Shown: in pieces, positions 1-64,000 of the stretch
Layout of the letters: the number at the start of each line of letters is the position of its first letter
How positions within the stretch are numbered: position 1 is the stretch's first letter
Position numbers and translations under genes: made by a program
Notes under the pieces: model-generated
Databases searched by the model: none
The model's input: only the letters and a program-made list of their open reading frames with translations
What the model was told of the DNA's origin: nothing
Source: a virus
Length of the DNA stretch: 64,000 nt
IMG/VR virus record: IMGVR_UViG_3300042375_000684
Reading direction: 5' to 3' (one strand)

Positions 1-342
1 GGACTAAAATCAAATGGAATTGCTTATGCCTGGGGTTCTGGTCAAGATGGAAAATTAGGTGATGATACTGTTGTGGCTAAATCATCACCAGTATTAGTTG
101 TCGGCGGTTTTACCGATTGGGTACAATTGGATGGAGGGCAGTCACATAGTCTAGGTTTAAGAGCAAACGGAACCGCGTGGGCTTGGGGAATTAATACAGC
201 TGGAGAATTGGGAGATAATACCGCAACAACAAACACATCATCACCTGTATCAGTTGTTGGTGGTTTTACTGATTGGGTGCAAATAAGTGCCGCAACTTCA
301 GTCGGTACCTCGACACATAGTGCAGGAATCCGCGGCGGCTAA
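1..342 (+). CDS. RCC1-repeat beta-propeller protein, C-terminal part (gene starts before the window)
   Basis: Frame 1 is open from base 1. It contains tandem RCC1-like repeats (AWG..G.LGD.T....SSPV.VVGGFTDWVQ). Confidence 0.85.
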   Translation, partial: GLKSNGIAYAWGSGQDGKLGDDTVVAKSSPVLVVGGFTDWVQLDGGQSHSLGLRANGTAWAWGINTAGELGDNTATTNTSSPVSVVGGFTDWVQISAATSVGTSTHSAGIRGG

Positions 343-346
343 TCTA

Positions 347-354
347 TATAAATA
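347..354 (+). promoter_or_regulatory. T4-type late promoter
   Basis: Exact TATAAATA in the intergenic gap upstream of the first glyco cluster. Confidence 0.8.
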
Positions 355-385
355 AATCTATATTATTACTATGAGGTGAAAAATT

Positions 386-931
386 ATGAAACTAAATATT
401 GGTGCCGGAGATACAAAACTCGAAGGCTTTATTACATTTGATTACGATAAAAATGCAAATCCAGATTACATCGTAAATTTAGAAAAAGATAAGTTTCCAC
501 TTGAAGATAATTCGGTAGAAACAGTGGTTGCTCATCATATTCTAGAGCATCTTGGTGATGGCTACTTCCATTGCCTTAAAGAACTATATCGTGTATGTAA
601 ACACGGTGCAATACTAGATATTCGTGTTCCACACCCTAGACATGATTCATTCCTTGCAGATCCAACACACAGAAGACCAATTACTGTAGTTGGATTACAG
701 CTTTTCAGTCAAAAATTCAATAAACACTGTCGTGAAGAAGGTTATGCTTCTTCTCGGCTTGGTGAATACTTTGAAGTTGATTTTGAAGTTTTGGATTATA
801 GATACACACCAGACGATAATGCAAGATTAAAACTTCAAAATTTATCTGCACAAGAAATTGAAGATTATGCAAATGAGCATAATAATATTGTTAGTGAAAT
901 TCAGATTAAATTAATTGTAAATAAAGAATGA
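386..931 (+). CDS. Class I SAM-dependent methyltransferase (Methyltransf_11-like)
   Basis: Motifs KLNIGAG, FPLEDNSVETVVAHHILEHL and LKELYRVCKHGA. Confidence 0.8.
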   Translation: MKLNIGAGDTKLEGFITFDYDKNANPDYIVNLEKDKFPLEDNSVETVVAHHILEHLGDGYFHCLKELYRVCKHGAILDIRVPHPRHDSFLADPTHRRPITVVGLQLFSQKFNKHCREEGYASSRLGEYFEVDFEVLDYRYTPDDNARLKLQNLSAQEIEDYANEHNNIVSEIQIKLIVNKE

Positions 932-2262
932 TAGAATATCTTAAACCCGTCGTAATAGACTTAATAAATTGTGATGAACGAAAAAAGGCATGGGATCTGA
1001 TTGATTTTTATCTATCTCATGCCAAAACAATATCTGATTATGATGCGCTCGGATATGTATCTTTAAAATCTGATAAGAGAGATACATATTTACATTGTGC
1101 AGAAGCAACATATGCACTTGCAAATACACCAGAACAAATATATAATACTAGAATTAATCTATACAAAGCATATAATATGATGAACTATCCAGAAAAAGCA
1201 TTGTATTATATAGAACACAATTTAAGTATTAAACCTGAAGATTTTGATGCATTATGTCAAAAGGCTTCTAATATTTCTTTACTTGGAGATAAAGAAAAGG
1301 CAGAACAAATTATATTTGATTTAATGGATAAATTTCCACAAAGAAAATATGATCTAGATGTTATGCTTTGCGGAAAATATTTGCGTGAAGGGCAATTAAA
1401 GAAAGGCATGCATGCCTTTCTTGGAAAATATAAAGGTAATGGTGTATTTTCTGATAAGCTAAAAATGACACAGTGGGATGGTATTATAAGCCCAGGTAAA
1501 ACAATATATGTTGATGGAGAAGGTGGAATTGGAGATGAAATAATCAATATACGTTTCTTTGATTATCTTAAAAAATTTGGAATGCGACCAATTTTATACT
1601 CTGTAGGAAAATACAGAAAAGATACAAATTCACTTTTCCACAGGCACGGTTATGAAATAGTAAATGATATATATTCTATAGATCCTCGATGCACATGGGT
1701 GCCATTAATGAGCATTCCATCAGTTTTAGACTTAACTGAAGATGATCTTTGGAAAGGTACTTATTTAAAACCTTTGAAAAATCCAAAGAATATAATAAAA
1801 TCAGACAAATTCAAAATAGGCATTAAATGCTCTGGGAATCCATATTTTGCACAGGATGAATATAGAAAAATTGCAATAGAACAGATGTTAAGTTATCTTC
1901 CAGAAAATTCTGAAATCTATTACATCGACAAGGAAGAAAAGAATCATCCGCGAGTAATAGATTTAAGTTCTAGAATTGAAAGCTGGGAAGATACACTCGA
2001 CTTCATAGATCAGATGGATTGTATTGTATCTTCGTGCACAAGTCTAGTACACGCAGCAGGTGCTATGGGAAAAACTACATTTGTTGCTATTCCTATTGCT
2101 GAATATTACATATGGACAACAAGTAGAAAAGATAATTCATCTCCTTGGTATGGTGATAATTTTAAAGTTATGAGACAAACTAAAATCAGAGATTGGGATA
2201 ATCCACTTTCCGAAATAAGTAAACACGTTATTAAATTAATGAATGAGGTGAAACGTGACTAA
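928..2262 (+). CDS. TPR-repeat protein with C-terminal GT9 (heptosyltransferase-like) GT-B domain
   Basis: Helical TPR-like N-terminus, followed by WDG..GK.I.V.GEGGIGDEI, DCIVSSCTSLVHAAGAMGK and SPWY...RQ...DW, which are typical of TPR-GT9-like proteins. Confidence 0.7.
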   Translation: MIEYLKPVVIDLINCDERKKAWDLIDFYLSHAKTISDYDALGYVSLKSDKRDTYLHCAEATYALANTPEQIYNTRINLYKAYNMMNYPEKALYYIEHNLSIKPEDFDALCQKASNISLLGDKEKAEQIIFDLMDKFPQRKYDLDVMLCGKYLREGQLKKGMHAFLGKYKGNGVFSDKLKMTQWDGIISPGKTIYVDGEGGIGDEIINIRFFDYLKKFGMRPILYSVGKYRKDTNSLFHRHGYEIVNDIYSIDPRCTWVPLMSIPSVLDLTEDDLWKGTYLKPLKNPKNIIKSDKFKIGIKCSGNPYFAQDEYRKIAIEQMLSYLPENSEIYYIDKEEKNHPRVIDLSSRIESWEDTLDFIDQMDCIVSSCTSLVHAAGAMGKTTFVAIPIAEYYIWTTSRKDNSSPWYGDNFKVMRQTKIRDWDNPLSEISKHVIKLMNEVKRD

Positions 2263-3025
2263 ACAATACCATTTTATTACTGGCCTTCCAAGATCTGGCT
2301 CGACCCTTTTGAGTTCTATTCTTAGACAAAATCCAAATTTCCATTCTTCAATTACAGATCCACTTGCAATGATGGTGAAAGGTATTATTGAAACTTCAAA
2401 TGATGGACCTGGAATAAAAGTCGAAGTTCCAGTTGAACGAAGAAAGAATACTATAGGAGGATTATTTGAAGGATTTTATAAACACATTGACAAACCAGTA
2501 ATCTTTAATACTAACAGGGCATGGACTCTTCTTACCCCACAAATTAAAGATATGTTTCCAAAATCAAAGCTTTTGGTATGTGTTCGTGATATAAATTGGA
2601 TTATTGATTCATTTGAAACTGCTCACAGAAAAAATCCATTTACGGTGAATACTGTTACTGGCGGACTTGACGGTACTGTTTATTCAAGAGTAGAATTACT
2701 CATGGAAGAAAAAGGTATTGTAGGTTTTCCTTATCTAGGACTTAAACAAGCAATTACAAGTTCTGAAAAGAATATGCTAATGCTTATTGAATACAATGAA
2801 TTATGTAAAAATCCTGAAAGAATGATGAAATCAATTTACAATTTCATCGGTCAAGATTATTATGAACACGACTTTGATGATGTCGAAGCAAGTTGGGATG
2901 AATATGATGCAGAAATTGGAATTAATTTACATCAAGTACGCAAGAAAGTAGAGTTTATTCCTAGACAATTTATTATACCACCTGATATTCTTCAAAAGTA
3001 TTCCAATATGGAAGTCTGGCGATAA
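2255..3025 (+). CDS. Sulfotransferase
   Basis: 5'-PSB loop FITGLPRSGSTLLSSIL, plus CVRD..WIIDS and IEYNELCKNPE. Confidence 0.85.
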   Translation: MTKQYHFITGLPRSGSTLLSSILRQNPNFHSSITDPLAMMVKGIIETSNDGPGIKVEVPVERRKNTIGGLFEGFYKHIDKPVIFNTNRAWTLLTPQIKDMFPKSKLLVCVRDINWIIDSFETAHRKNPFTVNTVTGGLDGTVYSRVELLMEEKGIVGFPYLGLKQAITSSEKNMLMLIEYNELCKNPERMMKSIYNFIGQDYYEHDFDDVEASWDEYDAEIGINLHQVRKKVEFIPRQFIIPPDILQKYSNMEVWR

Positions 3026-3804
3026 TGTCTTTAGATATTATTCTAAGAACTTGTGATCATTCAAATGTTCATGCCGATTGGAGAGTTCGGTATGTAGATA
3101 AAACAAAAATGGATATCATCAAAGGATGTGTTAAATCATTACTGAATAGTTGTAAACGACTTGATAATGTTTCTATAACTATACTTGATGATCATTCAAG
3201 TGATGAAACTGTAAATTGGTTAGAAACCGAGTTGAATAATAGTAAAATACCAGGTAAGTTAATAAGACTAGAAGGTGTAGGTTATAATAATTCATCACAC
3301 GAACAATGGAAACTTTGTCGAGATAGTAATGCAGATTTAGTCTATTCAATAGAAGATGATTATTTACATTGCTCAACAGCAATACAAGAAATGATAGATT
3401 CTTTTGAATTATTCTCTCATAGATTAAAAAGAGATGATATTGTCTTATATCCGTTTGACGAACCTTCGGAATATAATCCACCAAATAGAAAAGATTTTAT
3501 AGTTCATGGGTCTGCAAGACATTGGAGAACAGGTGTATTTACAACCCAAGTTCTTTTCTGCAAGCCAAAACTATTTAGAGAACATTGGGATTTATTTGAA
3601 ACATTGTCTCTCAAATATAATGGAGATTACTTAAATCCTCGCACTGAACACTTTGAGGAATCAAATACGATTTGGAAATTATGGACTGAAGGCAATATAA
3701 TTAGATTTAATCCCATACCCAGTCTTGCATTACATTTGCAATTCATAGAACAGAAAGACCCATTTATCAATTGGGAAGAATGGTGGAGAGAATACACAAA
3801 ATGA
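3025..3804 (+). CDS. GT-A fold (GT2-like) glycosyltransferase
   Basis: Motifs ITILDDHSSDET and LVYSIEDDYLH (DxD-type). Confidence 0.7.
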   Translation: MSLDIILRTCDHSNVHADWRVRYVDKTKMDIIKGCVKSLLNSCKRLDNVSITILDDHSSDETVNWLETELNNSKIPGKLIRLEGVGYNNSSHEQWKLCRDSNADLVYSIEDDYLHCSTAIQEMIDSFELFSHRLKRDDIVLYPFDEPSEYNPPNRKDFIVHGSARHWRTGVFTTQVLFCKPKLFREHWDLFETLSLKYNGDYLNPRTEHFEESNTIWKLWTEGNIIRFNPIPSLALHLQFIEQKDPFINWEEWWREYTK

Positions 3805-4343
3805 GCAATAATTTTCCTGTAAATAGATCAGTTATTAACTATATACACGCTCGAGATTATTTCCCAAAAGGTGAAATTGAATCCCTTCGTCCATTAGTAA
3901 ACGATGTTCATTGGACCGAAAAGAAATTCGGCCAAGAAATGGAACACTTTAATCTAATCTTTAAAGATATTGATATTGTTCTCGGAAAAATGTCTGGTGA
4001 TCTTTTAGAAATAGATCGACCAAATTCTGGAACTTTAAGAAAAACAATGCACGAAATCATACACTTTGAAGATTTTGAAGATCTTAATGATTGGCGCTTT
4101 ATTGTTGCATTAGATGAGAATGAGTTTAAAACATATATTCACAAAGATGGTTATAAGAGTTTATTGGATTACATTAAAGATGAAAATGAAGAAAAACCGA
4201 TGTTAGAATATTTAAATAAAGAACACTGGGAAGAAGAAGCAACTATCAAGATGAAACCAAATGATGTTCTATTTTATAGACCATGGCTATTTCATTCATT
4301 TCAAGATGGTATTCTACACTACTACAAATTAAAGGTTATTTAA
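3801..4343 (+). CDS. Putative 2OG-Fe(II) oxygenase-like protein
   Basis: ATGA overlap with the upstream gene. IIHFED and MKPNDVLFYRPWLFHS resemble a DSBH oxygenase. Confidence 0.5.
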   Translation: MSNNFPVNRSVINYIHARDYFPKGEIESLRPLVNDVHWTEKKFGQEMEHFNLIFKDIDIVLGKMSGDLLEIDRPNSGTLRKTMHEIIHFEDFEDLNDWRFIVALDENEFKTYIHKDGYKSLLDYIKDENEEKPMLEYLNKEHWEEEATIKMKPNDVLFYRPWLFHSFQDGILHYYKLKVI

Positions 4344-4750
4344 TGCGGGTTTTTGTGAATGGATCATTTGACCTTTTACACACAGGACATCTAGATCTAC
4401 TATTTTATGCCAAAAGTCTCGGTAAACACTTGCATGTTGCAATAGACTCAGATGAACGAATACAAGAATTAAAAGGTTTTGATAGACCTGTAAACCCTTT
4501 ACATATCCGAAAGGCTATCATGCATGCTCTCAAGCCAGTCGATAGTGTGAGTGTATTTAGCACCGATGAGGACTTGATAAATACCATCAGAGGTTATTCA
4601 CCAGACATTATGGTGAAGGGTTCTGATTGGGTCGGTAAAAAAGTTATCGGATCAGAATACTGTGGAAAAGTTATATTTTATGAGAGAGTGAACAATGAAT
4701 CCACCACAAAAATCATTCAAAATTTTATTGATCGGCGACAGTTGCTATGA
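4343..4750 (+). CDS. rfaE2: Heptose 1-phosphate nucleotidyltransferase (HldE domain II / RfaE2)
   Basis: TAATG overlap start. Motifs NGSFDLLHTGH (HxGH), VAIDSD, VKGSDW and C-terminal STTKII. Confidence 0.85.
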   Translation: MRVFVNGSFDLLHTGHLDLLFYAKSLGKHLHVAIDSDERIQELKGFDRPVNPLHIRKAIMHALKPVDSVSVFSTDEDLINTIRGYSPDIMVKGSDWVGKKVIGSEYCGKVIFYERVNNESTTKIIQNFIDRRQLL

Positions 4751-5465
4751 TGTATATCACTTTGGTGAAGTCAAACGGATAAGTCCAGAAGCTCCAATTC
4801 CAATCTTTGATCTGAAATATTCAACAAAGAAATATGGAATGGCTTCAAATGTGTACGAGAACTTGAAAGCACTCGGTGCGACCGTTCATATACACACAAG
4901 TTTCAAAGAAACAAAGAATCGCTATATAGATATCAAGTCAAAACAGCAACTTTTACGTGTTGATGAAAAGAACAATAAAACTGATTTTAATGAAATCGAG
5001 TATGAATATATTGAATATGATTCGTATGATGCAATAGTTATTTCAGATTATGGCAAAGGTTTCTTCAATAGATCAGATTATGATATTCTAAGAGAAAATT
5101 TTGAAGGCCCTATTTTCATAGATACTAAAGATTCTTATCTGGATCATTACGAAGGTGCTATTGTCAAAATAAATCAACATGAATATGAAAAATCTGATAA
5201 AGGTTTTAGATTAGAAAATCTTATTGTCACTTACGGTGGTGAAAAAGTGACATGGAAGGATAAAGTATTTTATCCACCGAAAGTAGAAACACATGACGTA
5301 TGTGGGGCAGGTGATACATTTTTGGCAGCACTTGCTATAAGATATCTCGAATCTGAATCACTAGAAGAATCAATCGAATTTGCAATGAATGCAGCTGCGG
5401 TCACTGTAAAACATACAGGGGTTTATGCTCCTACAAGAGAGGAAATAGAACATGACAAGACTTGA
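4695..5465 (+). CDS. rfaE1: Heptose 7-phosphate kinase (HldE domain I / RfaE1, PfkB family)
   Basis: Motifs LLIGDSCYDVY..G.V.RISPEAPIP, ISDYGKG, IFIDTK and DVCGAGDTF. Confidence 0.9.
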   Translation: MNPPQKSFKILLIGDSCYDVYHFGEVKRISPEAPIPIFDLKYSTKKYGMASNVYENLKALGATVHIHTSFKETKNRYIDIKSKQQLLRVDEKNNKTDFNEIEYEYIEYDSYDAIVISDYGKGFFNRSDYDILRENFEGPIFIDTKDSYLDHYEGAIVKINQHEYEKSDKGFRLENLIVTYGGEKVTWKDKVFYPPKVETHDVCGAGDTFLAALAIRYLESESLEESIEFAMNAAAVTVKHTGVYAPTREEIEHDKT

Positions 5466-5811
5466 AGGGCGAATAGAAAAAGGCTGGGGAAGTGAACTAA
5501 TTTGGGCAACAAATGATAAGTATTGTGGAAAGTTACTACACTTTAAGAATGATGCAAAATTTTCAATGCACTTTCATGCTGAAAAAGATGAAACGTGGTA
5601 TATCTTAACAGGTAAATTCATTGTTAGTTGGATAGATACAAAAACAGCGGAAAAGAAATCACTAGAATTGAGACCTGGTTCTACATGGAGAAATGTACCT
5701 CTTGTACCTCACCAATTAGAGTGTCTTGAAGAAGGTACAATCATTGAGGTTTCAACACCAGATTCAGTTGAAGATAACTATAGAGTTAGCCCAGGAGACA
5801 GTCAAAAATGA
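5452..5811 (+). CDS. Cupin-fold sugar isomerase-like protein
   Basis: Motifs KGWGSELIW, SMHFHAEKDETWY, PHQLEC and EVSTPDSVEDNYR. Confidence 0.75.
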   Translation: MTRLEGRIEKGWGSELIWATNDKYCGKLLHFKNDAKFSMHFHAEKDETWYILTGKFIVSWIDTKTAEKKSLELRPGSTWRNVPLVPHQLECLEEGTIIEVSTPDSVEDNYRVSPGDSQK

Positions 5812-6626
5812 AAGTATTAGTAACTGGTCACAAAGGCTTTATCGGCCAAAATATGTGTAAGGCTATTCTTGCTGAAGGTTGGGAGTTGGAAACTTTTGAT
5901 ATAGTCGATAATCCAACAGCAAGACCAAAAGATCTAAATTATGATGGTGTTAATTGTGTCATGCATTTAGGTGCAATCAGTTCTACAACAGAGACTGATG
6001 TTCATAAAATTATGGACTTGAATTTGTGTTGGTCTATAGAACTATTAGAAGAATGCAGAGAAAGAGGGATTGATATGCAATTTGCATCTTCTGCATCTGT
6101 ATATGGTCAAAATAGAAATGCTAGAATTTTATGTGAAGATGACATTTGCTATCCTGTAAATTATTATGCACTCAGTAAATACATGTTCGAGAAATATGCA
6201 AATAAAAGAACTTATGTTGCATCTACATTACAAATTTTCCGATATTTCAATGTTTATGGTCCGCATGAAGAACACAAAGGATCACAAGCAAGCCCATTTA
6301 CTCAATTTGCTAAACAGGCAAAAGAAAATGGTGTGATTAAAATATTTAAAGGTTCTCGTGAGTTTACACGTGATTTTGTGCATGTAGATACAGTAGTTGC
6401 TGCACACATACGAGCTTTAAGTAAAATAGATCTATTTGCTGGGGGAACCTATAATGTTGGTTCAGGCTATTCAAGAAGTTTTCTTGATGTTGCCAAAGAC
6501 ATTGCCCTCTTGTATAATGCAGAGATAAAAGAAATTCCATTTCCTGAAAATCTTAAAGAACATTATCAGTATCACACCCAAGCAGATATTAGTAAATTAA
6601 ATGATTTATTATTTTATGGATTATAA
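5808..6626 (+). CDS. hldD: ADP-L-glycero-D-manno-heptose 6-epimerase (extended SDR)
   Basis: Motifs VTGHKGFIG, HLGAISSTTETD, ASSASVYG, YALSK, RYFNVYGPHEEHKG and RDFVHV. Confidence 0.85.
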   Translation: MKVLVTGHKGFIGQNMCKAILAEGWELETFDIVDNPTARPKDLNYDGVNCVMHLGAISSTTETDVHKIMDLNLCWSIELLEECRERGIDMQFASSASVYGQNRNARILCEDDICYPVNYYALSKYMFEKYANKRTYVASTLQIFRYFNVYGPHEEHKGSQASPFTQFAKQAKENGVIKIFKGSREFTRDFVHVDTVVAAHIRALSKIDLFAGGTYNVGSGYSRSFLDVAKDIALLYNAEIKEIPFPENLKEHYQYHTQADISKLNDLLFYGL

Positions 6627-6630
6627 TCCA

Positions 6631-6658
6631 ATTATACCATACTTTCAGTCTTTGTCAA
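6631..6658 (-). promoter_or_regulatory. Consensus sigma70 promoter oriented antisense to the heptose cluster
   Basis: The minus strand reads TTGACA-N16-TATAAT with a TG extension (TGGTATAAT). Confidence 0.65.
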
Positions 6659-6681
6659 TGGAATAAATAGACACCTTCTAT

Positions 6682-6689
6682 TATAAATA
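6682..6689 (+). promoter_or_regulatory. T4-type late promoter
   Basis: Intergenic TATAAATA. Confidence 0.8.
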
Positions 6690-6712
6690 GAAATAAAAGA
6701 AGGGTGTGTTCA

Positions 6713-7051
6713 ATGTCAACCAGAGCAAACTTATACGTAGATCAAGGTGTAGATTTTGTTACATCGCTAAATCTTTTCACAGATGTGGGTGATGAATTTG
6801 ATATCACAACGCAAGAATTTTCATGTGATGTTCGTAAAGTATATTCAAGTACTATTATATTTAGTGCTGACATTATGGTAGAACCAGGTAATGTTCCTGG
6901 TTTACTAGAAATGGAATTTTCAGGTATTGTTACTGCTAATACAGATCCAGGTAAATATCAATATGATTTAATAATGACGAGCTCGAGCGGAAAAAGAGAG
7001 AAAATCTTAGAAGGTTTACTATTTCTACTTCCTACAATTACTAGAGGTTAA
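6713..7051 (+). CDS. Small virion structural protein
   Basis: MSTRANLYVDQGVDF and GKYQYDL motifs recall T4-like phage structural proteins. It follows a late promoter. Confidence 0.6.
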   Translation: MSTRANLYVDQGVDFVTSLNLFTDVGDEFDITTQEFSCDVRKVYSSTIIFSADIMVEPGNVPGLLEMEFSGIVTANTDPGKYQYDLIMTSSSGKREKILEGLLFLLPTITRG

Positions 7052-7053
7052 GC

Positions 7054-7287
7054 ATGGCAATTAATGTTACAATTACACCTGCTGCCAATATTGAAGTAAG
7101 AAGAAAATCAAATCCTAGAATCTTAATTAATCAATCAGATTTGTCTATTAAAAATTTAGGCGATATTGCAGATGTAGATTTGACCAATTTAGAAGATGGT
7201 TCTCTTCTAATTTATGATATATTAACACAAAAATTTGTTGCATCAAGACTTCTAGAAAAGCAAGAAATTGACGGTGGTGAGTTTTAA
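7054..7287 (+). CDS. Small tail-associated protein
   Basis: LGDIADVDLTNLEDGSLLIYD and C-terminal IDGGEF motifs occur in phage fibre proteins. Confidence 0.55.
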   Translation: MAINVTITPAANIEVRRKSNPRILINQSDLSIKNLGDIADVDLTNLEDGSLLIYDILTQKFVASRLLEKQEIDGGEF

Positions 7288-7295
7288 TATAAATA
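7288..7295 (+). promoter_or_regulatory. T4-type late promoter
   Basis: TATAAATA directly after the stop codon, followed by an 8-bp hairpin (7303-7331) in the leader. Confidence 0.75.
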
Positions 7296-7359
7296 TCCAT
7301 AATAGTTATGGTAACAAAGTTTTCATAACTAAAAGGTTATTAACACCACGTGAGGATAA

Positions 7360-8985
7360 ATGCCAACAAGAATAAAACTCAAAAGAACTGGTGTCCCCGG
7401 TAGAGTTCCAACTACAAATCAGTTGGCACTTGGAGAGCTTTCAGTTAATACTTATGATGGTAAAATATCTCTCAAGCGCAGACAGGGTGAATTAGAAGAG
7501 ATAGTTAATTTTATCTCTAGCAATCCAGTTGAGAATGTCATATATGTTCAAAAGAATGGAAGTGATGCAAATACTGTTTCTGGATCAACGTGGGATGAAG
7601 CTTATCTTACTATAGAGAGAGCAGTAGATGCTGCTTGGGCACGAGACGGGCTTTTAACACTTATAGATATCGGACCGGGTGAATATGAAACGCGCGGAAA
7701 TATTGATCTTCCTGATGATTGTATTGTAAGAGGTGTTCATAGATCTGTTATTGTTAAGCCAGAAAGTGGTTTTGAAGAAAACAATGTATTTGGATTAGGT
7801 TCAGGTTGTTTTGTCGAAGGAATACTTTTTGAAGGTTGGAGACTTGATGATTTAGATGATCCAACGGTAGGGTTTGCTTTCTGTTTTAGACAAGGCTCTG
7901 TGATAAGAAGAGCCCCTTATGTTCACAAATGTGCTGTAAGAACTAATCCTTATTGGGACAATGTCGCCCCACCACTCGATCGAGAAAATGGAAATCCATT
8001 AGTAGGCCGTGGTGCTGGTGTAGTTATAGCAGATGGGTCTGTGTGTTCACAATACTCAATTTATCCGAATATTATGACATGGGGAGCAACACCTGTAAGT
8101 CACAACGGTATTGGATATGTTGCTAAAAATGGCGCGCTGATAAATGCTGTCAATGCCATAAGTATTTGGGCTCATAAACACTTTTTAGCTTTATCTGGTG
8201 GCCAAATAATACTTTCATCATGTTCTACTCAATTTGGCGATTACACTATGGTTTCAAGTGGAAGTAGAAATATTATAGTACCAACAGAAGTACCTGAAAA
8301 TACTTTAACAATACAAACTACAGCATCAACTGCGATTGATACAGCTACAAGTACCATCATAAATAATATGTGGAATAGTTTAGTAGCACAAAATTATACA
8401 GTTGGTTGGAATGCTGAAGATGAAGCATTCACAAGAAGAGATGCTGCAACACTTTTACAATCTTTAGAATGGGTTCTTCAAACCGCTAATCAAAAACCAA
8501 TGCTCGATTTTGCAAAAGGTTTATTTGATACAAATGGTAATAAAGCATATAATTTAGATAAAGAAGAAGCTTTTATATATTCATTTACGTTTATGCGAGA
8601 TGCAATACTTGCATTACCAAACGTAAATAACAGTGCTGACAGTATAGTATCAGCACTAGTCGCAGCTCTTATTAATACAATCGAAAATCCGGTCACATCA
8701 ATACAACCATCTACTATTACTGCAATTAGTCATACTTGGACTGCTATTATGGCAGGTGTTGCACTTACAAAGATACCACCTGCAAGAAATGAAACTAATA
8801 TTGAAGAAAGTATATTAGAATTAAATAATGGTGTTGTAATAGCATCAGGGCAAGATGATCAAGGCTCTGCACTCTTTATTGGTGGTATGAAGATTGATGC
8901 AGATACTGGTGAATTAACAGGCCCGCCATTTGAACAAGCAGTTAATAGAATAGCAACAAGAACCGCCATCGCAAGGAGCTTTTAA
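7360..8985 (+). CDS. Tail fibre / virion protein with beta-helix-like region
   Basis: N-terminal IKLKRTGVPGRVPTTNQLALGELSVNTYDGK fibre motif, and YVQKNGSD....G.TWDEAYLTIERA typical of pectin-lyase-like folds. Confidence 0.65.
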   Translation: MPTRIKLKRTGVPGRVPTTNQLALGELSVNTYDGKISLKRRQGELEEIVNFISSNPVENVIYVQKNGSDANTVSGSTWDEAYLTIERAVDAAWARDGLLTLIDIGPGEYETRGNIDLPDDCIVRGVHRSVIVKPESGFEENNVFGLGSGCFVEGILFEGWRLDDLDDPTVGFAFCFRQGSVIRRAPYVHKCAVRTNPYWDNVAPPLDRENGNPLVGRGAGVVIADGSVCSQYSIYPNIMTWGATPVSHNGIGYVAKNGALINAVNAISIWAHKHFLALSGGQIILSSCSTQFGDYTMVSSGSRNIIVPTEVPENTLTIQTTASTAIDTATSTIINNMWNSLVAQNYTVGWNAEDEAFTRRDAATLLQSLEWVLQTANQKPMLDFAKGLFDTNGNKAYNLDKEEAFIYSFTFMRDAILALPNVNNSADSIVSALVAALINTIENPVTSIQPSTITAISHTWTAIMAGVALTKIPPARNETNIEESILELNNGVVIASGQDDQGSALFIGGMKIDADTGELTGPPFEQAVNRIATRTAIARSF

Positions 8986-8987
8986 TA

Positions 8988-9452
8988 ATGGCTAGAATTA
9001 CTTGTAGAACACCTTCTACTGGAAAATCTCTTAGACTCGCACAAAGTAATATAGATAATACTTATGTTGTTATTGCAGAAGCTCCAGATTTTTCAGTTCC
9101 AGATGCATCAAATAAATTTACAGAGCGCGATCCTACTGATGTTGGAAGAGCTATTAGACCAGGTGAAATATTTTTCTTAACTCCATTAGCCGCAAGAAAT
9201 AAAGATACCGAAACGAGATGGTTTGAAACTATTTTAGTAACAGAGGATTTTGAAACAATCGAGATTGGAAAAGTAGAAGTACCTGCTGGTGATACGGCTT
9301 TTATCCCTCTACAAGGTAGAAGTATCTTTAAACGAATAGCTAATACTGTTATTGGTGATACGGTTCAAGTTCGTGCAGAAGTTTCAAATGTGTTTGATAT
9401 TTGGATTGCTGCGGAAGAAAAACTATCAAGCGAGCACGTTGGAGTAGTTTAA
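8988..9452 (+). CDS. Hypothetical virion protein
   Basis: 154-aa ORF tightly packed in the late operon. Confidence 0.55.
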   Translation: MARITCRTPSTGKSLRLAQSNIDNTYVVIAEAPDFSVPDASNKFTERDPTDVGRAIRPGEIFFLTPLAARNKDTETRWFETILVTEDFETIEIGKVEVPAGDTAFIPLQGRSIFKRIANTVIGDTVQVRAEVSNVFDIWIAAEEKLSSEHVGVV

Positions 9453-9457
9453 ATTAA

Positions 9458-14997
<5,540 letters not shown>

Positions 14998-15001
<4 letters not shown>

Positions 15002-15402
15002 CAACGGTTAATTTAAGTGCGCTTTTAGATGGGAATTATCTAGGATTTACTGGTTCCATAGGCTTTACTGGGTCAGTCGGGTTTACTGGATCTATAGGTC
15101 CTACTAATATTCCAGTAAATTCGCAAGCAGCTGGATATACACTCCAAGCTTCAGATGTGGGTAAATACATTAATATAACAAGTGGAAATGTTACAGTTCC
15201 GTCTGGAATATTTTCAAACGGTGATGTTGTAACTGTATTTAATAATAAAGGTAGTACAATGTCCATTTTGGCAAGCGGTGTCACCCAATACTTTGCAGGA
15301 ACAAACATTACAGGAACTTTAACATTGTCTCAAAGAGGTCTTGCAACTATTTTATGTGTAGGAACTAATATATTTGTAATATCCGGTGCAGGATTGTTTT
15401 GA
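14998..15402 (+). CDS. Small fibre-associated protein with short GFTGS collagen stub
   Basis: [17 protein letters not shown], then [12 protein letters not shown] and a C-terminal ISGAGL motif. Confidence 0.6.
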
Positions 15403-15403
15403 T

Positions 15404-16045
15404 ATGGTATCAGTAGTTTCACAAGCCATAAGTATGAATAGAGTACCTGAAATTTCTGCAGTTGGTTATGATGCAGCATTTAGTTATTCTGCTGCAAGCT
15501 TTTCATTTACAGCCGGTGCAGCTGGTTCGTTCACATTAACACAAGCATCGGAACCATATCAAAAATTTATAGTTTTAACAAGAATTGTAAAGGCATCTGG
15601 TCTAACTATAAGTAATTTAGCATTATCAGTGCAAGGTTCTGCTGGATTGAATATAGCAACAATTTCAAATAGTACTAATACTCTCTATATGCACTATATA
15701 AATCACCCAAGAACTAATGGTGCATTTTCCTCATATAGTATGTCTTTAACGGGACTCTCAGGACAAACACCTGGATCTATAAGTTTAGTAAGTAGAGTGT
15801 ATATTTTAGATGGAGGGTCTGGTCCACAAGATGTGCAAACTAATACAGATAGTGCCTCACATGTTTTAGGTGCAGGAGATTTTATAAACAGCAAAGCTGC
15901 TATTTTTGCAATTACATCTGGTACATCAATCACTGGTATTACAACACAGGCATCTAATCCGACCACAGGTGCTGAAGTATTTACATCTGGCTCTACAGTT
16001 AATTTATCTACAACCGGCATAATGATATCCGGAGTTTTTAAATAA
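15404..16045 (+). CDS. Hypothetical Ser/Thr-rich virion protein
   Basis: ATG one base after the upstream stop; S/T/G-rich beta-strand composition. Confidence 0.5.
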   Translation: MVSVVSQAISMNRVPEISAVGYDAAFSYSAASFSFTAGAAGSFTLTQASEPYQKFIVLTRIVKASGLTISNLALSVQGSAGLNIATISNSTNTLYMHYINHPRTNGAFSSYSMSLTGLSGQTPGSISLVSRVYILDGGSGPQDVQTNTDSASHVLGAGDFINSKAAIFAITSGTSITGITTQASNPTTGAEVFTSGSTVNLSTTGIMISGVFK

Positions 16046-16069
16046 ATAATCATATACATGGAGATATGA

Positions 16070-16741
16070 ATGACTACTAATTTATCAGATTTTTTAAGTA
16101 GTGGGTATGCAGGTTTTACTGGGTCAATTGGTTTAATTGGTGTTAGTGGTTCTTACGCAGCAGTGGGGTTTACGGGATCGGCAGGTTTCTTGGCAGATAC
16201 ATCAAACACCGCACCTTTTACTACTACAGATGGTCATATGTGGTTTGATACCACCGATCTTTCTCTTTCAGTACTATACAACGATGGTGATAGTCTGCAA
16301 TGGATTACTGTTACTGGCGCAAGAGGATTGACTGGGTATACTGGATCACTTGGTTTTACTGGAAGTAAGGGTGACATAGGATTTGTAGGTAGCCAAGGGC
16401 CAGCTGGTGGTTTTACAGGTAGCCAAGGATTTACTGGCAGTGCAGCACCAACAGGCATACCACAAAGCAACAACGTCGTTGTACTATCTTCTGATGCCGG
16501 AAAACACGTAAACACTACTGCAAATGTAACAATAAACACGTCAACATCGTTTTCAATCGGGGATATGGTTTCTTTTTATAACTCGTCTAATACTGCTATA
16601 ACTATTGTCTCTACTGGAGTTACTCTACGTCTAGCAGGAACTTCAACTACTGGAAATAGAACATTATCTAAATTTGGGTTGGCTACTGCTTTATGTGTTA
16701 ATGCCAATGACTACGCAATTTCTGGTGCCGGTATATCATGA
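16070..16741 (+). CDS. Fibre-associated protein with GFTGS collagen stubs (paralogue of 14998-15402)
   Basis: Shares the MTTxNLS N-terminus, GFTGS repeats and the C-terminal GLATxLCV..N...ISGAG domain. Confidence 0.6.
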   Translation: MTTNLSDFLSSGYAGFTGSIGLIGVSGSYAAVGFTGSAGFLADTSNTAPFTTTDGHMWFDTTDLSLSVLYNDGDSLQWITVTGARGLTGYTGSLGFTGSKGDIGFVGSQGPAGGFTGSQGFTGSAAPTGIPQSNNVVVLSSDAGKHVNTTANVTINTSTSFSIGDMVSFYNSSNTAITIVSTGVTLRLAGTSTTGNRTLSKFGLATALCVNANDYAISGAGIS

Positions 16742-17454
16742 CAATACAACAAATGCTCCTATGCATAGGTAGCCTAGTAACTGATGGTTTGCTAGTTTAT
16801 TTAGACGGTAGTACTAGTAGTTATCCTGGGAGTGGTACTGTTTGGAATGATATTTCAGGTAATGGAAGAAATTTTAATCTGTTAAATGCTCCTACATTTA
16901 CAAGTGACTATTTTACAATGAATGGAACTACTCAAGGTTTTGATATTGGTTCTGCAATTACTACAGTAACAGATTCTTTTACTTATTCTATGATAGCAAT
17001 GCCAACAGCAACTCATGGCATAGACGCAGAAAGCACCAGCGGTGTTACTGGAACCTCAGGTCAAAGATATTTAGTAGGTGCTAATCAAGGTGGCGCCAGT
17101 GCAGCAGGTGCTGGTATATCTTGTGGAACAAACGGTGTGTCTGTTTATGAGCATGCTGATGGTTATATGCCGCCTTTGCTTGTACACAGCGCCACAATAT
17201 CTAGCACAACACCTACTCTTATAACTGTTGTTTATTTAAATAAGAGACCTTATTTGTATTTAAACGATGTATTTGCTAGACAAGGGCTAACTAGTCCTAG
17301 GACAGCAGTAAACATGAGAGGAGATACTCTTGGATACGGGCCTTATGGATACTTTCAAGGTAGAATTTATACCTGTCAAATGTATAGTAAAGCACTTTCT
17401 ATTTCTGAAATTTCACAAAACTATGAGTTTTTTAAAACAAGGTATGCGATATAA
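16738..17454 (+). CDS. LamG / concanavalin A-like lectin domain protein
   Basis: Motifs DGLLVYLDG....YPGSGTVWNDISGNGRN and FQGRI...QMYSKALS..EI.QNY. Confidence 0.75.
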   Translation: MTIQQMLLCIGSLVTDGLLVYLDGSTSSYPGSGTVWNDISGNGRNFNLLNAPTFTSDYFTMNGTTQGFDIGSAITTVTDSFTYSMIAMPTATHGIDAESTSGVTGTSGQRYLVGANQGGASAAGAGISCGTNGVSVYEHADGYMPPLLVHSATISSTTPTLITVVYLNKRPYLYLNDVFARQGLTSPRTAVNMRGDTLGYGPYGYFQGRIYTCQMYSKALSISEISQNYEFFKTRYAI

Positions 17455-17613
17455 TGGGCATTTGGAGTTTACAGGCACAATATCTTTATAAAGTACCAAC
17501 AACCGTTTTTTCTGATAAGAATCTACATCAATACAGGTTATATAGAAGTTTCTGAAAAGCCACCAATTACGAATAATCAAATTCTATATAGGAACCCAAA
17601 CAGATCCGTATAA
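17454..17613 (+). pseudogene. Possible degraded remnant of a fibre-assembly-type gene
   Basis: A frame with no start codon reads ..YQQPFFLIRIYINTGYIEVSEKPPITNNQIL.., similar to the N-terminus of the 18723 protein. A second frame gives a 33-aa MGIWSLQAQY.. stub. Confidence 0.3.
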
Positions 17614-17640
17614 CGCAATTTGACCATAATAAAAGGATAA

Positions 17641-18720
17641 ATGATGTCAATAAACTTTCCCAACAGCCCCAGTGTAAACGACACATATCAGTTTAATAAT
17701 CTAGTTTTTGTCTTTGACGGAACTAAATGGAAAGTTGATGGGCAACTATCGTATATACAAGATGCAATACAATATATTCGTTCTGGAACACAAGCAGAGC
17801 GACCTACCGTGTCTGCAGCTACAATTTACTATAACACTGATCTTGAAGGGTTAGAATTTTATTATCCTGATATTGATACATGGGAAGTAGTTTCTACATT
17901 TGCAAAACAAGTTGATCTAACTGCTGACAGCGGTCAGCTTGCTTATACCAGCCCAGGTACATATTCTTTTGTGTGTCCCGCAAACGTATACCAAGTTTAC
18001 GTTGTTTGTGTTGGCGGCGGGGGTGGCGGATATCTTTCTGCTTCTGGAGGTTCCGGCGGTGGCGGCGGCGGTTTGGCCTGGTTAAATAATATACCAGTAA
18101 CACCTGGGAGTAGTTACACTGTTGTTGTAGGTTTGGCGGGGCAATCGGGCGGAACACCCCAAGCGGGCGGAACCAGCTATTTTATTTCAGCATTAACTGT
18201 AGCAGGTGGCGGCGGCGCAGTCGCCGCCGTTGGCTTTTCCGGCGCGAGCGGATCAGGTGGCAGCTTTACTACTACTATTGGCCCCGGCGGCGGTGGGTTT
18301 GGCGGTATCGGAGGACAAAATACAATCGGCAACTACTGCGGCGGCGGCGGGGGTGCAGGCGGCTATACTAGCAATGGAGGCGCAGGAAGCGGCTATAACA
18401 CTGCAGGATTAAATGGAAATGGCGGTGGTGGTGGCGGCGGTGGGGGAACCAGCGCCATCTCCGGCCTTGGTGGTTCGGGCGGTGGCGTTGGAATTTTAGG
18501 TGCTGGAATTAGTGGCACCGGCGGCATGGCCGGCAACAACGGGTCGCGCGGTGGCGGCGGGTCTGGAGGGGTTGGTGGCGGTACACTCAACACGGGCGGT
18601 GCATATGGCGGCGGCGGCCCCGGTTCAGACGGCACAGCTTCCGGCGGGGGCACCGGCGCCGTTCGTATCATATGGGGTCCAGGTCGCTCGTTTCCCTCTA
18701 CTAGTACAGGAGATGTATAA
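17641..18720 (+). CDS. Glycine-rich tail protein
   Basis: INFPNSPSVNDTY..WKV N-terminus, then YTSPGTYSFVCP..V.VVCVGGGGGG and a GGTGAVRIIWG glycine-rich domain. Confidence 0.75.
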   Translation: MMSINFPNSPSVNDTYQFNNLVFVFDGTKWKVDGQLSYIQDAIQYIRSGTQAERPTVSAATIYYNTDLEGLEFYYPDIDTWEVVSTFAKQVDLTADSGQLAYTSPGTYSFVCPANVYQVYVVCVGGGGGGYLSASGGSGGGGGGLAWLNNIPVTPGSSYTVVVGLAGQSGGTPQAGGTSYFISALTVAGGGGAVAAVGFSGASGSGGSFTTTIGPGGGGFGGIGGQNTIGNYCGGGGGAGGYTSNGGAGSGYNTAGLNGNGGGGGGGGGTSAISGLGGSGGGVGILGAGISGTGGMAGNNGSRGGGGSGGVGGGTLNTGGAYGGGGPGSDGTASGGGTGAVRIIWGPGRSFPSTSTGDV

Positions 18721-18722
18721 TA

Positions 18723-19103
18723 ATGCTAGTTTCATATAAAACTGCACAACCACAAAAATTACCTATTGAGCATGTCGGAAAAAGTGAGCAAGAACTGAAT
18801 GTTCTTGGATTTGTCATTTGTACTGTAAAACCATCATACATTCCAGGACAAAAATTGTGGTGGGAAAATAATCAATGGACTATACAAGATCCAAATGAAT
18901 CTGAACTTGCGATTCAATGGCAAAAAATAAAAACTGAATCTGAAAAACACTTGGCTGAAACTGATTATAAGGTGATCAAAGCATACGAGTTACAAGTACC
19001 AGTTAGCCCTGAATGGGTCGAGTATAGACAAGCTCTTCGCGACATTTACAATAACGTGGCGGGCCTGAACCCGTTTGCGGTCGATTGGCCACAAAAACCA
19101 TGA
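18723..19103 (+). CDS. Tail fibre assembly-type protein
   Basis: C-terminal L.ETDY.....EWVEYRQALRDI......P..V.WP.KP motif. Confidence 0.7.
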   Translation: MLVSYKTAQPQKLPIEHVGKSEQELNVLGFVICTVKPSYIPGQKLWWENNQWTIQDPNESELAIQWQKIKTESEKHLAETDYKVIKAYELQVPVSPEWVEYRQALRDIYNNVAGLNPFAVDWPQKP

Positions 19104-19118
19104 GCTCTTATAGATAAA

Positions 19119-19126
19119 TATAAATA
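19119..19126 (+). promoter_or_regulatory. T4-type late promoter of the second glyco cluster
   Basis: Intergenic TATAAATA upstream of 19161. Confidence 0.8.
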
Positions 19127-19160
19127 CCATTGATTAACTTTTACGTGATGAGGATATATT

Positions 19161-22100
19161 ATGAAACTTGCAATAATAGACAAAATAGGTTTATGCTATG
19201 ATGGAGATACTCTTTCTAAACAAGGACTCGGAGGCTCTGAATCCGCAGTCATCCTTATTTCAAAAGAACTTTCAAAAATCGGATTTGAGGTCACCGTATA
19301 TAATAACTGCAAGGACGGCTCGAACTCAAAACCAGGACTTTATGATGGAGTCCGATATGTCGATAACTCCGATGCTAAATTTGATGAAACAGACTACGAA
19401 GCCGTAATTGTTTCTAGAACTGTAGTACCATTTATTTCTAATGATTGGCCGTTTATACACAAAGCAAAGAAACGTATTCTTTGGTTACATGATACATTTA
19501 TAGAAGGTGATAATCTATTAGAAGATCTTGTTGTCTCTGGAAAAATAGATCACGTATTCACACTTTCTGACTGGCACACGTCATATATACTTACCTGTCA
19601 ACACGGCAAGAAACGAAACCACGAAGTACTTAAGAAATCAATATTTCAAACTCGTAATGGCGCCGTTTGCCATATTCCAGAAGTAGATCTATCAAAGAAA
19701 GATCCAAATCAATTTGTCTATAATGCATCGGCAACAAAAGGTATGTTGCCTCTAGTAGAACATATTTGGCCAGAGATAAAGAAAAGAATCCCAGAAGCAA
19801 AACTTTCTATTATTGGTGGTTACTATCGGTTTCGTGATGGAGCTGAACCTGATGCTCAAGAAAATACAGTTTCACAACTTGCCGCAAGAGAAGACTTAAA
19901 AAACCTCGGAATTACATTTACTGGAGTAATTCCACAGCATGAAATAGCAGAGATACTTGCAAAATCTTGGATGATGCTTTATCCAGGTGCATTTCCAGAA
20001 ACATTCGGAATTTCATCCCTTGAATCACTTCTATACAAGACACCTCTTGTCACCACAAGATTTGGTGCACTCGAAGAAACAGCAATAGATCTTGCCTGTT
20101 ATCATATTGACTATGCAATTGAACCGAATGTTTTATTTCCACATATTGATAAAAAAATTCAGGTGCAAAAGTTCTTAGAAACTTTCTTTGCTGCATATAA
20201 TAACCCATATCTACACCAACAAAAACAAAATTACTGCGATATTGTCAAAGATGTTACAGGCTGGAATACAGTTGCACTACAATGGAAACAGTTTCTTTAT
20301 TCGATACTTGGGAATTTTCTTTCAGTAGATGATTATAGAAAAGTCACTCGAATCAACCAAAAAGTAGCTCGTGTCTTTGGAAGAACAGGAAATATGCCTG
20401 CTAATAAACAGTATAGTTCATCTGAAGATCAGAAACGAATTGTAGTTATATCACCTTTTTGGAATGCAGAAAACTATATTCGAAAGAATATATTATCAAT
20501 TGCTACGCAAGATTATAATAACTACGTGCATATTCTAATAGATGATAATTCAGATGATAAGTCCTTTCAAGTAGCAAAAGAGACTATTAATAGTTTACCA
20601 GAAAAACTTCAGAGTAAATTTAGATTAATTCAAAATTTAGAAAATATCGGTGCTATTGCAAATCAAATAGCTGGTATTAGTCATTGCACCATGGATGATA
20701 TTGTTATGTTATTAGATGGTGATGATTGGTTAATAAACAATAACACACTATTTCACTATTATAATGATCTATATGCACAAGGTTACGAATTTACATATGG
20801 ATCTATGTGGTCTCTAACAGATAATATCCCATTAATAGCTCAAGAATATCCAATTGATGTTAAAAAGAATAAAAAATATAGAACACATCAGTTTAATTGG
20901 AAAATTCCATATACACATTTAAGAACATGTCTTAGCAAACATTTCTTTTCACTTGATATTGAAAAATTCAAAGTAGATGGAAAATGGATGAAATCAGGTC
21001 ACGATAATCCGCTATTCTATGAATTAATCGAGAAGATAGAGCCAGAGAAAATATACTGTAATAGAGAAATAGTTTGCAATTACAATGATTTAAACCCATT
21101 AAATGATTACAAGATAAATGGTGTTGAGCAAAATAGAAATGCAAATATGTCATATAGTAAAAAATTCTCAGTCATAGTTCCGACAATGTGGCGGTCTAAA
21201 CCACTATTCAATAAATCACTTGAAAGATTGGTCCAGCAAGATTTAGTCGGTGAAATTATAGTAATAAATAATGATGTAATCCACACACCTGATTGGATTG
21301 TACTACAAAATCCAAAAATAAAAATGCTAAATCAAGAGGCTAACATAAAAGTTAACCCTGCATGGAATTTAGGTGCAAAAGAAAGTTCTTATGATATAAT
21401 ATGTATAATAAATGATGATCTTTCATTTGATCCAATGTTATTTAATAAAATTTCTAATCACATCAATGACAAGATAGGTGTGTATGGATTTATAGTCGGT
21501 GGTCATAAATATAATCAACCAGAATTAACAGATGGTTCAATAGATCTAATAGAATGGTCACAAGATAAATCTGCTTATGGGTTTGGTCAACTCATTATAA
21601 TGAATAAAAATGATTGGGTTCCAATACCTGAAGGTTTGGACGTATATTTCGGTGATGATTTTATCTTACATAATACTATAAACTCTGGAAAGAGTGTATA
21701 TCTAATATCAAATATAAATTACGAGGAAGATTTTGGTGCAACATCAAGAGATCTTGACATATGGAAAGAATCCCATGATAAAGAAAAGCCAATCTTTGAA
21801 AAATGGTTAAAGGGTGATAAACACAAAATGAATAAAAAAATTCTTATTGCAATACCAACAAATAAGTATATTGAAGTAGAAACATTCAAAAGTATTTGGG
21901 ATTTAGAAATACCAACTGGTTATGAAGTTGAGTTTCAGTACTTTTTCGGGTATCAAGTAGATCAAATACGAAATCTAATTGGAGAATGGGCTAAAAGATA
22001 TGATTATCTATTGTCCATAGATTCAGATATTATAATTCCAAAAGATGCACTTAAGAAAATGATTGCTGCTGACAAAGACATAGTTACTGGAATGTATATT

Positions 22101-22532
22101 CAACGAATACCAGATACTCATACTCTTGAGATATACATGGTAGATCCAACCGGTGGCATTATTAATATCCCTCATAATTTAATTAAGATACATAATGGTT
22201 TGGTTGAAATAGCAGCCTGTGGATTTGGTTGCTGTTTAGTAAAAAGTGATGTATTCAGAAAAATGGAATACCCACATTTCTATTATCAATCTGCAATAAA
22301 TCATAAAGATACAGTATCAGAAGATATCTATTTCTGCAAGAAAGCAAGAGATAATGGATTTAAAGTTTGGGTAGATACAACTATTACATGCGATCATAAA
22401 GGTTCAACTTTCTTTAAAGTTAAAAGTGAAGTTAAACCAATAGAAATTCCAAAACAAGTAGAAGTTAAAAAAGATGAAACTGGTGTGACTGTAATACCTG
22501 ATAGTTATAGAAAAGAGAGAATCTTTAAATGA
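19161..22532 (+). CDS. Multidomain glycosyltransferase (GT4-like GT-B plus three GT-A/GT2-like domains)
   Basis: GLGGSESA and FPETFGISSLE (GT4). Then VVISPFWNAE..LIDDNSDD..LLDGDDW, VIVPTMW..INDDL and ILIAIPT..LSIDSDI..SEDIYFC. Confidence 0.85.
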   Translation: MKLAIIDKIGLCYDGDTLSKQGLGGSESAVILISKELSKIGFEVTVYNNCKDGSNSKPGLYDGVRYVDNSDAKFDETDYEAVIVSRTVVPFISNDWPFIHKAKKRILWLHDTFIEGDNLLEDLVVSGKIDHVFTLSDWHTSYILTCQHGKKRNHEVLKKSIFQTRNGAVCHIPEVDLSKKDPNQFVYNASATKGMLPLVEHIWPEIKKRIPEAKLSIIGGYYRFRDGAEPDAQENTVSQLAAREDLKNLGITFTGVIPQHEIAEILAKSWMMLYPGAFPETFGISSLESLLYKTPLVTTRFGALEETAIDLACYHIDYAIEPNVLFPHIDKKIQVQKFLETFFAAYNNPYLHQQKQNYCDIVKDVTGWNTVALQWKQFLYSILGNFLSVDDYRKVTRINQKVARVFGRTGNMPANKQYSSSEDQKRIVVISPFWNAENYIRKNILSIATQDYNNYVHILIDDNSDDKSFQVAKETINSLPEKLQSKFRLIQNLENIGAIANQIAGISHCTMDDIVMLLDGDDWLINNNTLFHYYNDLYAQGYEFTYGSMWSLTDNIPLIAQEYPIDVKKNKKYRTHQFNWKIPYTHLRTCLSKHFFSLDIEKFKVDGKWMKSGHDNPLFYELIEKIEPEKIYCNREIVCNYNDLNPLNDYKINGVEQNRNANMSYSKKFSVIVPTMWRSKPLFNKSLERLVQQDLVGEIIVINNDVIHTPDWIVLQNPKIKMLNQEANIKVNPAWNLGAKESSYDIICIINDDLSFDPMLFNKISNHINDKIGVYGFIVGGHKYNQPELTDGSIDLIEWSQDKSAYGFGQLIIMNKNDWVPIPEGLDVYFGDDFILHNTINSGKSVYLISNINYEEDFGATSRDLDIWKESHDKEKPIFEKWLKGDKHKMNKKILIAIPTNKYIEVETFKSIWDLEIPTGYEVEFQYFFGYQVDQIRNLIGEWAKRYDYLLSIDSDIIIPKDALKKMIAADKDIVTGMYIQRIPDTHTLEIYMVDPTGGIINIPHNLIKIHNGLVEIAACGFGCCLVKSDVFRKMEYPHFYYQSAINHKDTVSEDIYFCKKARDNGFKVWVDTTITCDHKGSTFFKVKSEVKPIEIPKQVEVKKDETGVTVIPDSYRKERIFK

Positions 22533-23233
22533 GTGAATACAATCGTGAATATGCAATGAGTGAGTTTCAACAGCATGGTGAAACTTGGATCCAAAATAGA
22601 TTTAATGGGCAGTTTAAAACAATATTTGATGTTGGATCTAATATCGGTGAATGGACAAGAATGACTCGATCATTTCAACCAAATGCTGATATACACATGT
22701 TTGAAATAGTTCCTGATACTTACAGTAAAATGCTTAGAAATATTGAACTAGACAATAAAATGATTCCGAATAGTTTCGGTTTACTAGATAAATCTGGCCC
22801 TGTGCCAATGAAGCATAAAACCGAATATGATTCACTCAGTACAATAGTTACAGATTTAAGATTAGATGATAGTATTCCGATAAATGGTCTTGCATTTACA
22901 GGTGACGATTATGTTGATAGTCGTAGACTTGAAATGATAGATTATCTAAAAATAGATACCGAAGGTGCAGAAGGAAAGGTATTTAAAGGGTTTGAAAAGA
23001 CGCTCAAAGAAGGTAAGGTTAGAATTATTCAATTTGAATATAGTTTCATATGTGTGCTTACCAAATGGATGTTAATAGATAGTTACAATTTCTTGGAACC
23101 ACTAGGATTTAAATTGGGTAAGTTAAAACAAGACAGCATAGAGTTTCATGACTATACTCTGATAGATGAAGATTTTAAAGGTCCAGAATATGTAGCAGTT
23201 CATCAAAATTCTTGGCACCTGTTTGGGTTATAA
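22529..23233 (+). CDS. FkbM-family methyltransferase
   Basis: Motifs IFDVGSNIGEW, IHMFE, LKIDTEGAE and IIQFEY. Confidence 0.85.
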   Translation: MSEYNREYAMSEFQQHGETWIQNRFNGQFKTIFDVGSNIGEWTRMTRSFQPNADIHMFEIVPDTYSKMLRNIELDNKMIPNSFGLLDKSGPVPMKHKTEYDSLSTIVTDLRLDDSIPINGLAFTGDDYVDSRRLEMIDYLKIDTEGAEGKVFKGFEKTLKEGKVRIIQFEYSFICVLTKWMLIDSYNFLEPLGFKLGKLKQDSIEFHDYTLIDEDFKGPEYVAVHQNSWHLFGL

Positions 23234-23236
23234 ATA
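23229..23236 (+). promoter_or_regulatory. T4-type late promoter overlapping a stop codon
   Basis: TATAAATA. Confidence 0.65.
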
Positions 23237-23268
23237 TCACAATATAATTGAATAGAGGTGACTATACT

Positions 23269-24315
23269 ATGGAAATCAAAAAAGGTTTTAACGAAGTAGA
23301 ATCAAAGTATAAGTTCGGTAATAATGAATCATTTACCAAATATGTACTTGAACGAGGTGGCAAGATAAAGCCTCTCATTATCCCATCAGAACTAACTAAT
23401 GGAACTGGATTAATGAATCCGACCATTTATAGATTGCCTGATGGTAGATTAATTGTCAATATCCGACACGTAAATTATACATTCTATCATTCCGAACGAA
23501 AACTATTGCAGCACCAATGGGGGCCACTTACTTATTTACACCCTGAAAATGATATGCATTTACGAACAACTAATTATTACTGTGAATTGGATAATGATCT
23601 TAATATCACTGGATTCTGTAAAATAGATACATCAAAATTTGACACATATGAGCCAATGTGGGATTTTGTTGGTCTCGAAGATGTCCGTCTTGTACTTTGG
23701 AATGAAAAACTTTATGCAACAGGTGTTCGTAGAGATACAACTACAAATGGTCAGGGTAGAATGGAGTTATCAGAACTTCAATACATTGAAGGTAAAATGA
23801 CTGAAGTTTCTAGAGTCAGAATACCACCGCCAAAAGATCCAAATTCATATTGTGAAAAGAATTGGATGCCAGTTATTGATGAAGACTATACGTATGTAAA
23901 ATGGTCTAATCCAACAGAGGTAGTCAAAGTAGATCCTATTGATGCTAAATCAACTACAATAAAATTAAGTGAATACTTTCCAGCACCAAACGATTTTAGA
24001 GGTGGAACACAAGTAATTCCACTTGGTATTGATGGGCAAAGAATAGCTCTTGTTCATGAAGTTGATTTATTTAGAAGTGAACACGATAGAAAAGATGCAG
24101 TTTATAGACATCGCTTTATAGTCTGGGATAAAGATTGGAATATTGTAAAGTATACAAATGATTTTTCAATGATGAATGGACACGTAGAATTTGCAGTTGG
24201 AATGTGTCATCATAATAATGGTGAAGTTTTAATTACATTTGGTTTTCAAGATAATGCTGCATATATTTTGCAAACTAATATTCAGGACATAATTGATTTT
24301 ATAAATGATAATTGA
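23269..24315 (+). CDS. Putative five-bladed beta-propeller glycoside hydrolase/phosphorylase-like protein
   Basis: GLMNPTI, GLEDVRL, EKNWMP, RGGT and EFAVG motifs resemble GH130/DUF377-like propellers. Confidence 0.6.
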   Translation: MEIKKGFNEVESKYKFGNNESFTKYVLERGGKIKPLIIPSELTNGTGLMNPTIYRLPDGRLIVNIRHVNYTFYHSERKLLQHQWGPLTYLHPENDMHLRTTNYYCELDNDLNITGFCKIDTSKFDTYEPMWDFVGLEDVRLVLWNEKLYATGVRRDTTTNGQGRMELSELQYIEGKMTEVSRVRIPPPKDPNSYCEKNWMPVIDEDYTYVKWSNPTEVVKVDPIDAKSTTIKLSEYFPAPNDFRGGTQVIPLGIDGQRIALVHEVDLFRSEHDRKDAVYRHRFIVWDKDWNIVKYTNDFSMMNGHVEFAVGMCHHNNGEVLITFGFQDNAAYILQTNIQDIIDFINDN

Positions 24316-25132
24316 TTGCTTTTCTTATTTTAATGAGGAAGAACTTCTAGAATTAAGATTAAGACTACTATATAATAAAGTAGATAAATTCATAATTACA
24401 GAAGCAGACCACACTCATAGCGGTTTACCGAAACAAATGACACTTTTAAACACTCTCAAGAGAATGGATATTTCTCTTGAGAAAATCTGGTATGTTCCAG
24501 TTATGTTGCCTTCACTTGCACAAGAACCGAATAATTGGGTACGTGAGCGTATGCAAAGAGATGCAGCTACATCATATATTAGAGAAACAGACATTGCATT
24601 TATTGGTGATTGTGATGAGATTTTAAATCCGGCACATATAGAATATATGAAATACATCAAAGAAAATCACCCAAATGAGATTTTGAGAACACCACTTGCA
24701 TATTTGTGTGGTAGAGCAGATTTAAGAGTTTATAATCAAAATGAAGAACAGATGCAATGGAATACCCCATTTTTAGTTTCTGGACAACAATTAAAACATT
24801 ATACACTTTCAGAAATTCGTGAAGATCATGCTTGGGGTTTTCATAGATTGCAAGATATTTTTATAACAGAAGATGGTTATTTAAAAGAACTTGGTTGGCA
24901 TTTTACTTGGATGGGAAATCAAGAAAGATTAAAAACAAAAATTAAAAATTATAGCCACGCTGGTGAACATACTCTAGATGAAAACTTTAGTGCATCAGAA
25001 AATTCATTTGATCCACTCGGAAGAAAAGATCATATATTAAAAAGATATAATATAAACAATTTACCGAACTTGATATTAGAAAATAACAGAATTAGAAAGT
25101 ATCTATTACCAGATGAAAATACTTTTTCATGA
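24305..25132 (+). CDS. GT17-family glycosyltransferase (beta-1,4-GlcNAc transferase-like)
   Basis: Motifs IIDCFSYFNEEELLELRL, FIITEAD.THSG.PK, RERMQRD, DCDEI and GWHFTW. Confidence 0.85.
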   Translation: MIIDCFSYFNEEELLELRLRLLYNKVDKFIITEADHTHSGLPKQMTLLNTLKRMDISLEKIWYVPVMLPSLAQEPNNWVRERMQRDAATSYIRETDIAFIGDCDEILNPAHIEYMKYIKENHPNEILRTPLAYLCGRADLRVYNQNEEQMQWNTPFLVSGQQLKHYTLSEIREDHAWGFHRLQDIFITEDGYLKELGWHFTWMGNQERLKTKIKNYSHAGEHTLDENFSASENSFDPLGRKDHILKRYNINNLPNLILENNRIRKYLLPDENTFS

Positions 25133-26072
25133 AAATCAATTAACAGAAAGAGGCACTTCTGTTGCAATGTTTGATTATGCATATTATGCAAGAGAACTAT
25201 TAGATATAGAACCAATAATTACTTATAGAAATGAAAATAGTAAACCACAAGCAATTCAAAGGTTTAAAAATAATTTTGAAGTATTTTCATATGACACATT
25301 TGATGATGTAGAAACTTACATATCTAAAAATTCAATAGATGCTTTCTATGCTATTAAATATGGATATCATGATGGAATAGTTTCTTCTAATACTAAAAAT
25401 TTAATTCATTCTGTATTCTGCAAACATAGAGAATATATGCACGGTGAAAGATATGCTGTAGTTTCTGAATGGCAATCACATTTTAATGACATACCTTATG
25501 TACCACATATTTTAAATCTTTATGATACCACCGAAACTTTGAGAGATAATCTTAATATACCAAAAGATGCACTGGTAATAGGACGTCATGGTGGTTTTGA
25601 TACATTTAATATTGATTTTGTAATTGATAGCATTAAAGAGATATTAGATAAAAGATCAGATATTTGGTTTTTATTCTTAAATACCGAAAAGAAATTAGAG
25701 CATCAAAGAGTCATATATCTAGATGCAACAGTAGATTTAAAAGAAAAAACAAAATTTATTAACACATGTGACGCAATGATACATGCCAGAGATTACGGTG
25801 AGACCTTCGGTCTTTCAGTTTTAGAATTTGCGGCAAAAGATAAACCTATTATCTCATATGATAATGAATATCTACAGACAAATCACCAATTAGGCGGAAG
25901 AAACCATTTTCTATTTTTACAAGATCATTGTTATAAATATTCACACAAAGGAGATTTAGATAACATATTTCTTAATATTGAAAGAAATACTTCGTTTAAT
26001 ACGAGTTATCTATTGGATAAATTTTCTCCGCAATCTGTAATGAAATTATTTGAAGAAAGATTTTTAGTATGA
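25113..26072 (+). CDS. GT-B (GT4-like) glycosyltransferase
   Basis: Motifs QLTERGTSVAMFDYA and HARDYGETFGLSVLEF. Confidence 0.75.
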   Translation: MKILFHENQLTERGTSVAMFDYAYYARELLDIEPIITYRNENSKPQAIQRFKNNFEVFSYDTFDDVETYISKNSIDAFYAIKYGYHDGIVSSNTKNLIHSVFCKHREYMHGERYAVVSEWQSHFNDIPYVPHILNLYDTTETLRDNLNIPKDALVIGRHGGFDTFNIDFVIDSIKEILDKRSDIWFLFLNTEKKLEHQRVIYLDATVDLKEKTKFINTCDAMIHARDYGETFGLSVLEFAAKDKPIISYDNEYLQTNHQLGGRNHFLFLQDHCYKYSHKGDLDNIFLNIERNTSFNTSYLLDKFSPQSVMKLFEERFLV

Positions 26073-26689
26073 GTCAATATCCAAATTTACAAATAGATAG
26101 CCCTATTGAGACATATGAAATTATGACTCAACACATAAAGACACTGAAAGGTGTTGAGGGACTAAGCTGTGAAGTAGGACTTCGCCGAGGCGGGGGAACT
26201 AAAGTAATACTCGATTCATTTATGGAAAATGAAGATAAACGTGTTCATATCTGCATGGACCCATATGGAAATATTATTTACAATGATATAGTAGGTCCAC
26301 ATCGAAGTGACTATACAGATGATATGAAAAATGAGACACTTGCAGAACTATACCGATATGCATTTGATAATAGAATTAATATTCTTTTCTTTAATATGGA
26401 AGACTCTGAATTTTATAGAAGATTTACAGATGGTGTTCCTGTTTACGATCAAGAAAAGAAAATGCTGAATACATATTGTTTTGTCCATATTGACGGTCAG
26501 CATGATATAGAATCAGTCAGATTAGCCGCAAATTTCTTTATTCCAAGAATGTCAATTAGAGGGCTTCTTGTTTTTGATAACACTGATCATTATGATCATT
26601 CACCTATACACAATTTAATGCTTAATAACAAGTTTATTATGGTTGACGATGTATTGAATAGAAAACTATATAAGAGAGTTTTGATATGA
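26069..26689 (+). CDS. SAM-dependent O-methyltransferase (TylF/Methyltransf_24-like)
   Basis: Motifs CEVGLRRGGGT, FVHIDGQH and LVFDN. Confidence 0.7.
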   Translation: MSQYPNLQIDSPIETYEIMTQHIKTLKGVEGLSCEVGLRRGGGTKVILDSFMENEDKRVHICMDPYGNIIYNDIVGPHRSDYTDDMKNETLAELYRYAFDNRINILFFNMEDSEFYRRFTDGVPVYDQEKKMLNTYCFVHIDGQHDIESVRLAANFFIPRMSIRGLLVFDNTDHYDHSPIHNLMLNNKFIMVDDVLNRKLYKRVLI

Positions 26690-27939
26690 TAGAAGATTTA
26701 CTTAATCAATTTGCTTTAAATCCAAATGATCCAGAGATTAATTTTAAAATGGCAAGATACTATGATGAAATAGGTCAGACTGCATCTGCTGTTTCCTATT
26801 ATATTAGAACAGCTGAAAGAACAGAAGATCTTCTTCTGCGATATGAATGTCTATTGCATGGTGCAAATTGCTTTGAGCGACAAGGTACTCGTAGATTTAC
26901 TGTAAAAGGTATGCTTCAACAGGCAATTACTATTTTACCGAAAAGACCTGAGGCATATTATATATTAAGTAGACTATATGAATACAATGATACAAATGAG
27001 GGTAGATACTTAGACTCATATACAATGTGTTCTATAGCACTTCAAGTTTGTGATTTTAATAATAAAGAATTGAGAGTACCAGTAAATTATCCAGGTAAAT
27101 ATGCTCTATTATTTCAAAAGGGCGTAATGGGTTGGTGGAATGGTTTACAAGAAGAAACAAAATCAATTCTTTTGGATCTTCATATGAATTGGGACATGAA
27201 TGATGAATTTGCAAATTCAGTTAAGAATAATTTAGTAAATATGAATGCATTTGCTTCCAAATCATTGACAACATACTCTAAATCTAAATTATATAAATTG
27301 CGCTGGAAATTTGAAAGTCTTGAAGATATAGAACAGAATTATTCTGAAGCATATCAAGATATGTTTGTTCTTACTGTATTAAATGGTAAAAAGAATGGAA
27401 CATATGTAGAAATTGGATCAGGTCATCCTACATATGGAAATAATAGTTATCTATTGGAAAAAGATTTTGGCTGGACTGGAATGTCAGTTGATATAAGTGA
27501 AGAATTTATAGCAAAACATAATGCAGAAAGAAAACATACAGCAATATTAAAAGATGCAACAACAATAAATTATGGTACTTATTTTAAGTCACTCGGTTTT
27601 GGTACTGAAATAGATTACTTACAGATTGATGTTGATCCAGCTGAAATATCACTGAAAGTTCTTTACACAATCCCGTTTGAAACTTACAAGTTTTCAGTAA
27701 TTACGTTCGAACACGACCATTACGCAGACCCAAAAAGTAATGTCAGAGAAAAGGCAAGACAATTCTTAGAATCATTTGGTTATGTTCTTGCGGTGTCAAA
27801 TATCTCACCAGATGAAAATAGACCATATGAAGATTGGTTTGTACATAGAGATGAATATGAAAAAGTAAAACATCTAGTTGATACTTCAGATAAAACAAAA
27901 TGTGCAGAAAACTTTATGTTTGGTGCCTATAATGAATAA
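26686..27939 (+). CDS. TPR protein fused to an FkbM-like methyltransferase domain
   Basis: TPR-like N-terminus (PKRPEAYY). C-terminal YSEAYQDMFVL..GTYVEIGS..IDYLQIDVD..VITFEH. Confidence 0.7.
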   Translation: MIEDLLNQFALNPNDPEINFKMARYYDEIGQTASAVSYYIRTAERTEDLLLRYECLLHGANCFERQGTRRFTVKGMLQQAITILPKRPEAYYILSRLYEYNDTNEGRYLDSYTMCSIALQVCDFNNKELRVPVNYPGKYALLFQKGVMGWWNGLQEETKSILLDLHMNWDMNDEFANSVKNNLVNMNAFASKSLTTYSKSKLYKLRWKFESLEDIEQNYSEAYQDMFVLTVLNGKKNGTYVEIGSGHPTYGNNSYLLEKDFGWTGMSVDISEEFIAKHNAERKHTAILKDATTINYGTYFKSLGFGTEIDYLQIDVDPAEISLKVLYTIPFETYKFSVITFEHDHYADPKSNVREKARQFLESFGYVLAVSNISPDENRPYEDWFVHRDEYEKVKHLVDTSDKTKCAENFMFGAYNE

Positions 27940-28717
27940 GATACCTGTGATAGGAGCTGCTGTTGTAAATAGCAGTTTCTGGGTTTCAAGATTACTTTTA
28001 AGTGTTGACTATCCAGTGGAAAATTTTGTAATTATAAACAATAATGGACGTGGTATTATTGATGAAGAATTAAACAATATAGTCAAGTTAAAGCACCGCT
28101 ATATAGATAAAATAAAAGTAGTTCATATGCCTGCTAATATAGGATGTGCAGGTGCTTGGAATTTAATTATTAAGTGTTATATGAATGCAGCATATTGGAT
28201 AATTGCTAATGATGATGTTGCTTTTAAACCAGGATTATTAAAAGAATTTAATGATATCATGATAAATGATTCAGAAATTGGAACAATACATCCAAACCCT
28301 GGTGATTTTGAAATTGGTGCGTGGGATTTATTTGCAATACACGAAAGAGCAGTCAAGAAACTAGGGTTATTTGACGAAAATACATATCCCGCATATTGTG
28401 AAGATGCAGATTATATTATGAAAATGGTGAACAAAGGTGTCAAGAAAATTGTAGGATTACAATCAGGTTATTTACATGGTACTGGAGATGCCGAAGCATA
28501 CTATGAACATGGAAGACAAACTGAAAAATCTGACGAGAATTTAGCACAAATATTACAAATTTCTAATGCACTTAATATAGAATATCTTACCCGCAAATGG
28601 GGTCCTGGTTGGAGAACTGTATGTCCACATGTACTACCCTTTGCTGGAGAAGAACGAGATATTAGTTATTCACTATATGATCTCGAATTTGTCAGAAGAA
28701 AACATACAGGATTTTAA
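27932..28717 (+). CDS. GT2-like glycosyltransferase
   Basis: Motifs IINNNG, NIGCAGAWN, IANDDV and FDEN.YPAYCEDADY. Confidence 0.75.
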   Translation: MNKIPVIGAAVVNSSFWVSRLLLSVDYPVENFVIINNNGRGIIDEELNNIVKLKHRYIDKIKVVHMPANIGCAGAWNLIIKCYMNAAYWIIANDDVAFKPGLLKEFNDIMINDSEIGTIHPNPGDFEIGAWDLFAIHERAVKKLGLFDENTYPAYCEDADYIMKMVNKGVKKIVGLQSGYLHGTGDAEAYYEHGRQTEKSDENLAQILQISNALNIEYLTRKWGPGWRTVCPHVLPFAGEERDISYSLYDLEFVRRKHTGF

Positions 28718-28718
28718 A

Positions 28719-29456
28719 ATGTTACCAATTTCAGTAGGAATACTTTCGTGGAACTCACCTGAAGTTCTAGAAGAGACAATAAAAACTTATATAATGAATG
28801 GACTTTTTAATCTAGTTTCAGATATAACAATTCTATTTCAAGAAGTTACTAAAGAGGATAAAGCACTTGCTAAAAAATATGGCATTCCTTTCATTGGTTT
28901 AGATACAAATGTAGGCATTGGTAAAGCAATGCAAATACTAGCCGAACAAGCAACAGAAGAATATTTTCTATTTCTTGAAAATGATTGGCAATTAATTGAA
29001 ACTAAAGAAACTACAAAGAAAAGATTAATTGGATCCATAGATCTTTTAGAAGAAGATTATCAGTGCATAAGACTAAGATCTAGACGAACACCTGGATATC
29101 CTTTATTTTCAGAAGTTTATAGGGATAATGAATTAAATCATTACGATGAAAATACTGGTTTAATTTCTCCGCATCTCTTTGATTGTATTCATTGGATTGA
29201 AGAACCTGATCTAAAATTTGAGCAAATTAGAAAGCATAAATATCACTACATTACAACATCGCGTTGGTCTAATTGGACCAATAATCCGTGTTTATTCAAG
29301 ACAGAATTTATTCCAGATATTATTGATCCATTTATCCAAGATAATCTTCTTGAACCATCAATTTCAAGATGGTGGGCAGAACAGAATTTTAATGTTGCAT
29401 GGGGTGAAGGTTTATTTAAACATGTTGATTTTAAGAAATATGGAGATATATATTAA
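28719..29456 (+). CDS. GT-A fold glycosyltransferase-like protein
   Basis: Motifs ISVGILSW, NVGIGKA, FLFLENDW and WTNNPC. Confidence 0.6.
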   Translation: MLPISVGILSWNSPEVLEETIKTYIMNGLFNLVSDITILFQEVTKEDKALAKKYGIPFIGLDTNVGIGKAMQILAEQATEEYFLFLENDWQLIETKETTKKRLIGSIDLLEEDYQCIRLRSRRTPGYPLFSEVYRDNELNHYDENTGLISPHLFDCIHWIEEPDLKFEQIRKHKYHYITTSRWSNWTNNPCLFKTEFIPDIIDPFIQDNLLEPSISRWWAEQNFNVAWGEGLFKHVDFKKYGDIY

Positions 29457-30232
29457 TGCATAAAGTAATTCTTGTAACTGGTGGTTTCGATCCTCTACAT
29501 AGTGGACATATTGCATATTTTGAAGAAGCAAAGAAATTAGGTAATACATTGGTAGTCGGTGTCAATAGCGATGAATGGTTATCTCGTAAAAAAGGCCAAC
29601 CATTTATGGATGTGAATGAGAGAATGTCAATCATAAAACATCTATCCATGGTAGACGCTGCTATTATATTTGATGATTCTGATGGGACTGCAAAAGCAGC
29701 AATAAGATATTGTTTAAATGCATATCCAGAGTCCGAAATTATCTTTGCAAATGGTGGTGATAGAACAAAAGCAAATATACCTGAAATGGAACTTGTTTGT
29801 GATGATTCCGAAACAAAGAGACTAAAATATGTTTTTGGTATCGGTGGAACACATAAAATGAATTCCAGTAGTAAAATACTGACCGAATGGAAGACACCAA
29901 AAACAGAACGAAAGTGGGGTTATTATAGAGTATTACACTCTGATGGACCATCACTCAAAGTCAAAGAGTTAGTTGTGGAACCCGGGAAATCATTGAGTGT
30001 TCAGAAACACAATCTAAGAAGTGAACATTGGATAGTTTCTGAAGGTATTGCGACAGTAAATTATGGTGACCATCCCGCCGCTCTTTCAACTACAAAATTG
30101 GAAAAACACGATGAGATTCATATCTCAGTTGGCAAATGGCATCAACTTGTAAATGAGACGAACAATGAAGTCCGAATTGTTGAAATCCAATTCGGAGTTA
30201 ATTGTATCGAGGAAGATATTATTCGGATTTGA
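29456..30232 (+). CDS. Cytidylyltransferase-like nucleotidyltransferase fused to a mannose-6-phosphate-isomerase-type cupin
   Basis: TGGFDPLHSGH, VGVNSD and FANGGDR, then ERKWGYY..LSVQKH..RSEHW. Confidence 0.85.
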   Translation: MHKVILVTGGFDPLHSGHIAYFEEAKKLGNTLVVGVNSDEWLSRKKGQPFMDVNERMSIIKHLSMVDAAIIFDDSDGTAKAAIRYCLNAYPESEIIFANGGDRTKANIPEMELVCDDSETKRLKYVFGIGGTHKMNSSSKILTEWKTPKTERKWGYYRVLHSDGPSLKVKELVVEPGKSLSVQKHNLRSEHWIVSEGIATVNYGDHPAALSTTKLEKHDEIHISVGKWHQLVNETNNEVRIVEIQFGVNCIEEDIIRI

Positions 30233-30262
30233 TTCTGTTTTATTTTCATGGATGATAATCCA

Positions 30263-30290
30263 ATTATACCATACATGTAGAACCTGTCAA
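30263..30290 (-). promoter_or_regulatory. Consensus sigma70 promoter oriented antisense to the second glyco cluster
   Basis: The minus strand reads TTGACA-N16-TATAAT with a TG extension. It shares 20 identical bp with the site at 6623-6642. Confidence 0.65.
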
Positions 30291-30311
30291 CCAAAAGTGT
30301 CGTTCATTAAG

Positions 30312-30319
30312 TATAAATA
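30312..30319 (+). promoter_or_regulatory. T4-type late promoter
   Basis: TATAAATA upstream of gp13. Confidence 0.85.
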
Positions 30320-30349
30320 GAAAAAACTTACACATCATTAGGTGATAAA

Positions 30350-31102
30350 ATGGCTCAACCAAGAACTAGAAGAGATTTTAAAGAGTATTGCCTAAGAAAA
30401 TTAGGCCACCCGGTTATTCAGATAAATGTGTCAGATGAACAAATTGATGATCGTGTAGAAGAAGCATTATCGTTCTGGCAAGATTATCACTACAATGGTT
30501 CCGATCTTGTTTACCTTAGACACATGTTGACTCAAGGAGAAATAGATCAAGGTTATGTGGATTTAAATAACACTGAATATGCTAATTTACTTGGTGTTGT
30601 TCGCATTTTTGATCTATATTCATCTATTTCAACTGGTACTGGCATGTTTAACGTGCAATACCAATTTGTTCTAAATAACTTGCAGGATCTTACAGGTTAC
30701 TCTATTCAAAACTATTATATGACTATGCAGCATATCCGTTTTATCCAAGAATGGCTTGTTGGTTTACCTTTAATTAGATATAACAAGCATACTAATAAAC
30801 TTTACATTGATCAGAGTAAAGCAAAATTAACCCCTGGCTATTATGTTATTATTGAAGCGTATGCACCTATTGATGATGCAAATCCAGATATTTGGAGTGA
30901 TAGGTTTCTTCAAAATTATACAACTGCACTTATTAAAGAACAGTGGGGTTCAAATCTTACCAAGTTCGTGAATATGCAACTTGTTGGTGGCATCCAATTC
31001 AACGGCGAACAAATACTTGCTGATGGAAGAGATGAACGCAAGGCTATGGAAGAAGAAGCAAAAAGTTCTCTACAACCACTTACTTACAATTTCTCTGGAT
31101 AA
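30350..31102 (+). CDS. gp13: Neck protein gp13
   Basis: KEYCLRKLGHPVIQINV..QIDDRVEEAL and LIKEQWGSNLTKF..QLVGGIQFNG; T4 synteny. Confidence 0.92.
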   Translation: MAQPRTRRDFKEYCLRKLGHPVIQINVSDEQIDDRVEEALSFWQDYHYNGSDLVYLRHMLTQGEIDQGYVDLNNTEYANLLGVVRIFDLYSSISTGTGMFNVQYQFVLNNLQDLTGYSIQNYYMTMQHIRFIQEWLVGLPLIRYNKHTNKLYIDQSKAKLTPGYYVIIEAYAPIDDANPDIWSDRFLQNYTTALIKEQWGSNLTKFVNMQLVGGIQFNGEQILADGRDERKAMEEEAKSSLQPLTYNFSG

Positions 31103-31105
31103 TAA

Positions 31106-31786
31106 ATGGCAAACTATAGTCACATACCATATACTTACATGATAGGTTGGTCCAAACAAAAAAAATATTATTACGGTGTGCAATTCGGTAAAAATGCAAA
31201 CCCAAATAATTTATGGAAAACTTATTTTACATCTTCTAACAATGTAAAAAAGTTTATAGAAAATTATGGTGATCCAGATATAATAGAAATACGAAAAACT
31301 TTTTTGACCCCGTGCAAAGCTAGAGCATGGGAAACTAAAGTGATTCAACGAATGAATTTAGTTGAAAATCAAAATTGGTTAAATAAAACAGATAACACAT
31401 CAAAATTTTATTTTGAAGGTCCTCGAGGCCCCAGAAGTAAAGAGCACACTGAAAAACTTAGAAAATCTCATATTGGTAAAAAAATAACAGCCGAACACAA
31501 AGAAAAGCTTCATACTGGAAGAAGAAATTCAAAAAACACTCCAGAACACACTGCAGCTATACTTAAAGCAGTTAAAGGGAAGAAACATACCGAAAAATCC
31601 AGAAAAAATATGGCTGATGCTTATGCAAAAAGAGATATCGAAGAAGTTAAAAATAATGCTAGTAATGCTGGAAAGAAAAGTGCCGCGTTATACAAGAATG
31701 ATCCAGAAAGACAAGCTGCACATAGTGAAAGAATGAAAATGTGGTGGGCAGCGCGCGGACAACTTCTATCTATGGAAGGACAATAA
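31106..31786 (+). mobile_element. Free-standing GIY-YIG (Seg-like) homing endonuclease with NUMOD3-type repeats
   Basis: PYTY.IGW....YYYG...TYFTSS..ARAWE, followed by basic H..EH.EKL repeats. It is inserted between gp13 and gp14. Confidence 0.75.
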
Positions 31787-31787
31787 A

Positions 31788-32528
31788 ATTTCTACAAATG
31801 TATTTTTCCAGAACTATAACTATTTCAATGAGCAACAACTCATTGATGATCTAGTTATAGAGTCAATCCAGATCTTTGGCGTTGATACATATTATGTGTC
31901 AAGAACGTCATCAGCGTTTGATCATATAATGAATGAAGATAGGCTTACAGTTTTTGATGCTGCATATCAAATGGATATGTATGTTAAGACAGTTGATGGA
32001 TTCCAAGGTCAAGGTGACTTCCTTTCTAAATTTGGTCTGGAAATTCGTGACCAGGTTACATTCACTGTTGCATATAGAACATTCGAGAGATTTGCAACAA
32101 AAGATAATCCTGCATTAATAAGACCAAAAGAAGGCGATTTGGTCTACATGCCTATGAACAATAAGTTCTTTAAGGTTATGTTTGTAGAACACGAATCAGT
32201 ATTCTATCAGGCTGGAGCATTACAGGTTTATGATCTTAAATGTGAACTATTTGAATATTCCAATGAGAGATTTGAAACTGGTGTTGATGATGTTGATAAA
32301 CATTATGTTGATTTTAAAACAACCGAAATTAACAATCTTGAAGATATGTTTGCAGCAGACCCAATTGCTAAAAATATCTTCTATGAAGAAAAAGGTAATG
32401 ATATTATAGACTTTACCGAAATTGATCCATTCAGCGAGACAATATTCCCACCATCGAACTATTTTGTAACAGCAGATTCAACTAAGGTAACCGCCGACGA
32501 CGGTGGCATTACTGCAGATACTATATAA
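31788..32528 (+). CDS. gp14: Neck protein gp14 (probable AUU start)
   Basis: The frame reads (I)STNVFFQNYNYFNEQQLIDDLVIESIQIFGVD...DFLSKFGLEIRD..RPKEGDL. SD GGAAGGA lies 7 nt before ATT, and no in-frame ATG/GTG precedes the conserved N-terminus. Confidence 0.85.
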   Translation: MSTNVFFQNYNYFNEQQLIDDLVIESIQIFGVDTYYVSRTSSAFDHIMNEDRLTVFDAAYQMDMYVKTVDGFQGQGDFLSKFGLEIRDQVTFTVAYRTFERFATKDNPALIRPKEGDLVYMPMNNKFFKVMFVEHESVFYQAGALQVYDLKCELFEYSNERFETGVDDVDKHYVDFKTTEINNLEDMFAADPIAKNIFYEEKGNDIIDFTEIDPFSETIFPPSNYFVTADSTKVTADDGGITADTI

Positions 32529-32537
32529 GAGGAACAA

Positions 32538-33890
32538 ATGGCTAAACAAACCATCAATATAGGAACTACGGCCAATGACCGTACCGGTGATCCTTTAAGA
32601 ACCGCATTTACTAAAACAAATAGTAACTTTACTGAACTATATGCAAATGTCGCAACATTGAATAGTTCTGTAGTCACTGATGTTTCGGATTTAACTGATA
32701 CTGAAGGATTATTTTTCTCTGGTGATTATAGAGATCTTTCCAATACCCCATTTATCGGTACAGATGTTTCAGATTTAACTGATACTGAAGGGTTACTTTT
32801 CTCCGGCGACTATGATGATCTTTTCAATACTCCATTTATTGCAACTGATATATTAGATTTAACAGATAATAATAATCTATTAACTGTAAAAGATCATATT
32901 GAGTTAACTGGTATATATCAAACATCCAATAACATCATTTCATTTACAAAAGCACCAAATACAGATTCAAATACAGTCTTTGATACGATATCTGAATATG
33001 TAATTCTTACAAGAGATGCATCTGGTATTGGTGGTCTGGGCGGCGGCATCTATAATAGTGCATTCGAAGTAGCCTATGATGTTGCCATAAGCCCAATATC
33101 AACAATATGGAATGCAGATGGCTGGGATGATGTATCAGATATTGAAACAAGATATTATCAAACTTTCAGACAGGCACTTCGCAATAGCGTAGGTGCAAAT
33201 ATTGTTGGTGCTGAACTTATTATGAAGGATACAGCAAGTAACGAATATTACAAGATTAAATTTTCTCAATGGGCACAGGGTGCTAGTCACGACGGCAGTT
33301 TTGCATATACAAGAGAGAAAATAGATACTACTACACCTATCGGAATTACATTCTATGATGGATCTACATTACCGAAAGCACCAAATACAAAACCAAAATT
33401 TGAACAATCATATGTAGGTGATTTTGGAGGATATGGCCTAACTATTTCACAAGCTGGTAGACAAGTTTATATTTATGATAATATTGTAGAAATTCCTAGT
33501 TACAATGAGCAAAACTTTAAAATTGGTGATGTAATTCAAATTATTACTGGTGGCTTTGCATCAACTATAAGACCTAAAGTAAATGACGATATCGAATTAC
33601 CAGATGCTACTCTCTATATTCAAGGTGAAACAAATTCTGTAGCATCTTTTGATATACCAGCAAGATCTATGGCTTTTCTTAGTAAAATTGCTCAAAATAT
33701 TTGGCAACTTTCTATAAGTAATTCTTCAGTTATAAAAAATGATTTAGCACCAAACACAAGCATAGGTGATAGCACAGATGTAGAAGGTATAGTTGCGTTT
33801 GATTCTACTTATTTCTATTACTGTACTTCAGACTATACCGGATCTGATAATATTTGGAAACGAATTGCTTGGAGCAATGATACCTGGTAA
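32538..33890 (+). CDS. Virion protein with gp9/gp10-type N-terminus
   Basis: MAKQTINIGTTANDRTGDPLRTAFTKTNSNFTELY, plus an internal 28-aa tandem repeat. Confidence 0.65.
   Translation: MAKQTINIGTTANDRTGDPLRTAFTKTNSNFTELYANVATLNSSVVTDVSDLTDTEGLFFSGDYRDLSNTPFIGTDVSDLTDTEGLLFSGDYDDLFNTPFIATDILDLTDNNNLLTVKDHIELTGIYQTSNNIISFTKAPNTDSNTVFDTISEYVILTRDASGIGGLGGGIYNSAFEVAYDVAISPISTIWNADGWDDVSDIETRYYQTFRQALRNSVGANIVGAELIMKDTASNEYYKIKFSQWAQGASHDGSFAYTREKIDTTTPIGITFYDGSTLPKAPNTKPKFEQSYVGDFGGYGLTISQAGRQVYIYDNIVEIPSYNEQNFKIGDVIQIITGGFASTIRPKVNDDIELPDATLYIQGETNSVASFDIPARSMAFLSKIAQNIWQLSISNSSVIKNDLAPNTSIGDSTDVEGIVAFDSTYFYYCTSDYTGSDNIWKRIAWSNDTW
32676..32870 (+). repeat. 84-bp in-frame tandem repeat, about 2.3 copies (TDVSDLTDTEGLxFSGDYxDLxNTPFIx)
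   Basis: Visible at both DNA and protein level. Confidence 0.85.
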
Positions 33891-33900
33891 GGAACTTTAA

Positions 33901-34716
33901 ATGGCTTTTGTAAATTATTTTTATAATGCAACTACTAAAAAATACATAGCTCTTTTCGGAACTATGTTTAATAAAATTTCTATTGCACGTGATGATCCAA
34001 ATACTGGTGATGAAGTACAGCGTATGGTTGTGCCTATTTCATATGGCCCTTATCAAAAATTTCTTGCAAGAGTAAATCAAGATCCAGACTTAAATAGAAA
34101 AACTGCCATCACACTTCCTAGAATGGCTTTCGAGATAACAGGAATGGAATATGATGGTTCAAGGAAAGTTAATTCTGTAAGAAGAATTTCTGGTCAAACA
34201 CACAGTGATGATAAAAAAACATTTCAGTATGTTGGAACACCTTATAATCTGAATTTTACGCTTAGTATTATGACTAAGTATGCTGAAGATGGAACACAAA
34301 TATTAGAACAAATAATCCCTTTCTTTAAACCCGAATGGACTTACACTGTAAAGTTAATTGATAATCTTGATCCAATAGATATTCCACTAATTCTAAATTC
34401 CGTGAACATGGAAGATCTGTATGAGGCAGACTTTGAAACTAGAAGAAGTCTCTTATGGACTATTACATTTACAATGAAGGCTTGGTATTTTGGTCCACAG
34501 AGAGAAGGTAGTGTAATAAAGTTTATTGATATCAGATCGCACACCAAAATTGACACAACCGCAACACCAGAAGGTCAAATTACAATACAGCCTGGTTTAA
34601 CTGCAAATGGGCAACCAACAACATCACTTGATGAAACACTTGATTATGAACTTATTAATATTGATGATGATTGGGGAATAATTACAATTTTTAGAGATGA
34701 GATTGAGGTAACATAA
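33901..34716 (+). CDS. gp15: Tail sheath stabiliser / tail terminator gp15
   Basis: FYNATTKKYIALFGTMFN, VPISYGPYQKFL, TLPRMAFE and QILEQIIPFFKPE. Confidence 0.92.
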   Translation: MAFVNYFYNATTKKYIALFGTMFNKISIARDDPNTGDEVQRMVVPISYGPYQKFLARVNQDPDLNRKTAITLPRMAFEITGMEYDGSRKVNSVRRISGQTHSDDKKTFQYVGTPYNLNFTLSIMTKYAEDGTQILEQIIPFFKPEWTYTVKLIDNLDPIDIPLILNSVNMEDLYEADFETRRSLLWTITFTMKAWYFGPQREGSVIKFIDIRSHTKIDTTATPEGQITIQPGLTANGQPTTSLDETLDYELINIDDDWGIITIFRDEIEVT

Positions 34717-35159
34717 TGAGTGATGATAAGATTGCAAATGCACTGGGTTTGAAGCCTCTAGCTGAAGTTTTAGATGCGACTGTAGAACCTTCAACTGAAC
34801 TTGCATTAGCAGATCCGGTTGAAATTGTCACTGTCATTGCAGAAGATAATGAAACTGTGAGAGATATTGAACAGGCAAGAGGTAATATAAAGAATATCAT
34901 TGAGCAAGGTGATGATGCACTTAAGGAAATGATGTCTCTTGCAAAACAATCCGAGAGTCCAAGGGCATTTGAAGTTGCTTCAACTTTGATGAAAACACTT
35001 TTGGATGCAAACAAAGACTTTGTTGAAATGTCTATGAAGAAAAAGTATGCAGTGGATGAAGTCAATGGACCAAAAGAAGCTGCTCAGACTAATGTGACAA
35101 ATAATAACTTGATTGTATCCACTGCGGATCTATTGAAAATGCTCAAAGGAGAAACTTGA
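34716..35159 (+). CDS. gp16: Terminase small subunit gp16
   Basis: DIEQARGNI, SESPRAFEVASTLMKTL and NNLIVSTADLLKML. Confidence 0.9.
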   Translation: MSDDKIANALGLKPLAEVLDATVEPSTELALADPVEIVTVIAEDNETVRDIEQARGNIKNIIEQGDDALKEMMSLAKQSESPRAFEVASTLMKTLLDANKDFVEMSMKKKYAVDEVNGPKEAAQTNVTNNNLIVSTADLLKMLKGET

Positions 35160-35755
35160 TAATGACACCTGAAATGATTGAAGATTATAAAAGATGTATG
35201 GGTGATATTGAATACTTTGCTGAAAAACATATTAAAGTAAGACATGTAGAATTAGGTTTAGTACCTCTGAAATTAAACGAATTTCAAAGACAAGCTATTA
35301 AAGATTATAGCGAAAAGAATGTTTTTGCAAAATACGCAAATAGAATGGAAGGTAAAACTACTATTGCCGCTATTATTCTTTTACACCATGCAATCTTTAA
35401 TCAATATAGAGTAAGTCTTATTATGGGTCCAAAGATGCAATCAAGTAATGAAGTGTTGGATCTAATTTATGATATGCACCAAAATCTTCCAGAACACATC
35501 CAAGCAAAAATTGTTACACATAATAAAACAAAACTAGAATTTGATAATATGTGTGCTATTATAAGTGGAGGCAGCAATACTCATCAAGGTAGAGGTAGAA
35601 CACTATCAAATATCTATATTGATGAAAGTGAATTTATGAATACTCTTGATGAAGTTTTTACTAATTTATATCCTTGTATCTCAACAGCAAATAAAGGTAA
35701 ACTTTTTGCATTCACTTCAACTAGAACTTCAGAATATTTTAGAGATCATAAATGA
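35156..35755 (+). CDS. Stand-alone paralogue of the terminase large-subunit ATPase domain
   Basis: Aligns by eye to gp17 residues ~22-210, with RMEGKTT (Walker A), IYIDE (Walker B) and TST (coupling motif). It has no nuclease domain. Confidence 0.8.
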   Translation: MIMTPEMIEDYKRCMGDIEYFAEKHIKVRHVELGLVPLKLNEFQRQAIKDYSEKNVFAKYANRMEGKTTIAAIILLHHAIFNQYRVSLIMGPKMQSSNEVLDLIYDMHQNLPEHIQAKIVTHNKTKLEFDNMCAIISGGSNTHQGRGRTLSNIYIDESEFMNTLDEVFTNLYPCISTANKGKLFAFTSTRTSEYFRDHK

Positions 35756-37377
35756 CAGATTCTGGCGGCTACTTAGGTAATTCACTTCTTAAAAAATCTG
35801 GTACTCCAATTGAATGGACTCCAGAAATGCTCAAGGAGTATATGAAATGTGCGGAAGATCCGATCTATTTTGCTGAACGGTATATTAAAATTGTTCACGT
35901 TGATCACGGGTTTATTCCAATTAAGTTATATGATTATCAAAAAGACATTATCAATGCAATTAGTAATAATAGACGAGTTGTAGCAAATACTTCTCGTCAG
36001 GCAGGTAAAACAACTACCGCTATGGCTATTATTTTGCACTATATATTGTTTAACGAATATAAAACTGTTGCACTTCTCGCCAATAAAGCAGCATCTGCTC
36101 TTGAAATTCTTAATCGCATCCAGATGGCATTCGAAGCATTACCTGGTTGGTTACAGCAAGGTGTTATCACTTGGAATAAAGGTTCTATGGAATTAGAAAA
36201 TGGTTGTAAGGTTATTGCCGCTGCATCATCTTCAAGTTCCATTCGTGGTAAATCTATCGCATTCCTATATATCGACGAAACTGCCTTCTTAAATAATTGG
36301 GAAGAGTTTTTTGCGTCCGTTTATCCTACCATTTCATCTGGTAAAGAAACAAAAATTCTATTGACATCCACTCCGAACTCTTTGAATCACTTCTGGAAAA
36401 TCTGTAAAGAGGCACAAGAAGAAATTGATGAAAGAGGCAGGGGCAAAAACGGTTATATCTATATTGAAGTTACTTGGGATAAAGTTCCAGGCAGAGATGA
36501 AGCATGGAAAGAAGATACACTTGCTTCTATTAGTTGGAATATGGAACAGTTTCAACAAGAATTTTGTGGATCATTCATCGGAAGTTCCAGCACTCTTATC
36601 TCCGGAAGTAAACTGAAAGAACTTTCATTCTCCACACCTTTGCATGAAGGTGAGGGAATTAAACAATATGCAACAGCAGTCAAGGGACATGCATATGCCA
36701 TGGTTGTTGACGTTTCAAGAGGCAAGGGCCTTGACTATTCTACATTCTCTGTTCTTGATATTACAACAATGCCGTATCAACAGGTTTGTACATTCAGAGA
36801 TAACTACATTGGCCCCGTAGATTACGCCAGCATTATCTACAGAATAGCAAAATTGTATAATGAGTCATCCGTATTAATTGAAATAAATGATATTGGTGGT
36901 CAAGTAGCTGACGTTCTCTACTTTGATTATGGTTACGAAAATATGCTATTTACTGAAAGTGCTGGTAGATCCGGAAAACGAATTTCAGGCGGTTTTGGTA
37001 AAAATATTGATAGAGGTATTAGAACAACAAAAACTGTAAAATCAATTGGTTGTTCCATATTGAAATTACTAGTAGAACAAAATCAAATACTGCTTAATGA
37101 CTTTGAAACTATACAAGAATTGGCCAGATTTGCTCGTAGAGGTCCTTCATACGAGGCAGAATCTGGCGCACATGATGATATGGTTATGACATTGGTACTT
37201 TTTGCTTGGTTAACTGACCAAACATTCTTTAAAGACATGACAGACATAAATACACTTGCAAAACTTCGTGAAAGAACAGAAGAAGAAATAGATGATTTTC
37301 TATTACCTTTTGGTTTTTATGATAATGGAAGTGATGACATTGAGCAGCCTATTTACATGAATCCAAATAATTGGTAA
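35752..37377 (+). CDS. gp17: Terminase large subunit gp17
   Basis: SRQAGKTT, LYIDETAF, TSTPN, VDVSRGKGLDYS and HDDMVM. Confidence 0.97.
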   Translation: MTDSGGYLGNSLLKKSGTPIEWTPEMLKEYMKCAEDPIYFAERYIKIVHVDHGFIPIKLYDYQKDIINAISNNRRVVANTSRQAGKTTTAMAIILHYILFNEYKTVALLANKAASALEILNRIQMAFEALPGWLQQGVITWNKGSMELENGCKVIAAASSSSSIRGKSIAFLYIDETAFLNNWEEFFASVYPTISSGKETKILLTSTPNSLNHFWKICKEAQEEIDERGRGKNGYIYIEVTWDKVPGRDEAWKEDTLASISWNMEQFQQEFCGSFIGSSSTLISGSKLKELSFSTPLHEGEGIKQYATAVKGHAYAMVVDVSRGKGLDYSTFSVLDITTMPYQQVCTFRDNYIGPVDYASIIYRIAKLYNESSVLIEINDIGGQVADVLYFDYGYENMLFTESAGRSGKRISGGFGKNIDRGIRTTKTVKSIGCSILKLLVEQNQILLNDFETIQELARFARRGPSYEAESGAHDDMVMTLVLFAWLTDQTFFKDMTDINTLAKLRERTEEEIDDFLLPFGFYDNGSDDIEQPIYMNPNNW

Positions 37378-37391
37378 CAAAACATCAAGTT

Positions 37392-37399
37392 TATAAATA
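37392..37399 (+). promoter_or_regulatory. T4-type late promoter
   Basis: TATAAATA upstream of gp18. Confidence 0.85.
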
Positions 37400-37451
37400 G
37401 AATTGAGATTTGAATTAAGAATAATCTTATTTTATAACAAAGGAGAAAAAT

Positions 37452-39320
37452 ATGGTTTTTTCTGTAAGCCCATCCGTAACAGTCCGTGAGGTTGATGCTA
37501 CAGCAACAATTCCAGCGATCGCAACTCCTCCTGCTGCAATCGCTGGTGTTTTTAGCTGGGGACCAACTAACGAAAGAATTCTAGTAACTTCTGAAAACGA
37601 GTTAGTTTCTCGTTTTGGGAAACCTACGGATTCTAACTTTGAAACATTCTTTACTGCAGCCGACTTTTTGTCGTATTCAAATGCACTATACGTTACTCGT
37701 GTAACAAGTGATGATGCTGCAATCGCGTCCGGCACATATTTTAATGCAAAACACCCAGGTGCATTAGGTAATTCCGTTGAAGTAGCATATGTAACAAGTT
37801 CCAGTGCATATGGCAATACTGCATTATTTGATACAGACCTAATTGAAAATGTAGATAATTCTGATATTATTGCTATTGGCACAAATACATTACAAATTAT
37901 CACAACAGAAAATGTTTCTGGTATTCTTTCTAATGGTGATATTATTGTAGTAGGTAATAATGATGTTGGTTATCAAAACCTAATAGTTAATACGTATACT
38001 GTTGCATCAGTAGTAGATACAGCAAACACAGCAAACACAGCAGACGATATTACAACATATACTTATACTATAAATCTAAAAAATAGATATTCACTACCAG
38101 TAACATCTTATCTTGATCTAACATATAAGAGATATTGGGGTCTTTCATATTTATTTAGTAATGCACCAACATCAGGTAATATGCACATTGTGGTTACAGA
38201 TAGAGATGGTGATATTACTGGTGTGGCAGATACTATTCTTGAAGTGTATGAAAACGTGTCAAAGACACCATCTGCAAAACTTCAGGATGGGACAACAAAT
38301 TATTATGCAACAGTAATTGAAAACAAATCTGCTTGGATTATTGCTGATAGTACCGATAAATTAGATGGATCTGGAAATCTTTCTGGATATGAAAATCTGG
38401 CTGGAGGTCTCAATGGATCTAATGAGGCATCAATACCGTTTGGTAAAGTTGCACTTGGTTATGATCTTTATAAAGACTCTGCAGATGTTGATATTGCTTT
38501 TGTTCTTCAAGGTAAAGCAGTAAATGCAAATATTTCAAACTATATTGTTCAAAATATTGCCGAAAGAAGAAAAGATTGTGTTGCATTCATTTCACCTACT
38601 GCTGCAGCTGCCGTAGCACCATCTAATCCGATAGATAAGATGAATGCAGTTATTGCATTCAGATCACTTGTTCAAAATTCATCTTACTTCTTCATGGACT
38701 CCGGCTATAAATACCGTTATGATAAGTATAATGACGTATATCGTTGGGTACCATTAAATGGAGATATGGCAGGTCTTTGCTCTCGTATCACTCCATGGGA
38801 ATCACCAGCTGGTTATAAGCGTGGTATCATCAAGAATGTTGTAAAACTTGCTTTTAATCCAAATAAAGAACAACGTGATCAACTATACGGAAATGATATC
38901 AATCCAGTTGTTTCTCAAGTAGGTCAAGGTATCCTTCTATTCGGTGATAAGACTGGTCTTGGAACTGCTACAGGTAGTGCATTCACTCGTATTAACGTGC
39001 GCCGTCTATTCATTACAGTCGAAAAGGCAATTGCAACAACTGCTGCTTCATTCCTATTCGACTTCAATGATGAGTTCACTCAGACACAGTTTAGAAACTC
39101 AGTAGAACCATTCCTAAGAGATATCCAGGGAAGAAGAGGTATCATAGACTTTAGAGTAATTTCCGATTCTACTGTAAATACTCCTGATGTTATTGATAGA
39201 AATACATTTAGAGGAAATATTTTCATCAAACCTAGTAGAACCATTAACTTTATCGAACTTACATTTGTCGCTACTAGAACAGGTGTTGAATTTGATGAAA
39301 TTATCGGCCAGGCTCTTTAA
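37452..39320 (+). CDS. gp18: Tail sheath protein gp18
   Basis: SPSVTVREVD, WGP, YKYRYDKYND..RWVPLNGD.AGL, PWESPAG and RINVRRLF. Confidence 0.97.
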   Translation: MVFSVSPSVTVREVDATATIPAIATPPAAIAGVFSWGPTNERILVTSENELVSRFGKPTDSNFETFFTAADFLSYSNALYVTRVTSDDAAIASGTYFNAKHPGALGNSVEVAYVTSSSAYGNTALFDTDLIENVDNSDIIAIGTNTLQIITTENVSGILSNGDIIVVGNNDVGYQNLIVNTYTVASVVDTANTANTADDITTYTYTINLKNRYSLPVTSYLDLTYKRYWGLSYLFSNAPTSGNMHIVVTDRDGDITGVADTILEVYENVSKTPSAKLQDGTTNYYATVIENKSAWIIADSTDKLDGSGNLSGYENLAGGLNGSNEASIPFGKVALGYDLYKDSADVDIAFVLQGKAVNANISNYIVQNIAERRKDCVAFISPTAAAAVAPSNPIDKMNAVIAFRSLVQNSSYFFMDSGYKYRYDKYNDVYRWVPLNGDMAGLCSRITPWESPAGYKRGIIKNVVKLAFNPNKEQRDQLYGNDINPVVSQVGQGILLFGDKTGLGTATGSAFTRINVRRLFITVEKAIATTAASFLFDFNDEFTQTQFRNSVEPFLRDIQGRRGIIDFRVISDSTVNTPDVIDRNTFRGNIFIKPSRTINFIELTFVATRTGVEFDEIIGQAL

Positions 39321-39350
39321 TAAATAAAGACATAACAAGGAGTTTCAAAA

Positions 39351-39887
39351 ATGGCATTTTCAATAAATGAATTCAAATCACAATTAGTAGGAGGGGGTGC
39401 TCGCAGCACCCTCTTCCAAGTACAAATAACAAATCCAATTCTTGGTATTGCAGACTTTAAAATACCTTTCATGGTAAAAACAGCAGCTATTCCAGAATCT
39501 TCAACTGGTATTATACCAGTTCCATATTTTGGAAGAATAATTAAATATGGCGGTGATAGAACATTCGGACCATGGCCTGTTACTATTATCAATGATGAAG
39601 ACTTTGCTGTTCGCAATGCAATGGAAGCTTGGTCAAATGCTATCAACTCGCATATTACTAACTTCAGAGCAGCACCATTTGACTATAAGGCACAAGCTCA
39701 AGTCACTCAGTATGGTAAAGATGGGAGTGTATTAAGAGAATATACATTTGAAGGTTTGTTCCCAACTTCAATTTCAACTATTGATCTTTCATGGCAAGCA
39801 CAAGACCAAATTGAAGAATTTAGTGTAACATTTGAATATGATCTTTGGAGAGTATCCGGCGGAGTTACTGGTAATTCTACCACGTAA
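39351..39887 (+). CDS. gp19: Tail tube protein gp19
   Basis: GGARSTLFQV, VPYFGR.IK.GGDRTF..W.VT..NDEDF and IEEFSVTFEYD. Confidence 0.95.
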   Translation: MAFSINEFKSQLVGGGARSTLFQVQITNPILGIADFKIPFMVKTAAIPESSTGIIPVPYFGRIIKYGGDRTFGPWPVTIINDEDFAVRNAMEAWSNAINSHITNFRAAPFDYKAQAQVTQYGKDGSVLREYTFEGLFPTSISTIDLSWQAQDQIEEFSVTFEYDLWRVSGGVTGNSTT

Positions 39888-39907
39888 TTTATTAGAAGGA
39901 ATATAAT

Positions 39908-41539
39908 ATGAGATTATTTGGATTCGAGATCAAGCGACCAGATGATGATGTAAAAAATCAGCCAGTATCTTTTGCTGAGCCTTTAAATGATGATGGAGCT
40001 TTAACCGTAGGAGGTGCCGTTGGTGGCTCCTACGGTATGCTTTTGGATTTGGAAGGAACTGCAAAATCTGAAGCTGAACTTGTGACTCGCTATAGAGCTT
40101 TGACTATAAATCCAGAAATACAGCAAGCTATTGATGAAATTGTAAATGAATCTATCAGTGTTGATTCTCATGATAAGGTTGTCAACATAATTCTTGATGA
40201 AACAAATCTTCCGGATAAAGTCAAAGAAAAAATAAGTGAAGAATTTCAGAATATTTTACAACTTCTAGATTTTTCTAATAGTGCATATGAGATATTCACT
40301 AAATTCTATGTAGATGGCAGATTAAATTATCACGTTATTATAGATGAGAAAAATTTAAAAGAAGGTATCAAAGAACTTAGATATCTTGATCCAAGAAAAA
40401 TTAGACTCATTCGTGAAATGCAAAATGAACAAATAAAAGATCAAGCTAGCAATGCATTGGTAAAGAAGATCAAAAAGGAGTACTATATGTATTCTGAAAG
40501 TGGATTTGGTGCTAGTAAAGTATCAAATTATTCTTCATCAATACAAGGGCTAAAGATTGCTAAAGACGCAATTGTTAGAGTTACATCCGGTCTGCTAAAC
40601 GAGAATAATTCAGTAGTTCTTTCACACTTGCATAAGTCTATCAAGTCTCTCAACCAATTGAGAATATTGGAAGATGCTACTATTATCTATACAATGACAA
40701 GAGCACCAGAACGCAGAATTTTTTATGTTGACGTTGGTAACTTGCCAAAAGCAAAAGCTGAACAGTATCTACATGATATGATGGCTCGTCACAAGAATAG
40801 AGTGACGTATGATCCATCATCTGGTGAAATTAAAGATGATAGAAAAATGATGACTATGACCGAGGATTATTGGTTTCCAAGAAGAGAAGGCAATAATGCG
40901 ACCGAAGTGACTACACTAAATGGTGGATCTGGTTTAGGTGAAGATAAAAACCTTCCGTATTTTCAATCTAAACTATATAAATCGCTAAATGTCCCAGTTG
41001 CAAGGCTTCAACCGGAAACTATGTATTCATTCGGTCGAATGTCAGAAGTGACTCGCGAAGAATTAAAATTTGCTAAATTTATTAAAAGACTTCGCACAAG
41101 ATTTTCAATTCTATTTGATAGATGCCTTGAACGACAATTGGTTTTAAAGGGTGTTATTTCACCTGACGAATGGAAAGAAATTCAAAATAAAATCCGTTAT
41201 GACTTCATGAAGGATAACTATTTTGAAGAGTTGAAAGAAGCTGAAATACTTCGCGAAAAGCTTGAAACACTTCGCCAGATTGAGGAACAAATTGGTAAAT
41301 ACTTCTCTCGTGAATGGGTTGTCAAGAATGTTCTTTACATGCCAGAAGATGAATGGAAAGACATGAAGAAGCAAATTGATAAAGAAGCAAAAGAAGAGCC
41401 TCCTATTGACGATATGCCTCAAGATAGTCAAGGTGCAGCTCCACCACAGCCGCCACAAGATGATCAACCTACAGAAGAAGGTTTGACCGTTATAAATAGA
41501 AAAAATCTTACTAATTTTTCAAAAAGGGCTCAAAAATGA
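39908..41539 (+). CDS. gp20: Portal protein gp20
   Basis: LRILEDATIIY.MTRAPERRIFYVDVGNLPK.KAEQY and EDYWFPRREG. Confidence 0.97.
   Translation: MRLFGFEIKRPDDDVKNQPVSFAEPLNDDGALTVGGAVGGSYGMLLDLEGTAKSEAELVTRYRALTINPEIQQAIDEIVNESISVDSHDKVVNIILDETNLPDKVKEKISEEFQNILQLLDFSNSAYEIFTKFYVDGRLNYHVIIDEKNLKEGIKELRYLDPRKIRLIREMQNEQIKDQASNALVKKIKKEYYMYSESGFGASKVSNYSSSIQGLKIAKDAIVRVTSGLLNENNSVVLSHLHKSIKSLNQLRILEDATIIYTMTRAPERRIFYVDVGNLPKAKAEQYLHDMMARHKNRVTYDPSSGEIKDDRKMMTMTEDYWFPRREGNNATEVTTLNGGSGLGEDKNLPYFQSKLYKSLNVPVARLQPETMYSFGRMSEVTREELKFAKFIKRLRTRFSILFDRCLERQLVLKGVISPDEWKEIQNKIRYDFMKDNYFEELKEAEILREKLETLRQIEEQIGKYFSREWVVKNVLYMPEDEWKDMKKQIDKEAKEEPPIDDMPQDSQGAAPPQPPQDDQPTEEGLTVINRKNLTNFSKRAQK
41491..41498 (+). 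promoter_or_regulatory. T4-type late promoter inside the portal 3' end
   Basis: TATAAATA 38 nt upstream of the 41536 ATG. Confidence 0.6.
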
Positions 41540-43665
41540 AAACTTTCAGTAGAATCTTATCAGAGGTTGCTCAACCAAACTCAGAAGATGAACTAAACTT
41601 TAAACAAAAACACATAATAGATCCTATTGACCACACTGTTGCACCAGAGAGCACATTTTCTGGTGCAGTAGATAAAGATGATATTGATGGTATGAAAAGA
41701 TACCGCAAGAATAAGCGCCTTGCTGATTATCAAAGACCAGATGATGAAGATGTTTATGAAGCTGTTACTCTCAAAAGAGATCTTTCAGGTCAAGAAGATT
41801 CTGATGTAGATAATGATGATGATAGTGATATGACAGATGCTCAATACAAATATCGTAAACACGCGCAAATTAAAATGCACAAAATTGATGAAACTGTATA
41901 TGTCATTCCAGAAGAAATTCTTGCAACTGAAAAGAATGCTTTCCATACCGCGGCCGCTAATGCTCATGCTACAGGTAAAAAACACTTTGCATTTGCCGGA
42001 AAGAAATACCCAGTCACAATGTCAAAAGATGCTGCTAAGACATTTGCTGGCAAGGGTGATATGTCCGAAGCAATGGATCCAGTTGGCAAAGAAGATGATG
42101 ACATCAATAATGATGATAAAGTAAATAAGAGTGACAAGTATCTTCATGCTCGCCGCAAAGCAATTTCCGCATCTATTCGTACCAAAATCAAAGAAGGTTT
42201 TGGTGCTGTAGCTGCTGCTGGCGGTGACTATGATGAAGAACCATCACACCAACGCTACAAGAAGTCAAATTCCACAAAGAAAGAAGATGCGGCGCTTGGC
42301 GGCGGCAAAGGTTCTAAGATCTATGCTGGTAAAACCAGAGAGTCACAGATTGATGAAGTACAAATCAAAAAACCAACCAAATCCGAACGTGAAATTGCTT
42401 ATGCAGATGGTTCATCAAATTCTTCTGCAAACATGAAAGTTAATAGATTGGCCTATGCTTTGGATAAAGAACCAAAGAAAAAAGTAAGTCTCCCAAAAAC
42501 TCCTTGGAATGAGGAACTTGAAGAAGCGATGTCTTTAGATAAAGTCAATAAGGTTCATGCTGAAAGCGGTGCCGAAGGTTTTGCTAAAGACTATGTCAAA
42601 GGTAACAAAGGTGATTACATTTCTGGTGGTCCTACTGAAAAGCATGAAAAAGATTCAGAAAAGTTCCATACAACATATAAGCGTGTAGGTGGAAAATCAG
42701 GTTTCGGTGGTTCAGGACATGACATTTATCAACACAATACAACTGGTGAGAAGTTCCGTATTGACCGCACTCCAAATGGTAAAGGTTTCCATGGTACCGA
42801 TCATGCAGTTTCAAAAATCAATGAAGAAGTTGAACTTGATGAAGTATCAAAGAAGACTCTTGGTTCATATATTAAGAAAGCATCTCACGATGTTGCTACT
42901 AACTCTGCAGCAACCGCCCGTTATTCTGAAAGAGCTAATAAGGCGCTTGATAAAATGAAAACAGGTGATTATTCTGGTGATGGACAAAGAAGAAAAGATA
43001 CTGCAGTTGCTGATAAAGCTTTTAACAAATCATGGAAGCGCCGTCAAGGTATTGCTATGGCAGCTGATAAACTTACAAAAGAAGAAGTAGAACTTGATGA
43101 ACTCAAGAAATCAACTCTTGCTTCTTATGTGACTAAGGCAGCATATGATACAGCCGCACATGCTGCTAGATTTGGTGCAGACCAAAAAACTAAAAAAGGT
43201 GGCTCTTCGTTTGTAAAAGCGCATCAAAGACTTTCTGGCATTAAAAAAGCAAGTGATAAACTCGCTAAGGAAGAAGTTGAGCTAGATGAAGTTTCAAAGG
43301 CTTTGCTTGGAAGATACATCAAAAAAGCAAAAACTGATGTTGCTGGTAAGGCATATCAACTAGGCGCTAAAGATCCACTTAAGCCACAAGCAAGCTGGTC
43401 AAAGACTTTGGGCAGAGAAAAGCGTATTGATAAAGCAGTCGACAGACTTACTAAAGAAGAAGTTGAGCTTGATGAAGCATTCAACGCAGGTTTGCTCAAA
43501 CTGAATGATGGTTCATCTATTTCAGTAAATTCGCAGGATGCAAAACTTCTTAATCAACTCATCAATGGTCTCCGCCAAGAAAATGCAAAGAAAATGATGA
43601 AAGTTGCAATGACTGATAAAGACGGCTTTAAAGAAATTTTAGGTTTTGCAAGAGAGGCACTCTAA
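41536..43665 (+). CDS. Putative internal head / prohead-core polyprotein with repeated EEVELDE modules
   Basis: Lies between portal and protease. Highly charged, with four EEVELDE motifs, three of them followed by xSKxxLxxYxxKA. Confidence 0.6.
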   Translation: MKTFSRILSEVAQPNSEDELNFKQKHIIDPIDHTVAPESTFSGAVDKDDIDGMKRYRKNKRLADYQRPDDEDVYEAVTLKRDLSGQEDSDVDNDDDSDMTDAQYKYRKHAQIKMHKIDETVYVIPEEILATEKNAFHTAAANAHATGKKHFAFAGKKYPVTMSKDAAKTFAGKGDMSEAMDPVGKEDDDINNDDKVNKSDKYLHARRKAISASIRTKIKEGFGAVAAAGGDYDEEPSHQRYKKSNSTKKEDAALGGGKGSKIYAGKTRESQIDEVQIKKPTKSEREIAYADGSSNSSANMKVNRLAYALDKEPKKKVSLPKTPWNEELEEAMSLDKVNKVHAESGAEGFAKDYVKGNKGDYISGGPTEKHEKDSEKFHTTYKRVGGKSGFGGSGHDIYQHNTTGEKFRIDRTPNGKGFHGTDHAVSKINEEVELDEVSKKTLGSYIKKASHDVATNSAATARYSERANKALDKMKTGDYSGDGQRRKDTAVADKAFNKSWKRRQGIAMAADKLTKEEVELDELKKSTLASYVTKAAYDTAAHAARFGADQKTKKGGSSFVKAHQRLSGIKKASDKLAKEEVELDEVSKALLGRYIKKAKTDVAGKAYQLGAKDPLKPQASWSKTLGREKRIDKAVDRLTKEEVELDEAFNAGLLKLNDGSSISVNSQDAKLLNQLINGLRQENAKKMMKVAMTDKDGFKEILGFAREAL

Positions 43666-43666
43666 T

Positions 43667-43924
43667 ATGGTAGATATAGTTCTTAAACTAACGGGAGAAG
43701 AAGTTTCAGTTTCATCGACACCAGATACAGTTAACGATGCAGTTCTTTTCAGAGTATATACTCCAACTGGTGGAGATTCATTTGTAATAGTAAGAGACTC
43801 TGCTAATAATGTAATAGGGTCAATGTCTCAACCTGCCGGTTTTGTAGAAATAATGGAAAAGCGAGCGACCGATACAGTTGAAGCAAATACTGCTATTAAA
43901 TGTACCCCGGTTGCTTACAAATGA
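43667..43924 (+). CDS. Small head-module hypothetical protein
   Basis: 85-aa ORF between the core protein and gp21. Confidence 0.6.
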   Translation: MVDIVLKLTGEEVSVSSTPDTVNDAVLFRVYTPTGGDSFVIVRDSANNVIGSMSQPAGFVEIMEKRATDTVEANTAIKCTPVAYK

Positions 43925-43940
43925 TTCAGGTTCATAATCT

Positions 43941-43948
43941 TATAAATA
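43941..43948 (+). promoter_or_regulatory. T4-type late promoter
   Basis: TATAAATA. Confidence 0.85.
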
Positions 43949-43970
43949 AAAATAAAAAAGGAAACAAGTT

Positions 43971-44645
43971 ATGAAACTAATAACAGAAGTATATGATGAC
44001 GATTGCATGGTGATTACTGAAGCTTCAGAAGATGGCAAAAAAGGCTATTTTATAGAAGGTATCTTCATGCAGGGAGATATTCAAAATCGTAATGGTAGAA
44101 TTTATCCTTCTACAATACTTGAAAATGAAATGAATCGCTATAATGATCAATATATCAAAACAAAGAGAGCATTAGGTGAACTTGGTCATCCAAATGGTCC
44201 ACAAATTAATGGTGATAGAGTTTCTCACCTAATCACTGAAATGAAAAGAGATGGGTCAAATTTCATTGGTAAGGCAAAGATCCTTTCAACACCAATGGGT
44301 CAAATTGTAAAGACTTTCATTGATGAGGGTGTTAAAGTTGGAGTATCTACTAGAGGTCTTGGTTCTGTAAAGGCAACAAAGCAAGGCATAATGGAAGTAC
44401 AAGATGATTTTCACCTTGCAACTGTTGATATTGTTACAGACCCTTCAGGTCCTAATTGCTTTGTAAAAGGTATCATGGAAAATACTGAATATTACTATGA
44501 TATAGCATCAGGTAATTGGAGAGTAATGGAACAATTAGAAGAAACAGTTAAGGAACTTAAGAAAGAAGTTGCCACTCGTAATCCCATTAGTGAATCAAAA
44601 GCTCTTAGAATATTTGAAAACTTTATAGGTTCTTTAAAAGGATAA
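43971..44645 (+). CDS. gp21: Prohead protease gp21
   Basis: IEGIFMQ....NRNGRIYP, ALGELGHP, VGVSTRGLGS and VDIVTDPS. Confidence 0.97.
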   Translation: MKLITEVYDDDCMVITEASEDGKKGYFIEGIFMQGDIQNRNGRIYPSTILENEMNRYNDQYIKTKRALGELGHPNGPQINGDRVSHLITEMKRDGSNFIGKAKILSTPMGQIVKTFIDEGVKVGVSTRGLGSVKATKQGIMEVQDDFHLATVDIVTDPSGPNCFVKGIMENTEYYYDIASGNWRVMEQLEETVKELKKEVATRNPISESKALRIFENFIGSLKG

Positions 44646-44660
44646 ATAAATTTACTTTTT

Positions 44661-44668
44661 TATAAATA
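44661..44668 (+). promoter_or_regulatory. T4-type late promoter
   Basis: TATAAATA. Confidence 0.85.
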
Positions 44669-44708
44669 AACTATGAGATTAAATTAAATCCATAAGAAGG
44701 AGAACAAA

Positions 44709-45662
44709 ATGTCAGAACACAATTTACAAGAGTTTAAGGCGGATCACAGCGGTGGTGATGTTGTCAAAGGTGCAGAAGTTCCTGATCCAGTAACACCAGC
44801 GGGTGGTGCTATCAAACCTAAGTTGGCAGATGTTAAAAAGAAAGTTGATCCAACTGCTGATAAACTTGGTGCTGCTTCAGGCGTTACACCTGAAGTGAAA
44901 GAAGACGTAGATGCTTCAGAATCATTTGATTCATTATTTGAAGGTCTTGATCTTTCTGAAGACTTTAAAGGTAAACTTTCACTAGTATTTGAAGCTGCTG
45001 TCAATGAAGCTTCCACTGCAAAAGCCAATGAAATTGCTGCTTCACTAGAAGAAGAATTTGCTGTACAGTTAGAAGAATCTGTTAACGAAGCAATGGAAGA
45101 GATTGTTGAAAATCTTGACAATTATCTTGACTATATTGTTTCTGAATGGATGGAAGAAAATACCGTTGCAATCGAATCTGGTATTAAGGTCCAAATGGCA
45201 GAATCATTCATGGATGGCCTTAAAGAACTATTTTACGAGCACAATGTAGAAATTGATGAATCAACAATTGATATTGTTGCTGATTTAGAAGAAGAAATTG
45301 CTTCACTTAAAGAAGAAGTTAATAAAACAATCAATGCAAACATCGAACTTTCTGAAGCAGTTGAAATGCTACAGGCAGAAAAAATCTTCGAAGAACTTTC
45401 TGAAGGTCTAACAACTTCACAAAAAGAACGCTTCCGTATTCTTTCTGAAAAGTTAGATGTAGATAATCTTGATTCTTATTCATCAGATCTTTCTACTCTT
45501 AAAGAGTCATTCTTTAAATCAAAGTCACCAGTAATCACTGAGTCTGCTGTTGATGATGAAGAAAATGAAATTATGCTTGAAGAAACCGCCCCAAAGAAAG
45601 TTTCTGCATATGACTCTGTAAATGCAATTGTTAATGCTCTAAATTCAAAACAGTTTAAGTGA
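44709..45662 (+). CDS. gp22: Prohead scaffold protein gp22
   Basis: Acidic; LSEDFK.K...VFEAAV, LDNYLDYIVSEWMEEN..AIESGIK; synteny. Confidence 0.93.
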   Translation: MSEHNLQEFKADHSGGDVVKGAEVPDPVTPAGGAIKPKLADVKKKVDPTADKLGAASGVTPEVKEDVDASESFDSLFEGLDLSEDFKGKLSLVFEAAVNEASTAKANEIAASLEEEFAVQLEESVNEAMEEIVENLDNYLDYIVSEWMEENTVAIESGIKVQMAESFMDGLKELFYEHNVEIDESTIDIVADLEEEIASLKEEVNKTINANIELSEAVEMLQAEKIFEELSEGLTTSQKERFRILSEKLDVDNLDSYSSDLSTLKESFFKSKSPVITESAVDDEENEIMLEETAPKKVSAYDSVNAIVNALNSKQFK

Positions 45663-45674
45663 AAATAATAAAAT

Positions 45675-45682
45675 TATAAATA
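45675..45682 (+). promoter_or_regulatory. T4-type late promoter
   Basis: TATAAATA upstream of gp23. Confidence 0.85.
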
Positions 45683-45717
45683 AATCTATAAGATAACAAC
45701 AATAAGGAGAGACAAAA

Positions 45718-47058
45718 ATGAGTCTATCAAATCGCGATTTAGTTGCAAAGTGGGGCCCAATTCTTGAGCACGCAAACTTCGCACCTATCCAAGATGCCCA
45801 AAGAAGATCAACTACTGCAACTATCCTCGAGAATACCGAACGCTCTATGCGTGAAGATAGAACATCTGTTTCTATGTCTTCACTTCTAATGGAAACACCA
45901 ACAATGAATGCTGGTGGTTACGGTTCAACAGGTTTCAGCTCAGGCGCTGATGCCGGTGGTCCTGTAGCTGGTTATGACCCAGTTCTTATCAGCCTTGTTC
46001 GCCGTTCCATGCCAAACCTTATCGCATACGATATTGCTGGTGTTCAGCCAATGACTGGTCCAACCGGACTTATCTTCGCTATGCGCTCTAAGTATGGCAC
46101 TGCAAACAGCAACAACGAAGCTTTCTATAATGAAGCTGATACCGATTATTCAGGTGCTGGTACACATACTACAGACGGCACTGGTTCAGGTTCAACAAAT
46201 ACCGTTGGTTCACCTGCAAGTGCAAATACTGGTACTGCAATGTCAACCACAACCGCTGAAGCACTTGGTACAACCGGTGGTCAGTTTGCTGAAATGGCTT
46301 TCTCAATTGAAAAAGTTGCTGTAGAAGCTAAGAGCCGTGCGCTTAAAGCAGAATACACCACTGAACTTGCACAAGACTTGAAAGCAGTTCATGGTCTAGA
46401 CGCTGAAACAGAACTTGCAAACATCCTTTCTTCTGAAATCCTTGTTGAAATCAACAGAGAAGTTGTTCGCACAATCTATAACTCAGCAGTTTCAGGTGCT
46501 GCAAACACTTCAGCTGTCGGTGTATTCGACCTTGACGTAGATGCTAACGGCCGTTGGTCAGTTGAAAAGTTCAAGGGACTTATGTTCCAGATCGAACGTG
46601 AAGCTAACCAGATCGCAAAAGACACCAGACGTGGTAAGGGTAACATTGTTATCTGTTCCTCAGACGTTGCTTCTGCTCTTCAGATGGCAGGTGTTCTTGA
46701 TTATACACCAGCACTTAACTCAAATGCACTCAATGTTGACGACACCGGCAACACCTTCGCAGGTGTTCTAAATGGTCGCTTCCGCGTTTACATTGACCCA
46801 TATGCTGCTAATAACTACCTAGTTGTTGGTTATAAAGGTTCCTCATCCTTCGACGCAGGTATCTTCTATTGCCCATACGTTCCACTACAGATGGTTCGCG
46901 CTATCGGTGAGGACAGCTTCCAGCCAAAAATCGGCTTCAAAACCCGTTACGGTATGGTTGCTAACCCATTCGCTCAAGGTTCTAGCCAGGGTCTTGGCGC
47001 TCTTACCGCAAATACCAACAAGTACTACAGAAGAGTTCTTGTTCGCAACCTTCTCTAA
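45718..47058 (+). CDS. gp23: Major capsid protein gp23
   Basis: KWGPIL, LVRRSMPNLIAYDIAGVQPMTGPTGLIFAMR, KSRALKAEYT.ELAQDLKAVHGLDAE and FQPKIGFKTRYG. Confidence 0.98.
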   Translation: MSLSNRDLVAKWGPILEHANFAPIQDAQRRSTTATILENTERSMREDRTSVSMSSLLMETPTMNAGGYGSTGFSSGADAGGPVAGYDPVLISLVRRSMPNLIAYDIAGVQPMTGPTGLIFAMRSKYGTANSNNEAFYNEADTDYSGAGTHTTDGTGSGSTNTVGSPASANTGTAMSTTTAEALGTTGGQFAEMAFSIEKVAVEAKSRALKAEYTTELAQDLKAVHGLDAETELANILSSEILVEINREVVRTIYNSAVSGAANTSAVGVFDLDVDANGRWSVEKFKGLMFQIEREANQIAKDTRRGKGNIVICSSDVASALQMAGVLDYTPALNSNALNVDDTGNTFAGVLNGRFRVYIDPYAANNYLVVGYKGSSSFDAGIFYCPYVPLQMVRAIGEDSFQPKIGFKTRYGMVANPFAQGSSQGLGALTANTNKYYRRVLVRNLL

Positions 47059-47060
47059 TA

Positions 47061-47091
47061 AAAATAAAAGGTCCCGGAAACAACCGGGACC
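47061..47091 (-). terminator. Rho-independent terminator for the minus-strand early block
   Basis: 8-bp stem GGTCCCGG/CCGGGACC, followed on the minus strand by TTTTATTTT. Confidence 0.75.
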
Positions 47092-47103
47092 ATCCAATAA
47101 CTT

Positions 47104-47129
47104 GGCGGATCTTCGGATCCGCCTTTTTT
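47104..47129 (+). terminator. Rho-independent terminator of gp23 with C(UUCG)G tetraloop
   Basis: GGCGGATC-TTCG-GATCCGCC followed by T6. Confidence 0.92.
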
Positions 47130-47130
47130 A

Positions 47131-47733
47131 TTATGAAATCAATTCTGCGTTCCAGTGTGAATGATTATGACTAACGGACTTAAAAAATCTGTATGAAGCA
47201 CCGGAAATTGAAATCCCATAATCTTCTGCTACATCTGCAATAGACTTATATTCGGTAGATCCGATAAAATATGCATATCGCTTGCCATTTTTAGTATTGA
47301 TATCTTGTTTCAACAGATCAATTCCACAGTCTTTATATGCCTTGCGCCAGTGAATACCAGGATTCTTTTTGTTATATTGTTTGAGAAGATTATTTTGTTT
47401 TGCCGTGACTTTATGAACTCTTGAACGACTTTTCAGGAATAAGATAAGAGCTTTTTCACTCCTTTTGGGGTTGGTTTTAATTTCATGGACCAACCTTTTT
47501 GCACTTTCAGTTCTTCCATAGAAGTGTTCTTTTGTTCTTTTATCATATGGTAGTTCAAGTGCTTCTTCTGAAATTAAACCAGTATATACTGAAGGCAGAG
47601 AAAAAATAGCATTGCGGATCATTATGATCATGTATTTTTCATCGGTTTTATTTTTTGTTTTCTTTGCAAGAAGTTTTGCAAGTTTCACAACAGAATGGAA
47701 CTCTTGATCTTTTTTGTCGTTTGATTTGGTCAT
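47131..47733 (-). CDS. Hypothetical protein, possibly HNH-like nuclease with C-terminal HTH
   Basis: T.EH...VT..QN pattern and C-terminal YKSIADVAEDYGIS. It has its own promoter and SD (GAGGAG). Confidence 0.4.
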   Translation of the reverse strand: MTKSNDKKDQEFHSVVKLAKLLAKKTKNKTDEKYMIIMIRNAIFSLPSVYTGLISEEALELPYDKRTKEHFYGRTESAKRLVHEIKTNPKRSEKALILFLKSRSRVHKVTAKQNNLLKQYNKKNPGIHWRKAYKDCGIDLLKQDINTKNGKRYAYFIGSTEYKSIADVAEDYGISISGASYRFFKSVSHNHSHWNAELIS

Positions 47734-47745
47734 GGTAATTCTCCT

Positions 47746-47785
47746 CTATAGAATCAATATAAACCAACTGTATTCATTTGTAAAC
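47746..47785 (-). promoter_or_regulatory. Early sigma70 promoter (diverged cassette copy)
   Basis: TTTACA-N17-TATATT followed by GATTCTATAG. Confidence 0.7.
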
Positions 47786-47795
47786 AAAAGATTTG

Positions 47796-48323
47796 TCAAG
47801 TTGAAAGTAATGTCATGGTCATGTATCTTGAAAACTCTTCATAACCATGATAGAAATTAAAGATGGGTATGTTACGATCTTTGGCAATCCGAAGAGCTTG
47901 TCCAGTTCCACCCCTAGCTTTACCATCACGTGTCCAGCATAGAACGAATTCCACGGGTGTTTTCAAATCTTTTCCAAGTACCTGATATGAGTTTCTAGAC
48001 ATAAATTTCCACCCCTCATCTGACAAAGCGCTTGGTTTTGGATGGTATTTTTCAACAAGATCGGCATTAAATGATGGTACTATATAACTACCTTCACCAT
48101 GTAGTTTAGTCAGTGTGTCAATATATCTTTTGTTAAATCCATCCCAAGGAAGAAAGATTTGTCTGTTAATAACTGCGCCTCTTTCGAATGCAGTATCAGC
48201 GCCATCAGCACCACCAGAGTTACAGGTATAGCCAAGAGACGCTAATCTCTTGGCTATTGCAGTCATATACAGGCATATATCTTTGGGTGTTTCCCTAGAA
48301 CCTATCCCTGCATAGTATTTCAT
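47796..48323 (-). CDS. SLOG / DprA-like Rossmann-fold protein
   Basis: YAGIGSRETP, SGGADGADTAFE and CWT..G...GGTGQALRIA. Confidence 0.8.
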   Translation of the reverse strand: MKYYAGIGSRETPKDICLYMTAIAKRLASLGYTCNSGGADGADTAFERGAVINRQIFLPWDGFNKRYIDTLTKLHGEGSYIVPSFNADLVEKYHPKPSALSDEGWKFMSRNSYQVLGKDLKTPVEFVLCWTRDGKARGGTGQALRIAKDRNIPIFNFYHGYEEFSRYMTMTLLST

Positions 48324-48574
48324 TGCATCCCTAGCGCAGACTTGTACATTTCTAGAACGGCTTCTTCTTCGGCGATAGAATCTGCATCACGCTTTCGAAG
48401 AGCAATCAGCTTTTTCATTACTTTCGTATCATAGCCCCGACCTTTGGCCTCCTGCATTAGTTCTTTCTTTTGATTTTTAATTTCTTTTTCTTCTGAGTCA
48501 AATTGCTCGTGGCGCTCAATAAACTGGCGAAGTTCATCTGCTGTTACATTATATGCACTGTTAGTGTCGTTCAT
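48320..48574 (-). CDS. gapR: GapR / DUF2312 nucleoid-associated protein
   Basis: VTADELRQFIER.E....E.KEI...KE...EAKGRGYDTKVMKKLIALRKRD....AEEEAVLEMYKSALGM. An SD (GGAG) precedes the 48574 ATG. Confidence 0.9.
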   Translation of the reverse strand: MNDTNSAYNVTADELRQFIERHEQFDSEEKEIKNQKKELMQEAKGRGYDTKVMKKLIALRKRDADSIAEEEAVLEMYKSALGMQ

Positions 48575-48584
48575 GTTAGTCTCC

Positions 48585-49748
48585 TTAATTTCCAATTGTA
48601 GATGATTCATAAATTCGATTATGAGTTTCAGTGCAACGGATAAATGTTGCACATTTTGAAAGATATTTCAGTTTTGATGCTCCTGCATATGTGCATGTTG
48701 ACCGGACTCCACCAAGAATATCCTGTATGGTTATATTAACATCACCTTTGTATTTTGTCAATACAGTCCTACCTTCAGATGAACGATAATCTTTCAGTCC
48801 GCCAAAGTGTTTATCATTGGCGGATTTTGAACTCATCCCGTAAAACTTAACAAACTGTTTTTCTTCAATTTTATAATCTTGTATCAAAAACCCTGCATCA
48901 TCTTTTGCATATGAGTTTATCTCATTTGTTTTATAGTATTTGGTAATTACTTCTCCGCCGCCCTGATCATGACCTGCAAGCATCCCACCGAGCATTACAA
49001 AATCTGCACCAGCAGCAAATGCTTTGGCTACATCCCCAGGTGTAGAACACCCACCATCAGCGATAATGTGACCGCCGAGACCATGAGCAGCATCAGCACA
49101 CTCGATGACTGCGGATAGTTGCGGAAAACCCACGCCGGTCTGGATACGAGTCGTACAAACCGACCCAGGGCCAATCCCAACTTTAATGATGTCTGCTCCA
49201 GCAAGAATAAGTTCCTCCGTCATTTCTCCAGTAACAACATTACCAGCGATGATTACAAGTTCGGGATATCTTTCACGAATGTTACGAACATGTGTTACAA
49301 ATGTTTCTGTATAACCATTTGCAACATCAATACATAGATACTTCAGTCTTTCACTTAGTGAAAGATATACTTTGCAAAATTTATCATAATCTGAATTACT
49401 GATACCGATACTCATTGCAACATGATCAGTACGGTAGCGATCACCTGTGTCATAGTTAAAGTAGGTAATCAGCTCCTCTACGGGATATGTCTTGACCAAA
49501 CAGGTGAATAGCCCCTGACGTGCCAGCGTATCAGCCATCTCAAAAGTTCCAACACCATCCATATTGGCAGCCATAATAGGAACACCACGGTAATGCCAAT
49601 CTTCAAAACTATCAGAAAAATTGGGTTTATAATTACGGAATGTAAATTTGCGTTCTAAATCTACTTCTGCTCGACTACCAAGAGTACTTCGCTTTGGCCG
49701 AATAAGTACTGAATTATAATCCAATTTAATTTCATTATCAATTCTCAT
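48585..49748 (-). CDS. guaC: GMP reductase
   Basis: [55 protein letters not shown] and SEG. Confidence 0.93.
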
Positions 49749-49914
49749 TATTGTTCGAGAGCTCCTTTAATCTAATTGTGGCAGATATTGCAGCGTCTAA
49801 TTCACCTGGTGTCTCTGACATAAAGACACAATCCCAGAGTTCATTAAATGAAACACCGCTGAAGTATGCATTTCCGATTGCACTACCAATATAATTATAA
49901 TCAGTAATCTTCAC
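49738..49914 (-). CDS. Small hypothetical protein (58 aa, GTG start; below the ORF-track cutoff)
   Basis: Translated by hand. GTGA overlap with the upstream ORF: [18 protein letters not shown]... Confidence 0.5.
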
Positions 49915-50063
49915 TTTCGTTCCTCTGCAATTCGGATCAATTCGGCGAGTAATAGCAATCCTGCAGTTATATGTGCTGCAATAAAACCAAATGCAAGACC
50001 ACCAAATGCAATCACTCTAAGTGTACTTTTAGTGTAAGATAGATATAATCTATAATCTTTCAT
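49911..50063 (-). CDS. Small membrane protein (50 aa)
   Basis: Translated by hand. ATGA overlap; KSTLRVIAFGGLAFGFIAAHITAGLLLLAEL is hydrophobic. Confidence 0.55.
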   Translation of the reverse strand: MKDYRLYLSYTKSTLRVIAFGGLAFGFIAAHITAGLLLLAELIRIAEERK

Positions 50064-50503
50064 CTGTGTAGCGGAAACCTTTTCAGCAGAACAGTTGCAA
50101 TCTCGTCCTTTTCCTTATTTGGAACAAAGATATATGCACAGGTATCCAGCGGAATGTGATGGACTACTTCACCATCAACAATTGGATATGTAGGATCGTG
50201 CACGACACCAGCCACATAGCCCATAGCATTAAAAATGGAGACTACAGGGATAATATCAGCCATTCTGGCTTCGAGGGCCAGGACGGTTCCGAACCCCTGA
50301 GTGGTTGACTGTTCCCACTCGTTGAACCCGTTCATGGTAGCCGTTTGAATACTTTCATGAACTGATTTGGAATTGTATTCTTGTGCATAACCATTGAAAT
50401 GATAAACAAATGCATTTGCAGCATGTGAACCTTGTGCAATTGCTTTGCCTGAATTAAGAGAGTTCAAGTCATTTCTCATCATGATGTACAGAACTGCTGT
50501 CAT
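50060..50503 (-). CDS. Peptidyl-tRNA hydrolase type 2 (PTH2)-like protein
   Basis: LYIMMRNDL..LNSGKAIAQGSHA resembles the PTH2 catalytic N-terminus. Confidence 0.65.
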   Translation of the reverse strand: MTAVLYIMMRNDLNSLNSGKAIAQGSHAANAFVYHFNGYAQEYNSKSVHESIQTATMNGFNEWEQSTTQGFGTVLALEARMADIIPVVSIFNAMGYVAGVVHDPTYPIVDGEVVHHIPLDTCAYIFVPNKEKDEIATVLLKRFPLHR

Positions 50504-50867
50504 TTTTACTTGCTCCCATTAAATTAGTAAGAAGGTGAATTACCGAATGTGTTGCTGCAACCCACGCAAACCCCACAAAACCGATAAGATAGATATGGTA
50601 AGATGATACCATGTAAAGGAGTGAAATTAAAACATTAATTCCGGCTGTATTTGCAACGATTACTTTTGACGCTGGCGGTGTTAATCCAAAACCAGAAAAT
50701 GCAACACTAGCTCCTAGTGTTTGAATTGCAATTACTATACAGATCATTGCCATTACAATATAGAAAGGCCAAATAACTGCAAGTTGTTGAAATGCAAACA
50801 CTGCACATAATTGAATAGTAGCATTCAGATAAAAGAATACCTGTGAGTTTTGTTTTTGTTCTTCCAT
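50469..50867 (-). CDS. Multi-pass membrane protein
   Basis: Several hydrophobic segments. Confidence 0.6.
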   Translation of the reverse strand: MEEQKQNSQVFFYLNATIQLCAVFAFQQLAVIWPFYIVMAMICIVIAIQTLGASVAFSGFGLTPPASKVIVANTAGINVLISLLYMVSSYHIYLIGFVGFAWVAATHSVIHLLTNLMGASKNDSSSVHHDEK

Positions 50868-50895
50868 TTATTTTCTTTCTGGTAGAGAAGCGGCA

Positions 50896-51852
50896 TCAAG
50901 CCGCTTCTGCCATATCAACTGCAAGTTTCAGGGCATTGACCTTACGCTTTGCGTTACCACCGAACCAAGCGGAAGTCAGACGAGTATCTGCGGACCGACC
51001 AAGTTCGTGGTCCGTCATATAAGTTACGGCATTGAACATATTCCAGAAGGTGCCGGGACGAAACTCTGCGCCGGGCTGGTTTTCAACAAGTGCCAGAGCT
51101 TCCTCTGCGGTCCGAGAAAGTTCCTTGTCGTCCTTAGTCGACCGACCGAACACCTCACCGAAGTAAGTTTCCAGATCGGACTTCATGTAGGTCTTGGAAC
51201 CAAGGAACTCTGCAGCATCCTTGAACTTTTCAACCTTGCGGTGAGACAAACCGAGAATTTCTTTGACACGTTCGGCATCAAACTGCGACCGGTGGTTGAC
51301 ACGAACCGATGGTTGGCCTTTTTCATTCAATGCAACAGCAATGGTGTTATTGCAGACCACCCGAGTCAAAACAAACTTCACGTCAATCGAGTTGCCGTAG
51401 AGGTGTGGGTTGGAGAACAACAGGTAACCTTTGACTTCATCACCACCAAAGAGAGTGAAACCATCACGGACATCAGCAAGAGCCCAGACAATTTTTCCGC
51501 CTTTCAGTGAACCGGCAGTATCCATTGCCATGTCACCTTTATGAACAAAATCAGTAAAGAAGTCAAAAGCATCTTTGTTTTGGACGGGGTTCCAACCCTT
51601 GCCGACTTGTGTCAGGATCTTTCCGTCAGAGTCACGAATAAGTGCCTGCATACCGGTTTTGACTTTCTTGTCATTAAACTCGAAGAAAGTGTCGACCTTG
51701 CTGACGGTCCAGTCCAGACCAGCAGCTTTCATCATTTCGTCGGGGGTCATGTCATCGCCGACGGCGACACCCAGTCCGTGCCAGGGGAGACCTGCGGACT
51801 TGCGGTATGCCATTTGAGCTTGACCGTTGATCATTTCGAGTTCGTGTGCCAT
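50896..51852 (-). CDS. DUF932 (phage/plasmid-like TIGR03299) protein
   Basis: MAHE, PWHGLG, AGLDWTV, PVQN..AF.FF, TAGSLKGG..VW and RVVCNNT. Confidence 0.88.
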   Translation of the reverse strand: MAHELEMINGQAQMAYRKSAGLPWHGLGVAVGDDMTPDEMMKAAGLDWTVSKVDTFFEFNDKKVKTGMQALIRDSDGKILTQVGKGWNPVQNKDAFDFFTDFVHKGDMAMDTAGSLKGGKIVWALADVRDGFTLFGGDEVKGYLLFSNPHLYGNSIDVKFVLTRVVCNNTIAVALNEKGQPSVRVNHRSQFDAERVKEILGLSHRKVEKFKDAAEFLGSKTYMKSDLETYFGEVFGRSTKDDKELSRTAEEALALVENQPGAEFRPGTFWNMFNAVTYMTDHELGRSADTRLTSAWFGGNAKRKVNALKLAVDMAEAA

Positions 51853-51886
51853 GGTATAGTTCCTTTCGGTGTGTGTCTGTATCGGT

Positions 51887-51927
51887 TTATAGTTTGAATA
51901 TAAACCGATTCTCCTGATATGTCAACC
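51887..51927 (-). promoter_or_regulatory. Early sigma70 promoter (diverged cassette copy)
   Basis: TTGACA-N17-TATATT. Confidence 0.75.
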
Positions 51928-51942
51928 ATTATTTTGAAAAGA

Positions 51943-52503
51943 TTAATTACCTAGTTTCATAGGTTCTTCAAGTCCAGTCTCGAATGCGCCGTCTGCCCGC
52001 GCAGTTGAAACAATTTTATATTCTGCAAGATCAATACGAGGATAACCAGCCACCCCTAACCAAGTCCCTTGCCAGAAACTACCTAGGGATGTCTCATATA
52101 CCCTTTTCTGGTCTGTGAGTTTGGTCTGTGCTGTCGTGAACTCGTTGCGTCCAGCTTCAATCATTCGCTGTAGTTGAACATATACAGTCGAGTCAATGGT
52201 TGGATTTTGTTCTTGAATCCACTGGAATACAGCCTGTGAACCATTTTCACCATATCGGCCCTCAAGAGCAGCGGTAACCACAGCAGATAGATCATCTCGC
52301 TGCATTGCAGGAACTTGAGCAGCTTCAGCGATCTTGTTGCCGTATTGCGCAAGAATATTTCTGTTATTCTCATACGTTGCTTTGATACTTTGTTCAAGAC
52401 GGTTACCAGTGTTATATGCACTAATGTAACTTCCGACACCAAGTGTAACTGCACCGCCGACGGTGACGGCAAGCACAACAGCGATAATAGTTCCAGTATT
52501 CAT
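51943..52503 (-). CDS. LemA-like membrane-anchored helical protein
   Basis: N-terminal TM segment, SYISAYN...E..I.A.Y.N, EAGRNEF...Q and F...W....GYP. Confidence 0.55.
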   Translation of the reverse strand: MNTGTIIAVVLAVTVGGAVTLGVGSYISAYNTGNRLEQSIKATYENNRNILAQYGNKIAEAAQVPAMQRDDLSAVVTAALEGRYGENGSQAVFQWIQEQNPTIDSTVYVQLQRMIEAGRNEFTTAQTKLTDQKRVYETSLGSFWQGTWLGVAGYPRIDLAEYKIVSTARADGAFETGLEEPMKLGN

Positions 52504-52517
52504 TTTCAGTTTTCTCC

Positions 52518-53618
52518 TTAAAACCTGTTAGTTGGACGTGAGAAGTAATATGTAACCAATGGACTGATTACCAAGAGGATAATTGCAGCAATGATATACA
52601 GCCATGTTGGAGGTGGGATATCTTCTGCTAGATACTCGAAGTTGTCCATTGATTCTTCATCATAGTATTCCATTACTGAGAATTTGATAATATCATTGAT
52701 TCGAGTTTTGTCAATAGTTTTTAAGTTCATAACTTCATCACGGATTGTAATATTCACCAGATCATTTTTGCTCCAGCTACGAACATCAACCCATTTAATG
52801 TTTTCACCATCAGCACCAATTACAACAATCAAGTCATTAATATTATGTGCATCCCATGCTTGTGCTAGTCTTTCCGCCCAATCTGGATTTTGATTAGTAA
52901 CAGCAATAATTGCGTTTGCTCCAGTTTTCCGAATGTCAGAGTTCACCTTTGCAAGTTCTTCATTCCATTTGTTTACAAAATCTGCGCTTGCGGGAATACC
53001 GAAATAGATTACTCTCCGAGCGTTATAGTAATCATAGATATCAGGATATGCAATTGGTGGCACATCTTCATACTTCTGGTTAAAGAGAGTACTCGACGCA
53101 CCTTTAATGTAATTGGTATATGATACGGATTGTGTTACTGGATCACCTACTTTAATTGAAGAAAATCGGGGCGGTGCTGTAGCGCCCTGTCGATCAACTC
53201 TACTAATTTCGTGTTCGGAAATTTCAGTTTTTACAAAATATTTAATTTCCCACGGATAAATTGAACGATATTGTGTCTTGTACTTTGGTGCACAGGTCCG
53301 GATTTTATTCACAGTAGTACACGTTTGTCCATTTCGAACTGATCTAGTGGTTTCATTTGTGCAGAAACTATCGGAATAGTCGCTCCAATTCTGATTACAA
53401 GATTCTTTTCTTGCATTCAATTTTGTCACAACACCATTAACCAATTTTTCGTCGACTGTCTGATAGTGACTTGATGCCATGACAAGAATACTCAATACCC
53501 CTGCAGTAATAGCAGCTTGAATACCCATTTCAGACCATGAAAATTCATGTCGGAAAATAATCTTTCCAATAATAATCCAAGCAATTAAAGGGATGATAAA
53601 AAGAAATGTAATATACAT
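52518..53618 (-). CDS. Membrane protein with periplasmic, possibly TPM-like domain
   Basis: Two N-terminal TMs and one C-terminal TM; Cys-rich insert; NDLIVVIG..I.WVDVRSW. Confidence 0.55.
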   Translation of the reverse strand: MYITFLFIIPLIAWIIIGKIIFRHEFSWSEMGIQAAITAGVLSILVMASSHYQTVDEKLVNGVVTKLNARKESCNQNWSDYSDSFCTNETTRSVRNGQTCTTVNKIRTCAPKYKTQYRSIYPWEIKYFVKTEISEHEISRVDRQGATAPPRFSSIKVGDPVTQSVSYTNYIKGASSTLFNQKYEDVPPIAYPDIYDYYNARRVIYFGIPASADFVNKWNEELAKVNSDIRKTGANAIIAVTNQNPDWAERLAQAWDAHNINDLIVVIGADGENIKWVDVRSWSKNDLVNITIRDEVMNLKTIDKTRINDIIKFSVMEYYDEESMDNFEYLAEDIPPPTWLYIIAAIILLVISPLVTYYFSRPTNRF

Positions 53619-53917
53619 CAGTGAATGGCCTCCGAGATCATTGGTATAAGGTCAATTAGTTCATGAATATATTCTTTATAACCAGATTTAATTACATCCA
53701 CGATATTTACATATTTGGTGTTTGTTTCGATGCAAATCACACCATATGTTTTATCTTTTTTTGGAAAATATTTTTCGATATAGTATTCTGCATCTTCTTC
53801 AGAATCAAAACCAGGTGCTTTGATGATCGGAAAAACATTATGTTTAGCAAAGATAAAAATACCCTGGTAAACACCAAGAAATAGACCGAGTTCTTTTTCT
53901 ACTACAAGATATCTCAT
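53618..53917 (-). CDS. Hypothetical protein
   Basis: 99-aa ORF with coupled overlaps. Confidence 0.6.
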   Translation of the reverse strand: MRYLVVEKELGLFLGVYQGIFIFAKHNVFPIIKAPGFDSEEDAEYYIEKYFPKKDKTYGVICIETNTKYVNIVDVIKSGYKEYIHELIDLIPMISEAIH

Positions 53918-54687
53918 GCGAGAAGTTTTACACCTCCCTGAGGCCCATCGTGAACTTCGCGGTTAAACCGAACAGATTCTGCAGCCTTTTTACCAGCTTC
54001 AAAGGCAGAACCTCTACGGAAGGTCACACCTCCGCCACCACCTTTTCCAAGATTAGCAGTCACATCATTCTTGAAGGAAGTTTCAACAAGTTGCTTTTTC
54101 AAAACAACAAGCGATTTCCCGTTTGACTCGTCAATGTTTACCTTTTTCATATCAATCAGTCGATCACGGAGACGAATTGACATGCCGAGCTGAAATGTCG
54201 TCCGAGCTTTTGCCCGAGCACCTGCCGGCACAGTCCTAGAAAACTTTTTCCATTCCAATTCAACTGCAGCATCACAGATCTTGTAGATATATTCCGCAAG
54301 TTCAACATCGACTGAGTAACCGTAGAACATGATGTTTGATGTATACTTAGGTTTGGTATTTTTCTTGCCCATCTTGAAACCGTCGAACCCCTTCGAGTTC
54401 CAGACTTTGGTATCGGTGTAGGCTGCAATAGCAGAAGCAACAAATTTGTCAACCACCGAAAGGTTCTTTGAACCTTCATTGACATGTCGTTTGGAAAAAT
54501 CACGAGCCGCTGCATTATTCTCTTTGATGTCTGCAAGTGTGACACCGTGTTCAGCCATAAGTTTGGATGCAATCGTCATTGCCGAAGCAGCTTCTGCTTC
54601 AGATGCACCGTTTGCCTCGGTCTTTTTCATGAGAGCAGAGATTTTGGCGCGAATCTTATCAACGTTAGACATGTCAGTTCCTTTCAT
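53914..54687 (-). CDS. DUF2786-domain protein
   Basis: DKIRAKISALMKK....GASEAEAASAM..A.KLMAEHGV. Confidence 0.75.
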   Translation of the reverse strand: MKGTDMSNVDKIRAKISALMKKTEANGASEAEAASAMTIASKLMAEHGVTLADIKENNAAARDFSKRHVNEGSKNLSVVDKFVASAIAAYTDTKVWNSKGFDGFKMGKKNTKPKYTSNIMFYGYSVDVELAEYIYKICDAAVELEWKKFSRTVPAGARAKARTTFQLGMSIRLRDRLIDMKKVNIDESNGKSLVVLKKQLVETSFKNDVTANLGKGGGGGVTFRRGSAFEAGKKAAESVRFNREVHDGPQGGVKLLA

Positions 54688-54688
54688 A

Positions 54689-54730
54689 CCTTATATTTTG
54701 AGTATAAACTGATTCTATTGTCGTGTCAAC
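54689..54730 (-). promoter_or_regulatory. Early sigma70 promoter (diverged cassette copy)
   Basis: TTGACA-N17-TATACT. Confidence 0.8.
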
Positions 54731-55121
54731 TAGAAAAAAGTGAAAGTACACCAAGAATTACAAATATCCAAAAAAACCACACCCACATTGGAGTTTTTCC
54801 ATGGACATTTGGAATTACAGTATTTGTCACTTTTGTAACTACAGTTAAATTTGGATTCACTGTACTTTGTATACTATAACAGTTTTTACATGACCAAACT
54901 GTCTTTTTTCTGCTATATGTTCTTTGTCCGCTATTAAAACCTGCTCTATTTATTGCTCGTTGCGATGCTTTATCACCAAGTCCAGAACCTAAATATGTCC
55001 AGCCAGATACTGTTGCCTGGCTTTTACCTGTTTCTTCGTAGATTTCTTCTTTATTCATTAGTGGTTGTGCTCTCTTAGCGCCACACTTATGACAAGTTTT
55101 ATTTGCATATTTTACTGTCAT
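54726..55121 (-). CDS. Zn-ribbon protein with C-terminal TM segment
   Basis: CHKC..CKNC motifs; hydrophobic C-terminus; TAATG-coupled start at 55121. Confidence 0.55.
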   Translation of the reverse strand: MTVKYANKTCHKCGAKRAQPLMNKEEIYEETGKSQATVSGWTYLGSGLGDKASQRAINRAGFNSGQRTYSRKKTVWSCKNCYSIQSTVNPNLTVVTKVTNTVIPNVHGKTPMWVWFFWIFVILGVLSLFSS

Positions 55122-55690
55122 TATACAGCTTCCTTTACTTTGAACCAATCGGGAATTGGCCGCTTGGTCCAAGCCATTCGGAACCGTTCTTGTTTCGTTT
55201 GATAGAATGCACGATAAGAACCAACAACATCATTTGGATTCATACATTCTGGATTTGATTTCATTGCAAGCGGTTTGTTTGTAAGATATCCAACGGGAAT
55301 ATTCCGAGGAAGTTGCTTCAATCTATCACGGAGAAGTTTATCGGTGGAATGAATTTTACCATACCTATAAGTATATTCATCACAGAGAGCAGTAAAATGA
55401 ATCCAATGCCATGTGTAATTATTATTGGACTTCATGGTCCACACCGTGCAGGGATGATAAATATGCACAGCTTTGTAAAGAACTTGTTCCATATCTGAAT
55501 CAGGATGGATCCATTTCTTTGAAATACGTTTTCCAGAATTTGAAGGCCCAGTAGTTGCAGTACCATCCAGCATTCTATGTGCGGTGGAAAGCATTTGTGC
55601 GCTTTCCACTACCATTTTGCCACCAGCATGCTTGTTACAAAGCAGCTGAGCAGCTTTTACAGGATCTTTATCCAACACAAAGATATTCAT
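55121..55690 (-). CDS. Pyrimidine-dimer DNA glycosylase (DenV-like) family protein
   Basis: MNIF.LD.DP..AA....KH..KM..ESAQMLSTAH, HPCT.W and EYT.RYGK.H. Confidence 0.75.
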   Translation of the reverse strand: MNIFVLDKDPVKAAQLLCNKHAGGKMVVESAQMLSTAHRMLDGTATTGPSNSGKRISKKWIHPDSDMEQVLYKAVHIYHPCTVWTMKSNNNYTWHWIHFTALCDEYTYRYGKIHSTDKLLRDRLKQLPRNIPVGYLTNKPLAMKSNPECMNPNDVVGSYRAFYQTKQERFRMAWTKRPIPDWFKVKEAV

Positions 55691-55845
55691 TTCTTCAGTT
55701 TTCCCAGCAGTTCCAATTCATATTCTTTGGCAAGTTGACTGGCAAGAAAAAGAAGTTCTCCGGAGACTTCGTGAATTGAAAGTTCCTCGTGAAAAATTTT
55801 ATGAACGATTTTTTTTAATTCTTCTGAAATTGTATACTTATCCAT
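55687..55845 (-). CDS. Small hypothetical protein (52 aa)
   Basis: Translated by hand (MDKYTISEELKKIVH...); ATGA overlap with the downstream gene. Confidence 0.5.
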   Translation of the reverse strand: MDKYTISEELKKIVHKIFHEELSIHEVSGELLFLASQLAKEYELELLGKLKK

Positions 55846-55847
55846 GG

Positions 55848-56255
55848 TCAGTCCATCCGCGAGCCAGAGTAAGATTTCAGTCCGTTTGCACGGAGAACCT
55901 CTGCAAATGCACGAGCATAGGTTTCTTTTTTCTGCATGGACTGATTGAACTCCGAGATCCAGAGTTGATAACTTTTCTCGTAATCATTTTTACGGAAACC
56001 GAAGCGTTCGAGGATCTTACGCTCCTCTTTACCGGCACGAGTGTTACCTTTATTGACAGGATACACGTCAACCCAAGCAAATCCACAAACCCCGTCAGCA
56101 ACATAATGCATCGGTTTGGTGCGGTCAATCACATTCGAGAACAGAGAGGTCTCTTGACCGACAATCATCGGGACAACATTGAGTTTTTCAACGGCCGCCA
56201 TACCTGCGGCATTTGCTTTTTTGCAGATCAGTTCGAAAGTTTCGAGGTCAAGCAT
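55848..56255 (-). CDS. Hypothetical early protein
   Basis: GVCGFAWV motif; directly behind a promoter cassette with an AGGA SD. Confidence 0.7.
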   Translation of the reverse strand: MLDLETFELICKKANAAGMAAVEKLNVVPMIVGQETSLFSNVIDRTKPMHYVADGVCGFAWVDVYPVNKGNTRAGKEERKILERFGFRKNDYEKSYQLWISEFNQSMQKKETYARAFAEVLRANGLKSYSGSRMD

Positions 56256-56308
56256 GATAGTTCCTTTGTTACCTTATAGAATCAGTATAAACTAGTTGAA
56301 AACATTTG

Positions 56309-56560
56309 TCAACCAAGAGATACGCGCCGCTTATAAGTTTTCCGTTGATGTTTAGGAGAACTTACATTAGCTTGAGCATTTTGGATTGCATGACGGATGA
56401 TCCGAATTTCAAGATCACTCAATTTATATTCTCTCTTCGCTACTTCGAGCCGAACTGCAAGCGCAGATGCTGCATTTGCAATTATGTCATTTGCATCTTT
56501 CTCTGCAATATTATAAAGAGGAATGAGAATTTTACGAGCTTGGATATCATTGATGCGCAT
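56309..56560 (-). CDS. Hypothetical early protein
   Basis: Single ORF between two cassettes. Confidence 0.65.
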   Translation of the reverse strand: MRINDIQARKILIPLYNIAEKDANDIIANAASALAVRLEVAKREYKLSDLEIRIIRHAIQNAQANVSSPKHQRKTYKRRVSLG

Positions 56561-56624
56561 CAGGTGTCCTTTCAGGTTAACCTTATAGAATCAGTATAAA
56601 CCATTTGAAAGCAAATGTCAACAA

Positions 56625-56936
56625 TTATGTGTGTTCTACAAACTTAATTCCAGCAGCCTCGATTGCACTTCGGCAAACAGGGCAAGGTTTTGCATTCTTC
56701 TCCTCGCCTTCTTTATCAAACCGCATCACGACAATCTTATGTGCACTATCCAGCTTTCTGCAGAGTGCAATTGCGTGAATTTCGGCATGTAGAAATTGCT
56801 TGTCAGGAAGACCGACTTTGCATGCATGATGATTTTGGAGCGGGTGAGTTTTCACATAACTGTTCTTTCCAATCGAAAGAACTTTACCACGTTTATCATA
56901 GATAATGGCAGTAATATCGAATCGGGCTTTAGTCAT
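56625..56936 (-). CDS. Cytidine/dCMP deaminase-like zinc protein
   Basis: HAE...PCPVC motif. Confidence 0.85.
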   Translation of the reverse strand: MTKARFDITAIIYDKRGKVLSIGKNSYVKTHPLQNHHACKVGLPDKQFLHAEIHAIALCRKLDSAHKIVVMRFDKEGEEKNAKPCPVCRSAIEAAGIKFVEHT

Positions 56937-57204
56937 TGATCAGCAGGGCCTTCAGTTGCTTCAGGCCAGGAGTAACACAGTCAAAGCGGAGACCGGCGAC
57001 TTCTTCAGCACAACGGTCAAACCCAACAAAAGCAAAAACAGCAGGTTTGCCGGTTTTCTGAGAAATGACAGTAAAACCGTAATCGGCTGCATCGTCATAA
57101 ACACGCTCTAGTTTGGGATCACCAAGACATGAAAGTTCAGCAACAAACACGTTATTCTTGAACGAAAACTTCGAGGACGAGATCGGAGTGGGGTTCAGTA
57201 GCAT
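56929..57204 (-). CDS. Hypothetical early protein
   Basis: Behind cassette 57217 with an SD. Confidence 0.65.
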   Translation of the reverse strand: MLLNPTPISSSKFSFKNNVFVAELSCLGDPKLERVYDDAADYGFTVISQKTGKPAVFAFVGFDRCAEEVAGLRFDCVTPGLKQLKALLIND

Positions 57205-57257
57205 TGTATTTCCTTTGTTACCTTATAGAATCAGTATAAACTATTCACAGGTTACTG

Positions 57258-57641
57258 TCAACACACAAGTTCGTCAAAGGTTTCCTTCATGTCGTAAGGT
57301 AGACCCAGTTCAAAGCAAATATATGAACCACCATACCACTTGTCATTTTCAGAAAGGTCCATGGATTCGACAAGCCAACGGATCGCAGTCTCACGACTCG
57401 AAGCTCCCATATTCATAAGGAGTTCGATCCGACCTTCGAACCGCTTGACTGCGGCTGCCTGTTCACTCCGCTCACGTGCGGCTTCCCACTCAAGTTCAAC
57501 GAGCAGAGAATCCCATGTAGACTGCTTATCTGCATCGGAAGATGCAGTCCACATTTCCCACCACACAGAATAAGGGCGATAACCGCGAGCATCTTTGTGG
57601 AGATCAGAGACAATGGATTCGTCGAAGGTATATACAGTCAT
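57258..57641 (-). CDS. Hypothetical early protein
   Basis: SDLHKDARGYRP motif; behind cassette 57655. Confidence 0.7.
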   Translation of the reverse strand: MTVYTFDESIVSDLHKDARGYRPYSVWWEMWTASSDADKQSTWDSLLVELEWEAARERSEQAAAVKRFEGRIELLMNMGASSRETAIRWLVESMDLSENDKWYGGSYICFELGLPYDMKETFDELVC

Positions 57642-57695
57642 GATCGGTTCCTTTGTTACCGTATAGAATCAGTATAAACTATTTGAAAACATTTG

Positions 57696-58142
57696 TCAAC
57701 CGTTAAGTTTTGCTTTAATTTCAAGGAAGAACGTGTGGTACTTTGTCATTCGTTCAATGTCCTTAGGTGTCACACCCTTGAGTCGGCGGATATCAGTATT
57801 ATGAGTCAAGTCTGCCATCTTGACAATCATTGCATCTTTGCTCGAGAATACACCTTCTTTGTATTCTTCGTAGGATTGACCACGTTGTTTGGTGAGCAGT
57901 CGGACCGCATCAATGATTCGATCATTCATACCTGCTTCACGCAATTCAATGTATGTGATCCTTGTATCTTCCACAACGTCGTGAAGAAGTGCAACACACT
58001 GAAGTTCTTCTTCAGCACTTTCAAGGAGACCCATTACAGCGAACGGGTGTAGAATGTAAGGATTACCACCTTTGTCGAATTGCCCGTGATGGGCATTTGT
58101 TGCAATGTGGATGGCGGCGGAGAGCATTTCACCACGTTTCAT
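57696..58142 (-). CDS. HD-domain (p)ppGpp hydrolase-like protein (small alarmone hydrolase / Mesh1 type)
   Basis: A..AH.GQ.DKGG.PYILHP..V, ALLHDVVEDT, V.LLTK and VKMADL.HN. Confidence 0.8.
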   Translation of the reverse strand: MKRGEMLSAAIHIATNAHHGQFDKGGNPYILHPFAVMGLLESAEEELQCVALLHDVVEDTRITYIELREAGMNDRIIDAVRLLTKQRGQSYEEYKEGVFSSKDAMIVKMADLTHNTDIRRLKGVTPKDIERMTKYHTFFLEIKAKLNG

Positions 58143-58210
58143 GATTTAGCCTTTCAGTTGAAGTTACCTTATAGAATCAGTATAAACTATACAAAGGATA
58201 ATGTCAACCA

Positions 58211-58414
58211 TTACCACCTCTTTGTGATAACATTGTCACCACAATTTCCACAAGTAAAGCCCTCTGCACCGTCTGGACCATCTGGCCCGCCACCATAGTC
58301 CGTCCCAGACCAAAGTGTTCGGACTTCATTCGGTGTATATTCATTGATAGCACTGCATTTCTGGCATGTTGCTTGTTTTAGTACCTTGGGATTAAATCCA
58401 ACTACTTTTGCCAT
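58211..58414 (-). CDS. Small Zn-ribbon protein
   Basis: CQKC..CGNC, with a duplicated GPD triplet. Confidence 0.65.
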   Translation of the reverse strand: MAKVVGFNPKVLKQATCQKCSAINEYTPNEVRTLWSGTDYGGGPDGPDGAEGFTCGNCGDNVITKRW

Positions 58415-58425
58415 TATTTTATCCT

Positions 58426-58812
58426 TTATGCCATAATATTATCAAGGTTCATTTCAACTTCCTCAAAGCGAGGCCGAGATTGCCGACCTGCAGCATAGAA
58501 CCAAACTGCACCATCAAAAAGATAGAGATAATCAGCTCCAGCGTGATTATAACCACACTTCATGTAGACCTTTACCGAAGCATAAACAACAGGTTTTTCA
58601 TTTTTGTGAACGGAAGATTCAATCGAGGCATTGAGATTTTCATTCAGCGCGGACAAGTAACCTGATTCGGCAACTGCACGAGCCCGATTGGGACTGTTAT
58701 AATTGTCAACGAGTGTGCGCCCGTTACCTTCAAGATAGCCATCATAGTGGCAATATGTTGCGGTCACCGAGCCGTCTTCATTCACAATACCGATCATCGA
58801 GGGAGTACCCAT
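58426..58812 (-). CDS. Hypothetical early protein
   Basis: MGT...IG......YCHYDGY...G..L..NY, a common phage family; behind cassette 58830. Confidence 0.7.
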   Translation of the reverse strand: MGTPSMIGIVNEDGSVTATYCHYDGYLEGNGRTLVDNYNSPNRARAVAESGYLSALNENLNASIESSVHKNEKPVVYASVKVYMKCGYNHAGADYLYLFDGAVWFYAAGRQSRPRFEEVEMNLDNIMA

Positions 58813-58877
58813 AGTATAGTTCCTTTCAAGTTACCTTATAGAATCAGTATAAACTATTTGAAAGCAGTTGTCAACCA

Positions 58878-59048
58878 TTAATCGAAGAAGTTACCTTCAA
58901 TCCACTTAAATTCTTTATGAGTGCAGTGCATCCAAGCACCTGGATGGTTCACTTCCAAATTACGATTGGCCTCGGCCATCGCTTTGAGATGAGTTTCTGC
59001 TTCAGTGACGAATTTCTGGTTGCCGGCGTAGAATATAAAAGTTGTCAT
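58878..59048 (-). CDS. Small hypothetical protein (56 aa)
   Basis: Translated by hand (MTTFIFYAGNQKFVTEAETH...); AGGA SD upstream. Confidence 0.5.
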   Translation of the reverse strand: MTTFIFYAGNQKFVTEAETHLKAMAEANRNLEVNHPGAWMHCTHKEFKWIEGNFFD

Positions 59049-59060
59049 CGTGTTTTCCTA

Positions 59061-59255
59061 TTACCAGTGATGTTGAGCAGCAGCGCCGAGTTGAATTTCA
59101 CGAATCTCAAACGACTCAGAACCGCGCAACTCGGGGTAGTGAGCGGTCTCGAACACTTCTGAAGCGGCAGTCGCAGCATCGGCGGACGAATAGACTCCGA
59201 GGATCATCTCGCCTTCGTAGGCAGTTGAGAGCATAAGTGCATATACAGTCGTCAT
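59061..59255 (-). CDS. Small hypothetical early protein
   Basis: Behind cassette 59272. Confidence 0.6.
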   Translation of the reverse strand: MTTVYALMLSTAYEGEMILGVYSSADAATAASEVFETAHYPELRGSESFEIREIQLGAAAQHHW

Positions 59256-59312
59256 ATCGTGTTCTCTTTCAGTTACCTTATAGAATCAGTATAAACTATT
59301 TGAAAGCATTTG

Positions 59313-59522
59313 TCAACCACAAAGTTTAGCTTCAACTTCTTTAATATGCTTACAACGTTTGAAAGACACGCAATCACAAGTAAAACCATGCGATCCCATG
59401 ATTACCTTGTATGTCTTGTCACCCTTTGACGAAAGGATATTCCAGCACATTCCGATAGCAAAGTGACATTTGGTGGCAATTTCAGTTGACGGCCAAGACT
59501 TCGGACCAGTTTTATATGCCAT
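59313..59522 (-). CDS. SWIM-type zinc-finger protein
   Basis: Y.V......FTCDCVSFKRCKHI (CxC...CxH). Confidence 0.75.
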   Translation of the reverse strand: MAYKTGPKSWPSTEIATKCHFAIGMCWNILSSKGDKTYKVIMGSHGFTCDCVSFKRCKHIKEVEAKLCG

Positions 59523-59542
59523 AGTAAAACCTCAGTTAACTA

Positions 59543-59896
59543 TCAGATACCAAGAACTTCTCGTTCTTCAACTGTTAGTTTTGAAATAGCTGATGCTTTG
59601 AGTTCTGCTTTGCGGTGTAGTGCAGCTTCTAGCTTTAGTCGAGTTTCATCTGCAGCTTTATGCTTTTTCCACCATGTTTCGACCTTTTTTCGTGTAACTC
59701 CAGCTTCTTTCCAATCGACATTAGAAAGCCAGAGTGGCAACATGTCACTGATTTGGTCTTTACCTTCAAGTGCGGTGAATAGACCGCACAGAACTGCTTC
59801 AAAATCAGAAAGTTCCATTCCATGACGATTTTCACGAGGAGTGGTAAGATTACGAGTACGAGTATCAGTCGGACCCCAGCCGTCTCTGCAAGGCAT
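59543..59896 (-). CDS. Hypothetical early protein
   Basis: MPCRD start, LCG motif and WW..HK.AD. Confidence 0.65.
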   Translation of the reverse strand: MPCRDGWGPTDTRTRNLTTPRENRHGMELSDFEAVLCGLFTALEGKDQISDMLPLWLSNVDWKEAGVTRKKVETWWKKHKAADETRLKLEAALHRKAELKASAISKLTVEEREVLGI

Positions 59897-59942
59897 TTGA
59901 TTTCTCCTTTATTGGTTACCTTATAGAATCAGTATAAATTAT

Positions 59943-60305
59943 TTAAGCTGCAAACATGAATTTTGCCATGTCTTCGGCACACTTGTAGCGCTTGCCGTCA
60001 GCAGCTTTGAGATATATGAAAGGCATTTTGTGTGCACGAGTGTTATAACCAACAAGTTCATCACCTTTGGTATTTTTCAGTTTCAAACCTTTGAGTTTAA
60101 TCATGGTTTCAAGCATCGAATCGGCTCGAGTCTTAGCACCGAGAACTTTAGCGGTCACTTTAATCTCAACTTCAGCTTCGGTGAACTTCATATTGCCGAC
60201 AGCAATTTCAAGATTTGAGTCGATACCATATTTGCTCAGGAGTGTGGACATCTCAGCGCGAAGGTTGTTGAGGTTTTTGCGGTCGAATTTTGCGAACTTG
60301 GTCAT
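59943..60305 (-). CDS. Hypothetical early protein
   Basis: Behind cassette 60321. Confidence 0.65.
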   Translation of the reverse strand: MTKFAKFDRKNLNNLRAEMSTLLSKYGIDSNLEIAVGNMKFTEAEVEIKVTAKVLGAKTRADSMLETMIKLKGLKLKNTKGDELVGYNTRAHKMPFIYLKAADGKRYKCAEDMAKFMFAA

Positions 60306-60368
60306 TTTGATTCTCTCTGTGTTACCTTATAGAATCAGTATAAACTATTTGTAAGCAAATGTCAACAA

Positions 60369-61025
60369 TCAGAGTGAAACTTTTTCACGAAGTTCGATAA
60401 ATTTTGGTAACCAGTCACGTGCTTTCTCCACAAAGATCTGAGCAGGTGCATCATCTACTGTCATAACAATGACAATGTTCTTTGGCAGAATACCAAGCCG
60501 CTCATAGACCATATAAGAATAACATGACGCTTGCATAAAGTATCCATGGATCGAGTCTCGGTCTTTTGCTCGTTTGGATGTTTTGAAGTCGATAATTGCA
60601 TACTCACCATCCCATTTTGCAAGACAATCAACCCGTCCTGCAACTCTTAATTTGTCAGAATACAGTGGAAGTTCTAATCCACCGACAATTGTAATGTGCT
60701 TATCTAGATATGGCTTGATGTAATTAAAGCTTGCAATATTTGCAGGCATGTGACCTTTCTTGTAGTCAGGCCGATTCTTTAGGTAATGTTCCGCAATTTC
60801 ATGGACTGCAGTCCCTCGGCGGGATGCTTGACCTGAAACTTTGGCTACTTGTTCTTCACCAACTCTGGCTTTCCAATCTTCCATCCACGATTTATCAGAA
60901 CCAGCACCTAAAATTGTAGTTACGGATGGATACTTATTTCCTTCAGGTGTTGTGTAGAAACGGCCATTTTCAGTTGTTTCTGCACTCAATTCTGGTAATT
61001 CAATACCAGACATATGTTCAAACAT
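60369..61025 (-). CDS. PD-(D/E)xK (Cas4-like) exonuclease
   Basis: GRFY.TP.G..YPSVTTIL, RGTAVH, E..LYS..L.VAGRVDC, IIDFKTS and QAS.Y. Confidence 0.88.
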   Translation of the reverse strand: MFEHMSGIELPELSAETTENGRFYTTPEGNKYPSVTTILGAGSDKSWMEDWKARVGEEQVAKVSGQASRRGTAVHEIAEHYLKNRPDYKKGHMPANIASFNYIKPYLDKHITIVGGLELPLYSDKLRVAGRVDCLAKWDGEYAIIDFKTSKRAKDRDSIHGYFMQASCYSYMVYERLGILPKNIVIVMTVDDAPAQIFVEKARDWLPKFIELREKVSL

Positions 61026-61026
61026 G

Positions 61027-61506
61027 TTATTCCTCTATGTCTTCAATTATCAATTTATCATATTTTGGTTTGAAGTCGGGTAGTTCTATATCACTTACAT
61101 CTCTTTGTTCTTTTGCATATGAAAGTGAAATATGTGGCTGATATGAAGGCCACTTATCTTCCAAACCGAGACTTTCATACTGTTCTCTTAGATCTTTGAT
61201 ACCGCCTGAAAGTTCTATTGAAAATACTGGAATATCTTTATCATCACCAAGAAACTTGATCCCAGTGATTATGACTTCAGTTGGAGTAATATTCTGTTCT
61301 TTATTACGAATGTTACTCTCATTAGTACTATAAAACACTGTCGTGTGAAAGTCAAACTCTTTCGGGTCTTGTTTATCACCATTGTATTTGGCAGATAGAT
61401 CAAATCTATTCTTTGTTGCCCAGTCTCTTAATTTATCTTGTGACTCTTTATCATATTGAACAGAAACGTATTTCCGTTTTGCCATAAATTCTTTTAATGT
61501 TTTCAT
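61027..61506 (-). CDS. acb1: 2H phosphoesterase, anti-CBASS nuclease Acb1 (T4 gp57B) homologue
   Basis: Two HxT/S motifs, FHTTVFYS and YQPHISLSY, match T4 57B IHSTICYS and YTPHITLSY. The N-terminus LKEF...YVSVQY is also similar. Confidence 0.82.
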   Translation of the reverse strand: MKTLKEFMAKRKYVSVQYDKESQDKLRDWATKNRFDLSAKYNGDKQDPKEFDFHTTVFYSTNESNIRNKEQNITPTEVIITGIKFLGDDKDIPVFSIELSGGIKDLREQYESLGLEDKWPSYQPHISLSYAKEQRDVSDIELPDFKPKYDKLIIEDIEE

Positions 61507-61899
61507 TTATACCGCCACACTTGGTCCGCCAATAAACACCTTTGATGATCCAGTACTTATTGTATGGTCAAAAGATGTTCCTGTATTAAATTTACTTCCT
61601 ATACGAACTGCTTTCTTTCCACCTATTGATACTTTACCAGCACATAGTGAAGTAGTGGGTGCATGAAATACTGGAGCAGGTACACAGGGTAAGCCATCAG
61701 GGTGTGAAGCCATAGCATCACCTTCTACCGCGACTAATTTGCCCTGTACAAATACTTTTGAATTGCTAGTTGATGCTGTTACTTGTGTACTTGAGACACT
61801 CCACGTCCAATATGGAGGTGGAGCACACTGAGGACCTTTAGTCCCATCAGTACAAGCTATTTGACTCTCACCGAGAGCAAATGCGAAAGATTCTCCCAT
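61507..61899 (-). CDS. PAAR-domain tail spike tip protein (gp5.4-like)
   Basis: KVFVQGKLVAVEGD....H, H, KVSIGGKKAVRIG and GSSKVFIG. Confidence 0.85.
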   Translation of the reverse strand: MGESFAFALGESQIACTDGTKGPQCAPPPYWTWSVSSTQVTASTSNSKVFVQGKLVAVEGDAMASHPDGLPCVPAPVFHAPTTSLCAGKVSIGGKKAVRIGSKFNTGTSFDHTISTGSSKVFIGGPSVAV

Positions 61900-61906
61900 A
61901 TGTTAA

Positions 61907-61936
61907 TTGGAGAGGCTTTCACCTCTCCAACTCCTT
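61907..61936 (-). promoter_or_regulatory. Hairpin between SD and start codon of the PAAR gene
   Basis: Minus strand: AAGGAG-TTGGAGAGG-TGAAAG-CCTCTCCAA-TTAACAT-ATG. Confidence 0.6.
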
Positions 61937-61943
61937 CTTTAAA

Positions 61944-62687
61944 TTACGCTGCTTCTAGTTGTTCTTCGGCAATAATAAATTCTTTTACTAGTCCACTTCT
62001 AACAATATCATCTACAGTAAATTCAATTGTTTCGAAGCAATCTGTGCTCATTTTGTCAATAACTTTTTTAAAGTGTCTTAGACCTGAAACATCTAGTCTA
62101 TTTTTTGATGTTGCAAGATCATCCTGTTTCGTGTCACCGCAAAGAATAATTCTGGAACTTTCTCCGACTCTCGTCATAATTGTTCTAAGTTCATCCCATC
62201 TCATATTTTGGCATTCATCAACAATAATAAGAGCATTGTCAAATGTCAAACCCCTAATAAAGGATGTACTCATAAATCGAATCATATTTTTCTGCTTCAT
62301 GATTTGATATGCATCACCTCGTTCAAACAGATCATTTACAATATCAACATATGGTGCTTCAAAATACGACATCTTTTCCTGTGCACCACCCGGCATGTGA
62401 CCTTGTTCACGTGATTGAACAGATGATCTAACGACTATAATCTCCTTGTATTGTTTTTTTGCCATAACGTCTTTAAGTGCCAAATAGAGAGAAATGTAAG
62501 TTTTTCCGGTACCTGCCGAACCTACTGCCAAAATATTCTTGCCATTATTATATGCATCAAATAATTTTGTTTGCGTATCTGTAATAGGTTCAATCCGTTT
62601 CATGCCAAATTTTGTATCTATCAGATAATCAGTTTCTCTAACGACTTGGGTTCTTTTTGTTTTTGTCAGACGTTTTCTAGTTGACAT
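61944..62687 (-). CDS. phoH: PhoH-family ATPase
   Basis: GSAGTGKT, RSSVQSRE.G..PG, RGLTFDNA.IIVDECQN, GD..Q.D and IVRSGLVK. Confidence 0.95.
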   Translation of the reverse strand: MSTRKRLTKTKRTQVVRETDYLIDTKFGMKRIEPITDTQTKLFDAYNNGKNILAVGSAGTGKTYISLYLALKDVMAKKQYKEIIVVRSSVQSREQGHMPGGAQEKMSYFEAPYVDIVNDLFERGDAYQIMKQKNMIRFMSTSFIRGLTFDNALIIVDECQNMRWDELRTIMTRVGESSRIILCGDTKQDDLATSKNRLDVSGLRHFKKVIDKMSTDCFETIEFTVDDIVRSGLVKEFIIAEEQLEAA

Positions 62688-62717
62688 GTAAACTCCTGTT
62701 ATTGATTAAGAGTAAAT

Positions 62718-62954
62718 TTAAAACGTATTGATACTATCCTTCTTATGATGGTGTCTTACGTTCCTTAGAACATCACGAAAACCGTCGTCGGGCTTTCTTA
62801 TCCCAAGACGGACCGGGTCACCGAATCCCGGAAACTTATTAAAAATTTGTGTGATATGAGAATTGTCTTCTAAATAACCCGCAAGTTCTGAGTATTTCAG
62901 AACTACTTCAAACTCTTCTTGAGTGTTGTCATTTCGCATAGAGTAGATTGGCAT
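62718..62954 (-). CDS. FmdB-like small protein (Cys-less zinc-ribbon type)
   Basis: MPIY..R...T.EEFE and KPDDGFRDVL; a usual neighbour of phoH in T4-like phages. Confidence 0.6.
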   Translation of the reverse strand: MPIYSMRNDNTQEEFEVVLKYSELAGYLEDNSHITQIFNKFPGFGDPVRLGIRKPDDGFRDVLRNVRHHHKKDSINTF

Positions 62955-62966
62955 TTAGTCTCCTAT

Positions 62967-62999
62967 AAAAAAATGGGGTCGGCTTTGTAGACCGACCCC
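62967..62999 (-). terminator. Rho-independent terminator / possible attenuator
   Basis: Minus strand: GGGGTCGG-N9-CCGACCCC-A-T7. Confidence 0.8.
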
Positions 63000-63034
63000 G
63001 TATCAAAATATCATTATTCCTACGATCTACAAGT

Positions 63035-63646
63035 TTATTTATACCAATTATGATTTTCCGAACCATCAATTAGTGAATAAATTTGCTTCCAGTTATCAAC
63101 TCTTTTGATCCTTGAATTAACTGCATCATTTGCATTATAGTGATGGTTTACTAAAATACAGCGCATGTTATAGTCTAGACCATATTCTGCATTCTTTGTA
63201 AGATCTTCCAACCAGAAACAATCTGTATCTTTGTATTCCTTAAGAAGTTCCTTTTTATTTTTGGATGAACCACAAAGAATTAATTGTTCGAATGTTGTTT
63301 TACCAAATAGATTGTGAATATTTTCCATCCGAGCTTCATACATATCCTGTGTATTAGGGATTGCAGAGATACAATGAAAAACATATCCATGTTCCTCGTG
63401 TAGTTTTCGGATATACTTGATTGCATCTTTGAAAGGTGCTAGTCGTTTAAGTGCAGCACTTTCATTGAAGGCTTGTGTTAGCATTTCAGCTTCACTAGAT
63501 GAGATACCATACATATCTTCAATATCATAGCAACCCATTTTCAGGATTTTATAACCATTTGCAATCATCCATTTATGGAAACCTGGTTCCCAATATCCGC
63601 ATACACCATCATAATCTGTGACAATTACATTTCCATAAACTTGCAT
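63035..63646 (-). CDS. HAD-family 5'(3')-deoxyribonucleotidase-like protein
   Basis: IVTDYDGV (DxD), R.ENI..LFG, WLED...NA and RVDNW. Confidence 0.75.
   Translation of the reverse strand: MQVYGNVIVTDYDGVCGYWEPGFHKWMIANGYKILKMGCYDIEDMYGISSSEAEMLTQAFNESAALKRLAPFKDAIKYIRKLHEEHGYVFHCISAIPNTQDMYEARMENIHNLFGKTTFEQLILCGSSKNKKELLKEYKDTDCFWLEDLTKNAEYGLDYNMRCILVNHHYNANDAVNSRIKRVDNWKQIYSLIDGSENHNWYK
63036..63043 (-). promoter_or_regulatory. T4-type late promoter on the minus strand
   Basis: Plus-strand TATTTATA, overlapping the stop codon of the upstream gene. Confidence 0.6.
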
Positions 63647-64000
63647 TATTTTGATCCTAAACTTAAAGCAATGGCAAGATTGTGATTTGTTGTTTCAAAA
63701 TCTTTGTGGTGAATTGCAAAACCACCATGTTCAGCCCATGGAATACAGTTCTTTTCAAAATCATCAATAAGGACATCGCCGGGTGAATGCATAAACAAGC
63801 ACTTATTCTTGCCACCCATCATCGGGATAACTGTGATATCAGGTGAAAGATGTTTATAAACCCACTGACGTTTCTGCACAGCAGCTACTGTATAGTTTGA
63901 TTTTGGGCATGCAGTCAAAATGGTTGGATTCATATGCTCAACTGAACGAAAGAACTCAAGAGCACCTGGCATAAGCGGGAGATTACTAAAGAAATTTCCA
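63646..64000 (-). CDS. NT5C-like 5'-nucleotidase, C-terminal part (starts beyond the window)
   Basis: Open to the window end: FFSNLPLMPGA, ILT, K..WV, VLIDD...N and W...GG..I.H. Confidence 0.75.
   Translation of the reverse strand, partial: GNFFSNLPLMPGALEFFRSVEHMNPTILTACPKSNYTVAAVQKRQWVYKHLSPDITVIPMMGGKNKCLFMHSPGDVLIDDFEKNCIPWAEHGGFAIHHKDFETTNHNLAIALSLGSK

Follow-up and report, generated by a model that had tools for sequence, protein, structure and literature searches.

Few phage proteins are as conserved as the large terminases, which are targets of several bacterial immune sensors. The closest described counterparts of the gene analyzed here occur in the cultured Sinorhizobium phages phiM12, phiN3, phiM7, and phiM19 (genus Emdodecavirus), where a gene encoding 194 to 196 aa lies between gp16 and gp17 with overlapping junctions. 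The GenBank record of phiM12 already names this gene "gp17.2," and annotations of the phiM12 type have existed since about 2014; the phiM12 product (YP_009143010.1) is annotated only as terminase large subunit. No functional study of gp17.2, or of truncated or second terminase copies, was found in the searchable literature.

Three further systems invite comparison: the small terminase subunits, the ATPase domain of T4 gp17, and the T4 protein vs.8. Lambda gpNu1 has a low-affinity ATPase. In T4 gp17, subdomain II of the ATPase domain (NsubII) bears the portal-binding helix-turn-helix. The ATP of T4 gp17 sits in the cleft between subdomain I (NsubI) and NsubII, and T4 gp16 both binds nucleotide and sets gp17 specificity through its C-terminal domain (PMC9958956). 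T4 vs.8 (NP_049732.1), a stand-alone terminase-like ATPase, is reportedly toxic together with EcAvs2 (PMC13601566).

The window, by which we mean the whole stretch of 64,000 nucleotides analyzed here, comes from a T4-like phage of lake water. Its terminase genes and their neighbors are arranged as follows.

33901 to 34716, plus strand: gp15, part of a T4-type late structural block.
34716 to 35159, plus strand: gp16, small terminase, 147 aa (Pfam PF11053, 1.7e-7; phrog_445, 2.5e-26).
35146 to 35151, plus strand: AAGGAG, Shine-Dalgarno sequence for gp17.2 by reading of the sequence, within the 3' end of gp16 and 10 nt 5' of the ATG at 35162.
35162 to 35755, plus strand: gp17.2, stand-alone ATPase-core (NsubI) large-terminase paralogue, 197 aa (BLASTP, Pfam, profile, AlphaFold2, and Foldseek).
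35752 to 37377, plus strand: gp17, complete large terminase, 541 aa (Terminase_6N, 2.9e-24; Terminase_6C, 1.9e-5).
37452 to 39320, plus strand: gp18, part of the T4-type late structural block.

The gp16 stop codon (TGA, 35157 to 35159) is followed by 2 nt and then by the gp17.2 ATG, and the gp17 ATG overlaps the gp17.2 stop as ATGA (35752 to 35755). The original prediction had described a 199-aa open reading frame joined by ATGA to both neighbors. The reading frame is real on the plus strand and the ATGA on the gp17 side stands, but a 199-aa product needs a TTG start at 35156, with which the gp16 junction would read TTGA. The ATG at 35162, giving 197 aa, is the likelier start, because AAGGAG lies 10 nt upstream of it and because the closest homologue (P0002) starts with identical residues. 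A fusion of gp17.2 to gp17 by -1 frameshifting is ruled out by a TAA in the gp17 frame at 35749 to 35751, just before the gp17 ATG, and a search among longer proteins revealed no fusions of gp17.2 to gp16 or gp17, which is weak evidence against them.

In line with the original prediction, gp17.2 is a diverged duplicate of the N-terminal ATPase of gp17. It is 36% identical to residues 22 to 210 of the downstream gp17 over 190 residues (BLASTP; E value, 8e-44), a profile of its family matches residues 101 to 288 of T4 gp17 (E value, 8e-42), and within PHROGs it falls in large-terminase families (phrog_5989, 3.5e-39). Net charge and pI differ little between gp17.2 and the matching gp17 region. 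By Pfam, gp17.2 contains Terminase_6N only, whereas gp17 contains both Terminase_6N and Terminase_6C; gp17 is therefore complete rather than one part of a split gene, and gp17.2 has no nuclease domain, both as had been claimed. An AlphaFold2 model of gp17.2, for which an alignment of 61 sequences served as input, reached a pLDDT of 89 and a pTM of 0.88, and Foldseek superimposed all 197 of its residues on the ATPase domain of T4 gp17 (2o0j/2o0h) with a TM score of 0.89 and an rmsd of 2.2 Å. As modeled, gp17.2 is thus an ATPase subdomain I of the gp17 type.

The protein begins with the helices that precede the adenine-binding motif and ends ten residues after the C-motif; in the model, the C-motif strand is followed by one short helix and nothing else. 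ATPase subdomain II (the lid or lever; T4 residues 1 to 58 and 314 to 360) is absent, the alignment stopping at T4 residues 288 to 296, and the 197 aa contain no Terminase_6C match that would indicate the C-terminal RNase H-like nuclease/translocase domain. Compared with T4 gp17, residues 1 to 100 and everything past about residue 296 (NsubII and the nuclease/translocase) are missing. Since subdomain II is the other side of the T4 ATP cleft, the nucleotide site of gp17.2 would be only half built.

Within this core, the catalytic motifs were located at the following positions.

35282 to 35287, plus strand: adenine-binding motif F41-Q42 (T4 Y142-Q143); Q42 aligns to T4 Q143 and is invariant in 61 members.
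35336 to 35359, plus strand: Walker A/P-loop, A59 to T66, with the cis arginine R61 (T4 R162) and K65 (T4 K166); G64 is invariant.
35609 to 35626, plus strand: Walker B and catalytic carboxylate, N150 to E155 (T4 D255 and E256); Y152, D154, and E155 are invariant in 61 members.
35714 to 35722, plus strand: ATPase-coupling C-motif TST (T4 285-TTT-287); T/S-S-T/S in most members, with the end of the protein 10 residues on.

The motifs quoted in the original prediction, namely, Walker A (N60 to T67), Walker B with the catalytic glutamate (I151 to E155), and TST (residues 185 to 187), are all found in the reading frame, so that gp17.2 keeps the Walker A, Walker B, catalytic Glu, and C-motif of a TerL N-terminal ASCE ATPase core. 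It shares with the T4 gp17 ATPase domain (PDB 2O0H/2O0J and 3CPE) the fold, the adenine Gln, Walker A with the cis Arg, Walker B, the Glu, and the C-motif. Across the 61 family members, Q42, G64, Y152, D154, and E155 show no variation, and Walker A shows almost none; R61 and K65 occur in 90% or more. Judged by sequence, gp17.2 retains all the cis residues that an ATPase active site needs, and activity itself is predicted. Several residues that are invariant in gp17 (T4 Q163, K192, R202, and W221) are not kept; the T4 R202 equivalent is Arg in 17 of 17 gp17 sequences and hydrophobic in all gp17.2 sequences. Loss of a trans arginine finger was considered and is unsupported, as a basic residue, mostly Lys, occupies the T4 R154 position in 62 of 63 members.

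The window gene has the features of the phiM12-type family, that is, NsubI homology from start to stop in a protein of about 190 to 210 aa, encoded between gp16 and a complete gp17, with all three genes on one strand and tightly joined. Like the window gene, the phiM12-type genes are homologous to the gp17 N-terminal ATPase, and they belong to the same clade; unlike this shared position and ancestry, their sequences have drifted far, being 28 to 30% identical to that of the window gene, below the identity of either to gp17. The window gene is therefore a further member of an annotated, uncharacterized kind. T4 vs.8 resembles gp17.2 in being a separate protein of similar size (about 200 aa) from a T4-type phage; it carries Walker A and B motifs like those of terminases and lacks a nuclease domain. 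In contrast to gp17.2, it lies between vs.7 and denV, outside the terminase operon and on the strand opposite genes 16 and 17. Orthology of gp17.2 and vs.8 was rejected (BLASTP E value, 11; hhalign probability, 2%), nothing being shared beyond the Walker motifs. Because of this lack of detectable similarity and the different locus, vs.8 appears to be an independent derivative, much older or more diverged.

The family is widespread. A word-indexed search returned 60 gp17.2 homologues with identities between 40 and 100%; they are 193 to 207 aa long, except for one fragment of 110 aa. In an exhaustive profile search of 1.84 billion representative proteins (clusters at 50% identity), 31 proteins of 178 to 246 aa ranked above every full-length terminase, and about 20 further short proteins starting at residue 1 to 5 followed at lower ranks. 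Altogether the family comprises about 50 clusters at 50% identity, with proteins of about 200 aa that match end to end. A second terminase match is found in at most 19 of 2,447 phage records, and a metagenome scan for further carriers yielded 4 loci, none of them close.

Gene order was compared in 12 carrier loci, 10 of them metagenomic and 2 from the Sinorhizobium phages phiM12 and phiN3. The order gp15-gp16-gp17.2-gp17-gp18 is complete in 6 IMG/VR contigs (L002 and L004 to L008), and contigs cut short (L003 and L020 to L022) show the same gp15-to-gp18 order as far as each reaches. gp17.2 lies directly upstream of gp17 in all 10 metagenomic loci and is preceded by gp16 wherever the contig reaches. 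In every carrier locus its junctions are overlapping, abutting, or tight, and its reading frame is intact (12 of 12). The closest cultured relative of the window gp17 is that of phiM12 and phiN3, at 58% identity. gp17.2 is absent from Pseudoalteromonas phage XG4, Rhizobium phage RHph_I1_18, Caulobacter phage Cr30, Melnitz, Mosig, S-SKS1, T4, and locus L009.

In other T4-like phages, the junction of gp16 and gp17 is a hot spot for cargo genes. Unrelated cargo occupies it in Cr30, Melnitz, Mosig, and S-SKS1 (loci L014 to L017): a 677-aa F5/8 type C domain protein in Melnitz, a 69-aa open reading frame in Mosig, three open reading frames in Cr30, and four in S-SKS1.

Two loci showed other arrangements of terminase genes. 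A short metagenome contig (L023, positions 207 to 1447) encodes a 293-aa ATPase-only terminase paralogue (Terminase_6N, 2e-9) that is 27% identical to gp17 and 31% identical to gp17.2, with the start of a gp17-like gene directly after it; this may be a more diverged or an independent version of the gp17.2-gp17 arrangement. On a 283-kb IMG/VR contig (L006, positions 4594 to 7375), gp17 is divided into two open reading frames (4594 to 5475 and 6227 to 7375) with gp17.2 intact upstream. A free-standing GIY-YIG endonuclease gene (5527 to 6246) lies between the two pieces, and the second piece carries a weak N-terminal intein-splicing match (PF14890, 6.4e-6, below the Pfam cutoff). The arrangement resembles a "fractured gene" in which a split intein is combined with a homing endonuclease.

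The origin of the gene was examined with a quick tree in which 39 gp17.2 sequences were combined with the N-terminal regions of 17 gp17 proteins. All 39 gp17.2 sequences, including those of phiM12 and phiN3, form one clade that excludes every gp17 (SH-aLRT, 98), on long branches for which long-branch attraction is possible. The neighbors of this clade are the gp17 sequences of the carrier phages and of their nearest noncarrier relatives, and trees of gp17.2 and of gp17 from 11 loci with both genes agree in their major clades. With one gp17.2 clade whose major subdivisions match those of gp17, these trees fit an old event in which the 5' part of gene 17 was duplicated once in tandem and was then coinherited with gp17. 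The ancestor in which this happened would be one that the phiM12-like phages share with a large, uncultured clade of T4-like phages from aquatic habitats. The original description of the gene as "inserted" between gp16 and gp17 is misleading in this respect, the tree fitting a duplication in place.

We next consider how the gene has changed since. Pairwise NG86 estimates gave a dN/dS of 0.21 to 0.35 for gp17.2 in six informative pairs (dS is saturated in several pairs), indicating purifying selection. The window stretch recurs all but unchanged in 24 metagenome runs of lake water (2020 to 2025), and contigs from 4 of these 24 runs are near-identical to it, with zero indels in gp17.2. A gene confined to one isolate and decaying neutrally is thus ruled out: gp17.2 is widespread, under purifying selection, and present in all 24 runs. 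By sequence, it is a real protein-coding gene, and the reading of it as a recent duplicate in decay or an artifact of gene calling, to which its shortness relative to gp17 might point, is so improbable as to be effectively refuted by conservation, given some 50 diverged clusters of the same length, the low dN/dS, the invariant catalytic residues, a frame intact in 12 carrier loci and in contigs from 4 lake runs, and a confidently modeled fold (pLDDT, 89).

The gene has nevertheless diverged far faster than its parent, with tree paths that exceed those of the matching gp17 region 4- to 65-fold in length. Between the window and L002, gp17.2 is 63% identical in amino acid sequence, compared with 97% for the matching gp17 region, and dN is 0.293 compared with 0.018. 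Between phiM12 and phiN3, gp17.2 is 82.5% identical, compared with 100% for gp15 and gp16, and its dS is 0.47, compared with 0.05 to 0.10 in the flanks. Sliding-window identity for this pair is 97 to 100% in gp15, gp16, and most of gp17 and falls to 74 to 96% only inside gp17.2. Since the raised dS is confined to one gene, the pattern points to replacement of the gp17.2 allele by recombination and not merely to relaxed constraint. Inside gp17.2, Logan contigs from two independent lake runs (X15 and X19) break off at 35365, and the sequence is picked up again at 35462 or 35507. These breaks (35365 to 35507) hint at strain-level microdiversity within the gene.

The transcription context was assessed from T4-type late promoter boxes, two of which flank the block on the plus strand.

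30312 to 30319, plus strand: late promoter box TATAAATA, the last T4-type box upstream of the gp13-gp17 block.
37392 to 37399, plus strand: late promoter box TATAAATA, the next T4-type box, ahead of gp18.

These are the only plus-strand TATAAATA sites within 25939 to 38706. With no box between 30319 and 37392, gp16, gp17.2, and gp17 seemingly lie in one late unit, which suggests a single long late transcript from gp13 to gp17. Late coexpression of gp17.2 with gp17 is likewise suggested by the strong Shine-Dalgarno sequence, the ATGA overlap, and the lack of an intervening late promoter. The whole window contains 14 TATAAATA boxes, compared with 8.1 expected, and 13 of the 14 are on the plus strand. 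Upstream of gp17.2, the last approximately 20 residues of gp16 (35078 to 35156) are almost invariant in 9 phages, whereas gp16 is otherwise 49 to 86% identical. Given this near invariance and the role of the T4 gp16 C-terminal domain, these residues are a candidate terminase-binding peptide.

For the expression, ATPase activity, partner, and packaging role of gp17.2, we infer the following. Our preferred reading, held tentatively and with slightly less than even confidence, is that gp17.2 serves the terminase holoenzyme as a late accessory or regulatory ATPase that depends on a partner. It would be made late, translationally coupled with gp16 and gp17, and would bind ATP through its conserved cis residues, with hydrolysis probable. 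A second protein would complete the half-open nucleotide cleft, and gp17.2 may act, e.g., at packaging initiation or in the control of gp17. It presumably cannot be a motor subunit, because it lacks subdomain II and the nuclease/translocase domain. The functional analogy that we favor is with the regulatory nucleotide sites of lambda gpNu1 and T4 gp16, which like gp17.2 in this role would represent a second nucleotide-dependent component modulating initiation or the nuclease; unlike gp17.2, these sites belong to the small subunit and to folds other than the TerL-derived ASCE type. Adjacency to gp17 is weak evidence for a packaging role, because the tandem-duplication origin and the unrelated cargo at the junction explain the position. 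Three observations sit uneasily with an accessory ATPase: change that is 4- to 65-fold faster is odd for a stoichiometric part of a very conserved machine, the R202-equivalent Arg that is invariant in gp17 is hydrophobic in gp17.2, and most T4-like phages package DNA without gp17.2.

The speed and confinement of that change lead to the main rival of the accessory ATPase, in which gp17.2 is an immune-interface protein: a sponge, a nonproductive decoy, or a gp17 shield against Avs1-3 or Upx sensors, diversifying in an arms race. EcAvs2 and Upx are triggered by the terminase ATPase domain alone, contacting its active site and bound ATP (PMC13601566, 2026), which makes gp17.2 a plausible ligand, and a mimic would likewise have to retain the active-site residues. 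The divergence and allele exchange confined to gp17.2, between phiM12 and phiN3 and between the window and L002, resemble an arms race. The original prediction had offered a regulator, a spacer subunit, a dominant-negative timer, and an Avs decoy as candidate roles; of these, the decoy gains from such fast change within one gene. However, in the published assays isolated ATPase domains and vs.8 activate sensors of this kind and do not block them, so that an extra core would look like a liability (PMC13601566), and the overall dN/dS of gp17.2 is well below 1. By analogy with these sensors, we regard the immune interface as possible but unlikely. Much the same standing is given to the broader proposal that gp17.2 serves specifically to engage host immunity or rival phages, as a diversifying and exchangeable mimic of the ATPase core that would mislead or titrate Avs1-3 or Upx or poison the motors of coinfecting relatives; we consider this, too, a minority possibility.

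A third reading takes gp17.2 to be an ATPase with a late nonpackaging function that lies beside gp17 merely by birthplace. The duplication accounts for its position, other T4-like phages accommodate unrelated cargo at the junction, and a fast-evolving surface around fixed catalytic residues would suit a different task. Yet no domain or motif points to another substrate, and translational coupling to gp16 and gp17 is found in 12 of 12 carrier loci; we judge this reading improbable. Competition between phages, a purely inferential proposal, fares little better and strikes us as quite improbable. Here gp17.2 would join or cap the terminase of coinfecting relatives as a dominant negative while sparing its own matched gp17. 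An ATPase core kept without its NsubII lid and nuclease is what a ring poison might look like, and the fast, gene-confined evolution with allele exchange among close relatives would fit as well. Against this, gp17.2 would be made together with its own terminase, at the risk of self-poisoning, and a simple cap has no need of invariant catalytic residues.

Returning to the accessory ATPase and its main rival, the finding common to both is that a whole T4-like clade keeps, beside the motor gene, a lidless and by sequence catalytically intact copy of the terminase ATPase core, and that this copy is a local hot spot of divergence and allele exchange. Its members range from phiM12, a cultured and genetically tractable phage that infects Sinorhizobium meliloti, to some 50 clusters known from metagenomes. 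Judged by the searchable literature, four points are new: the extent of the family, its origin in what looks like a single event, its independence from vs.8, and the pairing of an invariant catalytic core with allele exchange and very fast divergence confined to the gene. If gp17.2 is an accessory ATPase, it would be an unrecognized optional component of T4-type packaging. If it is instead an interface with Avs or Upx, it would represent a new type of counterdefense, linking to the observation on T4 vs.8, and should the mimic reading be true, it would be the first known phage countermeasure made from a copy of the sensed protein itself.
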